A stretch of DNA of 64,000 bases, from assembly GCA_903883965.1 (NCBI GenBank), contig CAISCU010000005.1:26818-90817 (forward strand), in the 5' to 3' direction. This DNA is from an uncultured Bacteroidota bacterium (GTDB lineage Bacteria > Bacteroidota > Bacteroidia > UKL13-3). Of the stretch, positions 1 through 64,000 are shown one piece after another. The stretch's first letter is position 1. Every line of letters starts with the position of its first letter. Under the pieces are notes generated by a model. The model worked only from the letters and a program-made list of their open reading frames with translations, did not search any database and had not been told where the DNA came from. Made by a program: the position numbers and the translations under genes.

Positions 1-2685
1 ACCATTCAAGTCAAATGGATGGGTGGAACAAGTTACCAAGTGAGCGTTAAAATTTTCAGAGATTGCGACCCCAATAGCCGTACTGCAGATCAGCCTACTT
101 TGCCCGATTTTGATGACCCCATTTATGTAGGGTTGTTCGAAAAAGGTAGCGACAAATTGATGCAAAGCATTAGGCTAGATTTGGATCCAAGTACTTACCG
201 TAAATTGGATTATTCAGGAATCAATTGCCCCATTATTACAACAGGTTGCACCGATTTAACCACCTATACAAAGGTTATTACCATGTCTGAAAGTAAATAT
301 GCCAACAATGCTGGTTATTACCTTTCTTGGGAGCGTTGCTGCAGAAATAAAATCATCAACAATATTCAATTTCCTGGAGATGCAGCCATTTCTTTGTATG
401 CTGAAATTCCAGCGGCTCGGTTTCACAATAGCAGTCCGGTTTACCAAAACAACCCGGTTACTTTAATGTGTACGAATACCTTGTTTAAGTACAACCTTAA
501 TTTTACAGATCCAGATAAACACCAGCTCAAATATTCTTTAGTTACACCTCTAAACGGGCACTTAGACAAAAACAATCCCAGCAACCCAAATGGCAATGGA
601 CAACTTCAGCCATTGAACCCTAGACCCTACCAATCCATTGCTTGGAATCCGGGTTACAGTGCAACCAATGCAATCAAAGGTTCTTTGCCACTCTCTATCA
701 ATCCTACAACTGGCGAAATCACTTGTATACCAACTTCAGCAGGGGTATATGTGGCTTCTATTCTGGTAGAAGAATTTTTAAATGGTGTAAAAATTGGAGA
801 AGTTCGGCTGGAGCTACAATTTACAGTAACACCTTGTGCGGGTAATCCCCCCAAGACTTTCATGGTATCTGTAAACAACCAAATCATTTTCCCTAATGAT
901 ACGGTGTACGTAGAAATTCCTGATAACATATGCATGACCATTCGGTCCGAAAAAGGTGATGGTGCCAATGGTGATTCTATTTACATGAAAATAGCAACTC
1001 CAATTATGGATTCACCTTTAACCGTTAAACCGGTATTTCCTTCAGAAGTAAATGGTACCGGAATTGTTACAGCTCTATTTTGTTTTCAAAGTGCCTGTGA
1101 ATACATGAATACACCGTTATTTCCAGTTTTTGTTGAAGCTACAGACAATTCTTGCCCACTCAATAAAAAATCAGGTTCATTGTTTTGGGTCAAAATTAAA
1201 AACCCAGCTCCACCTCAAATTCAGGTATTACAAGAAAACGGTTTACCCATTGCTTCGGATACCATTTCAATTGAAGCCCTCCAACAAAAATGCGTAAAGG
1301 TAGTGGCTTCAGCAAAAGACTCTTTGAATTTAGCCATTCATTTTCCTGTAAACAGCTTGCTCAATCAAACCTTGGCTCCTTCTGATACTTTTAAAACGGG
1401 TTTCAAAAAAGTAAGTACAGATTTTTGTTTTAAAAACACTTGTGCCGACAAAAGCGGCATTTATCCTGTTTATCTTCAATCGAGTGGCAATTGCCCTGGA
1501 GCTAGCACCAAGTTCGATACCTTTTGGGTTCAGATTAAACCAATGCCTATAGTGAGTAGTACTGTATTGTTGTGTATGACTTTGGTTGATAACAAAGAAA
1601 CTCACCTCTATTACGGCGATTCACTCTTTGGTAAAAACCCAATGTTTAATTATTACAGACTATACAGAATTACTGGCAATAAAACTGAGTTAATAGACTC
1701 TACTGCCAACCCCAATAACCGTTATTTCAAAGACTTGAATACACCCAATTATGCTCAGATTAATTACCGCTATTTTATGGTTGGTGTAAATATTTGTGGC
1801 ATTGAGGGCCCTAGCTCAGACACTTTGGGAACTTTTGATCAATTGAAATTTATTCCGGATCAACAAGTTATTAAATACGTTACTGTTAATAATAACAAAT
1901 CTGTTTACTTAGAGTGGAAGCCAAGTTGGGAGAAAGATTTTGCCAAATATTACCTCTATAAATCCAAATCAAATAGTGCCTTTGTGCTTTTGTGCACTTT
2001 TGAAAATGTGAACGACACCTCATACCTCGATAACGATGTTGATGTACAACAAGCATCTTATTGTTACCATTTAGTCATGCAAGATACCTGTGACAATTAT
2101 GGGCCAGAGGGCTTGCATGCATGTTCTATGCTTTTAAGTGGTAATGCGGTGCCATTTGCAAGCAATTTAATCTGGAGTCCATATGTGGGTTGGATGAACT
2201 CTCCTCTCAAATACCAGGTATTAAGGGCAGATCCATCCAATTTACAGCGAAAAATTGTAGAGACTGACTCTTTGGTTAAAAGGTATACCGATAACAATTT
2301 AAATTTGGACGAGGGTATTTTTTATTATACCATCCAAGCTGATTCTATTTCTAAGACTGGCAATAAAACCATTTATAGTAGTATTTCAAATACCATTAGT
2401 TTGTATCAGAGTCCTGAGGTTTATGCCCCTAATGCTGTTACTGCAAATGGAGATGGTTTAAATGATGTTTTTAAATGGGTGCCGGTATTTCTAAAAGACT
2501 TTCACATCAGCATTTACAACCGATGGGGCCAAGAGGTTTTTAGAACCGATTCAAAAACTGCTAGCTGGGATTTAAAAGTGAATGGCAATTTTGTAGCTGA
2601 AGATGTGTATTTGTTCAAAATCAATTATACGGGTTACGATGATACAGTTGGCTCAAAACAAGGCAGTTTTACCATTCTGCACTAA
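1..2685 (+). CDS. T9SS type B (gliding-motility-associated) C-terminal sorting domain surface protein, 5' partial
   Basis: Reading frame is open from window position 1 (no stop upstream of the listed start at 19). The C-terminal ~90 aa match the T9SS type-B CTD pattern (..NGDGLNDVF....IYNRWGQEVF...W....G....YLF.....G....G.FTILH). The body is Thr/Asn-rich extracellular-type sequence. Confidence 0.7.
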   Translation, partial: TIQVKWMGGTSYQVSVKIFRDCDPNSRTADQPTLPDFDDPIYVGLFEKGSDKLMQSIRLDLDPSTYRKLDYSGINCPIITTGCTDLTTYTKVITMSESKYANNAGYYLSWERCCRNKIINNIQFPGDAAISLYAEIPAARFHNSSPVYQNNPVTLMCTNTLFKYNLNFTDPDKHQLKYSLVTPLNGHLDKNNPSNPNGNGQLQPLNPRPYQSIAWNPGYSATNAIKGSLPLSINPTTGEITCIPTSAGVYVASILVEEFLNGVKIGEVRLELQFTVTPCAGNPPKTFMVSVNNQIIFPNDTVYVEIPDNICMTIRSEKGDGANGDSIYMKIATPIMDSPLTVKPVFPSEVNGTGIVTALFCFQSACEYMNTPLFPVFVEATDNSCPLNKKSGSLFWVKIKNPAPPQIQVLQENGLPIASDTISIEALQQKCVKVVASAKDSLNLAIHFPVNSLLNQTLAPSDTFKTGFKKVSTDFCFKNTCADKSGIYPVYLQSSGNCPGASTKFDTFWVQIKPMPIVSSTVLLCMTLVDNKETHLYYGDSLFGKNPMFNYYRLYRITGNKTELIDSTANPNNRYFKDLNTPNYAQINYRYFMVGVNICGIEGPSSDTLGTFDQLKFIPDQQVIKYVTVNNNKSVYLEWKPSWEKDFAKYYLYKSKSNSAFVLLCTFENVNDTSYLDNDVDVQQASYCYHLVMQDTCDNYGPEGLHACSMLLSGNAVPFASNLIWSPYVGWMNSPLKYQVLRADPSNLQRKIVETDSLVKRYTDNNLNLDEGIFYYTIQADSISKTGNKTIYSSISNTISLYQSPEVYAPNAVTANGDGLNDVFKWVPVFLKDFHISIYNRWGQEVFRTDSKTASWDLKVNGNFVAEDVYLFKINYTGYDDTVGSKQGSFTILH

Positions 2686-2832
2686 AATGGGAATTATCCT
2701 GTTTTAGAAATAAAGTCCCAAAACGGTTTAAATAGTTGTAGGTTGAAATTTTATTTCCCTGAACATGAAATCAATCCCCATTTCAAACTCAAAACTATTA
2801 AAATTTAACCCCAATTTCGTACCTGTATTTGT

Positions 2833-2840
2833 ATTTTTGT
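2833..2840 (+). promoter_or_regulatory. Bacteroidota -7 promoter motif TAnnTTTG (TATTTTTG) upstream of the 122-aa ORF
   Basis: Exact match to TAnnTTTG, 25 nt upstream of the ATG at 2866, inside a 180-bp non-coding gap. Confidence 0.3.
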
Positions 2841-2865
2841 CTCCCAAATTTTAAATGCAGACTAT

Positions 2866-3234
2866 ATGAGTACAGAGAAAACAATTGTTATTGCTAAGAA
2901 AAAGAATATTCAACCAATTATTGACTATTGCATGGATGCCCGTTTGGTTTGTAGCATCTTACCAAAAGGACTATCTGCAGACGAATTTGAAGTAGAATTA
3001 ACCCTTTCTGGTATCAAACAAGCCATTGCGTTTGGAATGTTTGCCAGAGAAAACAAATTGGAAGTTGCTGGTTTTGCCGATATGAATAAGCCTAAACCTG
3101 TCATTGCTAAAAAGGTAGAAAGCAAAGAAATGCCTTCAAATACCTTAACAGAAATGCCAACTACAACTCCGGATGCTGAACCGGTAAAACTAGAAAACAG
3201 CCTAAATTTTGACTTAAATGTGATCAACAACTAG
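2866..3234 (+). CDS. hypothetical protein (122 aa; ~70-aa structured N-terminal part plus a Pro/Thr/Lys-rich tail)
   Basis: ATG start with clean intergenic flanks, its own -7 motif upstream and a perfect palindromic terminator downstream. I recognise no family. Confidence 0.5.
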   Translation: MSTEKTIVIAKKKNIQPIIDYCMDARLVCSILPKGLSADEFEVELTLSGIKQAIAFGMFARENKLEVAGFADMNKPKPVIAKKVESKEMPSNTLTEMPTTTPDAEPVKLENSLNFDLNVINN

Positions 3235-3300
3235 TTGTTGCCATACTTTTAAGCTTCAAAGCTTTCACCTTGTGTGAGAAATTTGATTGATTACGCGAAT

Positions 3301-3330
3301 ACAGAGGCCATGGCCTCTGTATTTGTTTAT
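3301..3330 (+). terminator. Rho-independent terminator (perfect 20-bp palindrome ACAGAGGCCATGGCCTCTGT followed by ATTTGTTTAT)
   Basis: Perfect self-complementary 20-mer read directly from the sequence, followed by a T-rich run, 66 bp after the stop of the 122-aa ORF. Confidence 0.5.
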
Positions 3331-3380
3331 AGGCCATCCATATTTTGTAAACACAAAAAAAATAACCATTTTGCATAGGC

Positions 3381-4904
3381 ATGGCTATTATCAATTCATT
3401 AGTTTCTTGGTATTTAAAGCGTAGAATACCCGCTATTGAAACCATGTTGAGTAACCCATTTGGTGTACAATACAACCAATTGATTCAATTACTCAGAACA
3501 GCACAAATAACCGAGTTTGGCAGGAAATACGACTTTAAAACCATTCATTCTATAGAAACATTTAAAGAAAGGGTACCGGTTACCAATTACGATGACTTTA
3601 AACACTATATAGAAAGAATGATGCGTGGGGAACAAAATATTTTGTGGCCCTCAGATGTCAGTTGGTTTGCTAAATCAAGTGGTACCACAAGTGCCAAAAG
3701 CAAGTTTATTCCAGTTACTTACGAAAGTTTAGAGGAGTGCCATATTTTGGGGGGTAAGGATGTATTGTTATGGTATTTGAATCAACGGCCCAATTCTCAA
3801 TTATTTGATGGCAAAGGTTTGGTAATGGGCGGAAGTCATCAAATCAACCAACAGGGAGTAGGAAATGCTACTTTTTATGGCGACTTGAGTGCTGTAATGA
3901 TGCAAAATTTACCATTTTGGGCCCACTTTTTACGCACTCCAGAGTTGAGCATAGCCATTATGGATAACTGGGACGAAAAAATTGAGAAAATGGCGCGTGC
4001 AACTCTTCATGAAGATGTAACCAATATTTCTGGTGTACCCACATGGACAATTGTTTTAATAGAAAGGCTCTTTGCCTTAACAGGGAAACAAAACTTACTT
4101 GATATTTGGCCTAATTTGGAGTTGTATGTGCATGGTGGTGTCAGCTTTACACCTTATAAAGAACGTTTCTCTCAGTTAATCAAAGGCAGTTCTATGAATT
4201 ATATGGAAACGTACAATGCCAGTGAGGGTTTTATAGGTATTCAAGACCGCTTGGGAGCCTCAGATTTATTGCTGATGTTGGATTACGGTATTTTCTATGA
4301 ATTCATGCCTATGTCAGAATACGGCAAAGAAAACCCAGTTACGTATAATTTGAACGAAGTAAAACTCAATGAAAATTATGCGCTGGTGATTTCAACCAAT
4401 GCCGGCCTATGGCGCTATATTATTGGAGATACCATTCGGTTTACTTCTTTGAATCCTTTTAGGTTTAAGATTGCGGGTAGAACCAAGCATTTTATCAATG
4501 CCTTTGGAGAAGAGTTGGTGATTGAAAATGCTGATGAAGCCATAGCCAAAGCCTGTTCTATGTTAAAGGCTTCAATTGCCGACTATACAGCCTGTCCGAT
4601 TTATTTTAATGCCAACAGAAATGGAGGGCATGAATGGCTGATAGAATTCAATACAGCTCCTGAAAATTTAGATGCCTTTACATTGATTCTCGACCAAGAA
4701 TTAAAAGCACTGAATTCAGATTATGAAGCCAAGCGGTATAAAGACATTGCTATGATGCCCCCTCAAATTACTGCTGTTCCACGAGGTACTTTTCACAATT
4801 GGCTCAAACAAGCTGGTAAATTAGGAGGTCAACACAAAATTCCAAGGCTCAGCAATGACAGGCAGTTTGTTGAGGCTATCAAGGCTAACTGTTTTCAGGC
4901 ATAA
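3381..4904 (+). CDS. GH3 auxin-responsive promoter family protein (acyl-adenylate-forming enzyme superfamily)
   Basis: At 507 aa, its N-terminal region (..LSNPFGVQYNQLIQLL..FGRKYDF..I.SIETFKERVPVTNYDDFK.YIERM..GE.NILWP..V.WFAKSSGTT.AKSKFIPVT) is typical of the bacteroidete GH3 family. Confidence 0.85.
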   Translation: MAIINSLVSWYLKRRIPAIETMLSNPFGVQYNQLIQLLRTAQITEFGRKYDFKTIHSIETFKERVPVTNYDDFKHYIERMMRGEQNILWPSDVSWFAKSSGTTSAKSKFIPVTYESLEECHILGGKDVLLWYLNQRPNSQLFDGKGLVMGGSHQINQQGVGNATFYGDLSAVMMQNLPFWAHFLRTPELSIAIMDNWDEKIEKMARATLHEDVTNISGVPTWTIVLIERLFALTGKQNLLDIWPNLELYVHGGVSFTPYKERFSQLIKGSSMNYMETYNASEGFIGIQDRLGASDLLLMLDYGIFYEFMPMSEYGKENPVTYNLNEVKLNENYALVISTNAGLWRYIIGDTIRFTSLNPFRFKIAGRTKHFINAFGEELVIENADEAIAKACSMLKASIADYTACPIYFNANRNGGHEWLIEFNTAPENLDAFTLILDQELKALNSDYEAKRYKDIAMMPPQITAVPRGTFHNWLKQAGKLGGQHKIPRLSNDRQFVEAIKANCFQA

Positions 4905-4932
4905 AAAAACCGGCCTGAGCCGGTTTTAATTT
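4905..4932. terminator. Bidirectional rho-independent terminator between convergent GH3 and FKBP genes
   Basis: AAAAAAACCGGC-CTGA-GCCGGTTTT: a GC stem flanked by an A-run on one side and a T-run on the other, sitting between the stops at 4904 (+) and 4931 (-). Confidence 0.6.
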
Positions 4933-5743
4933 ATTTTACATCTACGAGTTCAACATCAAATTTGAGTGTGGCATTAGGTGGGATTACACCGCCAGCACCT
5001 CTAGTACCATAGCCCAATTCGCTAGGAATAATCAATTGCTTTTTATCTCCAACTTTCATCAAAGCAATGCCTTCTTCCCATCCTTTAATTACCATTCCGC
5101 TGCCCAAAGGAAAGCTAATTGGTTCTCCACGTTCAACAGAAGAATCAAATACTTTACCATCCATTAAATAACCAGTATAATGTACAGAAACAGTTTTGCC
5201 GTTTGTTGCTTGTACACCAGTTCCATTTTCTACATTGATATATTTTAAACCAGATGCAGTGGTATTGGTATCTTTGCCCGTTGTATTAAAAGGAACCAAT
5301 TTAGGCGCTGTTTTGCTGTCTATAACTTCTACATCAAATACCAAAGTGCTATTTGGTGGGATGGTACCCATATCTCTCTCTCCATATGCCAATTCAGAAG
5401 GAATGACAAAAGTTGCTTTGTCTCCTACTTTTAACAATTGCAAACCTTCATCCCAACCTTTAATTACCTGGCTTGCTCCAACTTTAAAACTGAAGGGTTG
5501 GTTTCTGTCTTTTGAACTATCAAATTTGGTTCCGTTGGTTAGTTTTCCAGTGTAATGCACAGTTACTTTGTCGCCGGCCAATACTTGTTTACCTGTGCCT
5601 AATTCGGTTACCCTGTAGCGCAATCCACTTGCTGTTGTTACTTCTTCGTTCACTTTTATTTTTCTTTTAATTGGTTGTTTGGTTTGGGCCTGTAACAGCA
5701 TTGTGCTAAACATACAGGCTATCAACAAAATTCTTTTGAACAT
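4931..5743 (-). CDS. FKBP-type peptidyl-prolyl cis-trans isomerase with two tandem FKBP domains and a signal peptide
   Basis: Two copies of the FKBP signature (GDKVTVHYTGKL.NGTKFDSS......F..G...VIKGW.EG...MKVG.K....IPSELAYG) and an N-terminal hydrophobic signal. Confidence 0.85.
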   Translation of the reverse strand: MFKRILLIACMFSTMLLQAQTKQPIKRKIKVNEEVTTASGLRYRVTELGTGKQVLAGDKVTVHYTGKLTNGTKFDSSKDRNQPFSFKVGASQVIKGWDEGLQLLKVGDKATFVIPSELAYGERDMGTIPPNSTLVFDVEVIDSKTAPKLVPFNTTGKDTNTTASGLKYINVENGTGVQATNGKTVSVHYTGYLMDGKVFDSSVERGEPISFPLGSGMVIKGWEEGIALMKVGDKKQLIIPSELGYGTRGAGGVIPPNATLKFDVELVDVK

Positions 5744-5753
5744 GGTAGATGAA

Positions 5754-6587
5754 TTAATTTACTTTAATCAATTTAACTTCAAATACAAGCGAAGAATAAG
5801 CTGGTATAGGTCCGTTTCCTTGAGGTCCGTATGCCAATTTGTAGGGAATGATGAATTTGAACTCATCACCTTCGCTCATCAATTGTAAGCCTTCGTCCCA
5901 TCCAGGAATGACTTGATTTTGACCTACATTAAAGGTGAAATTTGGTTTGCCGTCCATGTTTTGATCAAAAACAGTTCCATCTAACAATGTTCCTTTGTAT
6001 TGAACAGAAACACTCGCTCCTTTTTGAACCTTTTTTCCGTTACCCTTTTTAATGATTTGATAGCACAAACCACTGGCAGTTTTTTGAACATTGTCTAAAC
6101 TTCCTAAATACGATTGAAAATTCAAAGAATCTCTATTGATGTTGTCTTTTGATTGGTCTTCAATTTTCTTTTGCATTTCAGACTGACTGTATACATCAAC
6201 TAAACTTGCTAAGAAATGAATGGTTTCTCCAGTACCAATGTTTGCAGGTGGTGGAGCACCAAAACTCTTTAAATACAAAGAATCTGCACTCACACTAAAC
6301 GATAGACTATCTCCTTTTTTAAGCAAGCTAAATAGGCCTTTTAAAGTGCTTTCTTCAGCTGGTATATAATAAGGTTTTCCATTTACATAGCTGTCAAAAA
6401 GAACGGTGTCTTTGTTTTCAGCAACACCTCTCATGTGAAACAATAGGATGTCTCCTTTTTCTACGGCTCTAGCCGATTCGTCAGTTTTGAAGATGCGGTA
6501 GTTAACTAATCCGTCTTCTGTGGTTTTGTCTTTATTGCATGATGCAAATAAAATTACGGTAGCCAAAATGGCAAAGGTGCTTCTCAT
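5754..6587 (-). CDS. FKBP-type peptidyl-prolyl isomerase lipoprotein (C-terminal FKBP domain)
   Basis: C-terminal FKBP motif (VQYKGTLLDGTVFD...F.VG.NQVIPGWDEGLQLM.EGD...IIPY.LAYG). The start is refined to the ATG at 6587 (MRSTFAILATVILFASC, a lipobox) because the listed start at 6602 is a TTG. Confidence 0.75.
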   Translation of the reverse strand: MRSTFAILATVILFASCNKDKTTEDGLVNYRIFKTDESARAVEKGDILLFHMRGVAENKDTVLFDSYVNGKPYYIPAEESTLKGLFSLLKKGDSLSFSVSADSLYLKSFGAPPPANIGTGETIHFLASLVDVYSQSEMQKKIEDQSKDNINRDSLNFQSYLGSLDNVQKTASGLCYQIIKKGNGKKVQKGASVSVQYKGTLLDGTVFDQNMDGKPNFTFNVGQNQVIPGWDEGLQLMSEGDEFKFIIPYKLAYGPQGNGPIPAYSSLVFEVKLIKVN

Positions 6588-6598
6588 TTTTATAGTTT

Positions 6599-7609
6599 TC
6601 AATTTAAATATGCGATGTATTCTGGTAGCAGGTGTTTCAGTTTTTTCTCAATGGTTTGTAAGTCATCGGCACTTTCTCCGCCTGCAGCATTGAAATGGCC
6701 ACCACCGTTAAAATGTTTCCTTGCAAAGGCATTTGCTGGGAATTTAGATTTTGAACGGAAGCTCATTTTTCTGGCAACAGTTCGGTCAACAACTAGAATT
6801 GATAACTCAATCCCGGTAATTGAAAGCCCATAATTTACCAGTCCTTCAGTATCTCCAGTTATGATTTGGAAGCGCTCCAATTCTTCTGCTGTAACTAAAA
6901 TTAAAGCAGTTCGGTAATCGTGTAAAATTTGCATTTTTTCATTCAAACAGTAGCCTATAAAGCGCATTCTGTTTTCTGAATAATTGTCGTAAATGGCTTC
7001 ATGAATTCTGTTGGGTTTTGCACCTTTTTCGAGCAATTTTGCCGCAACCCTATGAGTAGTTGGTTTGGTAGAATTGTGCTTGAAAGATGCTGTATCAGTC
7101 ATGATACCAGCGTACAAACAAGAAGCTATAGATTCATTTACTTTTTCTACTTCATTGAACAGTTCTATCATCCAAAAAATCAATTCACTGGTGCTAGATG
7201 CATTGGTTGTCCAAAGTCTGAAATCGTCAAATCCTTCTGGTTCTAAATGGTGGTCTATGAGTATTTTCTTGGCTTTGGCATTTGCTACCATATCGCCCAA
7301 TAAATTAATGCGAGACAAGGTGTTGAAATCCAAACAGAAAATTAAATCAGCTGCAGCTACTAAAGCAGTTGCTTTTTCTTTTTCCTTTTCAAAGTTAACC
7401 ACTTCTTTTTCACCGGGCATCCATTTTAGAAAATCACCATAATCGGTTGGGCTTACCACATGAGCAGGTACACCAAGCTGAATTAAAAAATGCAATAAAC
7501 CCAAGGATGATCCGAGGGCATCAGCATCCGGTTTATGGTGAGTAGTAATCACCACCCTTGGCCTTGGAAAGGCAGACAAGAGATTTTTGAGTTCAATGAG
7601 TTGATTCAA
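6599..7609 (-). CDS. nrnA: bifunctional oligoribonuclease / pAp phosphatase NrnA (DHH-DHHA1 family)
   Basis: DHH motifs (ITTHHKPDADALGS; IDHH) and a C-terminal DHHA1 GGGH motif. The apparent start codon is TTG. Confidence 0.8.
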   Translation of the reverse strand: MNQLIELKNLLSAFPRPRVVITTHHKPDADALGSSLGLLHFLIQLGVPAHVVSPTDYGDFLKWMPGEKEVVNFEKEKEKATALVAAADLIFCLDFNTLSRINLLGDMVANAKAKKILIDHHLEPEGFDDFRLWTTNASSTSELIFWMIELFNEVEKVNESIASCLYAGIMTDTASFKHNSTKPTTHRVAAKLLEKGAKPNRIHEAIYDNYSENRMRFIGYCLNEKMQILHDYRTALILVTAEELERFQIITGDTEGLVNYGLSITGIELSILVVDRTVARKMSFRSKSKFPANAFARKHFNGGGHFNAAGGESADDLQTIEKKLKHLLPEYIAYLN

Positions 7610-7689
7610 AGCAATGCAAATATCTAAATATGAAGGATTTTATTACAATCTAACTTAAAAAAAGTAGGCATTTTATAGAAATAAATCTT

Positions 7690-10125
7690 TTAGTTGTCTT
7701 TTTTACGTCTGTTCATCAAAAATAAAACCCCAGCAATCAATAGCAATGAACCATACAAAACGCCTGAACTGGCATAAGCAATTTTTTCTCCAAATGCTAC
7801 TGTTTTAGGTTCGAACTTGAACACGATTTCATGTTTTCCTGCAGGTATTCTCAATCCCCTTAATACATAATCTGCTCTCAAATGATCTTGTAGATTGCCA
7901 TCTATGTATGCGTTCCAACCTTTGTCGTAAAAAATTTCTGAAAATATAGCCAATCCGTCCTTGTTGTTTTCTGACAGGTAATTCAATTGATTGGGTTGGT
8001 ATTTTGTCAATTTTATTTGAGCAGTACTATCTGCTAGTGGTTTTAAGTCTTTGATTTGGCTTTCAAACTTTTTATCTATGACAGCAACTTGCTTGCTTTT
8101 TAAGCCATTCAATGCTGCAATTTCTTCATCGGCATTGTTCACCCACTTAATATCGCTTACAAACCATGCATTTCCATTTACAAATGGGTTTCTTTCTGCA
8201 AATTGACGGCCTGTTGAATCGGCAACTAAAAAGTATTTTACATTGAGCATGTTGTATACTTCCATGTTTTGTTTGCTCAGGTGCCACTCAATTAATTCTT
8301 GGAACCTTCTCATTTTAGCACCATGGTAACCACCAATTGATTTGTGGTAATAAGCAGTTAAGGCATCTTTGTCAAAGTCTGTATTGTTGTTGTAAACCCT
8401 ATAATGTGGATCTGGATCCAATAATATTTGCTCGTCTACTGGCGATTTTTGAACGGCTGCCTCCGCTTTTTTACGTTCAAAATCATCATCGTTCAAATAC
8501 CTTTTGTCTACGCTCCATAAATCAATGGTAATGAACAAGCCCAAGGCTAAGATTAGTATTTCTGATTTTATTTTTTTTAGCTGGTACATCCATATCAACC
8601 CAATGCAAATAAGTATAAAAAATAAAGACCTAAACCCATCTGTTTGTAGGAGCGATTGACGGTCCGAAACCAGTGAACTTCTTAACCATTCTGGCAATCT
8701 TTCGTCTGCTGCGGCAGTAAAATCAAAAAATATTCCTGGCACCAACGCAAACAACAAACAAGCTCCGCCTACAATGCCAGCAGACCATTTCAAGGATTTT
8801 AATAAATGTTTTTTATCGATTGGGTTTTGAATGAGTTCTTTGATTGATAAAATGGCCAATAAAGGAAACAATGTTTGTGCCACACATAGTATAAAAGTAA
8901 CCGACCTGAACTTGTTGTACAAAGGAAAGTAATCAAAAAACAAATCAGTCAGCAATGGGAAATTCTTACCCATAGATAAGAAAATAGACAAAAGGGCTGC
9001 TCCAAATATCCACCATTTTTCATTTCCTTTTAAGTAAAACATACCAAATACAAACAAGAAAACAATCATTGCTCCATAGTAAATTGGTCCAGCTGTAAAA
9101 GGCTGTTCTCCCCAATAAACAGGCATTTGTTTAATGACTCTTTTGGCATCAGGAACACCGTTATCTCTTAATTTTTCATAGGTTTCGCTTGATGTAGACA
9201 TTTCTCCATTTGACGATCCACCATAAAAATTTGCCATTAACAATGTAAATGGTTCCATAACTCCGTTGCTCCAAGCCATTGCATAGTCTTTGTCTAAGCC
9301 ATTACTGCTATTGGCTGTATTTGCTTGGCCAGAGGCTGTTTGGGTGAGTTCAGATTGGCTTCTGATACTGTATTTGCCATATTCTTCAGTAGTTAATAAA
9401 CCTGTAATATTGGTGCCAATTCCTACCAATGCAGCAATCAGTAGATACGAACCTGTTAAAATAAATGCGCCAATTTTTCCAGATTGAATATGGTTAATGA
9501 GCTCTACCAACATCCAAACCAAAATGATAAAAATTAAATAATAAGTAATTTGCAAGTGACCTGCTGCCAATTCAAACGATACAGCAATACCTGTAAATAC
9601 AGCACCTAAAAGTTTGTGTTTGGTAAATGCATAGCGAATTCCTGCCAATACCAAAGGTATAAAAGCAATGGCATTGCCTTTTGTAATGTGTCCGGCATCT
9701 ATATTGATAAAATTGAAACTCGAAAATGTAAAAGCCAGGGCTCCAACTATTGCCAAGTATGGGTTTACCTCAAAAGTTAAAAGCAATATGTAAAAGCATA
9801 TAAACAACAATAGAATGGTATCTGCTGGGTGTTTGAATACATCCGAAAAGGCAAATAAAATATCTGAGGTGATATTGCCATGGTATGAAGCACCAATTAA
9901 ATAACTGGGCATGCCCCCAAATATAGAATTGGTCCAGAATGTTCTTTCTCCTGAAGCCTTTTCAAAGTTTGCAATTTCTTGGTAGGTAGCTTTCCATTGT
10001 AAAACGTCGTATTGTTTTAATACTTTACCACTGAAAATAGGGTTAAAATAACTGGCTATAACCAATAAAATAACTCCCAATGCAATGAGGTGAGGGATGA
10101 ATTTTTTAAGAAAAGTTGGTTTCAT
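7690..10125 (-). CDS. YfhO family membrane protein (GT-C-like polytopic membrane protein)
   Basis: 811 aa with many TM segments; the N-terminus (..NPIFSGKVLKQYDVLQW.ATYQE...FEKASGE...WTNSIFGGMP) is typical of YfhO. Confidence 0.7.
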   Translation of the reverse strand: MKPTFLKKFIPHLIALGVILLVIASYFNPIFSGKVLKQYDVLQWKATYQEIANFEKASGERTFWTNSIFGGMPSYLIGASYHGNITSDILFAFSDVFKHPADTILLLFICFYILLLTFEVNPYLAIVGALAFTFSSFNFINIDAGHITKGNAIAFIPLVLAGIRYAFTKHKLLGAVFTGIAVSFELAAGHLQITYYLIFIILVWMLVELINHIQSGKIGAFILTGSYLLIAALVGIGTNITGLLTTEEYGKYSIRSQSELTQTASGQANTANSSNGLDKDYAMAWSNGVMEPFTLLMANFYGGSSNGEMSTSSETYEKLRDNGVPDAKRVIKQMPVYWGEQPFTAGPIYYGAMIVFLFVFGMFYLKGNEKWWIFGAALLSIFLSMGKNFPLLTDLFFDYFPLYNKFRSVTFILCVAQTLFPLLAILSIKELIQNPIDKKHLLKSLKWSAGIVGGACLLFALVPGIFFDFTAAADERLPEWLRSSLVSDRQSLLQTDGFRSLFFILICIGLIWMYQLKKIKSEILILALGLFITIDLWSVDKRYLNDDDFERKKAEAAVQKSPVDEQILLDPDPHYRVYNNNTDFDKDALTAYYHKSIGGYHGAKMRRFQELIEWHLSKQNMEVYNMLNVKYFLVADSTGRQFAERNPFVNGNAWFVSDIKWVNNADEEIAALNGLKSKQVAVIDKKFESQIKDLKPLADSTAQIKLTKYQPNQLNYLSENNKDGLAIFSEIFYDKGWNAYIDGNLQDHLRADYVLRGLRIPAGKHEIVFKFEPKTVAFGEKIAYASSGVLYGSLLLIAGVLFLMNRRKKDN

Positions 10126-10247
10126 TTATCAAAAATTTCCGAAATATAAATAAATGGCAAGGAATTAAAGCAGATTTATGAACGAAGCGGCCATTTTCTT
10201 ATTTTATCCTATTTTTTTACTTTCTTTGGGTTTGTTTTAAGCGCAAT

Positions 10248-11048
10248 ATGATAGAACTACAAACAGATTTTAACCGGTATTTTAAACAACAATTTGATAC
10301 AACCCAACAGTTTATCATTCCATTTATTGAACAAACATTTCCAATTGCTCAGGGTACGAAATTTTTGGAAGTGGGCAGCGGATATGGAGGAATATGTAAA
10401 GCTTTTGCCGACAAAGGTTGCAGGGTCACAGGCATTGAATTATGGGATTATGCCAGCAATATTGCTAAAGATTTTTTACAAGAAGAAATAACATCGGGCA
10501 AAGTACAAATCATCAACAAAAACGTGTACGACATAAACCCTGAAAAAGACCTTGATGAAAAATTTGACCTGATATTGCTAAAAGACACCATTGAACACAT
10601 ACACGACCAAGAAAAATTTGTAGCACATATCATACATTTTTTAAAACCAGGTGGCCGAATATTTTTTGCCTTTCCACCTTGGCTCATGCCATTTGGCGGT
10701 CATCAACAAAGTTTAGATAGTAAGTTTTTACATTTCTTACCTTACTTCCATATTTTTCCAACACCAGTATATACAGCCATTTTGAAACTGTTTGGCGAGA
10801 GCGAAGGGCGTATCCGCGATATATTAGAAGTAAAGGAAACTCAAATTAGCATTAACCGATTTGAACGCATTGTCAAACGCGCTGGTTTTGTGATCAAGAA
10901 AAGAGAATTGTATTTAATCAATCCAAGTTACTTGTATAAATTTGGAGTTAAACCACGCAAACAATTTGCTTTGCTTACCGCAATTCCATGGTTGAGAGAT
11001 TGGTTTACAACAACCTGTTATTACGTATTGGAACGCCCTAAAAACTAA
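10248..11048 (+). CDS. class I SAM-dependent methyltransferase
   Basis: Motif I LEVGSGYGGICKAFADKGCRVTGIE and a downstream acidic motif LILLKDTIEH. Confidence 0.7.
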   Translation: MIELQTDFNRYFKQQFDTTQQFIIPFIEQTFPIAQGTKFLEVGSGYGGICKAFADKGCRVTGIELWDYASNIAKDFLQEEITSGKVQIINKNVYDINPEKDLDEKFDLILLKDTIEHIHDQEKFVAHIIHFLKPGGRIFFAFPPWLMPFGGHQQSLDSKFLHFLPYFHIFPTPVYTAILKLFGESEGRIRDILEVKETQISINRFERIVKRAGFVIKKRELYLINPSYLYKFGVKPRKQFALLTAIPWLRDWFTTTCYYVLERPKN

Positions 11049-13030
11049 TGTTCAGGTTTTGGTGAAGGCTTGCCAAAGGTGTTTTTGCTGTACACCCTTT
11101 GCAATTTAAATTCTCTTGGCTGGGTAATCATTAAAGGAACTGTTTCTACTAAAACAGAAGAGGTATCTAAGCCAAATGCTTTTTCTTCGCTCAAACTTAA
11201 CTTGTCTAAGGTAAAGTACATCTCCATAATTCGTTTCTCTATTCCACTCAATTCATTGTCGTGAGAGAGGTGCCTTTTTAATACAACAAATCGGAAATCA
11301 CCTGTGATGTTTTGCCCCCTTAAAGAGGCGTATCTAGAACGCACATCAACTTCCCCATTTTTAACCAATTCTTCTACAACACGTCTGAAATAGAAGTTTA
11401 TTTTTTGTTCTACCCTAAAGCCCAACCTAAATTCTACCCGAACCACATCGTTTGGAATAATGTGATCTACGCGGTATTCCATGGTATAAGGCTTGTCATC
11501 TACATGTATATGAACAAACCAATAAACGTCTGCCCTTTTGGGCCTTTTCTGCAAAATAGAATAAATTACCTTGTTCTCTATTTCCATTAAATTATCTGCA
11601 CTAGTTAGGTAAACCAAATGGGTAGAATATTTTGAAATGGAATTGTCTTTGCTTAATTCAAATAAAAGCGGCAAGTAGTCTTTTAAATTCACAAATTCTG
11701 TAAGCCTATTTTTGATTTTACGCCCTCTATACCATATATACATAACAGCCATAAAAGCTGAACTAACCAATAAGGTCATCCAACCACCTGCAGGAATTTT
11801 ATCGATATTGGCAATTAAAAATGCGGCCTCAATGGTAGCATAAATCAATGATAGCAAAACAATGAGTAATTTAGGAGCCTTTATTTTTTGCAAGAAGTTC
11901 ATGAGTAAAATGGTAGTCATAATCATGGTGATGATAATGGCCAGACCATATGCTGCTTCCATTTTTGCCGACTCTTTAAAATACAAAACAATGGTAACGC
12001 AACCTATCCATAGGAGCCAATTGACACTTGGCACATAAATTTGTCCTTTTAAATTGGTTGGGTATTTGATGGTTACTTTAGGCCAAACATTGAGCCTGAG
12101 TGCTTCTGCCACAAGTGTAAATGAACCACTTATTAATGCCTGTGATGCTATAATAGCCGCAACAGTTGCCACTACAATGCCTGTTAATAAAAACCATTCA
12201 GGCATGATTGAGAAAAACGGATTTTGCTCTTCAGGAATTCTTGTATGTAGGTGTTGCAATACCCATGCACCCTGACCAAAATAGTTTAATAGCAATGTGA
12301 CTTTTACAAATGCCCAGCTGACTCTGATATTGTTTTTGCCACAGTGACCCATGTCTGAATACAGGGCTTCTGCACCAGTTGAACATAAAAATACAGCACC
12401 TAATAACCAAAAACCTTCAGGATAATTTACTAAAAAATCATAGGCATAGTAGGGGTTCAAAGCTTTTAATATAGCTGGGTTTTGAACAATTGATAAAGTG
12501 CCTAAAACACCCAACATGCTAAACCAAATTAACATTACTGGGCCAAACATTTTACCTACAATTGAAGTTCCCATTCTTTGCATTAAAAACAACAGCGTAA
12601 TAATGCTCAACACAATTGGTATGGTTGGAATATTTGGGTTTAATATGAGCAATCCCTCTACTGCAGACGAAACCGAAATAGGAGGTGTAATCATGCCATC
12701 TGCCAACAATGTACAACCACCAATAATAGCAGGAACTATTAAATAAGGCTTTCTTCTTTTAACAAGTGCAAAAAGTGAAAATATACCGCCTTCCCCATTG
12801 TTGTCTGCTTTGAGAGCAAGGGTTACATATTTAACGGTAGTCAGAAGGGTAATTGTCCAAACAATACACGACAATCCTCCGTAAATTAACTGTTCGCTAA
12901 TTTCACGTCCTTTAATGATGGCTTTCACCACATAAAGCGGTGAAGTGCCTATGTCTCCATAGATAATGCCGAGGGCTACAATAAGCCCAGCCACAGAAAC
13001 TTTGTGGCTATTCTCATGATGATGATCCAC
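11045..13030 (-). CDS. kup: KUP/HAK/KT family potassium transporter
   Basis: Kup signature GDIGTSPLYV near the N-terminus, 12 TM segments plus a cytoplasmic C-domain. GTG start. It overlaps the convergent methyltransferase gene by 4 bp. Confidence 0.9.
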   Translation of the reverse strand: MDHHHENSHKVSVAGLIVALGIIYGDIGTSPLYVVKAIIKGREISEQLIYGGLSCIVWTITLLTTVKYVTLALKADNNGEGGIFSLFALVKRRKPYLIVPAIIGGCTLLADGMITPPISVSSAVEGLLILNPNIPTIPIVLSIITLLFLMQRMGTSIVGKMFGPVMLIWFSMLGVLGTLSIVQNPAILKALNPYYAYDFLVNYPEGFWLLGAVFLCSTGAEALYSDMGHCGKNNIRVSWAFVKVTLLLNYFGQGAWVLQHLHTRIPEEQNPFFSIMPEWFLLTGIVVATVAAIIASQALISGSFTLVAEALRLNVWPKVTIKYPTNLKGQIYVPSVNWLLWIGCVTIVLYFKESAKMEAAYGLAIIITMIMTTILLMNFLQKIKAPKLLIVLLSLIYATIEAAFLIANIDKIPAGGWMTLLVSSAFMAVMYIWYRGRKIKNRLTEFVNLKDYLPLLFELSKDNSISKYSTHLVYLTSADNLMEIENKVIYSILQKRPKRADVYWFVHIHVDDKPYTMEYRVDHIIPNDVVRVEFRLGFRVEQKINFYFRRVVEELVKNGEVDVRSRYASLRGQNITGDFRFVVLKRHLSHDNELSGIEKRIMEMYFTLDKLSLSEEKAFGLDTSSVLVETVPLMITQPREFKLQRVYSKNTFGKPSPKPEH

Positions 13031-13096
13031 TTGAAAATATAATCAGGGAACAAATGTATCAATTAGACGGCACAATCAAACTAATTTTTTCAAGTC

Positions 13097-15316
13097 TTAG
13101 TTTGCCATCTCTGAGATGAAGTGTATATGCATCAATTGCAGGTCGTCTTTACTAAACTCTTCACCATATTCTTTGAGGGCTGTAGCCATTACATTGTCTG
13201 GGGTGCTTCTAAAGAAATCCATCACTTCATCTACAATTTCTTCTTCAGTAATTTCATAGACATAGGCTTTTAAATTGAGCTTGGTTCCACTGTTTACAAT
13301 GTTTTCTATTTCTACCAACAACTCGTCTTTTTTCAAGCCTTGTCCTCTAGCAATGTCGTCTAGCGAAACCCTTTTGTCGATATTAGTGATGATGGCAATT
13401 TTGCGCGCAGATTTATTGACCACCGACTTAATCACAACGTCTTCGGTTCTTTCTATGTCGTTTTCTTTGACATATAAATCGATGAGTTCGGCAAATGGTT
13501 TTCCAAATTTGTTGGCTTTGCCACTACTTACACCAGATATTTTACTAATTTCTTCTAGTGTAATTGGGTATTTCAAGGCCATTTCTTCCAATGAAGGCTC
13601 TTGGAAAATGATATAAGGAGGTAAACCTTTTTCTTTGGCTATTTTTTTTCTGAGCTCTTTGAGCAATTCAAGCAATACTTCGTCGTAAACTCCTTCGGGT
13701 TCTGGATTGCTGTCATCATCATCAGCAATTTTTTCGAATTTATGGTCTAAGCTAACGGCAAATGGAGCAGGAGATTGAATAAATGTTACCCCTTTTTCAT
13801 TTAAACTTAAAAGGCCATAATTTTCTATATTTTTGGTGATATAGCCTTGCAAGAGCAATTGTCTGATAACAGATTTCCAATAATTTTCTTCACGTGATTT
13901 GCCTATTCCAAAAACGGCAAGTTCGTGGTGTCCGCTCATGGTAATTTCATGGGTTTTATGACCCATCAATACATCTACAATGTGTTTTAAATTGTATTTG
14001 CCTTTTACCTCAGCAATTAGCTCAAGTGCATGAACGGCAGAAGCGGTGGCGTCTTCTTTTTCTTTAGGATGCTTGCAATTGTCGCACATGGCATTGCAAT
14101 TTTTATCATCAAATTCTTCACCAAAATAATGCAATAGAAATTTCCTTCTGCACGATGCCGATTCAGCAAAAGCTTGGGTTTCAAAAATCAACAATTCGCC
14201 TATTTCTCTTTCAGCAACAGGCTTGTCTTTTAAAAATTTTTCGAGTTTATCAATATCGGCCGGATTGTAAAACAATACGCATTCTCCCACCAATCCATCA
14301 CGTCCGCCTCTTCCAGTTTCTTGGTAATATCCTTCAATACTTTTAGGTATATCATAATGAATTACAAAGCGCACATCAGGCTTGTCTATACCCATTCCAA
14401 AAGCAATGGTTGCCACAATGACATCGGCATCCTCCATTAAAAAACGGTCTTGGTGGTCTGCCCTCACTTTGGCATCTAAACCTGCATGGTAAGGTAAAGC
14501 CTTGATGCCATTTGCTTGTAAAATACCAGCAATTTCATCTACTCTTTTTCTACTCAAACAATAAATAATTCCTGATTTTCCCTGTCTTGCCTTTATAAAT
14601 GATACGATTTCTTTAATGGCTTCACCTTTTTTGCCCTTAGACCTTACATCATAGTAAAGATTTGCTCTGTTAAACGAAGATTTGTATACCGTTGCATCAG
14701 ACATTTGAAGGTTTTTCATGATGTCTGACTGTACTTTTGGTGTAGCCGTTGCAGTTAAAGCAATCATTGGAACATCTTTGATTTCTTTCACCATTTGTTT
14801 AATTCTACGGTATTCTGGTCTAAAATCATGTCCCCATTCTGAAATACAATGGGCTTCGTCAACTGCTACAAATGAAATATCGATGGTTTTTAAAAAATCG
14901 AGGGTTTCGTCTTTTTTGAGGGTTTCAGGAGCAATGTACAACATTTTGGTTTGACCCGCATTGATGTCTTTTTTTACAGTACTGATTTCACCCTTGTTTA
15001 GAGATGAGTTCAGAAAATGGGCTACTTTATCATGTGACAGCGATCGCAAGGCATCTACCTGGTTTTTCATCAATGCTATCAAAGGAGAAATGATGATGGC
15101 TGTTCCAGGCATGATCATGGCGGGCAATTGGTAACAGACAGATTTTCCTCCACCGGTAGGCATAATTACAAATGTGTCATTGCCTGCCAATAAATTAGTA
15201 ATAATCTGCTCTTGTTCACCTTTAAAACTATTGAACCCAAAGTATGTATTGAGAGCTTGTTTTAAATCTATAGGTTCTTTCGCGTTGTTTAATATTGGGC
15301 GATTTTGTTCAGCCAT
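13097..15316 (-). CDS. recQ: ATP-dependent DNA helicase RecQ
   Basis: Helicase motifs (PTGGGKS, DEAH), a RecQ C-terminal Zn-binding Cys cluster, an HRDC-like region and a C-terminal extension. Confidence 0.9.
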   Translation of the reverse strand: MAEQNRPILNNAKEPIDLKQALNTYFGFNSFKGEQEQIITNLLAGNDTFVIMPTGGGKSVCYQLPAMIMPGTAIIISPLIALMKNQVDALRSLSHDKVAHFLNSSLNKGEISTVKKDINAGQTKMLYIAPETLKKDETLDFLKTIDISFVAVDEAHCISEWGHDFRPEYRRIKQMVKEIKDVPMIALTATATPKVQSDIMKNLQMSDATVYKSSFNRANLYYDVRSKGKKGEAIKEIVSFIKARQGKSGIIYCLSRKRVDEIAGILQANGIKALPYHAGLDAKVRADHQDRFLMEDADVIVATIAFGMGIDKPDVRFVIHYDIPKSIEGYYQETGRGGRDGLVGECVLFYNPADIDKLEKFLKDKPVAEREIGELLIFETQAFAESASCRRKFLLHYFGEEFDDKNCNAMCDNCKHPKEKEDATASAVHALELIAEVKGKYNLKHIVDVLMGHKTHEITMSGHHELAVFGIGKSREENYWKSVIRQLLLQGYITKNIENYGLLSLNEKGVTFIQSPAPFAVSLDHKFEKIADDDDSNPEPEGVYDEVLLELLKELRKKIAKEKGLPPYIIFQEPSLEEMALKYPITLEEISKISGVSSGKANKFGKPFAELIDLYVKENDIERTEDVVIKSVVNKSARKIAIITNIDKRVSLDDIARGQGLKKDELLVEIENIVNSGTKLNLKAYVYEITEEEIVDEVMDFFRSTPDNVMATALKEYGEEFSKDDLQLMHIHFISEMAN

Positions 15317-15483
15317 TTTTGTAAGTAATTGAAATAGAACAATATAAACGCTTTTTGTGCCGTAAAATTGTTCGAATGCTTGTTTAAATATCTGTGTACT
15401 AAGTTAAGCCTAACATTTCTAATTTTAAAATAATACTATGAAATCTTTGGAAAATACAAGCTAATTTGCGTCTGATTTAAATT

Positions 15484-16572
15484 ATGCAAAACAAAAATAA
15501 TTATGCAATTATCATGGCGGGCGGTATTGGCAGCCGTTTTTGGCCATCAAGCAGAAGCAATTATCCAAAGCAGTTTTTAGATATACTTGGAACAGGCAGT
15601 TCTTTATTGCAGCAAACCTACAAGAGGTTTCTGCATGATTTTTTACCTGAAAACATATATATAGTAACCAACCAGGGATATGTTGGATTGGTGAAAGAGC
15701 AATTGCCCGCTATACAGTCTCAACAAATTTTAGCTGAGCCAATGGGTAAAAATACAGCTGCCTGTGTTGCCTATGCCTGTGGTAAAATTAGTAAAATAAA
15801 TACACATGCCATTTGTATTGTTGCCCCAAGTGACCACTTAATTTTAGACGAAACTTTGTTTTTAGCCAATGTGCAAGAAGCCATTCATTTTGCACAAAAA
15901 AACCATGCATTGGTAACATTGGGAATTCACCCAACTAGGCCAGATACAGGCTATGGCTATATCCAATATTTAGAGAGTGCTAGCGAACTAAAAAAGGTAA
16001 AAACTTTTACTGAAAAGCCTTCTTTAGATTTGGCAAAAGCTTTTTTAAACAGTGGCGATTTTTTATGGAATGCCGGAATTTTCATTTTTAGTATTTCTAC
16101 CATTAAATCAGCATTTAAGGAATTTGTGCCCGAGCAATTTGCACTGTTTAAAGAGGCTTTAGATGCTTATTTTACTGACAAAGAGTCGGAGGTGATTCAA
16201 CAAATTTATGAGCAAACCAGGGCCGTTTCTATAGATTACGGAATCATGGAAAAAGCTTCAAATGTGTATGTATTGCCTGCTACATTTGGCTGGAACGATT
16301 TAGGTACTTGGGTTTCTTTGTATGATATTTCAGAAAAGGATGCGGACCATAATGTAAAAAAGGGTACGCATATTTTAACGTACAATACCACCAATTGTAT
16401 GGTAGATAAATCGTTGGCTCCCGCCTCTAAAATGGTTGTATTAAATGGGGTTCAAGACTTAATTGTTGTTGACACACCAGATGTTTTGTTAATTTCTGAT
16501 AAGTCTAAAGAGCAAGAGGTGAAAGATATTTTTACAGATATCAAAGTCAAATTCAACGAGAAATATTCATAA
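15484..16572 (+). CDS. manC: mannose-1-phosphate guanylyltransferase (GDP-mannose pyrophosphorylase)
   Basis: N-terminal nucleotidyltransferase motif AIIMAGGIGSRFWP.S; ~360 aa without a PMI domain. Confidence 0.8.
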   Translation: MQNKNNYAIIMAGGIGSRFWPSSRSNYPKQFLDILGTGSSLLQQTYKRFLHDFLPENIYIVTNQGYVGLVKEQLPAIQSQQILAEPMGKNTAACVAYACGKISKINTHAICIVAPSDHLILDETLFLANVQEAIHFAQKNHALVTLGIHPTRPDTGYGYIQYLESASELKKVKTFTEKPSLDLAKAFLNSGDFLWNAGIFIFSISTIKSAFKEFVPEQFALFKEALDAYFTDKESEVIQQIYEQTRAVSIDYGIMEKASNVYVLPATFGWNDLGTWVSLYDISEKDADHNVKKGTHILTYNTTNCMVDKSLAPASKMVVLNGVQDLIVVDTPDVLLISDKSKEQEVKDIFTDIKVKFNEKYS

Positions 16573-16580
16573 AACTTTCA

Positions 16581-17501
16581 ATGAATAGTCCAGCTTATTT
16601 AAAACCAGGGTCGACAATAGCTATTGCTGCAAGTGCAAGAAAAGTAAACTTTGCTGAAATAGCCGATGCCATTGCTTTGCTTGAATCTTGGGGTTTAAAA
16701 GTTGTTTTGTCTGAAACCATTTATGCAGTTGAGCACCAGTTTGCTGGTACAGATACAGAAAGAACGATGGGTTTGCAGCAGCTATTGGACGACCCAAGCA
16801 TTCATGCAATTTTATTTGCTAGGGGTGGTTATGGCAGTGTGAGAATCATTGATGCATTGAATTTTGACAAATTTGTGCAACATCCAAAATGGTTAATAGG
16901 TTTCAGTGACATCACCGTTTTTTTGGCTCATTTAGCTGCTAAATTCAAAGTATCCAGTATGCATGCCTGTATGGCTTTTAGTATGCAACCAGAACGCTTT
17001 GATCCAGTATCTGTAGAGAGTTTAAAAAATGCATTATTTGGAAGAGGTATTGCATTTGAATTGAGCCAACATGCGCTCAATACCAACCTGCCAACTGAAC
17101 CTTTTTCCGGACAATTGATAGGAGGTAATTTATCTGTATTGTATGCTTTAATGGGTTCAGGAAGTTTGCCCAATTCAACCGATAAAATTTTGTTTTTAGA
17201 AGACCTTGATGAATACTTATACCACATAGACCGTATGCTGATGGGGTTGAAGCGTGCTCATTTTTTTAAAGGCCTCAAAGCTGTTTTAATAGGCGGTATG
17301 AGTGACATGAAAGACAATGCCATTCCGTTCGGTAAAAGTGCAAATGAAATTATTTTAGATGTATTGGCCGAATACCAAATTCCAATTGTATTTGGGTTGC
17401 CTTGTGGTCACGAAAAAGTGAACAACTGTTTGGTGATGGGTGAAACCATTACTTTAACAAGCACTCCAACCAAAATTAGCTGTACCCAAAAAGGCGCTTA
17501 A
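16581..17501 (+). CDS. LD-carboxypeptidase (peptidase S66, LdcA/MccF family)
   Basis: S66 nucleophile motif GFSDITVF and the expected length (~306 aa). Confidence 0.8.
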   Translation: MNSPAYLKPGSTIAIAASARKVNFAEIADAIALLESWGLKVVLSETIYAVEHQFAGTDTERTMGLQQLLDDPSIHAILFARGGYGSVRIIDALNFDKFVQHPKWLIGFSDITVFLAHLAAKFKVSSMHACMAFSMQPERFDPVSVESLKNALFGRGIAFELSQHALNTNLPTEPFSGQLIGGNLSVLYALMGSGSLPNSTDKILFLEDLDEYLYHIDRMLMGLKRAHFFKGLKAVLIGGMSDMKDNAIPFGKSANEIILDVLAEYQIPIVFGLPCGHEKVNNCLVMGETITLTSTPTKISCTQKGA

Positions 17502-18928
17502 AAGTAAATTTTACAAACGCCTATTCCTGCAATTACACAAACCAAATCTACCAATAGCATAATACCCAAGGTATAACGTGCATCTTTTACTTTAACTGAG
17601 CCAAAATATAAGGCAACCACATAAAAAGTGGTTTCAGCAGCTCCTTGAAACAAACAAGACAATTGCCCAGTTAAACTATCGGGCCCATAGGTTTTCATGG
17701 CATCTAACATAAATCCCCTTGCTCCACCCGCACTGAAAGGTCTCATGAGTGCAACCGGAATTGATTGTACAATTTGAGGGTCAACATGAAATGCATTCAT
17801 TAGGCTAGTTAATCCCGACATGAGCAACTCCATTAAAGATGAATTTCTGAACACAGACAAGGCAACCAACATGGCAATCATATATGGTAAAACCCTTACT
17901 CCTGTTGTAAATCCATCTTTGGCACCTTCAATGAATGAGTCAAATAAATTGGAATTGTTAGCCGAAAAAAGTTTTTCATTGAAAACAGCATATGCTACAA
18001 TCAACAATACAATAGACAATAAAACCACATTGCTCAAGTTGCCCGTAAAATGAATTTTTTCGAGTCCAATGAGCTGTTGAATGTATACCATCAACAATAC
18101 AATTAAACCCGCCACAATGCTCACAGCACCTATCACTACACCATTGAGTAAGTTTATTTTTTGTTTGATACTTACAAATAACAAAGCAGCCAATGTACCA
18201 ATAAATGAAGTGACAATGGTAGGAACCATAATGTCTGCAGGGTTACTGGCATGTTGTGCAGCTCTATATCCAATAATTGAGGTTGGTATAAGGGTTAAAC
18301 CAGCTGCGTGCAAACACAAAAACATAATTTGGCTGTTAGAGGCTTTGTCTTTGTTAGCGTTCACTTGTTGCATGCTTTCCATTGCTTTGAGTCCAAATGG
18401 GGTAGCGGCATTGTCTAGGCCTAAAAAATTAGCTGCAAAATTCATGGTCATATAGCCAAATGCTTCATGATTTTTAGGTAGTTCAGGAAAAATGCGTTCA
18501 AAAAATGGGGCCAATTTAACAGCAATTTTATCGATGGCTTTGGCATCTTTTAATAGATTGAGTAAGCCACAAAAAAAAGTCAGGTAGCCAATTAGAGGCA
18601 ACCACAAATCGGTCATGGTGTTTTTGCAGGTAGTAAACATGCCGTCTGCAGCCTGTTTGCCATAGTAAACCTCTAGTGTTTGTTTATTTGTTAGTTGGTA
18701 CAAGGTATCGTTAGCAAGCACTTGTTTGTTATCGGCGGCCTGAATTTGTTGCACAAAAACACTGTCAAATTGAGCGGGATCAAAGCTCATTTCTTTTTGC
18801 AAAATGGGGTCGCTTTGTTTGCCATTTACCAAGCCATTCAGGGTGTACATTTTTCCTGTACCCATCAAATAAAATACAAAACAAATACTGGCTATTAACA
18901 TCCAGCTCCAAAATCTACTTAATGCCAT
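17498..18928 (-). CDS. nucleoside recognition (Gate) domain-containing membrane protein
   Basis: Polytopic membrane protein of 476 aa resembling fused SpmA/SpmB-like Gate domains. Confidence 0.5.
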   Translation of the reverse strand: MALSRFWSWMLIASICFVFYLMGTGKMYTLNGLVNGKQSDPILQKEMSFDPAQFDSVFVQQIQAADNKQVLANDTLYQLTNKQTLEVYYGKQAADGMFTTCKNTMTDLWLPLIGYLTFFCGLLNLLKDAKAIDKIAVKLAPFFERIFPELPKNHEAFGYMTMNFAANFLGLDNAATPFGLKAMESMQQVNANKDKASNSQIMFLCLHAAGLTLIPTSIIGYRAAQHASNPADIMVPTIVTSFIGTLAALLFVSIKQKINLLNGVVIGAVSIVAGLIVLLMVYIQQLIGLEKIHFTGNLSNVVLLSIVLLIVAYAVFNEKLFSANNSNLFDSFIEGAKDGFTTGVRVLPYMIAMLVALSVFRNSSLMELLMSGLTSLMNAFHVDPQIVQSIPVALMRPFSAGGARGFMLDAMKTYGPDSLTGQLSCLFQGAAETTFYVVALYFGSVKVKDARYTLGIMLLVDLVCVIAGIGVCKIYF

Positions 18929-19010
18929 ATCATGAGATTATACTCAATTGTAAGCATTCTGTCTCAAAGCAAAAAGAAATTCTTTTCCATGCTGTGGATA
19001 GTAAAGGATG

Positions 19011-19045
19011 CAAAAAAAATCCCGGTCTATGCAGACCGGGATTTT
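19011..19045 (-). terminator. Rho-independent terminator of rpoD
   Basis: Minus-strand hairpin (ATCCCGGTCT-GCAT-AGACCGGGAT) followed by a T8 run, 3 nt past the rpoD stop. Confidence 0.55.
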
Positions 19046-19047
19046 AC

Positions 19048-19911
19048 TTATCCTAAATAGGCTTTTAAAATTTTACTTTTGCTTGATTTTCTGAGTCTTC
19101 TCAAAGCTTTTTCTTTGATTTGACGAACCCTTTCACGGGTTAAACCAATTTTTTCGCTGATGTCTTCTAAAGTATGAGCCGGGCCTCCATCAAGTCCGTA
19201 ATAGAATTTCAATACATCTCTTTCTTTTTCACTCAATGTAGAAATAACACGGTTGATTTCTTTTTGCAAAGACTCGTTGATCAATTGCACGTCGGGTCTT
19301 GGCTCATCATTTGAATCAAGAATACCCAACAATGTATTGTCTTCACCATCAGTCAAAGGCGCATCTATACTTAAATGACGGCCAGTTGATCTGAGTGCAT
19401 TTTCAACTTCTTGTAAAGGAATATCCATGGCCTCTGCAATTTCTTCTACAGTTGGCTCTCTTTCTAATTCTTGTTCTAATTTAGCAGAAGTGTTTCCAAT
19501 TCTTCCAATTGAACCTACTTTGTTCAATGGCAACCTAACAATACGGCTTTGGTCTGCCAAAGCTTGTAAAATAGATTGACGGATCCACCAAACTGCATAT
19601 GAAATGAATTTAAATCCCCTTGTTTCGTCGAATCTTTTGGCTGCTTTGATTAAGCCTAAATTGCCTTCGTTGATTAAGTCACCAAGTGTTAAACCTTGGT
19701 TTTGGTATTGTTTAGAAACCGAAACTACAAACCTTAAGTTGGCATTTACCAAACGCTCTAATGCAACCTGATCTCCTTCTCTGATTCTTCTTGCCAATTC
19801 CACCTCTTCTTGGGCATCAATCATTGGAACCTTACTGATTTCATTCAGGTATTTGTCCAAAGATTTGCTTTCGCGATTGGTGAACTGTTTACTAATTTTC
19901 AGCTGCCTCAT
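19048..19911 (-). CDS. rpoD: primary RNA polymerase sigma factor (sigma-70 family, short bacteroidete SigA/RpoD)
   Basis: Regions 2-4 (..[28 protein letters not shown]...F....[12 protein letters not shown]) and a C-terminal HTH ([28 protein letters not shown]). Confidence 0.85.
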
Positions 19912-20059
19912 ATATTTTTTTCAGTCTCCTTGTTTTGAATAGAATTTGCAAATTTCGTGAAAAGATATGCCAATCAATAAACAAAACCACTATAATTTCT
20001 TATTTAACTAATAGTCAGTAAAATAAATAGAAAACCAGCTTGGTTCTTAAGTGCTTCAA

Positions 20060-22180
20060 TTAACTAAAAACCTGGTAAATCAGCAAGCTGCTTCCGTATG
20101 CAAGAACGGTTAAATAAATAAATTGAATGATGGCCCATTTGTATCCTCCAGTTTCTTTCTTTACAATAGCCAATGTACTCATACATTGCAAAGCAAAAGC
20201 ATAGAATACAAGCAAAGAAAATACGGTTGCTAGTGTGTAAACTGGTTTATGTGTTTGGTTGTTGGTATCGTTCATCATTTTGGTTCGAATAGAACCCAAA
20301 TCGTCATCTGAGCCTTCAGCACTGTATATGGTACTCATGGTGCCAACAAATACCTCTCTGGCTGCCATAGAAGTAAGCAATGCAATGCCTATTTTCCAGT
20401 CAAATCCCAAAGGCCTAATAACGGGTTCAATTAACTTTCCAAATTCGCCTGCGTAACTGGCCTCGAGCAATTGAGATTTGTAATGAAGGTTCAATGCTGT
20501 TTTTTGTGTTTCAAATTCAGGCCCCTCTTTTAATTCTGAAACAGCTGTTGTATAGGTTGATTTAACTGCTTGTATATTTTTTGTTGGCCCTGTTGAGGCC
20601 AATACCCAAAGTATGACCGAAACAGCAACAATAATTTTTCCTGCACCCAAAACAAATGCCCCAGATTTTTCTATCAGGGTAATGATAATATTAGATAGTA
20701 CAGGCAATTTATAAGATGGCAATTCCATCAGAAAATAATTTTTCTCTTTGTTTTGAATGATGAACTTGAATACCCAAGCACTTAAAATAGCAGCTATAAA
20801 TCCAAGTAAATACATGCCCATTAATACCAATCCATGGATGTTAAAAGGTCCCCATTTTGCAGTATCAGGTACCAGAATAGAAATTAATAATGTATATACA
20901 GGAAGCCTTGCAGAGCAACTCATGAGCGGAATGACCAGCATGGTTATGAGCCGTTCTTTTTTATTTTCAATACTGCGGCTTGCCATGATACTGGGTACTG
21001 CGCAAGCCATGCCACCAATTAAGGGTACTATTGACTTGCCATTCATGCCAAATGGGCGCATAATTCGGTCCATGATAAATCCTACCCGGGCCATATAGCC
21101 TATGTCTTCTAAAATAGCAATGAATAAAAATAAGATGACAATTTGAGGTAAAAATACAATTACACCGCTCAATCCAGCCAAAATACCATTTACCAATAAA
21201 TCGTTTAGTATACCTGCTGGTAAAGTATTTTTGAGGTAGTCTGTGGTAGTTGTAAAAAGGTATTCTACCCCATCCATAGGATACGAACTCCAGCTAAAAA
21301 TAGCTTGGAAAATTAAGAACAATAAGGTTAAGAAAATGAGTATACCCCAGTATCTATGCGTGAGAATTTTGTCTATTTTATTGCTGAGGGATTGTTTAAT
21401 GCCAATTGTTTTTTTAATGCGTGAGGCTTGAACAATTTCTTCAATTTTTTCGTAGCGCTTGAGCACTTCATTTTCTTGAAATTTAAGGCTGTCAAAACCA
21501 TATTTTTCAAATACATTTTGAATGTTTTTGGCATGTTCATTTAGCAATACAGAAGCGTTAATGGCATATTGCAATGCGGCATAAGGATTGCTTTTGTCTG
21601 TTACATTGCAAACTGCTTTTAAAAATTCAGGATCTAAATGAGACAAGCTCAAATAATTGGCTGTATGTCTCTTTTTACTATCGAGTAAAATGTTTTTTAA
21701 AGGATCAATGCCTTCTTGTTTACGGGCATTTATTTCTATTACGGGTACTCCAAGCTGTTGTTCCAATACCTGTATGTTATAGCTGATGCCTCTACGAGCT
21801 GCTATATCAAGCATATTGAGCGCCAAAATAACTGGTACACCTAAATCACAAACCTGCGTAAACAAAAGCAAGTTGCGTTTTAAATTGGCTGCATCTGCAA
21901 TAAAAATAACCAAATCGGGGTAATTGTTTTCAGCTTTGGTTCGGAGAATTTCATAAGTCACCAATTCATCTGCCGATTTAGGATACAAACTGTAGGTTCC
22001 AGGTAAATCAATTACATGCAATTTGGTTTGCTCATTGAGCCAAGTTTCACCTGTTTTCTTTTCTACAGTGGTTCCCGGAAAATTAGATACTTTTTGTTTC
22101 AAACCAGTTAAGGCATTGAACAAAGATGTTTTTCCGCAATTTGGATTGCCAACTAAGGCTATGGTGATGTTTTTTTCCAC
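20060..22180 (-). CDS. feoB: ferrous iron transporter FeoB
   Basis: N-terminal G-domain GNPNCGKTSLFNALTG plus a large membrane domain. The start is refined to the GTG at 22180, which overlaps the feoA TAG (cTAGTGgaa). The listed TTG at 22228 would overlap feoA by 48 nt. Confidence 0.85.
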   Translation of the reverse strand: MEKNITIALVGNPNCGKTSLFNALTGLKQKVSNFPGTTVEKKTGETWLNEQTKLHVIDLPGTYSLYPKSADELVTYEILRTKAENNYPDLVIFIADAANLKRNLLLFTQVCDLGVPVILALNMLDIAARRGISYNIQVLEQQLGVPVIEINARKQEGIDPLKNILLDSKKRHTANYLSLSHLDPEFLKAVCNVTDKSNPYAALQYAINASVLLNEHAKNIQNVFEKYGFDSLKFQENEVLKRYEKIEEIVQASRIKKTIGIKQSLSNKIDKILTHRYWGILIFLTLLFLIFQAIFSWSSYPMDGVEYLFTTTTDYLKNTLPAGILNDLLVNGILAGLSGVIVFLPQIVILFLFIAILEDIGYMARVGFIMDRIMRPFGMNGKSIVPLIGGMACAVPSIMASRSIENKKERLITMLVIPLMSCSARLPVYTLLISILVPDTAKWGPFNIHGLVLMGMYLLGFIAAILSAWVFKFIIQNKEKNYFLMELPSYKLPVLSNIIITLIEKSGAFVLGAGKIIVAVSVILWVLASTGPTKNIQAVKSTYTTAVSELKEGPEFETQKTALNLHYKSQLLEASYAGEFGKLIEPVIRPLGFDWKIGIALLTSMAAREVFVGTMSTIYSAEGSDDDLGSIRTKMMNDTNNQTHKPVYTLATVFSLLVFYAFALQCMSTLAIVKKETGGYKWAIIQFIYLTVLAYGSSLLIYQVFS

Positions 22181-22401
22181 TAGTTCGCTACTATTTCTAT
22201 TTCTGCTGCATCTTCTAAACGAAGACAAAGTTTGTATTCTCCAACATGGATGGCAATGGGGTCTCCAAAAGGTGCAACATGTGCCAAACTTACCTGTTCG
22301 CCCGGCAGTACGCCCATCTCAAATAATTTAAGTGAGAGGGTTTCGCTTTTAACTTTTACAATAGTTGCCTGCATACCCGGTATTAAGTCTGATACATTCA
22401 T
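22180..22401 (-). CDS. feoA: ferrous iron transport protein FeoA
   Basis: ~73-aa FeoA (L..L..G..A.I..........L.E.G...G..V........GDPI.I.V.....LR..DA..IEI). The start is refined to the ATG at 22401 (MNVSDL..). Confidence 0.8.
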   Translation of the reverse strand: MNVSDLIPGMQATIVKVKSETLSLKLFEMGVLPGEQVSLAHVAPFGDPIAIHVGEYKLCLRLEDAAEIEIVAN

Positions 22402-22411
22402 TGGGTTGCAA

Positions 22412-22428
22412 TTTAGAATTTTTCTAAA
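22412..22428. promoter_or_regulatory. Candidate operator: perfect 7-bp inverted repeat TTTAGAA-ttt-TTCTAAA upstream of feoA
   Basis: Read directly from the sequence: rc(TTTAGAA) equals TTCTAAA with a 3-nt spacer. It lies 11 bp upstream of the feoA ATG, in the short gap after the GT9 stop. Confidence 0.3.
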
Positions 22429-22448
22429 TAGGTAAAAAATGATTCTAA

Positions 22449-23588
22449 TCAATTATTACAAGAATCTACTAAAATGTGCAATTGAGCCAATACATCTGTG
22501 TATTTAATAGCATTGATTGGAAATTTTTCCTCCCAATCGTATTTTTTTGACAATGTTGGCTTGAGCTGACTTGGATAAATGACCCTAATTTGCTTGAATG
22601 CTTTTGGGTAAGGGAAAAACCGGCCATATCGGTTTCCATTGGCTACAACCAATAATGGCACATTGTTTAATGCACACATATGAGCAACAGCCGTATCGTT
22701 ACAAATGGCAAATTGAGCTTGCTTGCAAAAGTCAGCCAAGTGTATGAGTTGAACTTTTTCGCAATGGTTGATACACCTTGAATTGCCTGTTAGGCTAATT
22801 ATTTTTTGGGCTTGATTTTGTTCAGCCTTGCCCCCAATTAGGTAACAATTTAAATTCGGGTATTGGCTTAGCAATTGTTGAATCAATTGGCTGTAATTTT
22901 TTTCTGACCAGCGTTTGCTTTGTTGGTTGCCACCAATGCCAATGACAAAATAGTTTGCTTGTTTGTTGAAGCCATTGTTGGGTTCGGGCATGTTTTCTTG
23001 CTCAAAAAAGCCAGCATTCAATAACAATTCATGTGCATGGGGTGCTGGTGTTTTGAAAGCTGTCAACAAGGGCTTTTTGAGTGTTTGGTCTAAATTTTTG
23101 GGGTTGACAAAGCCAATGTGTTTTGCATTTGGAAACAAAGATCCAATACAAGCATCCAGTAACAATGACCTTGTATAAGAAGGATACATGCAGGTTGATG
23201 GAGCAATACTTTGCAGTTCTTTGGCTTTTTCTTTTTGGTACGCTTGCTCGTGCAGCCATTTTGATTTATTTACCCAACAACATGTTATGTCGAGCTCTTT
23301 GAATTTGAGTTCAAACAAAGGCCTCCAAGCTTCATTGCCAACCAAAAACAATTCTTGGTTATTTTGTTGGCTTGTAGCCCATGTATGAAAAGCATTTTCA
23401 AATAAAATGTAATCACCAATGTCGTCTAATTTTACTACCAGTATGCGTGAAGAATTGCACTGAGTAGTTTTGTACGCAGCAATATTTTCTACCAAAGTAT
23501 GGTAAAGATTGAACTGTTTTTGATTTGCTTTTGCTTGCTTTGACTGACGCAGCAAATTGGAACAAAATGCCAAAAATTTAAACCACAT
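22449..23588 (-). CDS. glycosyltransferase family 9 (heptosyltransferase-like)
   Basis: N-terminal ILVVKLDDIGDYIL (cf. GT9 IL.IR...GD.I) and C-terminal ICNDTAVAHMCALNNVPLLVV (cf. GT9 ..NDSGPMHLAAALGTPVVALFG). Its start overlaps the upstream ABC transporter stop by 1 nt (TAATG). Confidence 0.75.
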   Translation of the reverse strand: MWFKFLAFCSNLLRQSKQAKANQKQFNLYHTLVENIAAYKTTQCNSSRILVVKLDDIGDYILFENAFHTWATSQQNNQELFLVGNEAWRPLFELKFKELDITCCWVNKSKWLHEQAYQKEKAKELQSIAPSTCMYPSYTRSLLLDACIGSLFPNAKHIGFVNPKNLDQTLKKPLLTAFKTPAPHAHELLLNAGFFEQENMPEPNNGFNKQANYFVIGIGGNQQSKRWSEKNYSQLIQQLLSQYPNLNCYLIGGKAEQNQAQKIISLTGNSRCINHCEKVQLIHLADFCKQAQFAICNDTAVAHMCALNNVPLLVVANGNRYGRFFPYPKAFKQIRVIYPSQLKPTLSKKYDWEEKFPINAIKYTDVLAQLHILVDSCNN

Positions 23589-25414
23589 TAAGCCTCAATA
23601 ATTTGTTGCAATTGGTGCAGTTGTTTGTACAAACCTTCTTGTTGAATGAGTTCTTGGTGATTGCCCGTTTGTACAATTTTACCTTTGTCTAATACCACTA
23701 TAAGATCGGCTTTGTGTATGGTACTTAAACGATGCGCAATGACTATGGTAGTTCTGTTTTGCATGACATTGTTTAAGGCTTCTTGCACGACTCTTTCGCT
23801 GGCAGTGTCTAGAGCTGAAGTAGCCTCATCCAATATTAAAATATCGGGGTTGGTATTGACCGCCCTTGCTATACTGAGCCTTTGTCTTTGACCGCCACTT
23901 AGTTTATTGCCACGGTCGCCAATATTGGTGTGGTAAGATTTTTCGGTTTGAATGATAAACTCATGTGCATTGGCAATTTTTGCAGCTTGTTCAATTTGCT
24001 CATTGGAGATATTTGTTTTGCCAAAAGCAATGTTGTTGTAAATGCTGTCATTGAACAAAATAGATTCTTGTGCCACCATGCCCATCATTGAGCGCAAATC
24101 CAAAATTTTTAGGTTTTTAATGTTGTGCCCATCTATCAAAACTTCGCCTTCTGTTGGGTCATAAAAACGAGGAATTAAATCGGTTAAGGTAGATTTGCCA
24201 CTGCCTGATGGCCCTACTAGGGCAATTGTTTTGCCTTTTTCAATGCTCAGGTTAATGTTTTTTAAAACCCACTCATCGGCGTATTTAAAGCTTACATTTT
24301 TGAATTCAATTTTTGAGTTCAATTCTGTGAGAGAAACCGCATTGGATTGCTCTGTAATGATTTCTTCGCTTTCTAAAACTTCATTCACTCGGTCTAAAGA
24401 TGCCAAGCCTTTTTGCATATTGCTATAAGCTGTAGAAAATGCTTTTGCAGGGGGCAATAACTGAGAAAAAATACCAATAAATGCAATGAAAATTTCTGCG
24501 TTTACGCCTTCATAACCCGATAGAACCAATTTGCCACCAAACCAAAGTATAAAAGCAAGTACAACAATACTTAGCGTTTCTGAAATGGGTGAAGCACTGT
24601 CGCCAGTTCTGTTAGAAGCAATATTGATGCGGGTGTATAAGCTGTTTTCGTTTTTAAACCTGCGCAAGAAAAAATCTTGTGAGTTGAATGCTTTGATGAT
24701 GCGAATACCCATTAAAGTTTCTTCGTACAACGAAACCAAATCGCCAAATTTTGATTGGCCTCTTTGTGAAAATGTTTTGAGCATTCTGCCAATTTTACCA
24801 ATCAAGAAACCCATAATGGGTAAGGTTAAAAACACAATGAGCGTAAGTATTGGACTTACCCAAATTAAAGCACCTAAGAAAATAACAATGGTTAGGGGTT
24901 CTTTGAACAAAGCTTCTAATGAACTCATAATAGCCACTTCAATTTGTAAAATGTCTGAAGTCATGCGGCTAATGAGGTCGCCCTTTTTTTCTTCACTAAA
25001 ATAAGCCAAGGGTAAAACCAATATGTGTTTGTACAAGGCTTCTCTTAAATCGCTTACTACTGAATTTCTAAGGGAAACCATAAAATAGAGTGCTAAGAAG
25101 CGAAAAAGGTTTTTTAATAAGATGGCACTTACCAATACAATACAAATAAAAATCAGTGCCGATTCTGGTCCTTTGGTTTGAATTAATTGCGAAAGCTGAT
25201 AATTGAAAAGTTCACTCAGATTTTTGAAACTAAACGACAAAGCTGGTTTAGTTATAACAGCCTGACTTTGACCAAATAATAAGCGTAAAAAAGGCACTAT
25301 CAAGGCAATTGAAAACAAACTAAAAACAATAGAAAGGATATTAAACAACACGTTTAAAAATGCCAATCCTTTATACGGTTTTACATATTTTAACAACTTT
25401 AGGTAGCCTTTCAT
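23588..25414 (-). CDS. ABC transporter ATP-binding/permease protein (MsbA-like exporter)
   Basis: Six N-terminal TM helices plus an NBD with Walker A (GPSGSGKST), the signature LSGGQRQRLSIARA and Walker B (ILILDEATSALD). Confidence 0.8.
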   Translation of the reverse strand: MKGYLKLLKYVKPYKGLAFLNVLFNILSIVFSLFSIALIVPFLRLLFGQSQAVITKPALSFSFKNLSELFNYQLSQLIQTKGPESALIFICIVLVSAILLKNLFRFLALYFMVSLRNSVVSDLREALYKHILVLPLAYFSEEKKGDLISRMTSDILQIEVAIMSSLEALFKEPLTIVIFLGALIWVSPILTLIVFLTLPIMGFLIGKIGRMLKTFSQRGQSKFGDLVSLYEETLMGIRIIKAFNSQDFFLRRFKNENSLYTRINIASNRTGDSASPISETLSIVVLAFILWFGGKLVLSGYEGVNAEIFIAFIGIFSQLLPPAKAFSTAYSNMQKGLASLDRVNEVLESEEIITEQSNAVSLTELNSKIEFKNVSFKYADEWVLKNINLSIEKGKTIALVGPSGSGKSTLTDLIPRFYDPTEGEVLIDGHNIKNLKILDLRSMMGMVAQESILFNDSIYNNIAFGKTNISNEQIEQAAKIANAHEFIIQTEKSYHTNIGDRGNKLSGGQRQRLSIARAVNTNPDILILDEATSALDTASERVVQEALNNVMQNRTTIVIAHRLSTIHKADLIVVLDKGKIVQTGNHQELIQQEGLYKQLHQLQQIIEA

Positions 25415-25498
25415 TCAGTTAATTTTTACGAATGCAAATATGATAAATATTGCGGAATAATCAGGCAGCCCTATTTTTATGGCCAAATTGAAGATTGT

Positions 25499-27049
25499 AT
25501 GCTAATTCGAACATTTGGAAGTGCAGTGTATGGAGTGAGTGCAGTAACCATTACCATCGAAGTAAATGCCAACCCTGGCAACGGAATTGGGTATTTTTTG
25601 GTGGGATTACCAGATAGTGCAGTCAAAGAAAGTCAACAAAGAATAGAGAGTGCCATCAAGTACAATGGCTTTCAGTTACCCCGACAAAAAGTGGTTACCA
25701 ATATGGCTCCTGCCGACATTAGAAAAGAAGGCAGTGCCTATGATTTGCCATTGGCAGTTGGTTTTTTGGCAGCTACTGAACAAATTGATAGCAGTCGTTT
25801 AGAAAAAATCATCATCATGGGTGAATTGGCATTGGATGGCAGTTTAAACCCCATTAAAGGGGCTTTGCCTATTGCCATTCAAGCCAGAAAAGAAGGTTTT
25901 ACAGGTTTGATAGTACCTGCTCAAAATGCCAGAGAAGCAGGCATTGTAAACAATTTAAATGTGTATGGTGCAGAAACCTTAGCTCAGGTAATTGATTTTT
26001 TAAATGGCAAAGAAGAAGTTTTACAACCTGTTACAGTAGATACCCGAACTGAATTTGAACAGAACCAAATTCAACTCAAAGATGATTTTGAAGATGTACG
26101 CGGTCAGGAAAATATCAAACGTGCATTGGAGATTGCAGCAGCTGGTGGGCACAATGTAATATTGATTGGGCCTCCAGGAGCCGGAAAAACCATGCTGGCT
26201 AAGCGTTTGCCAGGTATTTTACCACCCTTGTCTTTGCAAGAGGCATTGGAAACTACCAAAATACATTCGGTGGCGGGTAAATTGCCCAAAGAGGCTTCTT
26301 TAATTTATACCCGGCCTTTTAGAAGCCCTCATCATACAATTTCTGATGTGGCCCTGGTAGGCGGGGGAACACATCCACAACCAGGCGAAATTTCTTTGGC
26401 CCACCATGGGGTGTTATTTTTAGATGAGTTGCCAGAATTTAAACGAACAGTTTTAGAGGTGATGCGTCAGCCATTAGAAGAAAGAAAAGTAACGGTTTCA
26501 AGGGCTAAATTTTCTATTGAATATCCTGCCAGTTTTATGCTGGTAGCTAGCATGAACCCTTGCCCATGCGGCTATTTCAACCATCCTGAAAAAGAATGTA
26601 CCTGCCCGCCCGGAACGGTTCAAAAATACATGGGCAAAATATCAGGCCCTTTGATGGACAGAATTGACATTCACATAGAAGTTACTCCTGTCAATTATGA
26701 TTTGCTTACATCGAACCGAAAAGCAGAAAACAGCAGTACCATTCGCAACAGGGTACAACAAGCAAGAGCCATTCAAAACCAACGCTACCAAGCCTTTGAT
26801 GACATTCATTGCAATGCCCAAATGAGCAGTACCCAAGCCAGAGAGTTTTGCGCATTGAACCCCATTGGGGCACAATTGTTAAAAACAGCCATGCAACGTT
26901 TGCAATTGTCGGCAAGGGCTTATGACCGCATTTTAAAAGTAGCCAGAACCATCAGCGATTTAGCGGGTAGCGAGCAAATTTTACCTGAGCATTTGGCAGA
27001 AGCCATTCAATACCGAAGTTTGGATAGAGCCGCTTGGGGTGGTAATTAA
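25499..27049 (+). CDS. comM: YifB/ComM family Mg-chelatase-like AAA+ ATPase
   Basis: N-terminal Lon-like domain, Walker A (GPPGAGKT) and a C-terminal ChlI-like region, 516 aa. Confidence 0.85.
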   Translation: MLIRTFGSAVYGVSAVTITIEVNANPGNGIGYFLVGLPDSAVKESQQRIESAIKYNGFQLPRQKVVTNMAPADIRKEGSAYDLPLAVGFLAATEQIDSSRLEKIIIMGELALDGSLNPIKGALPIAIQARKEGFTGLIVPAQNAREAGIVNNLNVYGAETLAQVIDFLNGKEEVLQPVTVDTRTEFEQNQIQLKDDFEDVRGQENIKRALEIAAAGGHNVILIGPPGAGKTMLAKRLPGILPPLSLQEALETTKIHSVAGKLPKEASLIYTRPFRSPHHTISDVALVGGGTHPQPGEISLAHHGVLFLDELPEFKRTVLEVMRQPLEERKVTVSRAKFSIEYPASFMLVASMNPCPCGYFNHPEKECTCPPGTVQKYMGKISGPLMDRIDIHIEVTPVNYDLLTSNRKAENSSTIRNRVQQARAIQNQRYQAFDDIHCNAQMSSTQAREFCALNPIGAQLLKTAMQRLQLSARAYDRILKVARTISDLAGSEQILPEHLAEAIQYRSLDRAAWGGN

Positions 27050-27342
27050 ACCTTCTTTAAACAGTTGATTTTAATATAACATTTCCTACACCAGTAGGTT
27101 TTGATGTTTAAAAAGAAAAATAAGTTTCTAGCAATGAAAGCTCTGTGAACCCTTTCCAAGTCCCATGAACCACAATTTGGGCAGTGTTGACCGAGCTTGG
27201 GCCTGAATATTGTTTTTTGCATAGGGTTGTGCAAGGTATTAAAATTAATAAAAACACCAAAAAATATAATTGTAATTGAAGCTGATAATTATTTATCAAT
27301 CTAAGAATCAATTGGGTTAAATTTGTTCAAAAAAATTAAAGC

Positions 27343-28458
27343 GTGCAGTTCAAAGAAATCATAGGTCATAGCAGTTTAAAAGATAAATTGCTCAATATTG
27401 CGCAATCGGGTCGTATCAGTCATACGCAGCTTTTTTTAGGGCCTGAGGGTTCTGGAAATTTAGCGCTTGCTTTGGCATTTGCGCAGTATGTCAATTGTTT
27501 GCAACCGAGTACCGAAGACAGTTGTGGTAATTGTTCATCTTGTGTAAAGTTTCAACAAATCATTCATCCTGATTTACATTTTACATATCCGTTTACCTCA
27601 CCTACCAAATTAAGCAAGGAACTCATAGAGGAATGGCGGGCAGCTATTATTGACAATCCATACATCAGCGATTTTGATTGGTTGCAGAAAATCAACAGTG
27701 AATCCAACAAGCAACTCAATATTACAGCCGAAGAGTGTAGGGCGGTTATTAATGGTTTAGGGCTTAAAAGCTACGAAGCCAAGTATAAAGTGCATGTGAT
27801 TTGGCAGCCCGAGTATTTATCAAAAGAAGGCAATATTTTATTAAAACTACTAGAAGAGCCACCTCCATTAACCCTGATTTTATTGGTTGGCAACAATACC
27901 GAAAAAATACTACCCACTATATTGTCTAGGGCTCAATTGGTTAAAGTACCTAAAATAACTGATGCCGATTTAATTAATGCTTTAATGGCCAAATATAGCA
28001 TGGATGAGCAAAAGGCCAGAGACACAGCTAGGTTGGCAGACGGTAATTTTAACAGAGCCAAGTCTTTGATTGACATTGACCATGAGGGTTATTTTACACT
28101 TTTCAGTGATTGGATGCGTGCTTGCTACGGACAAAAAATGCTTGAATTGCAACCCATGGTTGATACCTTAAGTGCTGGAGGACGCGAGTACATTAAAAAC
28201 TTTTTACATTATGCTGGGCAAATGATTCGTTCAGCATTTATATACCGTTATGCCAAACAAGATTTGCTCAAAGTGAACCAAACAGAATTGGCTTTTTTGC
28301 TTAAGTTTTCGCCCTTTTTACATGACCAAAATTTGGCCGAAATTACTAAAAGTTTAGACGATGCCACTTACCATGTAGAGAGAAATGCAAACCTAAAAAT
28401 CCTGTTTTTGAATCTTTCTTTGTATATTGGCAAGCAATTGAAAACAGCTCAAAAGTAG
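27343..28458 (+). CDS. holB: DNA polymerase III subunit delta-prime
   Basis: Clamp-loader AAA+ fold with a degenerate P-loop (GPEGSGN) and the Cys-rich zinc module (C.....C..C..C) characteristic of delta-prime. GTG start. Confidence 0.75.
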   Translation: MQFKEIIGHSSLKDKLLNIAQSGRISHTQLFLGPEGSGNLALALAFAQYVNCLQPSTEDSCGNCSSCVKFQQIIHPDLHFTYPFTSPTKLSKELIEEWRAAIIDNPYISDFDWLQKINSESNKQLNITAEECRAVINGLGLKSYEAKYKVHVIWQPEYLSKEGNILLKLLEEPPPLTLILLVGNNTEKILPTILSRAQLVKVPKITDADLINALMAKYSMDEQKARDTARLADGNFNRAKSLIDIDHEGYFTLFSDWMRACYGQKMLELQPMVDTLSAGGREYIKNFLHYAGQMIRSAFIYRYAKQDLLKVNQTELAFLLKFSPFLHDQNLAEITKSLDDATYHVERNANLKILFLNLSLYIGKQLKTAQK

Positions 28459-28493
28459 CTTTAGAAGTTTTCAAGTTTAATAAAATATAAAAG

Positions 28494-29822
28494 ATGGCAT
28501 GTGGCTCAGGAGGATGCAGCACCGGTTCATGTAGTTCAGGTGCTTGCAATAAATTAAATACATTTGATTGGCTTGCAGAGATGGAACTTCCACCTCACCA
28601 AAAGCCTTTTGACATTGTTGAAGTTAGGTTTAAAGGAACTCGAAAAGAGTTTTACCGTTTACCTGCACAGGTTGAATGTTATATCAATGAACAAGTGGTA
28701 GTTGAAGCCGAACATGGCTTCGACATAGGCACTTTGAGTTTAAAAGGTGAGTTGGTGAAACTTCAAATGAAAAAGTACAACCGCACAGAAGAACAAGGGG
28801 ACTTTAAAAAAATCATTAGAAAAGCCAATGAGGCTGATACTGCCAAGTTAAAGGAAAACCAAGAATTGGAAGTGCCTACCATGTACAAGGCAAGAAGCAT
28901 TGCCATGGAATTGGGTTTGAGCATGAAGTTGAGTGATGTAGAATACCAAGGTGATAGGAGAAAAGCTGTTTTCTATTATACAGCTGAAGAACGCGTAGAT
29001 TTTAGAGAATTGATCAAGCGCTTGGCAGATGCTTTCAAGGTTAGAATTGAAATGAGACAAATTGGTTACCGCCAAGAAGCAGGTAGATTAGGAGGGATTG
29101 GCTCATGTGGAAGAGAATTGTGTTGCAGTACTTGGTTAACTGATTTTAAATTGGTGCATACCAATGCAGCCAGGTACCAAAACTTATCGCTCAATCAATT
29201 GAAATTATCGGGTCAGTGTGGTAAATTAAAATGTTGCTTGAATTTTGAATTGGATGCATACCTAGAAGCCTTAAAAGAGTTTCCTCAGAATACCCATTTG
29301 GTGCTTGATTTTGCGAACGACAAATCTTACAAATTGGTAAAAACAGACATCCTCAAACGCATTATGTGGTTTGCGCCTAAATCTGAAATGGGTGGAGAAT
29401 GGTTAAATTTATCGGTAAAAGAAGTCAATAAATTTGTAGAGCAAAATAACAACGGAATTAAACCAGAACTCCAATATGCCAAACCAGAGCAAGCCAAACA
29501 AGTAAAGGTTGAGCTTGATTTCCAAAATGATATGGGTATTGATTCTGTTACCCGTTTAGACGAGAGAGAAAGGCAAAAGAACCGCAATCATAAAAACCGC
29601 TCTGGAAAGCCCCCTTTTAACAAGGCACAGCAAGGCAATAGAAATGGTAACACACCACAAGCCAATGCCAAGCCAATTGAGGCCAAATCACCTCAACAGC
29701 TTGTTACCAATTCTACAAATACGCAACCTACTCAAGCAAATCAGCCTAGAAAAAAACCTCCTTTTAAAAAGAAGTTTAACAACAACAGGCCTGCTGGAAA
29801 TGAACAAAAACCCAAAGAATAA
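28494..29822 (+). CDS. PSP1 domain-containing protein (RicT/YaaT-like)
   Basis: PSP1 core with a conserved Cys cluster (GSCGRELCCSTWL; ..GQCGKLKCCLNFE). There is an N-terminal Cys-rich stretch (MACGSGGCSTGSCSSGAC) and a ~120-aa K/Q/N-rich low-complexity tail. It follows holB, as yaaT follows holB in Bacillus. Confidence 0.75.
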   Translation: MACGSGGCSTGSCSSGACNKLNTFDWLAEMELPPHQKPFDIVEVRFKGTRKEFYRLPAQVECYINEQVVVEAEHGFDIGTLSLKGELVKLQMKKYNRTEEQGDFKKIIRKANEADTAKLKENQELEVPTMYKARSIAMELGLSMKLSDVEYQGDRRKAVFYYTAEERVDFRELIKRLADAFKVRIEMRQIGYRQEAGRLGGIGSCGRELCCSTWLTDFKLVHTNAARYQNLSLNQLKLSGQCGKLKCCLNFELDAYLEALKEFPQNTHLVLDFANDKSYKLVKTDILKRIMWFAPKSEMGGEWLNLSVKEVNKFVEQNNNGIKPELQYAKPEQAKQVKVELDFQNDMGIDSVTRLDERERQKNRNHKNRSGKPPFNKAQQGNRNGNTPQANAKPIEAKSPQQLVTNSTNTQPTQANQPRKKPPFKKKFNNNRPAGNEQKPKE

Positions 29823-30297
29823 CAAGTTGAAACAGCTTTTAAAAATAATTGTATTGGTAAGCAGTTTGTTTGTAATTGCCTGCGATTCGAACCGATTAAT
29901 AGATGAAAACAAAGACTTGCCGGTTCAGGGTTGGAATTACCAGAATAAACTCATTTTTGATGTACCTATTACTGATACCATAGCCCAATACAATTTGTAT
30001 TTAAATGTGCGAATCAGTGCCGATTATTTATTTAGTAATTTGTATTTAAACTTGCATACCACCACACCTGCTATGCAAAAACAAACCGAACGCAAGGAAT
30101 TAATTTTAGCCGACGAAAACGGCAAATGGTTGGGCAAAGGCTTAGGTGATTTGTACGATTACCAAGTTCCGGTAAAAGAAAAATTTAGGTTCAAAGAAAA
30201 TGGTATTTACCGCTTTGAATTGGAACAAAACATGCGAAATGATACGCTATCTGGCGTTATTTCTTCAGGTATTCGATTAGAGAAAGTATCCCAATAA
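29800..30297 (+). CDS. gldH: gliding motility lipoprotein GldH
   Basis: The start is refined to the ATG at 29800, giving a 165-aa lipoprotein (signal ..LVSSLFVIAC lipobox). It has GldH-like conserved blocks (YNLYLNVRISADYLFSNLYL; GKWLGKGLGDL; QNMRND; GIRLE) as far as I recall the family. It overlaps the 3' end of the PSP1 gene by 23 bp. Confidence 0.65.
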   Translation: MNKNPKNNKLKQLLKIIVLVSSLFVIACDSNRLIDENKDLPVQGWNYQNKLIFDVPITDTIAQYNLYLNVRISADYLFSNLYLNLHTTTPAMQKQTERKELILADENGKWLGKGLGDLYDYQVPVKEKFRFKENGIYRFELEQNMRNDTLSGVISSGIRLEKVSQ

Positions 30298-30299
30298 AC

Positions 30300-30875
30300 T
30301 TAAGCTTGAAGCCACCTCTTGGCGATTGCTAAAGTATAGTTACAGTACTCGGCTAAACCAATGTCAAAAAGTTGGTTGCCTAAGCTGTTACCTTTTTCGT
30401 CTAATACTTCTTTTACAAAATGCACTTCAAATATCTTAGCCGAAACGATTGATTCTGTTTGGCTAAACCCAATGAGTTTATTTACAATTTGCATCAATTG
30501 AATGGCAGGTACTTTGCCACCTTTTCCTGATGAAACGCCAACAAACGAAAATACTTTGTTTTGCAGGGCATTTTTAAATGGAGGAAAACTCAAACAGTGC
30601 AACAAGTTTAGCAATTCTGGGGTTGTACTCCAATTGTACTCTGGCGATACAAATAAAATGAGGTTGCTGTTTTCAAAAGCAGCAACACAACTTGCTTGAA
30701 ATGCGGTTAACTCAGTTGGTTTAAAACCTCCCTGTGATAAAAAAGGAATGTCGTAATTGCTAAAATCAATGACTTGAACTTCGTGATTTGCTTGGGTTAA
30801 TTTTTCAAGAGCATAAGCTACTCGAATGGTATTGTTGTTTTCTCTGGCAGAACCTGAAACAATGGTAATTTTCAT
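30300..30875 (-). CDS. NAD(P)H-dependent FMN reductase family oxidoreductase (flavodoxin-like fold)
   Basis: N-terminal MKITIVSGSAREN.NT motif typical of the NADPH-dependent FMN reductase / flavodoxin-like family; 191 aa. Confidence 0.7.
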   Translation of the reverse strand: MKITIVSGSARENNNTIRVAYALEKLTQANHEVQVIDFSNYDIPFLSQGGFKPTELTAFQASCVAAFENSNLILFVSPEYNWSTTPELLNLLHCLSFPPFKNALQNKVFSFVGVSSGKGGKVPAIQLMQIVNKLIGFSQTESIVSAKIFEVHFVKEVLDEKGNSLGNQLFDIGLAEYCNYTLAIAKRWLQA

Positions 30876-31780
30876 TTTGTTGATGGAATATACTTTTTAA
30901 CAAACCGATACAGGTTAAAGTTTTCGCCAAACTCGGTTTCGATACTTTTCTTGATTTCTGCAGGCACCAGGTCTTTTATTCTAGACTGAGTAATAAGGTT
31001 GATGGCTTTTTTTACCAAGAGTTCAATTTTTTTCTCATGGTGGTGTTGACTTTGTTGATGAGCCACAATGGCATCCATTAATTTTTCAATGCCTTTTTTG
31101 TTGTTGGCAATTGTTTGTAACACGGGTATTTCCCAGTCTTTATTGGCTGTTTGATGAGCCAATTGCACCAAGTTTCGGTAAAAAATATCGGCGCCATTGC
31201 GGTCCGATTTATTCAGTACAAATACATCGGCAATTTCCATGATGCCGCTTTTAATGGTTTGAATTTCGTCTCCAGCCTCAGGAACCAAAACCAACACAGT
31301 GGTATCGGCTAAGGCGGCAATTTCAACTTCACTTTGTCCTACTCCCACTGTTTCTATAAATATATAATCAAAATTGGCGCATTTTAATAAATCGCAAACT
31401 TCAAAAACCTTTGGTGCCAATCCGCCTAAACTACCTCTGGTAGCCATGCTTCTGATAAATACATTAGGAAGTAAATAGTGCTCATTCATGCGCAGTCGGT
31501 CACCAAGTAAAGCTCCTTGATTGAATGGAGAACTGGGGTCAACAGCAATCACAGCAACTCTTTTGTTTAATGTATTTAAATGAGACAGAATTGCACTGAT
31601 GAGCGTACTTTTTCCAGCACCAGGAGGGCCCGTAAACCCGATAACTGGTGTATTGTTAAATGGCAAGTATTTTAACAAATCAAGGTAATCAGGATGCTCA
31701 TTTTCAATGCCCGTAATGGCTCTTGAAATGGCCCTGATGTTTCCATTTGAAATGGCTGCTATGCTTGCTTCTGAAATCAA
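30872..31780 (-). CDS. meaB: methylmalonyl-CoA-mutase-associated GTPase MeaB (ArgK/LAO-AO transport kinase family)
   Basis: P-loop GFTGPPGAGKSTLI, switch regions and a G4 NKSD motif (VFVLNKSD). The apparent start is TTG. It overlaps the downstream oxidoreductase gene by 4 bp. Confidence 0.8.
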   Translation of the reverse strand: MISEASIAAISNGNIRAISRAITGIENEHPDYLDLLKYLPFNNTPVIGFTGPPGAGKSTLISAILSHLNTLNKRVAVIAVDPSSPFNQGALLGDRLRMNEHYLLPNVFIRSMATRGSLGGLAPKVFEVCDLLKCANFDYIFIETVGVGQSEVEIAALADTTVLVLVPEAGDEIQTIKSGIMEIADVFVLNKSDRNGADIFYRNLVQLAHQTANKDWEIPVLQTIANNKKGIEKLMDAIVAHQQSQHHHEKKIELLVKKAINLITQSRIKDLVPAEIKKSIETEFGENFNLYRFVKKYIPSTK

Positions 31781-32215
31781 TTAACAGTTTATTTTATGAA
31801 CCCTGTTGGCATGCCTTCCACCTTCGAAAGCCGTGTTTAAAAATACCTCGCTAATGGCTTTTGCAGTTTCTATGTCTATGAATCGAGCAGGTAAGCACAA
31901 TACATTTGCATCGTTATGCAACCTGGCCAACTCACCTAAATCTTTGTTCCAGCACAAAGCAGCACGAATGCCTTGGTGTTTATTGGCAGTCATACATACA
32001 CCATTGCCACTTCCGCAAATCAAAATACCAAATGTGCTGTTTCCAGCAAGTACTTCATTTGCCAAAGGATGTGTTACATCTGGGTAATCAACAGAATCAG
32101 ATGAATGTGCACCGAAATCAATGAATTCAAATCCTTTTTCGGTTAAAAATTGTTTGATGGCAGTTTTGTATTCAAAACCAGCATGATCTGCTGCAATGGC
32201 TATTTTAATACCCAT
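31781..32215 (-). CDS. rpiB: ribose-5-phosphate isomerase B
   Basis: MGIKIAIAADHAGFEYK... RpiB/LacAB fold, 144 aa. Confidence 0.85.
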   Translation of the reverse strand: MGIKIAIAADHAGFEYKTAIKQFLTEKGFEFIDFGAHSSDSVDYPDVTHPLANEVLAGNSTFGILICGSGNGVCMTANKHQGIRAALCWNKDLGELARLHNDANVLCLPARFIDIETAKAISEVFLNTAFEGGRHANRVHKINC

Positions 32216-32218
32216 ATT

Positions 32219-33055
32219 CTATTTTTTATTTTTATTTTTTTCTACTCGTCTGGCTACAATAATACTCAGTTCATACAATCCGTATAAAGGTATGGCCATC
32301 ATGATTTGACTGGCCATATCGGGAGAGGGAGTTAAAATGCCTGCAATCACCAAAATAACTACAATTGCATACCTTCTGTATTTGCTCATTAAACGGCTTC
32401 CGAGTATACCTATTTTGGCTAAGAAATAAACCAATATGGGCATTTCAAAAATAATGCCTGTTGCAAATGTTAATGTAGAAATAAAAGACACATAAGACTC
32501 CAAATTAATTTCGTTGCTTACCAAAGTGCTCACTTGGTATGAACCAAGGAACTGAATAGAAAGCGGAGACAATATGAAATAGCCAAAGGCAATACCTGTA
32601 AAGAACAGCATAGAGCTAAAAAACACTAGACCCTTGGCATAGTTGATTTCTTTTTCGTTGAGAGCTGGTTTGATAAAGCGCCAAAGTTGCCAAAGCACAA
32701 AAGGAAAAGCAAGGATAATGCCTCCTACAAACGAAATAAATAAATGCTGAGTAAACTGTCCTGTGATATCAATGTTAGAGAGCACAAAACCTATTTCTTT
32801 TACACAGTAACTATCGTTTCCAATGAATTGATTGGATAGCTCACACATGATTTCGTAGGTCCAAAAATTTGTATGCATTGGACCAAATAAGATCACATCA
32901 AACAACAGGTATTTGTTAAAAAACACAACTACTGCACATACAAAAATGGCAATAACCGATTTCATGATATGGCTTCTCAATTCATCGACATGGTCGAAGA
33001 AGCTCATTTCTTTCTCTTCGGTTTTTAATTCTTCTTCTAATTGATCAAGTGCCAT
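32219..33055 (-). CDS. tatC: twin-arginine translocase subunit TatC
   Basis: Six TM helices and an N-terminal (F/L)..H..ELR motif (MSFFDHVDELRSHI). An alternative internal start at 33007 is possible. Confidence 0.85.
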   Translation of the reverse strand: MALDQLEEELKTEEKEMSFFDHVDELRSHIMKSVIAIFVCAVVVFFNKYLLFDVILFGPMHTNFWTYEIMCELSNQFIGNDSYCVKEIGFVLSNIDITGQFTQHLFISFVGGIILAFPFVLWQLWRFIKPALNEKEINYAKGLVFFSSMLFFTGIAFGYFILSPLSIQFLGSYQVSTLVSNEINLESYVSFISTLTFATGIIFEMPILVYFLAKIGILGSRLMSKYRRYAIVVILVIAGILTPSPDMASQIMMAIPLYGLYELSIIVARRVEKNKNKK

Positions 33056-33072
33056 TTTATAGTTGCGATTGG

Positions 33073-35313
33073 TTATGATTCAAGCAGATTACCTAAACTA
33101 TTTTCATACAAATTCATATAATCTGTTGTGTGGCCAAACTGTTCAGCATTTATTTCAATACTGCCATTGCTTACATGTCCAATACAATCAAATGTAATGG
33201 CATGTTGGCTCAATAGGTTTTCAAATGCCTGTTTTTTAAGCGGGGTAACTGAAACCACTATGCGGCTTTGTGTTTCGCCAAACAAGTATGCATCCTTGCG
33301 GAGTGCATTATTTTGCTGAATATGGAAACCCAATTGATTTGGTTTTGCAGATTCAAAAAGGGCTACAAACAAGCCACCCTCACTGGTATCATGAGCCGAT
33401 TCTACTAATTGATGAGAAATGGCTGCCAATAATGCCTGTTGAATTTTGTATTCTTGGTCTAAATCAAAGTAAGGTGCAGGACTTTGTTTGACATTTTTGT
33501 AATGCACCAAATATTGCGAACTGTTAATGTCATTGTGTTGTTCACCCAATACATAGATTAAGTCGCCTTCTTTTTTGAAGTCAAGAGTCATTTGTTTACC
33601 GCCCGATGGAATTAAACCAACCATTCCAATAGTAGGAGTGGGGAAAACAGCATTGTCATCACTGCTTTGGTTGTAAAAGCTCACATTTCCGCCTGTTACA
33701 GGAGTATCGAATTTTCTACAAGCTTCTCCCATGCCTTTGATGGCATATACAAATTGGTAATATACTTCAGGATTGTAGGGGTTTCCAAAATTCAAACAAT
33801 TGGTTATGGCTGCAGGTTCTGCACCAGTACATACCAAGTTTCTTGCAGCTTCTGCTACAGCCATCATACTTCCTTTAAATGGGTCGGCGTAAACAAAACG
33901 GCTGTTGCAATCAACAGTCATGGCAATTGATTTGTCTGTACCTTTTACTTTTACAACAGCAGCATCAGATGCTTTGTTGGTAGTTTGATTAATGGTTCCA
34001 ACCATGCTGTCATATTGGTTGTACACCCATTTTTTGCTGGCAATATTGGGTTGAGCTAGGATCCATTTTGCAATTTGCTTTGCTTCATCCATTGAACAAT
34101 CAGCAATGTTATCTATCTGAAAAGCTTGAATGTCTTTGAAATATTTAGGCTCAGTATAGGCTCTTTCATAAACTGGAGCGCCACCACCCAACACCAAACT
34201 TTCTGCAGGAATATCGGCTCTGAGTTCATTGTTCATGTAGTACTGCACATGTTCAGAATCGGTCACTTCGCCTATAATGGCATACGTTAAATCCCATTTT
34301 TCGAATATTTTTTCTACCGTTTTCTCTTGGCCTTTTTTAACAATTACCAACATGCGTTCTTGGCTCTCACTCAACAAAATTTCCCAGTCTTTCATATCTG
34401 CCTGACGCATGGGAACCTTATCTAGCCAAATTTTCATGCCTGTTTTTGATTTAGCAGCCATTTCACTGGTTGAACAAGTAATACCTGCTGCACCCATGTC
34501 TTGCATACCAACAACGGCATCTGTTTCTAACAATTCCATACTTGCTTCGAGAATTAATTTCTCCCAAAAAGGATCACCTACTTGAACAGATGGTAAGTCT
34601 TTGGCTGAATCTTCGGTAATGTCTTTTGATGCAAATGCAGCTCCATGAATGCCATCTTTTCCGGTGGCCGATCCAAATATATAAACAGGATTTCCTGGTC
34701 CGTCAGCAATGGCTGAAACAGTATGTCCAACTTTTGCAATACCAACACTCATGGCATTGACCAATGGGTTAATTTGGTAGCAATCGTCAAAGTACACTTC
34801 GCCGCCAACCGTTGGAATTCCAAAGGCATTGCCATAATTGCCAATTCCTTTTACAACTCCTCTCACCAACCACTTGGTTCTTTCGTTGTGAATATTTCCA
34901 AATCGTAAAGAGTTTAATTGCGCAATGGGCCTGGCTCCCATAGAAAAAATATCTCTGTTAATGCCTCCAACTCCAGTAGCTGCACCTTGATAAGGCTCAA
35001 TGGCAGAAGGGTGGTTATGAGATTCTATTTTAAAACAGCAGGCAAGGCCATCTCCAATGTCTATTAAACCAGCATTTTCTTCGCCGGCTTTTGCGAGCAT
35101 TTTTTCACCTTCTTTGGGAAGGGTTTTTAACCAAATGATAGAGTTTTTATAAGAGCAATGCTCGCTCCACATCACAGAATAAATGCTCAACTCAGTAAAA
35201 GTTGGAACTCGGCCCAAAATTTCTTTGATTTTTTCGAATTCTTCGGGTCTTAAACCCAATTGTTGTGCTTGTTCTAAGCTAGCTAAATTTCCTACAGGTT
35301 GTACTTGACTCAT
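33073..35313 (-). CDS. purL: phosphoribosylformylglycinamidine synthase subunit PurL (FGAM synthase II)
   Basis: N-terminal ..[17 protein letters not shown] motif and duplicated AIR-synthase-related domains. The start is refined to the ATG at 35313 because the listed start is a TTG 7 codons upstream. Confidence 0.9.
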
Positions 35314-35402
35314 GGTAAAATTGAGAAAGCACAAAGTTGCAGTTTATTCCTCCGATTGCCAAATTGTTTCTAGATAAATTGGCCTAAAATGAGTATTTTA
35401 TT

Positions 35403-37451
35403 TTAGGCATTCAATAAATGTTGCAAAGCAGCAATTAGTTTGTCTACATTGGGCAAAATGGCGGCTTCTAAGTCAGTGTTTAGAGGGATAGCTGGCACAT
35501 TTTGTGCACCAAGTGTTGCAACGGGCGCGTCCAATTTTTGAAAGCATTGTTGCATGATTCTGGCAGCCAAACTTTCAGCAAATGAATTCAGTAAAGGCTC
35601 TTCAGTTAATACCAAACATTTGCCATGTATTTGCACCCGCTCCATAATTGTAGTTTCGTCTAATGGTTGCAGGGTTCTTAAGTCTAAGATTTCAATATTT
35701 CCATTAAGCTGTTTTGCAGCACTTAAAGCCCAATGTACACCCATTCCATAAGTGACCACCAAACAAGATTCTCCCATTGAAACAGCTTCTTCACTTGCAT
35801 GTTGTACAATATTGGCCTTGCCAAAAGGTAAAATATAATCGGCATCTGGCTCAATGCAACGGGCATTTTCAGTTCCTGGGTTTTTACTCCAATACAACCC
35901 TTTGTGTTCAAGCATAATGCAGGGGTTGCCATCGTAATAGGCTGCTTTCATTAAACCTTTCATGTCGGCAGCATTGCTAGGGTAAGCAATTTTTATACCC
36001 TTAATGGTGAGTAAAGTAGATTCTATACTTCCAGAATGGTAGGGGCCTCCACCACCATAAGCACCTATAGGAATTCGAATGATGGCACTGACTGGGTATT
36101 TTCCCATGCTTAAGTAACATGATTTTGAAACCTCACATACCAATTGGTTGATACCGCTCCATACATAATCGGCAAATTGAATTTCAACAATTGGCTTCAC
36201 GCCAACAGCACTCATTCCAACTGTAGAACCCACAATATATGCCTCCTGAATTGGCGTATTGAACACCCTATGTTCTCCATATTTTGCAGCAAGTGTAGCT
36301 GCTTCTCTAAATACACCTCCCAAACGCAAGCCAACATCTTGTCCGTAAAAAATACATTCTGGATGTTTGCTCATTAATTCGTCAACTGCATGCAAAGCAG
36401 CATCTACCATTACAACTGGTTCTTTTCCAATTGGGTTTCTATTGCCAACTTCTTTTGTTGCTTTACTTGTTGTGTATACATGGTCGGTTGCTGTTGCAAT
36501 TGCAGGATTTTCAGCCTCAACAGCTTGTTTGAATTGCTGTGCTACGCGGTCAATCTCTATGGCATTGATTTCGGTTAATTCTTTTTCACTTACTCCCAAT
36601 TGCACCAATTTCACATACATTTTATCGAGAGGGTCAAGCCGACCATGTTTACTTAGATCTTCATCGGTTCTATACCATTCTTTCCTAACGCCCGATGTAT
36701 GGTGACCCAATAGTGGAACTTTTGCATGTAACAAAATAGGGCCTCTTTTTTCACGGACATAATCGATGCATTGGTGAACGGCAATCCAAGACTTTTCAAA
36801 ATCACTGCCATCTACTCTTAAACGTTGTAAACCCTTGAAGCCAGCAGCATATTCGTAGGCATCCATGGCGCGCATTTCAGATCCACTTGCGCTAATTCCC
36901 CAATCGTTGTCTTGTATTAAATAAAAAATAGGTAGATTTTTTAATACTGCCATTTGAAAGGCTTCTGCTACTTCTCCTTCAGTAACTGAGCCATCTCCTA
37001 AGCTGCACAATACAACAGGTTTTTCGGTTAAATCTATCAATCCCTGTGATTCCAAATAGGCGACTCCATGTGCCATTCCAGTAGCAGGTATGGCTTGCAT
37101 GCCAGTAGCACTACTTTGGTGTGGCATTCTTGGAAAACCATCTCTGTTTAAACTTGGATGGCTGTAATAGGTTCTACCCCCTGAAAATGGGTCTTCTGCT
37201 TTGGCTAAAAGCTGTAACATGAGTTCGTACGGACTCAAGCCCATTGCCAACAGTAGGCTTTCGTCTCGGTAATAAGGCGATGCAAAATCTTGTGACTGCA
37301 ATTGCATACCAACAGCTAGCTGAATGGCTTCATGTCCACGGCTGGTTGAGTGTACATATTTGGTTACAGCCCTGTTGGCATCATAAATATCTGCCATTGC
37401 TCTGGCTGTGCACATCAGCGTATAAGCCTCTAATAAAGTTTCTTTTTTCAT
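35403..37451 (-). CDS. 2-oxoacid dehydrogenase E1 component, fused alpha/beta subunits (TPP-dependent)
   Basis: 682 aa: an N-terminal E1-alpha TPP-binding region (..GDGS..EGE..EA...A) followed by a transketolase-like E1-beta pyrimidine-binding region and C-terminal domain. Confidence 0.8.
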   Translation of the reverse strand: MKKETLLEAYTLMCTARAMADIYDANRAVTKYVHSTSRGHEAIQLAVGMQLQSQDFASPYYRDESLLLAMGLSPYELMLQLLAKAEDPFSGGRTYYSHPSLNRDGFPRMPHQSSATGMQAIPATGMAHGVAYLESQGLIDLTEKPVVLCSLGDGSVTEGEVAEAFQMAVLKNLPIFYLIQDNDWGISASGSEMRAMDAYEYAAGFKGLQRLRVDGSDFEKSWIAVHQCIDYVREKRGPILLHAKVPLLGHHTSGVRKEWYRTDEDLSKHGRLDPLDKMYVKLVQLGVSEKELTEINAIEIDRVAQQFKQAVEAENPAIATATDHVYTTSKATKEVGNRNPIGKEPVVMVDAALHAVDELMSKHPECIFYGQDVGLRLGGVFREAATLAAKYGEHRVFNTPIQEAYIVGSTVGMSAVGVKPIVEIQFADYVWSGINQLVCEVSKSCYLSMGKYPVSAIIRIPIGAYGGGGPYHSGSIESTLLTIKGIKIAYPSNAADMKGLMKAAYYDGNPCIMLEHKGLYWSKNPGTENARCIEPDADYILPFGKANIVQHASEEAVSMGESCLVVTYGMGVHWALSAAKQLNGNIEILDLRTLQPLDETTIMERVQIHGKCLVLTEEPLLNSFAESLAARIMQQCFQKLDAPVATLGAQNVPAIPLNTDLEAAILPNVDKLIAALQHLLNA

Positions 37452-37524
37452 AAGAACGGTACAAGTTTAACAAATTATCAGCAAACACCGCCAAAAACAA
37501 GCTTTATTTCCGTATAATTGTTTC

Positions 37525-38391
37525 ATGAATTTAGTTGAAAATCCTTTCAAAAAAATTGCAATCGCAGTTGCGTTTTCTCCTCGCTGCGAGGCTTTGTTGG
37601 CTGAGGCAAAACAACTGCAAGACAAATTAGGGGCAGCACTTGTTTTTGTTCATATAGGAAAAAAAACTTTCCACCAGGAGCAGTATTTGAAACACCTCAT
37701 TCACAGGTTTGGACTTGACTCAAAAAACAATAAAATTATTTGGGAAGAAGGAGAAACAGTAGATACCATTTTGGCTGTTTGTCAGAATGAATCAATTGAT
37801 TTGCTGGTTGCGGGTGCCTTAGAAAAAGAAAATCTCTTAAAGTACTTTTTAGGTGGAGTTGCCAGAAAATTGAGCCGAAAAGTCAAATGCAGCATGTTGA
37901 TGTTAACCGAACCCAACATCCATCCAACCGGTTTCAAAAATATAGTGGTTGAGGGCAGTGACCACCCTAAGTCTGAATATACCATTGCAGCTGCAATTGC
38001 TGTAGGTAAGGCTTACCAATCAGCTTCGCTCAATATCATTCAAGAAACCGACTTGAGTAAAATGGCATTGATCAGACACGAAGAGTTAAAAGAAGCAGAA
38101 GTAGAGGCCATCAAAGAAGAATTTGTTAAAGAAGAAGACCATAAACTTGAAGCTATCTTAAAATGCAATGATTACAGTGGCTTAACTGTTTGTACAGAGA
38201 GAATAGAAGGCAAACCAGGTTATGTTATTAGTAAGTTTGCAAGAGAGAAACAAGCCGATTTGTTGGTTTTAAATTCGCCAGACAAACAAATGAATTTAAT
38301 TGACAGGGTGTTCCCGCATGATATAGAGTTTGCCTTGGCCGACCTTCCTTGTAATTTATTAATTGTACAAGAAACCCAATACACGCTTTGA
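37525..38391 (+). CDS. universal stress protein family protein (tandem UspA domains)
   Basis: Two UspA-like halves (..KIAIAVAFSPR...L...A..L......A.L.FVHI; a C-terminal ADLLVL motif). Confidence 0.7.
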   Translation: MNLVENPFKKIAIAVAFSPRCEALLAEAKQLQDKLGAALVFVHIGKKTFHQEQYLKHLIHRFGLDSKNNKIIWEEGETVDTILAVCQNESIDLLVAGALEKENLLKYFLGGVARKLSRKVKCSMLMLTEPNIHPTGFKNIVVEGSDHPKSEYTIAAAIAVGKAYQSASLNIIQETDLSKMALIRHEELKEAEVEAIKEEFVKEEDHKLEAILKCNDYSGLTVCTERIEGKPGYVISKFAREKQADLLVLNSPDKQMNLIDRVFPHDIEFALADLPCNLLIVQETQYTL

Positions 38392-39680
38392 TTACCCTCA
38401 GCCACCACGAACTTATCAAATTCATTGTTTGTATTGGAGCCATGCTCATTGCAGCAAGGTTGGTTGGAGAATTTTTCAGAAAATTCAAAATGCCATTGAT
38501 TGTTGGCGAATTGATTGCTGGTATATTACTTGGTCCGAGTTTTTTAGGAACCTATTTCCCTGAAATTTCTAAGTGGTTTTTCAATGGAACAGGCAATGTT
38601 GGAATTGCTTTAAATGGGCTTACTTCAATTTCAGTGATTATGTTGTTGTTTGTTGCAGGAATGGAAGTAGAGCTTTCATTAATACGTCAACAAGGAGCAG
38701 TGGCATTTAAAACCAGTTTGGTGGGTTTAATTATTCCTTTAGGATTGGGATATTTTTTTGGAAGGTATTTTTATGAATGGTTTGGAGAAACCAATGCCAA
38801 TAATATTTTGCCTTTTAGTTTGTTTATGGGAACCGCAATGGCAGTATCGGCATTGCCTGTTATTGCTAGAACACTCATGGATTTGGGTTTGTTTAGAACG
38901 CGAATAGGCATGATTATTATTGCGGCTGCCATGTTTGATGATTTAATTGGCTGGCTCTTGTTTTCAGTAATATTAGGGCTTTTAAACAAAAGTGCAGGGG
39001 GAATGGATTTTGTATATACACTTGGAATGACCCTGATGTACGCAGTTGGTATGTTAACAGTTGGCAGGTTTTTAATTAACAAATCATTGCCATGGGCGGA
39101 GAAAAATTTTACGTGGCCAGGAGGTTTTTTGTCTATTAGTTTGGGATTGGCTTTTTTAGGAGCTGCATTTACCGAATATGCTGGAATTCATGCCATATTT
39201 GGTGCATTTATTATGGGAATTGCCATAGGAGATTCTGTGCATGTGACTGAAAAAACAAGAGACATAGTTCACCAATTTGTTACGAATATTTTTGCGCCTT
39301 TGTTTTTTATTTCGGTAGGGCTCAAAGTGAATTTTATAATGAATTTTGATTTTAAAATAGTGCTCATAGTTTTGGTTTTGGCAATATCATGCAAGTTAAT
39401 AGGTGCTGGCTTGGGTGCTTTATGGGGTGGTTTGTCTAAGAAAGAAGCTTTGGCTGTTGGTTTTGGTATGAATGCAAGAGGAGCGATGGAAATTATATTA
39501 GCAACCTTGGCCTTACAGGCTCATTTAATTGGAGAACAATTGTTTGTGGCTATTGTTGTAATGGCCATTGTTACTTCTGTGATGGCTGGTCCTATGTTGC
39601 AATTTTTGTTAAATCCTAGCGTGAACACACTTAAAAATGCGTTTATAGATAACAATACTACTGTTCAAAAAAGCGAATAA
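38388..39680 (+). CDS. cation:proton antiporter (CPA2 / Na+-H+ exchanger family)
   Basis: 12-13 TM helices with N-terminal ...LIAARLVGEFFRKFKMPLIVGELIAGILLGPS, typical of KefB/NapA-type antiporters. The TTG start overlaps the USP stop (TTTGA). Confidence 0.75.
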   Translation: MITLSHHELIKFIVCIGAMLIAARLVGEFFRKFKMPLIVGELIAGILLGPSFLGTYFPEISKWFFNGTGNVGIALNGLTSISVIMLLFVAGMEVELSLIRQQGAVAFKTSLVGLIIPLGLGYFFGRYFYEWFGETNANNILPFSLFMGTAMAVSALPVIARTLMDLGLFRTRIGMIIIAAAMFDDLIGWLLFSVILGLLNKSAGGMDFVYTLGMTLMYAVGMLTVGRFLINKSLPWAEKNFTWPGGFLSISLGLAFLGAAFTEYAGIHAIFGAFIMGIAIGDSVHVTEKTRDIVHQFVTNIFAPLFFISVGLKVNFIMNFDFKIVLIVLVLAISCKLIGAGLGALWGGLSKKEALAVGFGMNARGAMEIILATLALQAHLIGEQLFVAIVVMAIVTSVMAGPMLQFLLNPSVNTLKNAFIDNNTTVQKSE

Positions 39681-39696
39681 ATTTCGACAACCTTTC

Positions 39697-40365
39697 ATGA
39701 AAGACAAACTCAGAAAATTTGCAGAGTACAAACTGCTTCCCAACTGTTTTGAATTTCCGTTTCATTTGAAATCAAATTGGAAATCAACTGTATTTAAAAA
39801 CAACAACTCATTGGTTTTAGAACTAGGCTGTGGTAAGGGAGAATACACGGTAGCCCTATCTGGAGCGTTTCCCGAAAAAAATTTCATTGGCATTGATGTC
39901 AAAAGTAACCGCATGTGGAAAGGGGCTAAAATTTCGCAAGAATTGGCCAGAACCAATGTAGCTTTTTGTAGGCTGATCATTGAAAAAATTGAAGAAGTTT
40001 TTGATGCCCAAGAAGTAGATGAAATATGGATTACTTTTCCAGATCCATTTCCAAAAGACAGGCATGAAAAATACAGGCTTACTGGAAAAATTTTTTTAAA
40101 GAGATACCACCAATTGTTAAAACCTGGAGGTACCATTCATTTTAAAACAGATGATGATCAGTTGTTCGAATATACAGTAGAAGTATTAGCGGGGCTTCAG
40201 ATACCATTGCTTTTTATAGAAAGAAATGTGTATGAATCTCCAACAGTAGATGCCTATGTAAAAGACATTCGTACCCATTACGAAAAATTATTTGCTGCAC
40301 AAGGTAGAACCATTAAGTACCTCTGCTTTCAATTCCCAGAAGCATTTAGTTTCGAAGAAAATTAG
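39697..40365 (+). CDS. trmB: tRNA (guanine46-N7)-methyltransferase
   Basis: LELGCGKGEYTVALSGAFPEKNFIGIDVK...W..FPDP.PK..H.K.R; 222 aa. Confidence 0.85.
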   Translation: MKDKLRKFAEYKLLPNCFEFPFHLKSNWKSTVFKNNNSLVLELGCGKGEYTVALSGAFPEKNFIGIDVKSNRMWKGAKISQELARTNVAFCRLIIEKIEEVFDAQEVDEIWITFPDPFPKDRHEKYRLTGKIFLKRYHQLLKPGGTIHFKTDDDQLFEYTVEVLAGLQIPLLFIERNVYESPTVDAYVKDIRTHYEKLFAAQGRTIKYLCFQFPEAFSFEEN

Positions 40366-40374
40366 CCCCTACAT

Positions 40375-41964
40375 TTATTGTAGTGCCTTTAAAGCGGCTT
40401 GAATGGCTTTGTCATTTTCTTTGATGGTAAAGTAATACCCATTCTCTCTCCAAATTTGACCGGCAATTAATGCTTTTAATTGCAGTTTAATAAATGCAGT
40501 ACTTTTAATTAAATCAGAATTTTTAGGTTTTGCAACGCCTTGAGCAATGGCATAATTTTCTAAACTTTGCAATGCTTTTTCAGAAAATTCAAAGGCTTTG
40601 TTGTATTGAACCAAAGACCCAAATGCATTTATGTTGGTTCTGTTTTTATCTAAGTAATCGTAAGCAAATTTTCCCATTAAGCCGCTTGATGCAAGAGCTG
40701 CCAAATAAGCTGAGGTGTAAGTTGTATCTATAGGAATAAAAACATCAGGGTTGATACCGCCTCCTCCATGTACAATTCTGCCTTTGATTTTTGTAAAATA
40801 AGCAGTTGTATCGGTAACTGATTCTTTTGAAGGGTCTTCTAACTCACCATTTGCAATGCGGTCGTAAATTTCGTGGTCGTAGTCGGTTCCTGCAGCATAT
40901 GATTTTTGGATACAACGTTCGCTTGGTGTGTAATAGCGTGCAACAGTTAACCGTACTTGAGAACCATCTTTTAAATCAAAGGGTTCTTGTACCAACCCTT
41001 TTCCAAAACTTCTTCGGCCAATGATTGTTCCCCTGTCCCAATCTTGAACGGCACCCGATAATATTTCACTGGCAGATGCCGAACCTTCATCTATGAGAAT
41101 GGCGAGTTTCCCATTTTCAAAAATGCCAAGTTTTTCTGTTATATAATCAACCCGGGGTTTGTTGTTACCCTTGGTAAATACGATGAGTTTTTTGTCTGAT
41201 AACAATTCGTCAACAATTTTTGTAGCTATGCCTAAATAGCCTCCAGGATTTCCCCTTAAATCAATCACCAACGCTTGTAAACCTTGATCCATTAAACCTT
41301 CCATTGCTTTTAAAAATTCTTCGTGGGTTTTTTCAGCAAAACGACTGATTTTAATATATCCTGTTTTTTCGTTTAACATGAAACTGGCATCTACGCTGTA
41401 AATTGGAATGGTACCTCTGGTAATGCGGTATTTAATTTTTTGACGGCTAGCAGGTCTGTAGATCCAAACATCCACTTCGGTTCCTCCCTTGCCTCTTAGC
41501 AGTTTAAACACTTTTTCGGATGTGATACCTTTGGATGCAACAGCTACGGTATCTACCTGAACAATGCGGTCTCCAGATTGTATGCCTAAGGCTTGTGCTG
41601 GTCCACCATTTAAGGCACTTACAATCATGATGGTATCGTTGAAAATATTGAATTCAACCCCAATGCCTTCAAAGTTGCCTTCTAATTGTTCGTTGGCCAT
41701 TTTTAAATCAGCAGCAGGAATGTAAACCGAATGTGGGTCTAAATTTGAAAGCAATTCATCTATAGATTTTTTTTCTATTGATTCAAGGTTTACCGTATCC
41801 ACATAGGCCTGTTGAATGATGCCTATGATTTCTGAAATTTTATTTTCTGAATTGGCTGTGTTAGCAAGTTGGTTTCCTGGTCTTAAAAAAACTCCGATGA
41901 GAATACCGCAAGCAATCAAGAGTCCATAGATAAAAGTTTGCCATTTATTGGGATGATTTACCAT
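40375..41964 (-). CDS. carboxy-terminal processing protease (peptidase S41, CtpA/Prc family)
   Basis: N-terminal TM anchor, a PDZ domain and an S41 catalytic region (..IDLRGNPGG... GTIIGRRSFGKG). The start is refined to the ATG at 41964. Confidence 0.8.
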   Translation of the reverse strand: MVNHPNKWQTFIYGLLIACGILIGVFLRPGNQLANTANSENKISEIIGIIQQAYVDTVNLESIEKKSIDELLSNLDPHSVYIPAADLKMANEQLEGNFEGIGVEFNIFNDTIMIVSALNGGPAQALGIQSGDRIVQVDTVAVASKGITSEKVFKLLRGKGGTEVDVWIYRPASRQKIKYRITRGTIPIYSVDASFMLNEKTGYIKISRFAEKTHEEFLKAMEGLMDQGLQALVIDLRGNPGGYLGIATKIVDELLSDKKLIVFTKGNNKPRVDYITEKLGIFENGKLAILIDEGSASASEILSGAVQDWDRGTIIGRRSFGKGLVQEPFDLKDGSQVRLTVARYYTPSERCIQKSYAAGTDYDHEIYDRIANGELEDPSKESVTDTTAYFTKIKGRIVHGGGGINPDVFIPIDTTYTSAYLAALASSGLMGKFAYDYLDKNRTNINAFGSLVQYNKAFEFSEKALQSLENYAIAQGVAKPKNSDLIKSTAFIKLQLKALIAGQIWRENGYYFTIKENDKAIQAALKALQ

Positions 41965-42015
41965 ATTTTTGATGAAAGTACGCAAATATAAACGACTAAA
42001 TCTGATTTATAATTT

Positions 42016-42852
42016 ATGGCCAAAATCAAATTAGAAAGAGATACTGAAAAAGACTCAAATTACCAGCATTTGGAACGCATGAGTACCAAAGCGTTGTTAA
42101 CCAATATGAACAAAGAAGACCAACTTGTTCCAAAGGCCATTAAAAAAGCCATTCCGCAAATAGAAAAATTGGTAGACCAAGCTAGCTTACAACTCAAAAA
42201 TGGAGGCCGTTTGTTTTACATTGGTGCAGGTACCAGCGGTAGGTTGGGCATTTTAGATGCCAGTGAATGTCCGCCAACTTATGGCGTGCCTCATGGATTG
42301 GTCATAGGTTTAATTGCAGGCGGAGACCAAGCCATTCGCAAAGCGGTTGAATTTGCAGAAGATGATACCAAACAAGGTTGGAAAGATTTGAAACAACACA
42401 AAATATCTACCAAAGATTTTTTAATTGGAATTGCTGCAAGTGGAACAACACCGTATGTGTTAGGTGCTATTGAAGCGGCAAGCGCAAAGGGTATTCAAAC
42501 AGGTTGTATAGTTTGTTCTAAAAACAGTCCAATTGCCAAAGCGGTTCATTTTCCAGTTGAGGTGGTAGTTGGGCCCGAATTTGTTACTGGTAGTACACGA
42601 ATGAAAGCAGGAACCGCACAAAAATTGTGTTTGAATATGATGAGTACTTCCATTATGATTAAGTTGGGAAGGGTTAAAGGGAATAAAATGGTAGACATGC
42701 AACTCAGTAACCATAAATTAGAAGAAAGAGCTGCAAATATGCTCATGGCAGAAATAAAAGTGAGTCGCCCAATAGCTCAGCAGTTATTGAAAAAACATGG
42801 CAATGTTAGAAAAGCTGCTGAAGCCTTTTTACTCAAGAAAAAGAAAGCCTAA
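42016..42852 (+). CDS. murQ: N-acetylmuramic acid 6-phosphate etherase
   Basis: SIS domain with MurQ motifs (..RLFYIGAGTSGRLGILDASECPPTYG...; GSTRMKAGTAQK); 278 aa. Confidence 0.85.
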   Translation: MAKIKLERDTEKDSNYQHLERMSTKALLTNMNKEDQLVPKAIKKAIPQIEKLVDQASLQLKNGGRLFYIGAGTSGRLGILDASECPPTYGVPHGLVIGLIAGGDQAIRKAVEFAEDDTKQGWKDLKQHKISTKDFLIGIAASGTTPYVLGAIEAASAKGIQTGCIVCSKNSPIAKAVHFPVEVVVGPEFVTGSTRMKAGTAQKLCLNMMSTSIMIKLGRVKGNKMVDMQLSNHKLEERAANMLMAEIKVSRPIAQQLLKKHGNVRKAAEAFLLKKKKA

Positions 42853-42863
42853 AAGTTGCATGC

Positions 42864-43307
42864 ATGCTTGAGAAAATAATCACCGTTGCTTTTTTTAGTT
42901 CGTTTAAATTTATTGTTGGATTTGGATTGGCCCTGAGCTATCAGTTTAACTTTTTAGAGTTTTATATTGCCATTGTTGGGGGTGGCATGTTGGGTACAGT
43001 GGTGTATTTGTATTTGTGGGATTTTGTTTCAAAAATTTACAGAATAATAGTTCCAAAAAAACCGGTACAAGTGAAGTTTTCTAAGCGCCTGAGATGGTTG
43101 GTAAAAATCATTAGAAAGTATGAGTTATATGGGGTTGCTTTTTTAAGTCCATTGGTACTTACATTGCCCATTGGCTGCTTCATTGCAAACCAAATTGAAC
43201 CCAATAAATGGAGAATTAAATTGTTTATGTTTGTATCTTTAAGTGGATGGACATTTCTATGTTGGTTGGTACAAAACTTAATTGGCCAAGCTTGGTTCAG
43301 TAATTAA
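42864..43307 (+). CDS. hypothetical small membrane protein (3-4 TM helices)
   Basis: Hydrophobic 147-aa ORF in an otherwise unannotated 460-bp gap between murQ and radA. Confidence 0.4.
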   Translation: MLEKIITVAFFSSFKFIVGFGLALSYQFNFLEFYIAIVGGGMLGTVVYLYLWDFVSKIYRIIVPKKPVQVKFSKRLRWLVKIIRKYELYGVAFLSPLVLTLPIGCFIANQIEPNKWRIKLFMFVSLSGWTFLCWLVQNLIGQAWFSN

Positions 43308-43313
43308 AAAAAT

Positions 43314-44678
43314 ATGGCTAAAAATACGAGCAGTTTCTTTTGTAAAAGTTGTGGCGCTTCTGCAGCAAAATGGGTTGGAAAATGTCCAGCTTGTGGCGAA
43401 TGGAATACCTATGTAGAAGAAGTGGTACATAAAGAAAAAATTGCTTTTAAAAGCTCATGGAAATCAGAGAACCAACAACATATAGTTCCTGTTCAACTCA
43501 AAGAGGTAAACCAAATCAATGAACAAAGATTGGTGATTGAAGACCAAGAATTGAGTAGGGTTTTAGGAGGTGGTTTGGTTCCTGGTTCAGTTATTTTAGT
43601 TGGAGGTGAACCTGGCATTGGCAAGTCAACTTTGTTGCTGCAATTGGCCTTGAGGTTTCACAATAAAAAAGTACTGTATGTGTCAGGTGAGGAAAGCGAG
43701 ACGCAAATTAAAATGCGTGCAGACCGCATTACCAATTCAGGTTCAGATTGCTATTTGTTTACAGAAACCAGCACCCAGAAGATTGGCAAAGCGCTGCAAC
43801 AATTGCAACCCGATTTGTTGATTGTAGATTCCATCCAAACCTTACAAAGCGAGTTAATTGATTCTGGACCAGGAAGTATTTCTCAAATCAAAGAAACAGC
43901 TGGTGATTTAATTCGCTTTGCAAAAGAAACAGGTACACCCGTTTTTTTAATTGGTCATATAACCAAAGATGGCAGCATTGCTGGTCCCAAATTATTGGAG
44001 CATATGGTTGATACAGTTTTGCAATTTGAGGGTGATAGGCACCATGTTTATCGCATTTTAAGGAGCATTAAAAACAGGTTTGGTTCTACCAACGAAATTG
44101 GTATTTATGAAATGCAAATGGGTGGACTCAGAGAAGTTAGCAATCCATCTGAAATTTTAATCACACAAAGGGATGAAAACTTGAGTGGTATTTCTGTTTC
44201 GGCTTCATTAGAAGGAATGCGTTCACTTTTAATAGAAACACAAGCGCTTGTGAGTGCTGCTGTATATGGAACTCCTCAACGAAATTCAAACGGATACGAT
44301 AGCAAAAGATTAAACATGTTATTGGCTGTATTAGAAAAAAAATGCGGGCTAAGAATGGGTATGCAAGATGTATTTGTAAATATTGCTGGGGGTATACGAG
44401 TAGAAGATCCTGCCATTGATTTAGGTGTGGTTGCTGCCATTGTTTCTAGTTATGAAAACCTGCCAGTAGACCAGCAAATTTGTTTCATAGGAGAAGTTGG
44501 TTTAAGTGGAGAAATTAGGGCTGTAAATAGAATAGAACAACGTATTGGAGAGGCCGAAAAGCTAGGTTTTAAAACGGTTTATTTGTCAAAATTTAACAAA
44601 TTGCCTAAAACAAACTTCAGTATAAACGTGGTAGAAGTTGGTAAAATTGAAGAGTTGTTGTCTTATTTGTTTGGGTAA
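43314..44678 (+). CDS. radA: DNA repair protein RadA (Sms)
   Basis: N-terminal zinc ribbon C.SCG......GKCP.CGEWNT, a RecA-like P-loop (GGEPGIGKSTLLLQ), the KNRFG motif and a Lon-like C-domain. Confidence 0.9.
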   Translation: MAKNTSSFFCKSCGASAAKWVGKCPACGEWNTYVEEVVHKEKIAFKSSWKSENQQHIVPVQLKEVNQINEQRLVIEDQELSRVLGGGLVPGSVILVGGEPGIGKSTLLLQLALRFHNKKVLYVSGEESETQIKMRADRITNSGSDCYLFTETSTQKIGKALQQLQPDLLIVDSIQTLQSELIDSGPGSISQIKETAGDLIRFAKETGTPVFLIGHITKDGSIAGPKLLEHMVDTVLQFEGDRHHVYRILRSIKNRFGSTNEIGIYEMQMGGLREVSNPSEILITQRDENLSGISVSASLEGMRSLLIETQALVSAAVYGTPQRNSNGYDSKRLNMLLAVLEKKCGLRMGMQDVFVNIAGGIRVEDPAIDLGVVAAIVSSYENLPVDQQICFIGEVGLSGEIRAVNRIEQRIGEAEKLGFKTVYLSKFNKLPKTNFSINVVEVGKIEELLSYLFG

Positions 44679-45341
44679 TTATTTACCTAGCATGTGACGG
44701 GCTTTTTCTATACCAGATTCTGGTGAACCTCCATAAAAAAATATAAATAAACCCAGTATAATAAACAGCAGGCCTACTACAATATTCATCCATTGAATAA
44801 AAGAATCGGATAGTATTTTTTTGAGTTTGTGTGAAGAATAACAAATCAAAGATTGAGTGGCAAATACACTGGCCATTACTGATGAAAAAAACAAAATCAA
44901 TTGTACATTGTCGTACAACAATGAAGACCTTAAATAGGCACTGATTCCAACCCAAGTAAGTAAAATCATTGGGTTGAGTTTATTGAGAATAAACCCTTTA
45001 CTTAAGAAATAAAAATTGGGTTCAGCTACAATTTCTTTCTCCTCAAATTTCTTTTTGGATTGTAATATATTTTTAAGGCCAAAAAACAAAAATGACAGCA
45101 TGGCCAATATGCGTATGAGTTTGTCGTATTTGGGAAGCTCTTCGCTAATAAATGATGTAGCAAACAAGGCCATTAAAATATAAAGCATGTCGCTGATCAT
45201 GGCTCCTAGCGCAATGAATAAACCTTTTTTGACCCCTTTAGCAATGCTGGTTTGAATCAAAGCAAAAAAGCCCGCTCCAAATGAGAGGGTTAAAACCAAT
45301 CCGGTTACAATTCCTTTAAGTATGATTTCTGTCCAAGCCAT
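44679..45341 (-). CDS. LysE/RhtB family amino-acid efflux translocator
   Basis: ~220-aa six-TM protein with an N-terminal ..G...G..L.LS.G.G.F.. pattern typical of LysE-type translocators. Confidence 0.65.
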   Translation of the reverse strand: MAWTEIILKGIVTGLVLTLSFGAGFFALIQTSIAKGVKKGLFIALGAMISDMLYILMALFATSFISEELPKYDKLIRILAMLSFLFFGLKNILQSKKKFEEKEIVAEPNFYFLSKGFILNKLNPMILLTWVGISAYLRSSLLYDNVQLILFFSSVMASVFATQSLICYSSHKLKKILSDSFIQWMNIVVGLLFIILGLFIFFYGGSPESGIEKARHMLGK

Positions 45342-45386
45342 TTTGAATGTAAAATACGGCGCAGGCTTTGCCTGCGCCGTATTTTT

Positions 45387-46781
45387 TTATTGATTACCTA
45401 CCATATTAGCTGGTATTACCCAAGCATCAAATTGTTCATTGGTTACCAAGCCTAATTCTATAGCAGCTTCTCTGAGTGTTTTGTTTTCTTTATGTGCTTT
45501 TTTTGCAATTTTTGCAGCGTTTTCGTAACCAATATGGGTATTCAAGGCTGTTACCAACATCAATGAATTTTCCATGTGTTTTTGAATCACCTCTTTATTG
45601 GCAAGAATACCTACTGCACAATTGTTGTTAAATGATACACAAGCATCGCCAATTAAGCGCGCGCTCTGTAATACATTTGCAGCAATCAATGGTTTAAATA
45701 CGTTCAATTCAAAATGGCCATTGCTGCCACCAATTGAAACAGCCACATCGTTCCCAATTACTTGAGCTGCCACCATGGTCATTGCTTCAGGCTGAGTTGG
45801 ATTTACTTTTCCTGGCATAATAGAAGAGCCTGGCTCGTTATCTGGAATGATAATTTCACCTATACCACTTCTTGGACCCGATGAAAGCATGCGTATATCG
45901 TTGGCAATTTTCATTAAACTCACTGCTACTCTTTTGAGTGCACCACTCAGTTCAACCATGGCATCATGAGCAGCTAGCGCTTCAAATTTATTCGGTGCAG
46001 TTATAAATGGTAAACCAGTAAATTCAGCAATTTTTTTTGCTACCAATACATCGTAACCTTTTGGAGTATTTAAGCCGGTTCCTACAGCGGTTCCACCTAA
46101 TGCCAATTCTCTAACCATTTCAATGGCCAATTTCAATGCCCTTATGCCATTGTCTAATTGTTGAACATACCCACTGAACTCCTGACCTAAAGTTAAAGGT
46201 GTGGCATCCATAAAATGTGTTCTGCCGGTTTTAACAATGTCTTTGAACTCAATTGCTTTTTGGGCCAAAGTATCTCTCAATTGTTGAATACCAGGAATGG
46301 TATTTTCTATCACCAATTTATAAGATGCAATATGCATTGCAGTTGGGTAAGTATCATTACTAGATTGCGATTTGTTTACATCATCATTTGGGTGCAGAAT
46401 TTTTTTGTCATCATTTAAACTGCCTCCACTTAGTACATGAGCTCTGTAAGCTACTACTTCGTTCACATTCATATTACTTTGGGTTCCCGAACCGGTTTGC
46501 CAAATGACAAGTGGAAATTCAGCATCTAATTTTCCAGCTAAAATTTCGTCACAAACGGTTTCAATCATGCTGCATTTTTCTTTGGACAAAACACCCAAAT
46601 CCATATTGGCATGTGCAGCTGCCTTTTTCAAATAAGCAAAAGCATAAATAATTTCTTTTGGCATACTGGCCTCTGGACCAATTTTAAAGTTATTTCTAGA
46701 TCTTTCTGTTTGTGCACCCCAGTACTTTTCGGCAGGTACCAATACCTCGCCCATGGTATCATGTTCTTTTCTGAATGACAT
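45387..46781 (-). CDS. fumC: class II fumarate hydratase
   Basis: Fumarase/aspartase superfamily signature [13 protein letters not shown]. The N-terminus ([21 protein letters not shown]) matches the FumC pattern rather than AspA. The start is refined to the ATG at 46781. Confidence 0.85.
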
Positions 46782-46858
46782 ATAATAAATATTTTGGAAT
46801 GCGAATTTAAGGGAAAGCGATGAACTTACCTCGTTTGATTGCAATAAATTGACCTAGC

Positions 46859-47734
46859 TTACTCTTGGTATTGAAGCTGTGAATCTGATTCATGGATAGC
46901 CCAAATATCCATGTACACATTTCCTTGTTGGTTGTAATACTGGTGTAAGCTTTCAAACAAGTGTTTGTCGTGCTTGGTCAAGGTTAATAAGTACCTGCCA
47001 TGGTTGTCAAATATAACCCATTTGTCATAACCTAAATCCACTAAGAAATCAAAAATAGCTGGGCCATTTTCATTCTGTTTGGCAAGGTAAAACGGATCGT
47101 ACTCGAAAAATATACTGGCTTTTGATTGCCTTAAAAAAGTTGCAGCACCTCGTATAATTTTGTTGTCAAAACCATCCGTATCAATTTTAAGTAATTTGGC
47201 ATTGGCAAATGCAGGATGTTTTTCTATTACAGATGAAATGGTTGCAATAGCCAAACCAGTTACATCTTCTTCTAAGTATGCAGTGCCCAATTGGTTAACT
47301 GGTTTCACCTTAGTAACAGTTTCTCCAACAAATGAGGCTTCTATAGTTATATCATGTAAGTTTTTGCTGTTTTTATCCAGTAGGGGTAAAAATTTAGGAT
47401 TGCCTTCTATACACAAAATAGGTGCTTGAATGCGGTGTTGCACAATGGCGGCAGAATCGCCCACATTTGCACCTACGTCAATAACAGAAAAATGCGGATA
47501 TTTTTGGGCTATTATGCTAGCAACTTGTCCTAGGTTTTGACTATAGCTTGGAAATTGTTTTAAATTAAAGGGTAAATCATGGCTCAAATTCATGTCAATA
47601 ATTTGTCCATGGTAATTCCATTGAATAATTGGATCTGCTATTTTTAAATAAACCAATCGCAAAAGGGCAAAACACTTTTGACTGTATTTTCCTTTTGCGC
47701 GTAGCAATTGATTGAATATAAATTGAGCCAACAT
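46859..47734 (-). CDS. FkbM family methyltransferase
   Basis: FkbM pattern: Gly-rich VIDVGANVGDS..., ..CIEGNP... and LLKIDTDGFD.KII.GA (cf. family fDvGAniG ... lKiDvEGaE). Confidence 0.7.
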   Translation of the reverse strand: MLAQFIFNQLLRAKGKYSQKCFALLRLVYLKIADPIIQWNYHGQIIDMNLSHDLPFNLKQFPSYSQNLGQVASIIAQKYPHFSVIDVGANVGDSAAIVQHRIQAPILCIEGNPKFLPLLDKNSKNLHDITIEASFVGETVTKVKPVNQLGTAYLEEDVTGLAIATISSVIEKHPAFANAKLLKIDTDGFDNKIIRGAATFLRQSKASIFFEYDPFYLAKQNENGPAIFDFLVDLGYDKWVIFDNHGRYLLTLTKHDKHLFESLHQYYNQQGNVYMDIWAIHESDSQLQYQE

Positions 47735-47735
47735 C

Positions 47736-48656
47736 TTATAAGAAATTACTTAATGGAGCCATATCTCCAGTGCTTACATTCACCACCAATTTATCTTTTG
47801 CTTTCCAAATGGCTTGGGCGTCTGCAGTTAATGTTAGATTGCCAGATGCATCTCTGTTTTGTCTGAATCGGGCAGCTACATAACCTTGCTCTGAGCTCAT
47901 GGCAGGAAATGCACCCAACTTATCTTTTCTTACAAAATAGGCATTGTTACCATTGGTATTGCTGCCCACAAAACTGTAACCTTTTTTTTCTGCCAATTCA
48001 CACATGGCTTTTAAAGAAGCGCCAAAATACAAATTACTGTAATGGGCATTTGTTACATAGAATTGATCGTCATACGGAACGCTAATAGCAGCTTTGTTGC
48101 CAAACATGCTATTGTATTCCATAATTACAATTTGAGGTTGAACAATGGTTAAACACTCCCAAATCCAGTAATCGTTTCCATCAATATCTATGTGTAAAAT
48201 ACCTAACTCACCACTAAAACCAGCAGCTTCGATGGCTTGATTGATATTGTTTTTTGTTACAAACAATGGTATAGCTGTTAAGTCATATTTCCAGCTGATG
48301 CTGTCGTTTTTAACAAATTCCATGTTTTGAGCAGATCCATCAAAAATGAGCCCTTTCCAGTTGTTATTGATCAATAAAAAACGGGTATTTGCTTCTAAAT
48401 AATTGCCCACGCCAAACTCAATGAATGTTTGTTGGGAAATGGGTAGCTGGTGAATCAAATATTGAATAATTCCGTCATCGCCCCACTGAGAAAATGCTGA
48501 AAACTCTACAGTTCTAAAGTCTTGAACAGGCCCTTTCAATGACATAATTTGTTTAACCATGGGTTGAGCCGATAGTACTTTTATTTTTTCGAGCTCTTCT
48601 CTAACATAAGCTCCTATTTTTTTGCTACCAATGAGTTGATGAAAAAATTTCTTCAC
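47736..48656 (-). CDS. FkbM-like methyltransferase-fold protein (divergent paralogue)
   Basis: Weaker match to the same pattern (IEFGVGNYLEANT; GLIFDGS..N.EF..N; ILHIDIDGNDYWIWE..; QIVIMEYN). GTG start. Confidence 0.45.
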   Translation of the reverse strand: MKKFFHQLIGSKKIGAYVREELEKIKVLSAQPMVKQIMSLKGPVQDFRTVEFSAFSQWGDDGIIQYLIHQLPISQQTFIEFGVGNYLEANTRFLLINNNWKGLIFDGSAQNMEFVKNDSISWKYDLTAIPLFVTKNNINQAIEAAGFSGELGILHIDIDGNDYWIWECLTIVQPQIVIMEYNSMFGNKAAISVPYDDQFYVTNAHYSNLYFGASLKAMCELAEKKGYSFVGSNTNGNNAYFVRKDKLGAFPAMSSEQGYVAARFRQNRDASGNLTLTADAQAIWKAKDKLVVNVSTGDMAPLSNFL

Positions 48657-49561
48657 GTTTTAAAAATTAACTTCTTGAATTTTTGCCAGGCAAAATAAGC
48701 AATTGTAGGATTAAATACTTTTAAAATAGTGAATTCATCTGCAGCAATAACTGCTTGCTTGTTACTTGGATGTTTAATTGCTGCCAGCGAATGTGTTTGT
48801 AATGCAGCTACTGCGTGGTTGGGGTTTTTGGTATTCAAGGCCAATGCATCAAAACCAATATTGCTCACTAAATTTTTATTGGGTAAAATACTCAGCCCAT
48901 TGTTGTTCCAACAGGCAAAAGTCCATTGGTAATCCCAGGTTGCCAATTGCTGGTGATAGGTTTTATCAAAAATTTGTTTCCAAATTTTTTGCATGCGGTT
49001 ATTAGTATATATCTGCTTTAACTGATTGGATTTTAAAAAAGCCGGATATGTTTTCATGTCTACATCGTAATGTTTCCAAGCCCTTTTCCAGGTGGCAAAA
49101 CCCCAAATATGATTCAAGTGAGAGAAATAATAATCGCCATCACCCCATGTTTTACCAAATTGAAAATTGTTTCCAGAAATATGCATGATTTGTTCATCAG
49201 TTGCATATTTATGAAGCAATTGTTCGCAAAAGCCAAAAAAACTCAAATCAGGCAAACAGTCGTGTTCAAAAATGATTCCTTGCTCCTCGTTTTCAAAGAG
49301 CCAATGAATGCCTCTGCCTATGGCTATTCGAGGGCCAAAGTTTGCTGTTTCAAACAAAAAATGTACCTGACATGGCCAATCAATGTGTTTTTGTATGCTT
49401 TGCTGAACGCTTAAAAGTTCTGCTGCTTCATGTGGATGGCTCTGCCTGGGTCCGTCTGAATAAATATATAATTTCTGAACCCCAGCTTGTTTGATCCTAG
49501 ACAAAACCTGCAAGGCGGTATCGCTGCGGTTAAAAATAATCAGAAGTACAGGAGTTTGCAT
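48653..49561 (-). CDS. putative nucleotide-diphospho-sugar transferase (HlpA-like / GT-A-like)
   Basis: N-terminal VLLIIFNRSD.ALQVLSRI......KLYIYSDGPR pattern that I recall from HlpA-like glycosyltransferase-fold proteins in Bacteroidota polysaccharide loci. It overlaps the downstream gene by 4 bp. Confidence 0.35.
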   Translation of the reverse strand: MQTPVLLIIFNRSDTALQVLSRIKQAGVQKLYIYSDGPRQSHPHEAAELLSVQQSIQKHIDWPCQVHFLFETANFGPRIAIGRGIHWLFENEEQGIIFEHDCLPDLSFFGFCEQLLHKYATDEQIMHISGNNFQFGKTWGDGDYYFSHLNHIWGFATWKRAWKHYDVDMKTYPAFLKSNQLKQIYTNNRMQKIWKQIFDKTYHQQLATWDYQWTFACWNNNGLSILPNKNLVSNIGFDALALNTKNPNHAVAALQTHSLAAIKHPSNKQAVIAADEFTILKVFNPTIAYFAWQKFKKLIFKT

Positions 49562-49608
49562 GTACAGTGTTATGTGCTATTGGTACGCAAAGAAAGATGT
49601 CAAAACCC

Positions 49609-50802
49609 TTAAAACCAAAGCAAATCGTTGAGCGCATCTTTTAAAGCTTCAACATCTTGCAAACGTGCATAGTTGTCCATGTTGGAAATAGAATAAGGTA
49701 AATCTAAACTACTTGGTTTGTTAAGAATTTCTAATGCTTTTAATTGATCATCTATACTTGATTCTACGGCAATGCCTGTATGGAATGTTTCAACCAACCT
49801 GCCCTGAAATTGGTTAGATTGGCCAATAACTGGTTTGTGAAAAAACGCTGCTTTGCTTAATAAAAATGATGGAACACTTTCTTTTTCTTCATTGAGGTAA
49901 CAGACATCAAAACTTTGAATGATATTGTTTACCTCTTCACTACTTTCAACACGCATTGGAGCAATATAGTGGTTGGATTTATTCTTGTTTAACAGCTGCT
50001 CCAAAACCTGCCTGCTATTTTTGTTCTTAGCTGTAGCTGTTAAATTGCCAGTACACACAAAAAAGTAATCTGTTTCAGGGGCTTGAGAAACCATTTCTAG
50101 AAACCCAGAAGCTTCTTCATTTTCAAGCAAAACAGTTCCTACAACCATTCTGTTCCCAGCCATTTTACGAATGGTATTGGACAAGTTATTTGGTTTTTTA
50201 TGGAGACTCCAATCTGTTACATCGGGCATTACCACCACTTTTTTGTAGATTCTACTTTTTAATTCTTGGCTTTTAAAACGATCTAAAATTGCCGCTCCCA
50301 CACAATTATTGGCTAGAAATAAATAGTCAGGATCTTTAATAGAAGGGTCTACTCCAGTTTTAAGATTTTTTTTGTATAAATGTGCAGTATGGATAAACAA
50401 GCCGCTCCAAGGATATTTAAAAGAAGCGTCCATGATACTTTTCCCGTTTGCAGCAGCAATCCATTCATCAACCGGACAAAAAAATACAAAATCAATCTGA
50501 GTTTGCATGGTTTTCTCGGTTTGTTTCAAGCGGCGGTTTAATTTGATCCAGCTGAATGTAGCGGTTGTTAGGCCCATGTTTTCAAATGAGATAGCGGTCT
50601 CATCTAATGGGAAACACCTAAAATCTCTTGCCTTAAACGGCAGTATTTTTAGCAAATACTCGTTGACAATCAGCCAATCAGGACTAAAAATGAATACTGT
50701 TTTGTTCATTTCTAGTAAGGCTTTTGCGTATTGCATGGCATAAGTTCTATACCTAAAAGAACTTCTAGGGAATACCAATGCTACACAATTAACTTGATTC
50801 AT
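49609..50802 (-). CDS. hypothetical protein (397 aa), first gene of the FkbM/HlpA-like cluster
   Basis: ATG start with a clean intergenic region upstream. I recognise no motif; it is possibly a glycosyltransferase-fold protein. Confidence 0.35.
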   Translation of the reverse strand: MNQVNCVALVFPRSSFRYRTYAMQYAKALLEMNKTVFIFSPDWLIVNEYLLKILPFKARDFRCFPLDETAISFENMGLTTATFSWIKLNRRLKQTEKTMQTQIDFVFFCPVDEWIAAANGKSIMDASFKYPWSGLFIHTAHLYKKNLKTGVDPSIKDPDYLFLANNCVGAAILDRFKSQELKSRIYKKVVVMPDVTDWSLHKKPNNLSNTIRKMAGNRMVVGTVLLENEEASGFLEMVSQAPETDYFFVCTGNLTATAKNKNSRQVLEQLLNKNKSNHYIAPMRVESSEEVNNIIQSFDVCYLNEEKESVPSFLLSKAAFFHKPVIGQSNQFQGRLVETFHTGIAVESSIDDQLKALEILNKPSSLDLPYSISNMDNYARLQDVEALKDALNDLLWF

Positions 50803-50953
50803 GCCACAAATTTCTTGAAAGCCAATGCGATACCCTTTTTATTTTCTAAACATACACACACTCATATTCAGCATAATTGCACAGGAAAAGACACTTTTTT
50901 ACACTTTTTTCGTTTTTTTTTATCAAAAGGCTTTTCCTTTTTAATTAATTTTC

Positions 50954-50961
50954 TACTTTTG
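50954..50961 (+). promoter_or_regulatory. Bacteroidota -7 promoter motif (TACTTTTG) for tRNA-Gln
   Basis: Exact match to TAnnTTTG, 11 nt upstream of the mature tRNA 5' end. Confidence 0.35.
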
Positions 50962-50972
50962 CACACCTCAAT

Positions 50973-51045
50973 TGACCGATGGTGTAACTGGCAACACGTC
51001 TGATTTTGGTTCAGAAGAGTCCAGGTTCGAAACCTGGTCGGTCAA
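50973..51045 (+). tRNA. tRNA-Gln (anticodon UUG)
   Basis: Hand-folded cloverleaf: acceptor TGACCGA/TCGGTCA with the U1:A72 pair typical of bacterial tRNA-Gln; D-stem GTGT/ACAC; anticodon stem TCTGA/TCAGA with loop TTTTGGT (U33, anticodon TTG); T-stem CCAGG/CCTGG with loop TTCGAAA; 73 nt, no encoded CCA. Confidence 0.85.
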
Positions 51046-51091
51046 CAAAATGCAAGCCACGACTGTGGCTTGCATAATTTTTAAACAAAAA

Positions 51092-52039
51092 ATGGTACGC
51101 AACCAGGTTAAAATATTTTCGGGTACAAATTCCCGTTATTTGGCAGAATCAATTGCTCAATCTTTTGGTCTGGAACTCGGCGACTGTACTATCAGTAGAT
51201 TCAGCGATGGGGAATTCCAACCCAATTTCAACGAATCGGTTAGGGGTTGCGATGTATTCATAGTACAATCAACCTTTTCAAACTCAGACAACTTAATGGA
51301 ACTATTGCTCATGATTGATGCCGCAAAAAGAGCTTCTGCGCATTACATTACAGCTGTTATTCCATATTATGGGTTGGCCAGACAAGATAGAAAAGACAAA
51401 CCAAGGGTTTCAATTGGGTCTAAGGTGGTTGCAGATATGTTAACCGTAGTGGGTGCAAGTAGGGTAATTACCATGGACTTACACGCTCCTCAGATTCAAG
51501 GTTTTTTTAAAATTCCATTAGACCACTTAGATCCTTCCATTGTATTTTTACCTTATATGAGGGCGCTCAATTTTGGAAAAGATGTCATTATTGCATCTCC
51601 AGATATGGGTTCTTCAGCCAGGGCTAGAATTTATGCCAAGGCATTGGGTTGTGACATGGTTATTGTAGACAAAGAAAGAAGAAGAGCCAATGAAATAGCC
51701 TCAATGAACCTCATTGGAGACGTTCAAGGCAAACAAGTGATGATGGTAGACGATATCATTGACACTGGAAATACATTGGCAAAAGCAGCACAATTGCTCA
51801 AAGATAAAGGGGCTGTAAGTGTAAGAGCTATGTGTACACACCCTGTTTTGAGTGGTAAGGCTTATGAAGTAATTGAACAAAGTGTTATTGATGAGCTAGT
51901 GGTATGTGATACCATTCCATTGGCAAAACAAAGTAACAAAATAAAAGTATTATCGACGGCCAAGCTTTTTGCTGACGCCATCCGTAATATAACTGAACAT
52001 GGTTCTATCAGTTCTTTATTCGAAATACCGAGTAAATAA
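51092..52039 (+). CDS. prs: ribose-phosphate pyrophosphokinase
   Basis: The start is refined to the ATG at 51092 (MVRNQVKIFSGTNSRYLAESIA...) because the listed ORF runs through the tRNA. PRPP-binding motif (VMMVDDIIDTGNTL) and a flexible-loop region. Confidence 0.85.
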   Translation: MVRNQVKIFSGTNSRYLAESIAQSFGLELGDCTISRFSDGEFQPNFNESVRGCDVFIVQSTFSNSDNLMELLLMIDAAKRASAHYITAVIPYYGLARQDRKDKPRVSIGSKVVADMLTVVGASRVITMDLHAPQIQGFFKIPLDHLDPSIVFLPYMRALNFGKDVIIASPDMGSSARARIYAKALGCDMVIVDKERRRANEIASMNLIGDVQGKQVMMVDDIIDTGNTLAKAAQLLKDKGAVSVRAMCTHPVLSGKAYEVIEQSVIDELVVCDTIPLAKQSNKIKVLSTAKLFADAIRNITEHGSISSLFEIPSK

Positions 52040-52124
52040 CAGAAAGAATCTATAGTTGATGGGAAATAGTCGCTTACCCAAATGGATAGCGGTGATTTTT
52101 GAGTAAACCGAAAAAATAAAATAT

Positions 52125-52715
52125 ATGAAAACAATCGCAATGTTTGGAAATGCCCGTACCACAGTTGGTAAGGTGTCAACCAAAGCTCTAAGAACCGAAG
52201 GAAAAGTTCCATGTGTTCTTTATGGTGGAAAAGAGAATGTTCAATTCTCAATGTTTGAACCAGACTTTAAAATGTTGGTTTATACACCAAACACTTACAA
52301 AGTAAAATTAGATATTGATGGTAAAACTTACCATGCATTCTTAAAAGACATCCAGTACCATCCTGTAAATGATGCTATTTTACATGCAGATTTTCTTGAA
52401 ATTTCAGAAGACAAAGCTGTAGAAGTAAGCATTCCTGTTCGTTTGGTAGGAAACTCAATTGGTGTAAGACAAGGGGGTAAATTATTGGTAAAAGCAAAAA
52501 AACTACGTGTTCGTGCTTTGCCTGCTCAATTACCTGATGCCATTGAATTGAACATTGAAACTTTAGAAATTGGTAAATCAATGAAAGTTGCAGATGTACA
52601 AGCTGGTGATTTAGAATTGTTAGATTCTCCTAACAACCCAATTGTAACCATCAAAACAACCCGTGCTGCACAAGAAGCTGCAAAAGGAGATGAAGGTGGC
52701 AAAAAGAAAAAATAA
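52125..52715 (+). CDS. rplY: 50S ribosomal protein L25 / general stress protein Ctc
   Basis: N-terminal ..R...GK...K.LR..GKVP.VLYG.. pattern, 196 aa with a C-terminal extension. The conserved order prs-ctc-pth is present. Confidence 0.85.
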   Translation: MKTIAMFGNARTTVGKVSTKALRTEGKVPCVLYGGKENVQFSMFEPDFKMLVYTPNTYKVKLDIDGKTYHAFLKDIQYHPVNDAILHADFLEISEDKAVEVSIPVRLVGNSIGVRQGGKLLVKAKKLRVRALPAQLPDAIELNIETLEIGKSMKVADVQAGDLELLDSPNNPIVTIKTTRAAQEAAKGDEGGKKKK

Positions 52716-52737
52716 GTTGAAAACTTGTTTCATCATA

Positions 52738-52770
52738 AAAAAACCCGGCTTTGCCGGGTATTTTGTTTTT
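52738..52770 (+). terminator. Rho-independent terminator after rplY
   Basis: AAAAAAACCCGGC-TTT-GCCGGGTATTTTGTTTTT. Confidence 0.5.
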
Positions 52771-52810
52771 AAATGAATTTTCAAATGCGAACCCTTAGTT
52801 TTGTATCAAC

Positions 52811-53374
52811 TTGAAATATTTAATTGTAGGTTTAGGCAATCCGGGCAATGAATACAAACATACCCGGCACAATATAGGATTTGACATTGCAGATGCATTG
52901 GCAGCCCAACACGGCGCCATGTTTTCAGTACAGAAATTGGCAGAAGTAGCAAATTATGCTTTTAAAGGAAGGCAGGTATGTTTAATCAAGCCCATTACTT
53001 TTATGAATTTGAGTGGAAAAGCATTGCGCTATTGGATGCAAGAAATGCAAGTGCCATTGGCCAATGTATTGGTATTGGTTGATGATTTGGCAATTGATTT
53101 TGGTAAAATTCGGATCAAACCTTCTGGGAGTGATGCTGGTCATAACGGGCTTAAAAATATTTGTGAATGTTTACAAACCAAAGATTATCCAAGACTCAGG
53201 TTTGGAATTGGTAGCAATTTTCACAAAGGCAAACAAGTAGAATATGTATTGGGTAACTGGACCCCAAATGAAGCAGCTGAATTGCCTTTATTAATAGATA
53301 CAGCTGTAAAGGCCTGTGATAGTTTTGTATTTAAGGGTCTGGCATTAACCATGAATGAATTCAGTAAAAAATGA
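52811..53374 (+). CDS. pth: aminoacyl-tRNA hydrolase
   Basis: (M)KYLIVGLGNPGNEYKHTRHNIGF with the catalytic His; the TTG start is the first start after an in-frame TAG. Confidence 0.85.
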   Translation: MKYLIVGLGNPGNEYKHTRHNIGFDIADALAAQHGAMFSVQKLAEVANYAFKGRQVCLIKPITFMNLSGKALRYWMQEMQVPLANVLVLVDDLAIDFGKIRIKPSGSDAGHNGLKNICECLQTKDYPRLRFGIGSNFHKGKQVEYVLGNWTPNEAAELPLLIDTAVKACDSFVFKGLALTMNEFSKK

Positions 53375-54675
53375 GCAATACACCCAATAAATACCTTTCT
53401 AACAGCCTTTGGATGTTGCTTGAAAAATCGGCCCGAATTATATCAGGCATCTTAGTTGGTATATTGGTTGCAAGGTATTTAGGTGCCGACCAGTATGGGC
53501 TCATCAATTATGCATTGAGTATCATGGCCATTTTTACAATCCTTTCTACATTGGGTTTGGAAAACATTGTTGTCAGAGAATTAATTACCAGAAAAGAAGA
53601 CAAAAATCAAATACTAGGAACAGGTTTTATACTCAGGTTGGTAGGCTCATTCTTGGTATTGGGTGGCGCAACTGCTTATTCCATGTTAAGAGATACACCA
53701 GACAAAACCTTGATTGTGTTTATTGTAAGCTTAACAGTGGTTTTACAATCGTTTGTAGTAGTTGATTTGTACTTTCAATCTATTTTAAAAGGTAAGTATA
53801 CCGCCATTGGTCAAGTGGTTTCATTGTTGGTTTCATCGGTAGTTAAATTGACTTTAATTTATATACAGGCAAGCGTATATTGGTTTGCAGCGATGGCTGT
53901 TTTTGAAGCGTTTATTACCTTTTTATTGCAGTGGCGTTTCTTTACAAATGAAGGCGAACGCATTTGGAACTGGTCATTTTCTTTTAAAGAAGCCAAAGGT
54001 TTGTTATACCATAGTTTGCCATTGATTATTGGTTCGTTTGTTTTGATGTTGTACCAAAAATCTGGTGAAATTTTAGTTTTACGTTTTTTAAGAGATTTAA
54101 ATTTAGTAGGTCAGTATTCGGCTGCTGTAAGAATGAGTGAAGCCTCCTATTTTATTCCGGTTGCTATCTGTGCCGCTGTTTTTCCAGGAATTATCAATAA
54201 CAGAAGCAATCCCGAATTGCAACTTAAGCGCTACACGCAATTGTGTGCCATTATGTTGTGGTCGGCTTTAATCATTGCAATTGGAGGAACCCTTTTTGGT
54301 GATTTTGTAATTAGTACTTTGTTTAAAGAAAAATACAACCTTTCTCCAGCTGTTTTCAAAATACATATTTGGGGTGCTATCCCTGTTTTTTATGGAACTG
54401 CTTGGGGCACTTGGATGTTGGCACAAAACAAACAACGAATTGTCATTTATTTTCAGGTTTGGAATTTGATGGTGTATTTACTAACCAGCTTTTATTTTAT
54501 TCCAAAGTACCAGCTAAATGGGATGGCCTACGCCGTAGTGTTCACGTATTTTACAGGTATGTTTTTTACTTTGTTTTTGTTTCAGCCTGCACAAAGTTTT
54601 CGCATTTTCATGAAAGCACTTCATCCCAAACAATTAATTGATGTTTTCAAATACGGCAAATCCCAATTAAATTAG
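53371..54675 (+). CDS. oligosaccharide flippase family protein (Wzx-like, MOP superfamily)
   Basis: 434 aa with ~12 TM helices and an N-terminal ..LWMLLEKSARIISGILVGILVARYLG...YG pattern typical of polysaccharide-biosynthesis flippases. Its ATG overlaps the pth TGA (ATGA). Confidence 0.65.
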   Translation: MSNTPNKYLSNSLWMLLEKSARIISGILVGILVARYLGADQYGLINYALSIMAIFTILSTLGLENIVVRELITRKEDKNQILGTGFILRLVGSFLVLGGATAYSMLRDTPDKTLIVFIVSLTVVLQSFVVVDLYFQSILKGKYTAIGQVVSLLVSSVVKLTLIYIQASVYWFAAMAVFEAFITFLLQWRFFTNEGERIWNWSFSFKEAKGLLYHSLPLIIGSFVLMLYQKSGEILVLRFLRDLNLVGQYSAAVRMSEASYFIPVAICAAVFPGIINNRSNPELQLKRYTQLCAIMLWSALIIAIGGTLFGDFVISTLFKEKYNLSPAVFKIHIWGAIPVFYGTAWGTWMLAQNKQRIVIYFQVWNLMVYLLTSFYFIPKYQLNGMAYAVVFTYFTGMFFTLFLFQPAQSFRIFMKALHPKQLIDVFKYGKSQLN

Positions 54676-54693
54676 CGAGAACCCAATTGTAGT

Positions 54694-55998
54694 ATGCTTA
54701 TTTTTTGTCCGCAAGAATCTGATCGTTTTACATACCTATTAAATGAACTGCTTGTACGCAGAATGGGCATATCTTATACCATTACAGACAATGAAGCCTA
54801 CTTTATTAAATCGGCAGCAGTTAAGTTAAACTACAGCAATCAGGTGTTTCCAAATTGTGTAAATATACCCTTACACGGATTGCTTTTTGAACAAGATATA
54901 GTTGAACAAGACATTCAAGTATCTGCCCATAACAAATGGTTAAAAATGTTTTTTCAATTAACAATTGAAGCACCTGTTGGCATACATGAAAAATATGTTC
55001 TATTGCCTTTTGACCTATTTTCTGCAGCTTTTTATTTATTGTCTAGGTATGAAGAAGCCTTACCCAAAAGAACAACAGATAAACACGGAAGATATGCATC
55101 TGAAAATTCGTTGGCAGTACAACATAATTTTATCAAGCTGCCATTGGTTGATTGTTGGATTCAAGTACTCAAGACGTTGATTTCAGAACATTTTCCAGCA
55201 CAAAGCTTTCTTGCACATCAAACAAAATTTATCAATACCATAGACATTGATTTTCTCTATAAATTCAAAGGATTGACCTTTACCAACAAAGTAAAAAAAT
55301 CGCTAGGTTTTATGGTTAGAAATCAAATCAATCAAATTAAAAAGCTTTGGTTTCCGGTGGACCCAGATCCTTACGATACCTTTGATCAGTTGGTATTGCC
55401 TGATATTGAAACCCTGTTTTTTGTACTCATGGCCAATGGTTCTAAATTTGATCAAAATATTCACCTAGATAGTATAGAATTACAAACAGTACTCAAAGGC
55501 CTGAGTCTATCAAATCCTATTGGCATTCATCCTTCTTTACAATCGCACCATTTTCCAAAACAAATTCAACTTGAAATCAGTAAACTGAGTGCTGTTGTTC
55601 AAAAAGAAATATACTTGTCTAGACAGCATTTTCTCAAATTCAAATGGCCTGATACTTACCGTAAATTAACTGAGGCAGGTATTCAAGAAGATTACTCAAT
55701 GGCCTATCCTGATACTTTGGGTTTTAGGGCGTCAACAGCCTTTCCTTTTAGAGCGTTTGACATTAAAAACAATTGTGAATTGCCCATTGTTATTCACAGT
55801 CCTTGTGTAATGGATGTGACCCTTAAAAACCAATTGAAACTATTGCCAAATGAGGCGGTATTAGCTATTGCTGAGTTAAAAAATGCAGTAGAACAAGTAG
55901 GTGGTGAAATGATAGGTATTTGGCACAATTCTTCTTTTGACAGGGATCAGGGCTGGAATGGTTGGGAGATGGCTTACCAATCATTGTACAGCAAATAA
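54694..55998 (+). CDS. hypothetical protein (434 aa), possibly a polysaccharide deacetylase-like partner of the flippase
   Basis: No confident motif. It lies 18 bp downstream of the flippase on the same strand. The C-terminal half has His-containing motifs (IGIHPS; SRQHFLKF) reminiscent of deacetylase-like barrels, but this is weak. Confidence 0.3.
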   Translation: MLIFCPQESDRFTYLLNELLVRRMGISYTITDNEAYFIKSAAVKLNYSNQVFPNCVNIPLHGLLFEQDIVEQDIQVSAHNKWLKMFFQLTIEAPVGIHEKYVLLPFDLFSAAFYLLSRYEEALPKRTTDKHGRYASENSLAVQHNFIKLPLVDCWIQVLKTLISEHFPAQSFLAHQTKFINTIDIDFLYKFKGLTFTNKVKKSLGFMVRNQINQIKKLWFPVDPDPYDTFDQLVLPDIETLFFVLMANGSKFDQNIHLDSIELQTVLKGLSLSNPIGIHPSLQSHHFPKQIQLEISKLSAVVQKEIYLSRQHFLKFKWPDTYRKLTEAGIQEDYSMAYPDTLGFRASTAFPFRAFDIKNNCELPIVIHSPCVMDVTLKNQLKLLPNEAVLAIAELKNAVEQVGGEMIGIWHNSSFDRDQGWNGWEMAYQSLYSK

Positions 55999-56055
55999 AT
56001 CTGCATTTGGTCTCTGCTTCAAATTAAGTGTATATTTGAAATTTGGCAGTAGTTT

Positions 56056-57522
56056 ATGAATGGCAAACTAAAAATTTACGATACACTCAGCAAATCTCTT
56101 AAAGTATTTGAACCAATTCATGCACCCTTGGTAGGAATGTATGTTTGCGGTCCTACGGTATACAGCAATGTGCATTTAGGAAATGTAAGAACCTTTTTGT
56201 CTTTTGACATTGTATTCAGGTACCTTACTCATTTGGGATACAAAGTCAGATATGTGCGCAACATTACAGATGCCGGACACTTAGAAAATGATGCCGATGA
56301 AGGAGAAGATAAAATTGGTAAAAAAGCAAAGTTAGAGCAGTTAGAACCAATGGAAATTGTTCAACGCTATACCACAGATTTTAGAGTGGTAATGCAACAA
56401 TTTAACAACCTGCCTCCTAGTATAGAACCAACAGCTACTGGGCATATCATAGAACAAATAGAATTGACCAAAAAAATCATGGCCAATGGCTTTGCTTATG
56501 AGTCTAACGGGAGCGTTTATTTTGACGTGGAAAAATTTTCAGCCCAATACCCATACACAGAATTGTCTGGTAGAAATTTAGAAGAGTTACTCAACAATAC
56601 CAGAGAATTGGGTGGACAATCAGAAAAAAGAGGCAGACTCGATTTTGCACTTTGGATCAAAGCGAAACCAGAACATATTATGAGGTGGCCTAGCCCATGG
56701 GGAGATGGTTTTCCTGGATGGCATTTAGAATGTTCAGCCATGAGTAGTAAATACCTTGGAGAACATTTTGATATACACGGCGGAGGAATGGATTTAATTC
56801 CTACCCACCATACCAATGAAGTTGCTCAACATTTGGCTTGTTTTCATCAAAAGCCAGTTAATTATTGGATACATACCAATATGCTTACAGTAAACGGGCA
56901 AAAAATGAGTAAAAGTTTAGGGAATTCTTTTTTACCACACGAGTTGTTTTCAGGTTCTCATGCGCTTTTGGAGCGAGGTTACAGCCCAATGGTAGTACGT
57001 TTTTTTATGCTTCAGGCACATTACAGAAGTACCTTAGATTTTAGCAATGAAGCACTTCAAGCTGCAGAAAAAGGGTTTACCCGTTTAATGAATGCTTGTA
57101 AAATTGTTGCTAGTTTACCCGTGAGTAATCAAAATGAGGTAGATGCCCAAGCCATTCAACAACAGGTTTATCAGTCTATGAACGAAGATTTCAATACGCC
57201 TTTGGCATTGGCAGCTTTGTTTGAAGGAGTAAGGTCTATCAATGCCGTACAAGACGGTAAGCTGAAAATTGATGAAAACAACAAGGCCATCTTGGTAAAA
57301 CTTTACAACGAACTGGTGTTTGATGTTCTCGGATTGCAGACAGAAAATACCCAGAACGAAAACCTCATAGATGGCGTCATGCAAATGGTTTTAGAACAAC
57401 GTACAATGGCCAAGCAGCGCAAAGATTTTGCTGCATCAGATGCAATCAGAGATCAGTTAAAAGTTTTAGGCATTGAAGTAAAAGATGGCAAAGAAGGCAG
57501 TACTTATCAAATTAATTTGTAA
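56056..57522 (+). CDS. cysS: cysteine--tRNA ligase
   Basis: Class I HIGH-type motif (CGPTVYSNVHLGN), Zn ligands, KMSKS and a C-terminal DALR-like domain. Confidence 0.9.
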   Translation: MNGKLKIYDTLSKSLKVFEPIHAPLVGMYVCGPTVYSNVHLGNVRTFLSFDIVFRYLTHLGYKVRYVRNITDAGHLENDADEGEDKIGKKAKLEQLEPMEIVQRYTTDFRVVMQQFNNLPPSIEPTATGHIIEQIELTKKIMANGFAYESNGSVYFDVEKFSAQYPYTELSGRNLEELLNNTRELGGQSEKRGRLDFALWIKAKPEHIMRWPSPWGDGFPGWHLECSAMSSKYLGEHFDIHGGGMDLIPTHHTNEVAQHLACFHQKPVNYWIHTNMLTVNGQKMSKSLGNSFLPHELFSGSHALLERGYSPMVVRFFMLQAHYRSTLDFSNEALQAAEKGFTRLMNACKIVASLPVSNQNEVDAQAIQQQVYQSMNEDFNTPLALAALFEGVRSINAVQDGKLKIDENNKAILVKLYNELVFDVLGLQTENTQNENLIDGVMQMVLEQRTMAKQRKDFAASDAIRDQLKVLGIEVKDGKEGSTYQINL

Positions 57523-57523
57523 C

Positions 57524-58525
57524 ATGAGCTATTCATTTTTTAGTATTAAAAATACGCTTTTCTTAGTTGTACTTTTCCAAATGATGGCATGTAGCAACAA
57601 TGAGTCAAATCATAAAAAAGCAGCCACACAGGCCACGCAAGCAACATATAATCAGGTATCACCAGTATTCAATGCAGATTCTGCTTACGAATTTGTGCAA
57701 CACCAGGTAGGTTTTGGACCAAGATTTACCAACTCAGAAGGACATACCAATTGTGGCAATTGGCTCGAAAAGCAATTTGGACTGTATGCCGATAAAGTCA
57801 GTGTTCAGAAAGCAGATGTTAAAAATTTTGATGGCAACATGTTGCACATTAAAAACATAACAGCTTCTTTTAATCCAAATGCTAAAACCCGAATTTTAAT
57901 TGCTGCCCATTGGGACAGCCGACCATACGCTGATCAAGACCTTGATGAAACAAATAAAAATGAGCCCATTTTAGCAGCTGATGATGCAGCTAGTGGTGTT
58001 GCTGTGATGTTAGAAATGGCAAGGGTTTTGTCTCAGAAGCAAGCTACAGTTGGTGTGGATCTAATTTGTTTTGATGCAGAAGATTTGGGTAAACCACAAT
58101 TTGAAGATTCGTATTGTTTGGGTTCTCAATATTGGGCTAAAAAGGCTAAGGAAACAGGTTATCAAGCAAAATATGGCGTATTATTAGACATGGTAGGTGC
58201 CAGAAATGCCAAATTTGTATGGGAAGGTTTTAGTGTAAAATATGCAGAACCTATTATTAGAAAAGTTTGGGATCAGGCTGTACAATTGGGCTTCAGTAAT
58301 CAGTTTTATTATTACCGTGGCGGCGGCATTACAGATGACCATTATTATGTAAATACCATTGCAAATATTCCAATGATTGATATCATCCATTTTTCTGATG
58401 AAACCAAAACAGGTTTTCCTGCTCACTGGCATACGCTTTCAGACAACATGGCTGTAATAGATAGGGTAACACTCAAAGCCGTTGGACAAACTTTGTTGGA
58501 AATCATCTACAAAGAGCAAAAATGA
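57524..58525 (+). CDS. M28 family peptidase / glutaminyl-cyclase-like lipoprotein
   Basis: The start is refined to the ATG at 57524 (signal ..LVVLFQMMAC lipobox). M28 metal-ligand context (IAAHWDSRPYADQD; DAEDLG; DD.ASGVAV). It starts 1 nt after the cysS stop. Confidence 0.65.
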   Translation: MSYSFFSIKNTLFLVVLFQMMACSNNESNHKKAATQATQATYNQVSPVFNADSAYEFVQHQVGFGPRFTNSEGHTNCGNWLEKQFGLYADKVSVQKADVKNFDGNMLHIKNITASFNPNAKTRILIAAHWDSRPYADQDLDETNKNEPILAADDAASGVAVMLEMARVLSQKQATVGVDLICFDAEDLGKPQFEDSYCLGSQYWAKKAKETGYQAKYGVLLDMVGARNAKFVWEGFSVKYAEPIIRKVWDQAVQLGFSNQFYYYRGGGITDDHYYVNTIANIPMIDIIHFSDETKTGFPAHWHTLSDNMAVIDRVTLKAVGQTLLEIIYKEQK

Positions 58526-58860
58526 GATCCAACTTTACATTTGCAGAGAATGTGTATGATGTAGTGCGATTAATTCCATTTGGCAGGGTGAGTACCTATG
58601 GTGCAATAGCATCCTATTTAGGTGCTAAAAAGAGTGCAAGATTGGTGGGTTACGCCATGAACAATTCACACCAAATTATACCAGTTGTTCCTGCGCACAG
58701 AGTGGTAAATAGAAATGGGCTTTTAACAGGTAAACATTTTTTTGGGGCTGAAAATGAAATGCAACGCAGATTGGAACTTGAAGGTATTGAAGTGAAAAAT
58801 GATTGCATTCAACAGTTCAAAAAAGTATTTTGGGATCCTACAATTGAATGTGCTTTATAA
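58522..58860 (+). CDS. alkyltransferase-like protein (MGMT DNA-binding domain family, ATL type, catalytic Cys replaced)
   Basis: Ogt/MGMT C-terminal-domain fold (PFGRVSTYG.IA...G......VG.A...........VPAHRVVN..G.L.G...G). The canonical PCHRV carries Ala (PAHRV). 112 aa with no N-terminal domain. It overlaps the M28 stop (ATGA). Confidence 0.65.
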   Translation: MRSNFTFAENVYDVVRLIPFGRVSTYGAIASYLGAKKSARLVGYAMNNSHQIIPVVPAHRVVNRNGLLTGKHFFGAENEMQRRLELEGIEVKNDCIQQFKKVFWDPTIECAL

Positions 58861-59219
58861 ATGATTACATGGAAAATTTAGTAACGGAATTCAACGAATA
58901 CAGACAAAAAATGAACGAGCAATTGCTAAAGTCAGACAATCTTGTCATCAAAAGATTGTTTAATTTAGATGCAAATGCATACGAGTCGGGAGCATTACCT
59001 GTTCAAACAAAGGAGATGCTTGGTTTGGTTGCGAGCATGGTTTTAAGGTGTGATGATTGTATCAAATACCACCTTGGAAAATGTGCTGAATTGGGCATAT
59101 CTACTGCGCAAATATTGGAAGTTTTTTCAATAGCAAATTTAGTAGGAGGTACCATTGTTATACCTCATACCAGAAGGGCTTTTGAATATTGGAATGTATT
59201 GATACAGTCAGCCAAATAG
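58848..59219 (+). CDS. carboxymuconolactone decarboxylase (AhpD-like) family protein
   Basis: 123 aa with the CMD-family core (..KE..GLVASMV.RCDDCIKYHLGKC.ELG). It overlaps the ATL gene by 13 nt; an alternative ATG lies at 58869. Confidence 0.6.
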   Translation: MCFINDYMENLVTEFNEYRQKMNEQLLKSDNLVIKRLFNLDANAYESGALPVQTKEMLGLVASMVLRCDDCIKYHLGKCAELGISTAQILEVFSIANLVGGTIVIPHTRRAFEYWNVLIQSAK

Positions 59220-59223
59220 CTCA

Positions 59224-61605
59224 ATGAAGTTTTTGCGATTTATTTTTCTTTTGCTTTTTGTTACAAGCTTGTTTTGGCCATCAGTTGCTAAAGCAGAATC
59301 TGAACTTGATAGTTTAGAAAGTATTCTGCCTTTTGCAAACGATATACAAAGGGCTGAACTTTTAAACGGAATAGCTATTCTGGTTAGGAATACCGATTCA
59401 ACCAAAGCGGGTAATTATGCCAAACAAGCTTTGGCGCTTTCAAGTAAAATTGATTTTTGCAAAGGCGCTGCAAGTGCCCATGTTATCATTGGTTTGTTAT
59501 ACATGGATAGGGGTCAGTATTTATTGGCAAAGCAATATTGTTTAAAAGGGCTTTCTTCGGGTTTAACTTGTAAAGAACCTTATTCGGTTGCACTAGCTTA
59601 CAATGGTTTAGGCGATTTGTCGTTTAGAAAAAAAGACTACTTAAAATCTTTGCGTTTTTATTTCAGTGCGCTGAAACTTTCTAAACAACTCAACGATTAT
59701 AGAAGAATAGCTAATACCTTAAAAAACATAGGATCTATTTATGTGGTTTTAAATGATGCAAACAGATCGGAAACCTATCTTTTACAAGCACTCGATTTAT
59801 ACAAGCAACTCAAAGATCAAACCAACCAAGCTGTTATTGCCAATTATTTGGCAGACGTTTATCGCTTAAAAGGGTATGACTTAAAGGCGCTCTATCATTA
59901 CTTAGTAGCCTTAGAAATATACAGAGAGAGTGGTAGTGCTTTTGATGTGGCAGCCGTGCTAAACAACATAGGGGCCGTTTTTTTAAATAGAAATCAATTT
60001 AAAAAGGCATTGCCTTACCTTCAAGAATCACAGTTGATAGACATGACCATGAATGACAAAAAATCATTGGTCAAAGTACTTGGGAGTTTAGCCAAAGCTT
60101 ATTACCATTTAAATAAAAAAGATTCAGCAATGGACCTTGCCACTCGGGCTGTTCTGATTGCAGAAAATTTCAATTACCAGTCTGAACAACTTTATGCAGT
60201 AGAAATACTATCTAAACTATATACTGATGCTGGAGACCAAACTCGCGCCAGCAAATACGAACAAGCGTACCAACTTTTGAAGGCCAGACAAGCACAAGAT
60301 GAACAGCAGAGCCAGGTTTTAACCAAATCAATGGAAGAATCCGATGTGCCGGTTAACCAAGCAATGCAATTAGAGGACCCAGAACAGATAGTGCTAGCTG
60401 ATAATCCATACCGCATGTTGAGCATTGGATTGGCTTTTGCCTTGTTGTTATTGACGGTACTTTTTTTGGTATTTAGAAAAAATTTTGGATCGATAAAGTC
60501 ACCAAAACCCATTGTCAAAAAAGCGGTATCAATAGATTTTTACAGAGAACTCAATTCAGCTATACATGTTTTAAAGGGCATGAGTCAATTGGCCATGGAA
60601 AGTAAAAACATGGAAGGTTTAAAAGAGAATTTGTCGGCGGTTAAATTGGCTACTGATGAATTGGTATTTTTGGTAGATAACTTAAACACGCTCCAAGACA
60701 TTGAATCAGGCGCATTGCGGCTAAACAAAGAGCAATTTTCACTGATTGGTTTTTTAGAAAATTTATTTGTTTCAATTGATGCAAAAGCAAAAGTGAAGCA
60801 GAACGATTTTAGGCAAATGGTTTATGCGGGTGTGCCTGAATGGATAAAATTTGACAAAGGGAAATTAAGTATGGTCCTGCTCAATTTATTCAACAATGCC
60901 ATTCGATTTTCTAATGGAAGCACCATTGAAGTAGAAGTTAAATTAATTGCTCGTAAAAAAATAGGCAATCAGAATTATTCAAAAATCGAAATCAAAATCA
61001 GTGATGAGGGTCCGGGAATTAAGAAAGAAATCATAGACCTCGTTTCTCAAAATGAATACAATAAATTACCACATGGTAAGGGTTTGAAAATAGTCCATGC
61101 GCTCATGCATTCTTTGGGTGGTCAATTTAAGCTTACAAGTATCAAAGGTCAGGGTGTAATGGCCAAAATTCAATTCGAAGTAGAGGAAGTAGAAGCCCCA
61201 TTAACATATGCAAGCTCTAAAAGCTTAAAAAAGCTCAACAAGCTTATACTTGTTGCCGATGACAATATCATGAACCAGAAATTCCTAGAAAAAGTATTGG
61301 TTGATACAGGTTATCAGTGTGAATGTGTTTCAAATGGTGCAGAGGTATTGGATGCTATGAGCCAAAAACAGTACGATATGTTGTTATTGGACGTTTATAT
61401 GCCCATTTTAGATGGCATAGAAACCTGTAAACGAATCAGGAGCGATCAGTATTTTAAAAGGCACAACAAAGTGCCAATTGTTGGTTTAACAGCAAATACA
61501 CAATCCAAAATTAAAAAGAAATGTCAAGATGTGGGCATGAATCAGGTTTTAAACAAGCCCTTCAACAAGGAGCAATTATTGCACATTGTCAACGAATTAC
61601 TCTAA
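59224..61605 (+). CDS. hybrid sensor histidine kinase/response regulator with a periplasmic TPR domain
   Basis: Signal peptide, ~8 TPR-like repeats (aa 30-390), one TM helix (LSIGLAFALLLLTVLFLVF), a HisKA-like H-box, HATPase_c (NAIRFS; DEGPGI; GKGLKIVHALMHSLGG) and a C-terminal receiver (LVADDN....LLLDVYMP..DG...C). Confidence 0.75.
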   Translation: MKFLRFIFLLLFVTSLFWPSVAKAESELDSLESILPFANDIQRAELLNGIAILVRNTDSTKAGNYAKQALALSSKIDFCKGAASAHVIIGLLYMDRGQYLLAKQYCLKGLSSGLTCKEPYSVALAYNGLGDLSFRKKDYLKSLRFYFSALKLSKQLNDYRRIANTLKNIGSIYVVLNDANRSETYLLQALDLYKQLKDQTNQAVIANYLADVYRLKGYDLKALYHYLVALEIYRESGSAFDVAAVLNNIGAVFLNRNQFKKALPYLQESQLIDMTMNDKKSLVKVLGSLAKAYYHLNKKDSAMDLATRAVLIAENFNYQSEQLYAVEILSKLYTDAGDQTRASKYEQAYQLLKARQAQDEQQSQVLTKSMEESDVPVNQAMQLEDPEQIVLADNPYRMLSIGLAFALLLLTVLFLVFRKNFGSIKSPKPIVKKAVSIDFYRELNSAIHVLKGMSQLAMESKNMEGLKENLSAVKLATDELVFLVDNLNTLQDIESGALRLNKEQFSLIGFLENLFVSIDAKAKVKQNDFRQMVYAGVPEWIKFDKGKLSMVLLNLFNNAIRFSNGSTIEVEVKLIARKKIGNQNYSKIEIKISDEGPGIKKEIIDLVSQNEYNKLPHGKGLKIVHALMHSLGGQFKLTSIKGQGVMAKIQFEVEEVEAPLTYASSKSLKKLNKLILVADDNIMNQKFLEKVLVDTGYQCECVSNGAEVLDAMSQKQYDMLLLDVYMPILDGIETCKRIRSDQYFKRHNKVPIVGLTANTQSKIKKKCQDVGMNQVLNKPFNKEQLLHIVNELL

Positions 61606-61715
61606 AATTCTAGTTTATTTTAGGTGTGTTTTTTAGCTAAAAATGGGCATTTTTAAAGATTAACATCCAAGTAAAAAAAAAAATACCCATATTTGCCACG
61701 CTTAATTTTTTAAAA

Positions 61716-62591
61716 ATGGCTGTATTAGTTAACAAAGATTCTAAAGTAATTGTTCAGGGTTTCACTGGAAGTGAAGGTAGTTTCCATGCACAACAAATGA
61801 TTGAGTATGGAACAAATTTAGTAGGAGGTGTAACTCCCGGAAAAGGTGGTCAAACCCACTTGGAAAGACCTGTTTTTAATACGGTTAAAGATGCCGTAGA
61901 TGTTACGGGTGCAAACGTTTCAATCATATTTGTACCACCAGCATTTGCTGCTGATGCCATTATGGAAGCTGCTGATGCCGGTATCAAAGTTATTGTATGT
62001 ATTACTGAGGGAATTCCTGTAAAGGACATGATTCCTGTAAAAGAATATATCAAAACCAGAAACTGTACATTGATTGGCCCTAATTGCCCTGGAGTAATTA
62101 CTCCAGAAGAAGCAAAAGTGGGTATTATGCCAGGTTTTGTGTTCAAAAAGGGCAGAATTGGTATTGTTTCAAAATCAGGAACATTGACTTATGAAGCAGC
62201 TGACCAAGTTGTAAAAGCTGGTTTAGGTGTTTCTACAGCAATTGGTATTGGTGGAGACCCAATTATAGGCACACCAACTAAAGATGCTGTTGAACTATTG
62301 ATGAATGACCCTGAAACTGATGCCATCATTATGATTGGTGAAATTGGCGGAAGTTACGAAGCTGATGCAGCTCGTTGGATCAAAGCTAATGGGAATAAAA
62401 AACCAGTTGTTGGTTTCATAGCCGGTCAAACAGCCCCTCCAGGCAGAAGAATGGGACATGCTGGTGCCATCATTGGTGGAAAAGACGACACTGCCGAAGC
62501 CAAAATGGCAATCATGCGTGAATGTGGTTTGCATGTGGTTGAATCGCCAGCTGAAATTGGTGCTGCCATGCTTCTTGCAATGAAAAAATAA
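61716..62591 (+). CDS. sucD: succinate--CoA ligase [ADP-forming] subunit alpha
   Basis: (M)[43 protein letters not shown] and the phospho-His loop (..GHAGAII); 291 aa. No sucC is adjacent. Confidence 0.9.
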
Positions 62592-62599
62592 TTTTAGGT

Positions 62600-64000
62600 T
62601 TACCTAATCAAAGTTAAAGTGGAGTGATAAGATCTTGGATCTGCTCCACTTTTTTTCTTTACTGTCATCAACACAAAGTAAATGCCTTCGCTTGCATCTG
62701 CTCCTGATTGGTCTTTCCCATTCCAGGCAAAATTTGCTTGAGAAGATTCATACATCAATTGCCCCCATCTGTTAAAGATTGCAATTTTAACTTCGTCGCA
62801 TTGGTTGATCAGGCCATCAGATTCAAAAACATCATTGAGCTTATCACCGTTTGGAGAAAACACATTGGGCATTTTGATGTCGGCAGCAGAATCGGGTAAG
62901 TTGACAATTGCAAAAGCAGTATCTGCACAAAGAGTTCCAGGCATCACAATCATCAAAACAGAGTCTCCGTAATACTTACCTTCTATTTTTGTTGTAAAGA
63001 AATCGTCGGTAATAGTTTTGCCATCTGGCAACACCCAATTGATGGGGTCTGTAATTTTAGGATCCTTTTGAAATGAAAAAACTGCTGTACAAGTATCTAT
63101 GGTAAATTCAAATTTGGCGCTTTTTATTTGAAAATCGAATTTCAAAGCAGCATTGCTACACCTTGGACTCGGGTTTTTTACACTATAGGCATTTGGAGTT
63201 GTTTTTAAATCCGATATAAAATGTACCCCTTCAACATTTGGGCAGCTTGCACACATGCTTTGGTAAACAATTCCATGTTTGTCGAACCTACTGGTTCCAC
63301 CGTCAACATGGTCTCCTGATGCATTGGGATTGGCCCCTCCTAAAAAAGTTCCGTACAACAATGAAGATGCATTTTTTTCTAAACACATTAGGTAAAAATC
63401 TGAACCATCTGTTTGTGTTTGAAAGGCATCTGTACTCACTTGCATTCCGACTGTTTGAGAAGTGCTAATGCCACTGGTACTTCCGCCCCAAGAACTCACG
63501 TAAATTCTTCCGCAATCATCAACCATAAATGCATTGATGGTGACGTCAATACTTGGTCTGCCAGAACCAAATACCGTTGACCAATTCAATGTTTTTAAAT
63601 CATTGCTAAAGCAGCTGATAAATTGGTGACTGCCGTTGTTTTTATAAACATTTCCTTGAACAGGCATATTGCCTTCGCTATGCCCTACAACAACTACTTG
63701 GTTGTTTGGGTCAATATCTAAAGAGTAAATTTGGTCGTAAAAATTGGTTCCCCAGTAAGTTGCGGCTATTAAATTGGTAGCATTGCGATTGAGTTTGCCA
63801 ATGAAACCGTCTACATCTCCATTGTTGTTGGCCTGGTAGGCCCCTGCAGTAACAGGATCTAGGTTTCTGCTATTTGTGCCACCTGAAACAAACAATTCGT
63901 TTTGCTTGGTTAAATCTATGCTGTAGAGTGCGTCTATCCCTGAACCACCAATATAGGTTGACCATTCTAAATTGGTTAATGCACTGTCAAACTGAAAAAT
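62600..64000 (-). CDS. T9SS type B C-terminal sorting domain protein with beta-propeller-like repeats, 5' partial (continues beyond the window)
   Basis: The C-terminus matches the type-B CTD pattern (FSPNGDKLNDVF....IFNRWGQLMYES....W.G........GIYF......TLIR). The frame stays open from the listed TTG at 63895 to the window edge at 64000. Repeated YIGGS.ID / GT.FGG blocks are reminiscent of SBBP beta-propeller repeats. Confidence 0.7.
   Translation of the reverse strand: MFQFDSALTNLEWSTYIGGSGIDALYSIDLTKQNELFVSGGTNSRNLDPVTAGAYQANNNGDVDGFIGKLNRNATNLIAATYWGTNFYDQIYSLDIDPNNQVVVVGHSEGNMPVQGNVYKNNGSHQFISCFSNDLKTLNWSTVFGSGRPSIDVTINAFMVDDCGRIYVSSWGGSTSGISTSQTVGMQVSTDAFQTQTDGSDFYLMCLEKNASSLLYGTFLGGANPNASGDHVDGGTSRFDKHGIVYQSMCASCPNVEGVHFISDLKTTPNAYSVKNPSPRCSNAALKFDFQIKSAKFEFTIDTCTAVFSFQKDPKITDPINWVLPDGKTITDDFFTTKIEGKYYGDSVLMIVMPGTLCADTAFAIVNLPDSAADIKMPNVFSPNGDKLNDVFESDGLINQCDEVKIAIFNRWGQLMYESSQANFAWNGKDQSGADASEGIYFVLMTVKKKSGADPRSYHSTLTLIR
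62616..62660 (+). terminator. Putative sucD terminator hairpin (lies inside the 3' coding end of the convergent T9SS gene)
   Basis: AAAGTGGAG-(19-nt loop containing the sub-hairpin AGATC..GATCT)-CTCCACTTTTTTT. It is followed by a T7 run on the plus strand, but overlaps the last ~20 codons of the minus-strand gene. Confidence 0.35.

What the first reader, a model, noticed from the sequence alone, without database searches (positions are those of the whole stretch)
46859..50972. Candidate methylated-glycan locus transcribed divergently from tRNA-Gln: two tandem FkbM-family methyltransferases, an HlpA-like sugar transferase and an unknown protein
Four consecutive minus-strand genes (49609..50802 unknown; 48653..49561 HlpA-like GT-fold; 47736..48656 FkbM-like; 46859..47734 FkbM) have 4-nt and 1-nt junctions and share a 170-bp promoter region with tRNA-Gln. 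Tandem FkbM paralogues next to glycosyltransferase-fold proteins suggest O-methylated sugar synthesis, for example a modified LPS/EPS residue or the glycan of T9SS cargo. None of the four proteins has a characterised orthologue that I recognise, and the first gene (397 aa) has no recognisable motif at all.
Basis: partly seen in the sequence, partly recalled or inferred. Interest (0 to 1): 0.5.

Follow-up and report, generated by a model that had tools for sequence, protein, structure and literature searches.

The report
Reduced methylated-glycan gene cluster in Bacteroidota
Four back-to-back genes next to a glutamine tRNA encode two sugar-adding enzymes and two methyl-adding enzymes; they are a native, trimmed-down copy of a surface-sugar locus shared by a group of freshwater Bacteroidota, not imported DNA, so the finding is real but fairly ordinary.

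Summary
Four minus-strand ORFs lie at the stated coordinates, with a 47-nt gap, a 4-nt overlap and a 1-nt spacer, and sit 170 bp from a divergent tRNA-Gln.

- G4 is a bona fide FkbM methyltransferase.
- G3 has a class-I SAM methyltransferase fold with only weak FkbM affinity, so it is not a close paralogue of G4.
- G2 is a GT-A enzyme related to GT13 (GnT-I/POMGnT1).
- The "motif-less" G1 has a GT-B fold and is linked to GT4. Its subfamily has replaced the canonical donor-phosphate lysine loop (KRKG→ENEE) and the GHH loop.

The accessory-island idea fails. Composition is native and there is no att repeat. The genes lie on the tRNA's 5′ side, and G1 sits beside prs in 41 of 42 informative genomes.

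In about 17 relatives the same genes frame a larger collinear locus: G1, T9SS cargo, two more methyltransferases, GT2, G2, G3, G4 or another methyltransferase, then CHU_C cargo. The window holds a reduced form of it.

The most likely function is cytoplasmic assembly and O-methylation of a small lipid-linked glycan, exported by the nearby conserved Wzx. The target (protein O-glycan or LPS/EPS) is unresolved.

The parts
49609..50802 (-). G1: soluble GT-B-fold protein, a divergent branch of GT4-type glycosyltransferases. It is the first gene of the locus and the conserved anchor next to tRNA-Gln/prs.
48653..49561 (-). G2: GT-A glycosyltransferase of the GT13 / GnT-I-like kind, with an E99-H100-D101 variant of the EDD motif.
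   Evidence: The broadened family profile A8 hits POMGnT1 5ggf at E=2.9e-5 over 150 residues and GnT-I 1fo8/1foa at E=0.23 on the EDD segment. Of 21 members, 9 hit PF00535 and 8 hit PF03071 GNT-I. E99 and D101 are invariant. Sources name homologues 'nucleotide-diphospho-sugar transferase', 'GT2' or 'HlpA-like'.
47736..48656 (-). G3: class-I SAM-dependent methyltransferase with FkbM-like motifs, from a very large, highly conserved family with no Pfam assignment.
46859..47734 (-). G4: FkbM-family SAM-dependent methyltransferase. It is the last enzyme gene of the locus and is swapped for an MTS-type methyltransferase in some relatives.
   Evidence: PF05050 E=7.2e-9 (36.4 bits, cut-off 22.7) and TIGR01444 E=2.2e-14 (54.1 bits, cut-off 37.7). 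An MTS-type methyltransferase takes this position in L004, L009, L012 and L022.
50803..50972 (.). 170-nt divergent spacer between G1 and tRNA-Gln. It contains a Bacteroidota -7 box (TACTTTTG, 50954..50961, plus strand) for the tRNA.
   Evidence: No exact TAnnTTTG box was found on the minus strand for G1. No Rfam element.
50973..51046 (+). tRNA-Gln (ttg), a conserved neighbour. Its 3' end faces prs, away from G1-G4.
   Evidence: The tRNA is present at the junction in all 14 prs-adjacent loci that were scanned. A hairpin at 51050..51075 follows it.
53371..54675 (+). Wzx-type (MOP) flippase whose start overlaps the pth stop by 4 nt. It is the putative exporter of the lipid-linked glycan; this link is inferred, not shown.
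   Evidence: PF01943 E=4.7e-21 and PF13440 E=4.1e-19. It is found at this position in every relative with G1 identity of 41% or more that has enough flank, and in none of the 31-36% group, which also lacks a close G2-G4 block within about 10 kb (L052 has only a G2-like gene at 39%).
54694..55998 (+). DUF7033 protein, always paired with the Wzx gene. It may belong to the same pathway; its function is unknown.
   Evidence: PF23019 E=1.5e-29. No PDB sequence hit. Co-conserved with wzx.
45351..45385 (.). Strong bidirectional terminator-like hairpin after fumC. It is the first strong terminator-like site downstream of G1-G4 on the minus strand.
   Evidence: 16-bp stem with 9 GC pairs, flanked by A and T runs. 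The only minus-strand terminator-like site between G1 and fumC is a weak 8-bp one inside G2.

Best explanation
G1-G4 are a native, vertically inherited, reduced version of a glycan-assembly and methylation locus that is conserved in one lineage of (mostly freshwater) Bacteroidota.

All four proteins are soluble and act in the cytoplasm. G2 is a GT13-like GT-A enzyme that uses a nucleotide sugar and a metal through its E-x-D motif. G1 is a GT4-derived GT-B protein. Together they add sugars to a growing oligosaccharide, probably on a lipid carrier such as undecaprenyl phosphate. G3 and G4 are SAM-dependent methyltransferases that O-methylate specific sugar hydroxyls.

The finished unit is most likely flipped across the inner membrane by the Wzx-type flippase, which is encoded with a DUF7033 protein about 2.5 kb away beyond tRNA-Gln-prs-rplY-pth. 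It would then be attached to a surface acceptor. I favour protein O-glycans, including T9SS cargo, over LPS or EPS.

Shown: the folds and families of the four proteins, the conserved collinear locus, and native origin. Inferred: the lipid carrier, the use of the neighbouring Wzx, the order of the reactions, the sugars involved and the final acceptor.

G1's subfamily has lost two donor-binding signatures. It may therefore use an unusual donor, bind it differently, or act non-catalytically.
For: - Families and folds: G4 is FkbM. G3 has a class-I methyltransferase fold with intact SAM motifs. G2 is GT13/GT2-like. G1 has a GT-B fold and is linked to GT4.
- No TM segment in any of the four.
- Tight junctions, and no strong terminator before the hairpin after fumC.
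- About 17 species-level genomes (G1 36-61% identical) keep one same-strand order: G1 - (T9SS type-A cargo) - FkbM2 or MT23a - MT23 - GT2 - G2 - G3 - G4 or MTS-type methyltransferase - (CHU_C cargo). The window and its closest relatives (G1 82-91%; L001, L003, L059, and L058 with no G1 flank) hold the 4-gene form.
- In L052 (36%) a G2-like gene directly follows G1.
- G3 relatives in other phyla lie in classical polysaccharide loci next to GT1, GT2, DegT, GDP-mannose dehydratase, Wzt/ABC and class-I methyltransferase genes.
- wzx plus DUF7033 is found in every relative in the 41-96% range that has upstream flank, which are the genomes that carry the GT/methyltransferase block. It is absent in the 31-36% clade, which also lacks that block.
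- Literature: Bacteroidota O-glycosylation loci combine a wzx, conserved end GTs and a variable GT/methyltransferase middle, and the O-glycans are commonly methylated (PMC12871550, PMC6120980). T9SS cargo are the main O-glycoprotein class in T. forsythia (PMC8550257).
Against: - The 64-kb window has no initiating phosphoglycosyl transferase, Wzy, ligase or oligosaccharyltransferase, so the pathway is incomplete as seen.
- wzx is on the opposite strand, separated by a housekeeping operon, and translationally coupled to pth. Its link to G1-G4 rests on co-conservation that may reflect a single clade split.
- G1 lacks the canonical GT4 Lys loop and the GHH loop, so its catalytic competence is unproven.
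- In the 31-36% clade G1 stands alone among housekeeping genes, so it does not strictly need G2-G4.
- G2's fold was not confirmed by a structure model.
- The T9SS cargo genes are absent from this window's version of the locus.
Confidence: 0.6

Rival explanations
1. The product is an LPS O-antigen or core decoration, or an exopolysaccharide repeat unit, rather than a protein-linked glycan. The enzymology is the same but the acceptor differs.
For: G3 relatives in other phyla sit in O-antigen/EPS-type loci with Wzt/ABC transporters, DegT, GDP-mannose dehydratase, GT1 and GT2. FkbM-type and class-I methyltransferases are common in such loci (established knowledge). A GT9-like gene and a ManC-like gene lie elsewhere in the window.
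Against: No Wzy, Wzz or ligase near the locus. There is a Wzx without a polymerase, and relatives embed T9SS cargo genes in the locus. Both features look more like the oligosaccharide-type protein O-glycosylation loci of Bacteroidota (PMC12871550).
Confidence: 0.25
2. G1 is functionally separate from G2-G4. It would be a clade-wide core GT-B-fold protein, possibly non-catalytic or using a different substrate, that simply marks the edge of a variable region. Its contact with G2 here would result from deletion of the intervening genes.
For: G1 keeps its place beside tRNA-Gln/prs in 41 of 42 genomes, including 17 or more where only housekeeping genes follow it. In most relatives 1.6-7 kb of other genes separate G1 from G2. 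G1 has lost the KRKG and GHH donor-binding loops. The G1/G2 gap is 47 nt, whereas the G2/G3/G4 junctions are 4-nt and 1-nt.
Against: Wherever the GT/methyltransferase block exists near G1, it lies downstream on the same strand in the same order. In L052, an independent lineage, a G2-like gene directly follows G1. No terminator-like site lies between G1 and G2. G1 has 55 invariant columns, which implies a constrained and probably enzymatic function.
Confidence: 0.2
3. The cluster makes a cytoplasmic polymethylated oligo- or polysaccharide, analogous to the mycobacterial methylmannose polysaccharide made by a four-gene cluster (ManT, MeT1, pMeT3, MmpH), and not an exported glycan.
Against: Those fold hits are far down lists dominated by generic GT4 and class-I methyltransferase structures. 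There is no hydrolase counterpart. Relatives embed secreted T9SS cargo genes and keep a Wzx nearby. No sequence-level similarity to the MMP enzymes was detected.
Confidence: 0.07
4. The four genes are horizontally acquired accessory DNA inserted at the tRNA-Gln gene.
For: Only the tRNA adjacency itself, plus the patchy presence of G2-G4 among relatives.
Against: GC, GC3 and codon usage are within about 1 sd of the other window genes. No integrase was seen among the ORFs and flanking genes examined, and there is no att-like copy of the tRNA 3' end. The genes lie on the tRNA's 5' side, whereas integrative elements target the 3' end (established knowledge). G1 lies next to prs in 41 of 42 genomes down to 31% identity, and the tRNA-Gln between them is present in all 14 such loci scanned. 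The variable part lies distal to G1, not at the tRNA.
Confidence: 0.03

Closest known systems
Bacteroidota general protein O-glycosylation loci (B. fragilis LFG; the T. forsythia 27-kb cluster with wzx, gtfSMILE and mtfJOY)
   Same: Same parts list: a Wzx flippase, GT-B and GT-A glycosyltransferases and SAM methyltransferases. Same design of conserved end genes with a variable GT/methyltransferase middle, and the same placement beside translation housekeeping genes. The products there are methylated O-glycans found largely on T9SS cargo (PMC12871550, PMC6120980, PMC8550257).
   Different: Here wzx is on the other strand, separated by tRNA-Gln-prs-rplY-pth and coupled to pth. The neighbours are pth and cysS, not metG. 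The GTs are a GT13-like enzyme and a motif-altered GT4 relative, and orthology to GtfL/GtfE could not be tested. The methyltransferases are FkbM-type or FkbM-like, at 291 and 306 aa, against 90 to 213 aa for MtfJOY. T9SS cargo genes are embedded in the relatives' loci.
CAZy GT13 (GnT-I, POMGnT1), as comparator for G2
   Same: Collinear motifs: beta1 'P-[IV]-L-...-N-R', 'DG', 'E-x-D' followed by 'F', and 'W-G-W'. The family profile matches POMGnT1 residues 210-352 at E=2.9e-5, and 8 of 21 members hit Pfam GNT-I.
   Different: G2 is bacterial, about 300 aa, and has no TM stem. Its motif is E-H-D rather than E-D-D. G2 alone hits no Pfam or PDB sequence. The donor sugar and the linkage are unknown.
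GT4 retaining glycosyltransferases (PimA, BshA, WaaG, PglA-type), as comparator for G1
   Different: G1 has 8-15% identity to these and no Pfam hit of its own. The canonical 'GR..KG' lysine loop is acidic (L-E-N-E-E). The N-terminal Gly/His loop is replaced by R13/R17. A lysine (K317) lies at or next to the second Glu of EX7E.
FkbM-family O-methyltransferases (PF05050/TIGR01444; e.g. FkbM of FK506 biosynthesis and NoeI of Nod-factor fucose methylation, both recalled from memory)
   Same: G4 meets both curated profiles. G3 shares the 'h-h-I-D-x-D-G' and 'E-Y' motifs in register.
   Different: G3 does not reach any curated threshold and forms its own very large, highly conserved family. No substrate is known for either protein.
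Mycobacterial methylmannose polysaccharide cluster (ManT, MeT1, pMeT3, MmpH)
   Same: A compact four-gene set combining a GT-B transferase with two methyltransferases, all soluble (PMC9883506).
   Different: There is no hydrolase here but there is a second GT. The only similarity is at generic fold level. The genomic context points to export (Wzx, T9SS cargo in relatives).

Membership tests
FkbM methyltransferase family (PF05050 / TIGR01444) - G4 | Score above the curated profile cut-offs | tested here: met
   PF05050 36.4 bits (cut-off 22.7) and TIGR01444 54.1 bits (cut-off 37.7).
FkbM methyltransferase family - G3 | Score above the curated profile cut-offs | tested here: not met
   G3 has no Pfam or NCBIfam hit. 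Only 9 of 30 homologues give weak PF05050 hits, the best at E=1e-3.
FkbM methyltransferase family - G3 | Profile-profile homology to FkbM proteins | tested here: inconclusive
   hhalign of A2 against A4 gives E=4.9e-4, probability 32%, with 106 columns in register including the IDxDG motif. Against G4 alone the probability is 0.5%.
Class-I SAM-dependent methyltransferases - G3 | Rossmann-like methyltransferase fold, motif I (E/D-x-G-x-G) and an acidic residue at the end of beta2 | tested here: met
GT-A / GT13 (GnT-I-like) glycosyltransferases - G2 | Sequence homology to GT13 or GT-A families | tested here: met
   Met at family-profile level only. A8 against POMGnT1 5ggf gives E=2.9e-5. 8 of 21 members hit PF03071 and 9 of 21 hit PF00535. 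G2 alone has no hit.
GT-A / GT13 - G2 | Metal-binding E-D-D / DXD motif | tested here: inconclusive
   G2 has E99-H100-D101. E99 and D101 are invariant, and the middle residue is D in distant members. Function was not tested.
GT-A / GT13 - G2 | GT-A fold in a 3D model | not tested
GT-B fold glycosyltransferases - G1 | Two Rossmann-like domains with GT-B topology | tested here: met
GT4 (Pfam Glycos_transf_1) - G1 | Pfam profile hit | tested here: not met
   G1 has none. 41 of its 59 remote relatives do hit PF00534, the best at E=3e-14.
GT4 - G1 | Conserved donor-diphosphate loop 'GR..KG' and the EX7E motif | tested here: not met
   The loop is L-E-N-E-E in G1, against [KR]-R-K-G in 41 to 50 of 55 remote relatives, and that motif aligns to GT4 'GRIRKTKG' and 'GRITRQKG'. 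K317 takes or abuts the position of the second Glu. This was read from alignments and not checked on coordinates.
Bacteroidota LFG-type O-glycosylation locus | A wzx flippase within the locus, next to metG | tested here: not met
   wzx (53371..54675) is on the opposite strand beyond tRNA-Gln-prs-rplY-pth and is flanked by pth and cysS, not metG.
Bacteroidota LFG-type O-glycosylation locus | Conserved end genes with a variable GT/methyltransferase middle | tested here: met
   G1 and G2-G3 are constant. The middle (cargo, FkbM2 or MT23a, MT23, GT2) and the last methyltransferase (G4 or MTS-type) vary.
Bacteroidota LFG-type O-glycosylation locus | Orthology of the terminal GTs to the LFG GTs (e.g. 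Tanf_01300/01305) | not testable with these tools
tRNA-linked genomic island | Atypical composition, integrase, att repeat of the tRNA 3' end, variable occupancy at the tRNA | tested here: not met
   Native GC, GC3 and codon usage. No repeat. The genes are on the tRNA's 5' side. G1 lies beside prs in 41 of 42 genomes, with the tRNA present in all 14 such loci scanned.

The most novel reading that the evidence does not exclude
G1-G4, together with the neighbouring Wzx/DUF7033 pair, are the stripped-down remnant of a lineage-specific glycosylation system. That system would decorate T9SS-secreted adhesin-like proteins (LamG, FG-GAP, PKD/CHU_C cargo encoded inside the locus in relatives) with a heavily O-methylated glycan. 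Its anchor enzyme G1 would be a neofunctionalised GT4 descendant that no longer binds a nucleotide-sugar diphosphate in the canonical way. It would use a different donor or act as a non-catalytic scaffold.
Probability: 0.15. Interest if true: 0.65.

Novelty: new member of a known kind. Interest (0 to 1): 0.35.

Why it matters
The result gives fold-level assignments to three protein families that current profile libraries miss.
- A bacterial GT13/GnT-I-like transferase family with at least 2388 clusters.
- A strikingly conserved FkbM-like methyltransferase family with at least 7971 clusters across phyla, always found in polysaccharide loci.
- A GT4 offshoot whose donor-binding loop has reversed charge.

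It also defines a conserved, methyltransferase-rich glycan locus in uncultivated freshwater Bacteroidota that is physically interleaved with T9SS cargo genes. If the glycan proves to decorate T9SS cargo, it would extend protein O-glycosylation biology beyond oral and gut Bacteroidota and offer candidate genes for the still poorly defined steps. As it stands, this is a plausible but uncharacterised surface-glycan operon and not a new kind of system.

Tried and rejected
- Single-sequence and first-round profile searches of G1, G2 and G3 against Pfam, NCBIfam and PDB sequences gave nothing or only spurious hits, such as de novo TIM barrels, ANP receptor and L21.
- hhalign of G3 against G4 alone, and of G2 against one or five neighbouring GT2 proteins, was not significant.
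- The AFDB50 fold library was unavailable.
- The sigma-70 promoter scan was no better than shuffles and does not suit Bacteroidota.
- Rfam found only the tRNA.
- No literature exists under 'HlpA-like'.
- I first thought G2-G3 was a universally conserved pair, because of adjacent locus tags. The metagenome scan rejected this: only 6 of 56 G3 loci have a close G2 immediately upstream, all from this clade.
- The tRNA-island idea was rejected.
- The MMP-like cytoplasmic polysaccharide idea is kept only as a low-probability rival.
- The genes missing from the reduced locus are not elsewhere in the window.

Full report
**Observation.**
- G1 49609..50802, 397 aa
- G2 48653..49561, 302 aa
- G3 47736..48656, 306 aa, GTG start
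- G4 46859..47734, 291 aa

The G1/G2 gap is 47 nt. G2 and G3 overlap by 4 nt (GTGA), and G3 and G4 are separated by 1 nt. tRNA-Gln(ttg) lies at 50973..51046 on the plus strand, which leaves a 170-nt divergent spacer. A Bacteroidota-type -7 box (TACTTTTG) sits 12 nt upstream of the tRNA, but I found no exact box for G1. No strong terminator-like site separates G1, G2, G3, G4 and fumC on the minus strand. The first strong hairpin is at 45351..45385, after fumC. The flanks are housekeeping genes: radA, a LysE-family gene and fumC on one side, and prs, rplY, pth, a Wzx-type gene, a DUF7033 gene and cysS on the other.

**G4.** G4 is a bona fide FkbM-family methyltransferase. PF05050 scores 36.4 bits against a cut-off of 22.7, and TIGR01444 scores 54.1 bits against 37.7.

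**G3.** G3 has no Pfam, NCBIfam or PDB sequence hit, yet its family is very large.

The affinity to FkbM is weak:
- 9 of 30 homologues hit PF05050, the best at E=1e-3.
- hhalign against G4 alone gives a probability of 0.5%.
- hhalign against a 13-member FkbM profile gives E=4.9e-4 and a probability of 32%, though the IDxDG and EY motifs align in register.

G3 is therefore a methyltransferase, but "tandem FkbM paralogues" overstates its relation to G4.

**G2.** G2 alone hits nothing, and profile comparisons with neighbouring GT2 proteins were not significant. I then added distant G2-like genes (21-28% identical) that lie near G3 relatives in other phyla. The broadened alignment shows ordered motifs: P-[IV]-L..NR, DGP, E-x-D..F, WGWATW, SWD..W and NIGFD..GTH.

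Its profile hits the GT13 enzyme POMGnT1 (5ggf) at E=2.9e-5 over 150 residues, and GnT-I (1fo8/1foa) at the EDD segment at E=0.23. Of the 21 members, 9 hit Pfam GT2 and 8 hit the GNT-I family. G2 is therefore a GT-A transferase of the GT13-like kind, with an E99-H100-D101 variant of the metal-binding motif.

The word-indexed search found only 23 clusters, all unnamed or named "hypothetical protein"; the named ones come from Bacteroidota MAGs. The exhaustive profile search found 968 representatives at E≤1e-3. Of 59 remote relatives, 41 hit Pfam Glycos_transf_1, and the broad profile aligns to solved GT4 chains (5i45 at E=4e-5, also 7mi0 and GlgM 6tvp).

In those alignments the superfamily's G-x-L-x-K-R-K-G lies on the canonical GT4 GR..KG loop. 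From established knowledge of GT4/GT5 enzymes, that loop contacts the donor diphosphate. G1's subfamily, together with intermediates P0265-P0269, has L-E-N-E-E at this position, and R13/R17 where 55 of 55 remote relatives have the histidine of G-H-[HR]. K317, which lies at or next to the second Glu of EX7E, is shared by the whole superfamily.

G1 is thus a GT4 descendant with a remodelled donor site, and possibly one with reversed charge. It has 55 invariant columns, which argues that it is functional, but its chemistry is open.

**Origin.** GC is flat across the region. GC, GC3 and codon usage of G1-G4 fall within about 1 sd of 29 other window genes. There is no att-like copy of the tRNA 3' end and no meaningful direct repeat. 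The genes lie on the 5' side of the tRNA, whereas integrative elements target the 3' end.

Across 47 species-representative genomes that carry a G1 relative (31-96% identity), 41 of the 42 with usable upstream flank have G1 divergently adjacent to prs-rplY. The one exception is L032. tRNA-Gln was present at the junction in all 14 such loci that I scanned. The accessory-island idea is therefore not supported.

**Locus architecture in relatives.** I used Pfam-annotated contigs and transferred their annotations by BLAST. About 17 genomes (G1 36-61% identical) share one same-strand order:

G1 - [0-2 T9SS type-A-CTD cargo genes, LamG or FG-GAP] - [a second FkbM or a Methyltransf_23 gene] - Methyltransf_23/11 - GT2 - G2 - G3 - [G4 or an MTS-type methyltransferase] - [PKD/LamG cargo with a CHU_C type-B CTD], followed in some genomes by fumC.

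The window and its nearest relatives (G1 82-91% identical in L001, L003 and L059; L058 lacks the G1 flank) have the reduced form, G1-G2-G3-G4-fumC. The missing genes are not elsewhere in the window. In L052 (36%) a G2-like gene follows G1 directly.

In the 31-36% clade, housekeeping genes follow G1 (a DedA/VTT-family gene, a TP_methylase-family (RsmI-like) gene, lnt, icd and metG). No close G2-G4 lies within about 10 kb there, and wzx/DUF7033 do not lie after pth. In every relative with G1 identity of 41% or more and enough flank, wzx plus DUF7033 follow pth as they do here. In the window, wzx overlaps the pth stop by 4 nt.

**G3 outside this clade.** Of 56 metagenome loci with enough flank, only 6 have a close G2 immediately upstream, and 3 of 53 have G4 immediately downstream. 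All of these come from the window's clade. Nine more have a distant G2-like gene within 6 kb.

Immediate neighbours of G3 relatives elsewhere are class-I methyltransferases (15 of 95), GT2 (7), DegT aminotransferases (6), GT1 (6), GDP-mannose dehydratases/epimerases (5), Wzt/ABC transporters (3) and hexapeptide acetyltransferases (3). Searches show the same. These are typical O-antigen or EPS loci.

**Mechanism.** The proteins have no TM-grade hydrophobic segment, so they should act in the cytoplasm. The best-supported reading is stepwise assembly of a small glycan by G2 and, presumably, G1, with O-methylation by G3 and G4. The glycan would be built on a lipid carrier and exported by the co-conserved Wzx.

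This parts list and layout match the Bacteroidota protein O-glycosylation loci: a wzx, conserved end GTs, a variable GT/methyltransferase middle, and methylated glycans (PMC12871550, PMC6120980). In T. forsythia, T9SS cargo are the main O-glycoprotein class (PMC8550257). Together with the cargo genes embedded in the relatives' loci, this makes protein O-glycosylation my preferred destination.

The fit is not complete. The locus fails the metG and in-locus-wzx criteria of LFG, and orthology of the GTs could not be tested. The window contains no initiating transferase, polymerase, ligase or OTase. An LPS or EPS destination, an independent role for G1, and a cytoplasmic MMP-like product (PMC9883506) remain as rivals.

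**Verdict.** This is a native, reduced member of a known kind of system, a glycan assembly and methylation cluster, built from three enzyme families that standard profiles miss. The most interesting loose ends are G1's remodelled donor site and the interleaving of the locus with T9SS cargo genes in relatives.

Noticed in passing
window 53371-55998 (+): A Wzx-type flippase gene overlaps the pth stop codon by 4 nt and is followed by a 434-aa DUF7033 protein. The pth-wzx-DUF7033-cysS order is kept in every relative with G1 identity of 41% or more that has enough flank. A flippase translationally coupled to a translation housekeeping operon is unusual. DUF7033 has no PDB sequence match.
   Followed up: partly
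window 50972-52039 (+); L001 8764-9831: The longest ORF for prs (355 aa, TTG start) runs across the tRNA-Gln gene, and the public gene call in the 91%-identical genome uses this over-extended form. The true start is probably the ATG at 51092 (316 aa), as in more distant relatives.
   Followed up: partly
window 51050-51075: A perfect 11-bp-stem hairpin (ATGCAAGCCAC-GACT-GTGGCTTGCAT) lies 4 nt after the tRNA-Gln 3' end and before prs. It could be a terminator or a processing signal that separates the tRNA from prs.
   Followed up: no
window 45351-45385: A strong palindromic hairpin (16-bp stem) flanked by A and T runs lies between the LysE-family gene and fumC. Both are on the minus strand, with the LysE-family gene just downstream of fumC. 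It looks like a bidirectional terminator, and weak sub-threshold Rfam hits overlap it.
   Followed up: no
L004, L055, L056 and about 12 other loci (e.g. L055 1886-6589 and 11877-19006): In relatives, T9SS cargo genes lie inside and directly after the GT/methyltransferase locus on the same strand: type-A Por_Secre_tail cargo with LamG or FG-GAP domains, and type-B CHU_C cargo with PKD or LamG domains. The last methyltransferase position alternates between an FkbM gene (G4) and an MTS-type gene, as in an allelic swap.
   Followed up: partly
G3 family (window 47736-48656 and P0024-P0143): This is a family of at least 7971 clusters spread across several phyla. It has no Pfam or NCBIfam model, members are about 50% identical between phyla, and 69 of 306 columns are invariant. 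That is unusually strong conservation for a glycan-locus methyltransferase and may point to a common, perhaps nucleotide-sugar-level, substrate.
   Followed up: partly
window 62600-63895 (-): A 431-aa ORF with a CHU_C type-B T9SS C-terminal domain. It is the only T9SS cargo-like gene I saw in the window, lies about 12 kb from the locus, and may be N-terminally truncated or mis-started (TTG).
   Followed up: no
window 15484-16572 (+) and 22449-23588 (-): A ManC-like nucleotidyl transferase (GDP-mannose pyrophosphorylase type) and a GT9 (heptosyltransferase-like) gene lie elsewhere in the window. Both are glycan-related but not linked to the locus.
   Followed up: no
L032 (JBMOGB010000131.1) 1-5595: This is the single exception to G1/tRNA-Gln/prs synteny. 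A 34%-identical G1 relative has 5.6 kb of upstream DNA with no tRNA and no prs or rplY.
   Followed up: partly
window 56056-58525 (+): The cysS ORF and the M28 peptidase ORF overlap by 38 nt as listed. The peptidase start is probably further downstream, since the related genome aa against 346 aa here.
   Followed up: no
window 26001-27000: A local GC rise to 0.437 against a background of about 0.37, within or near the ORF 25499..27049. I did not examine it.
   Followed up: no
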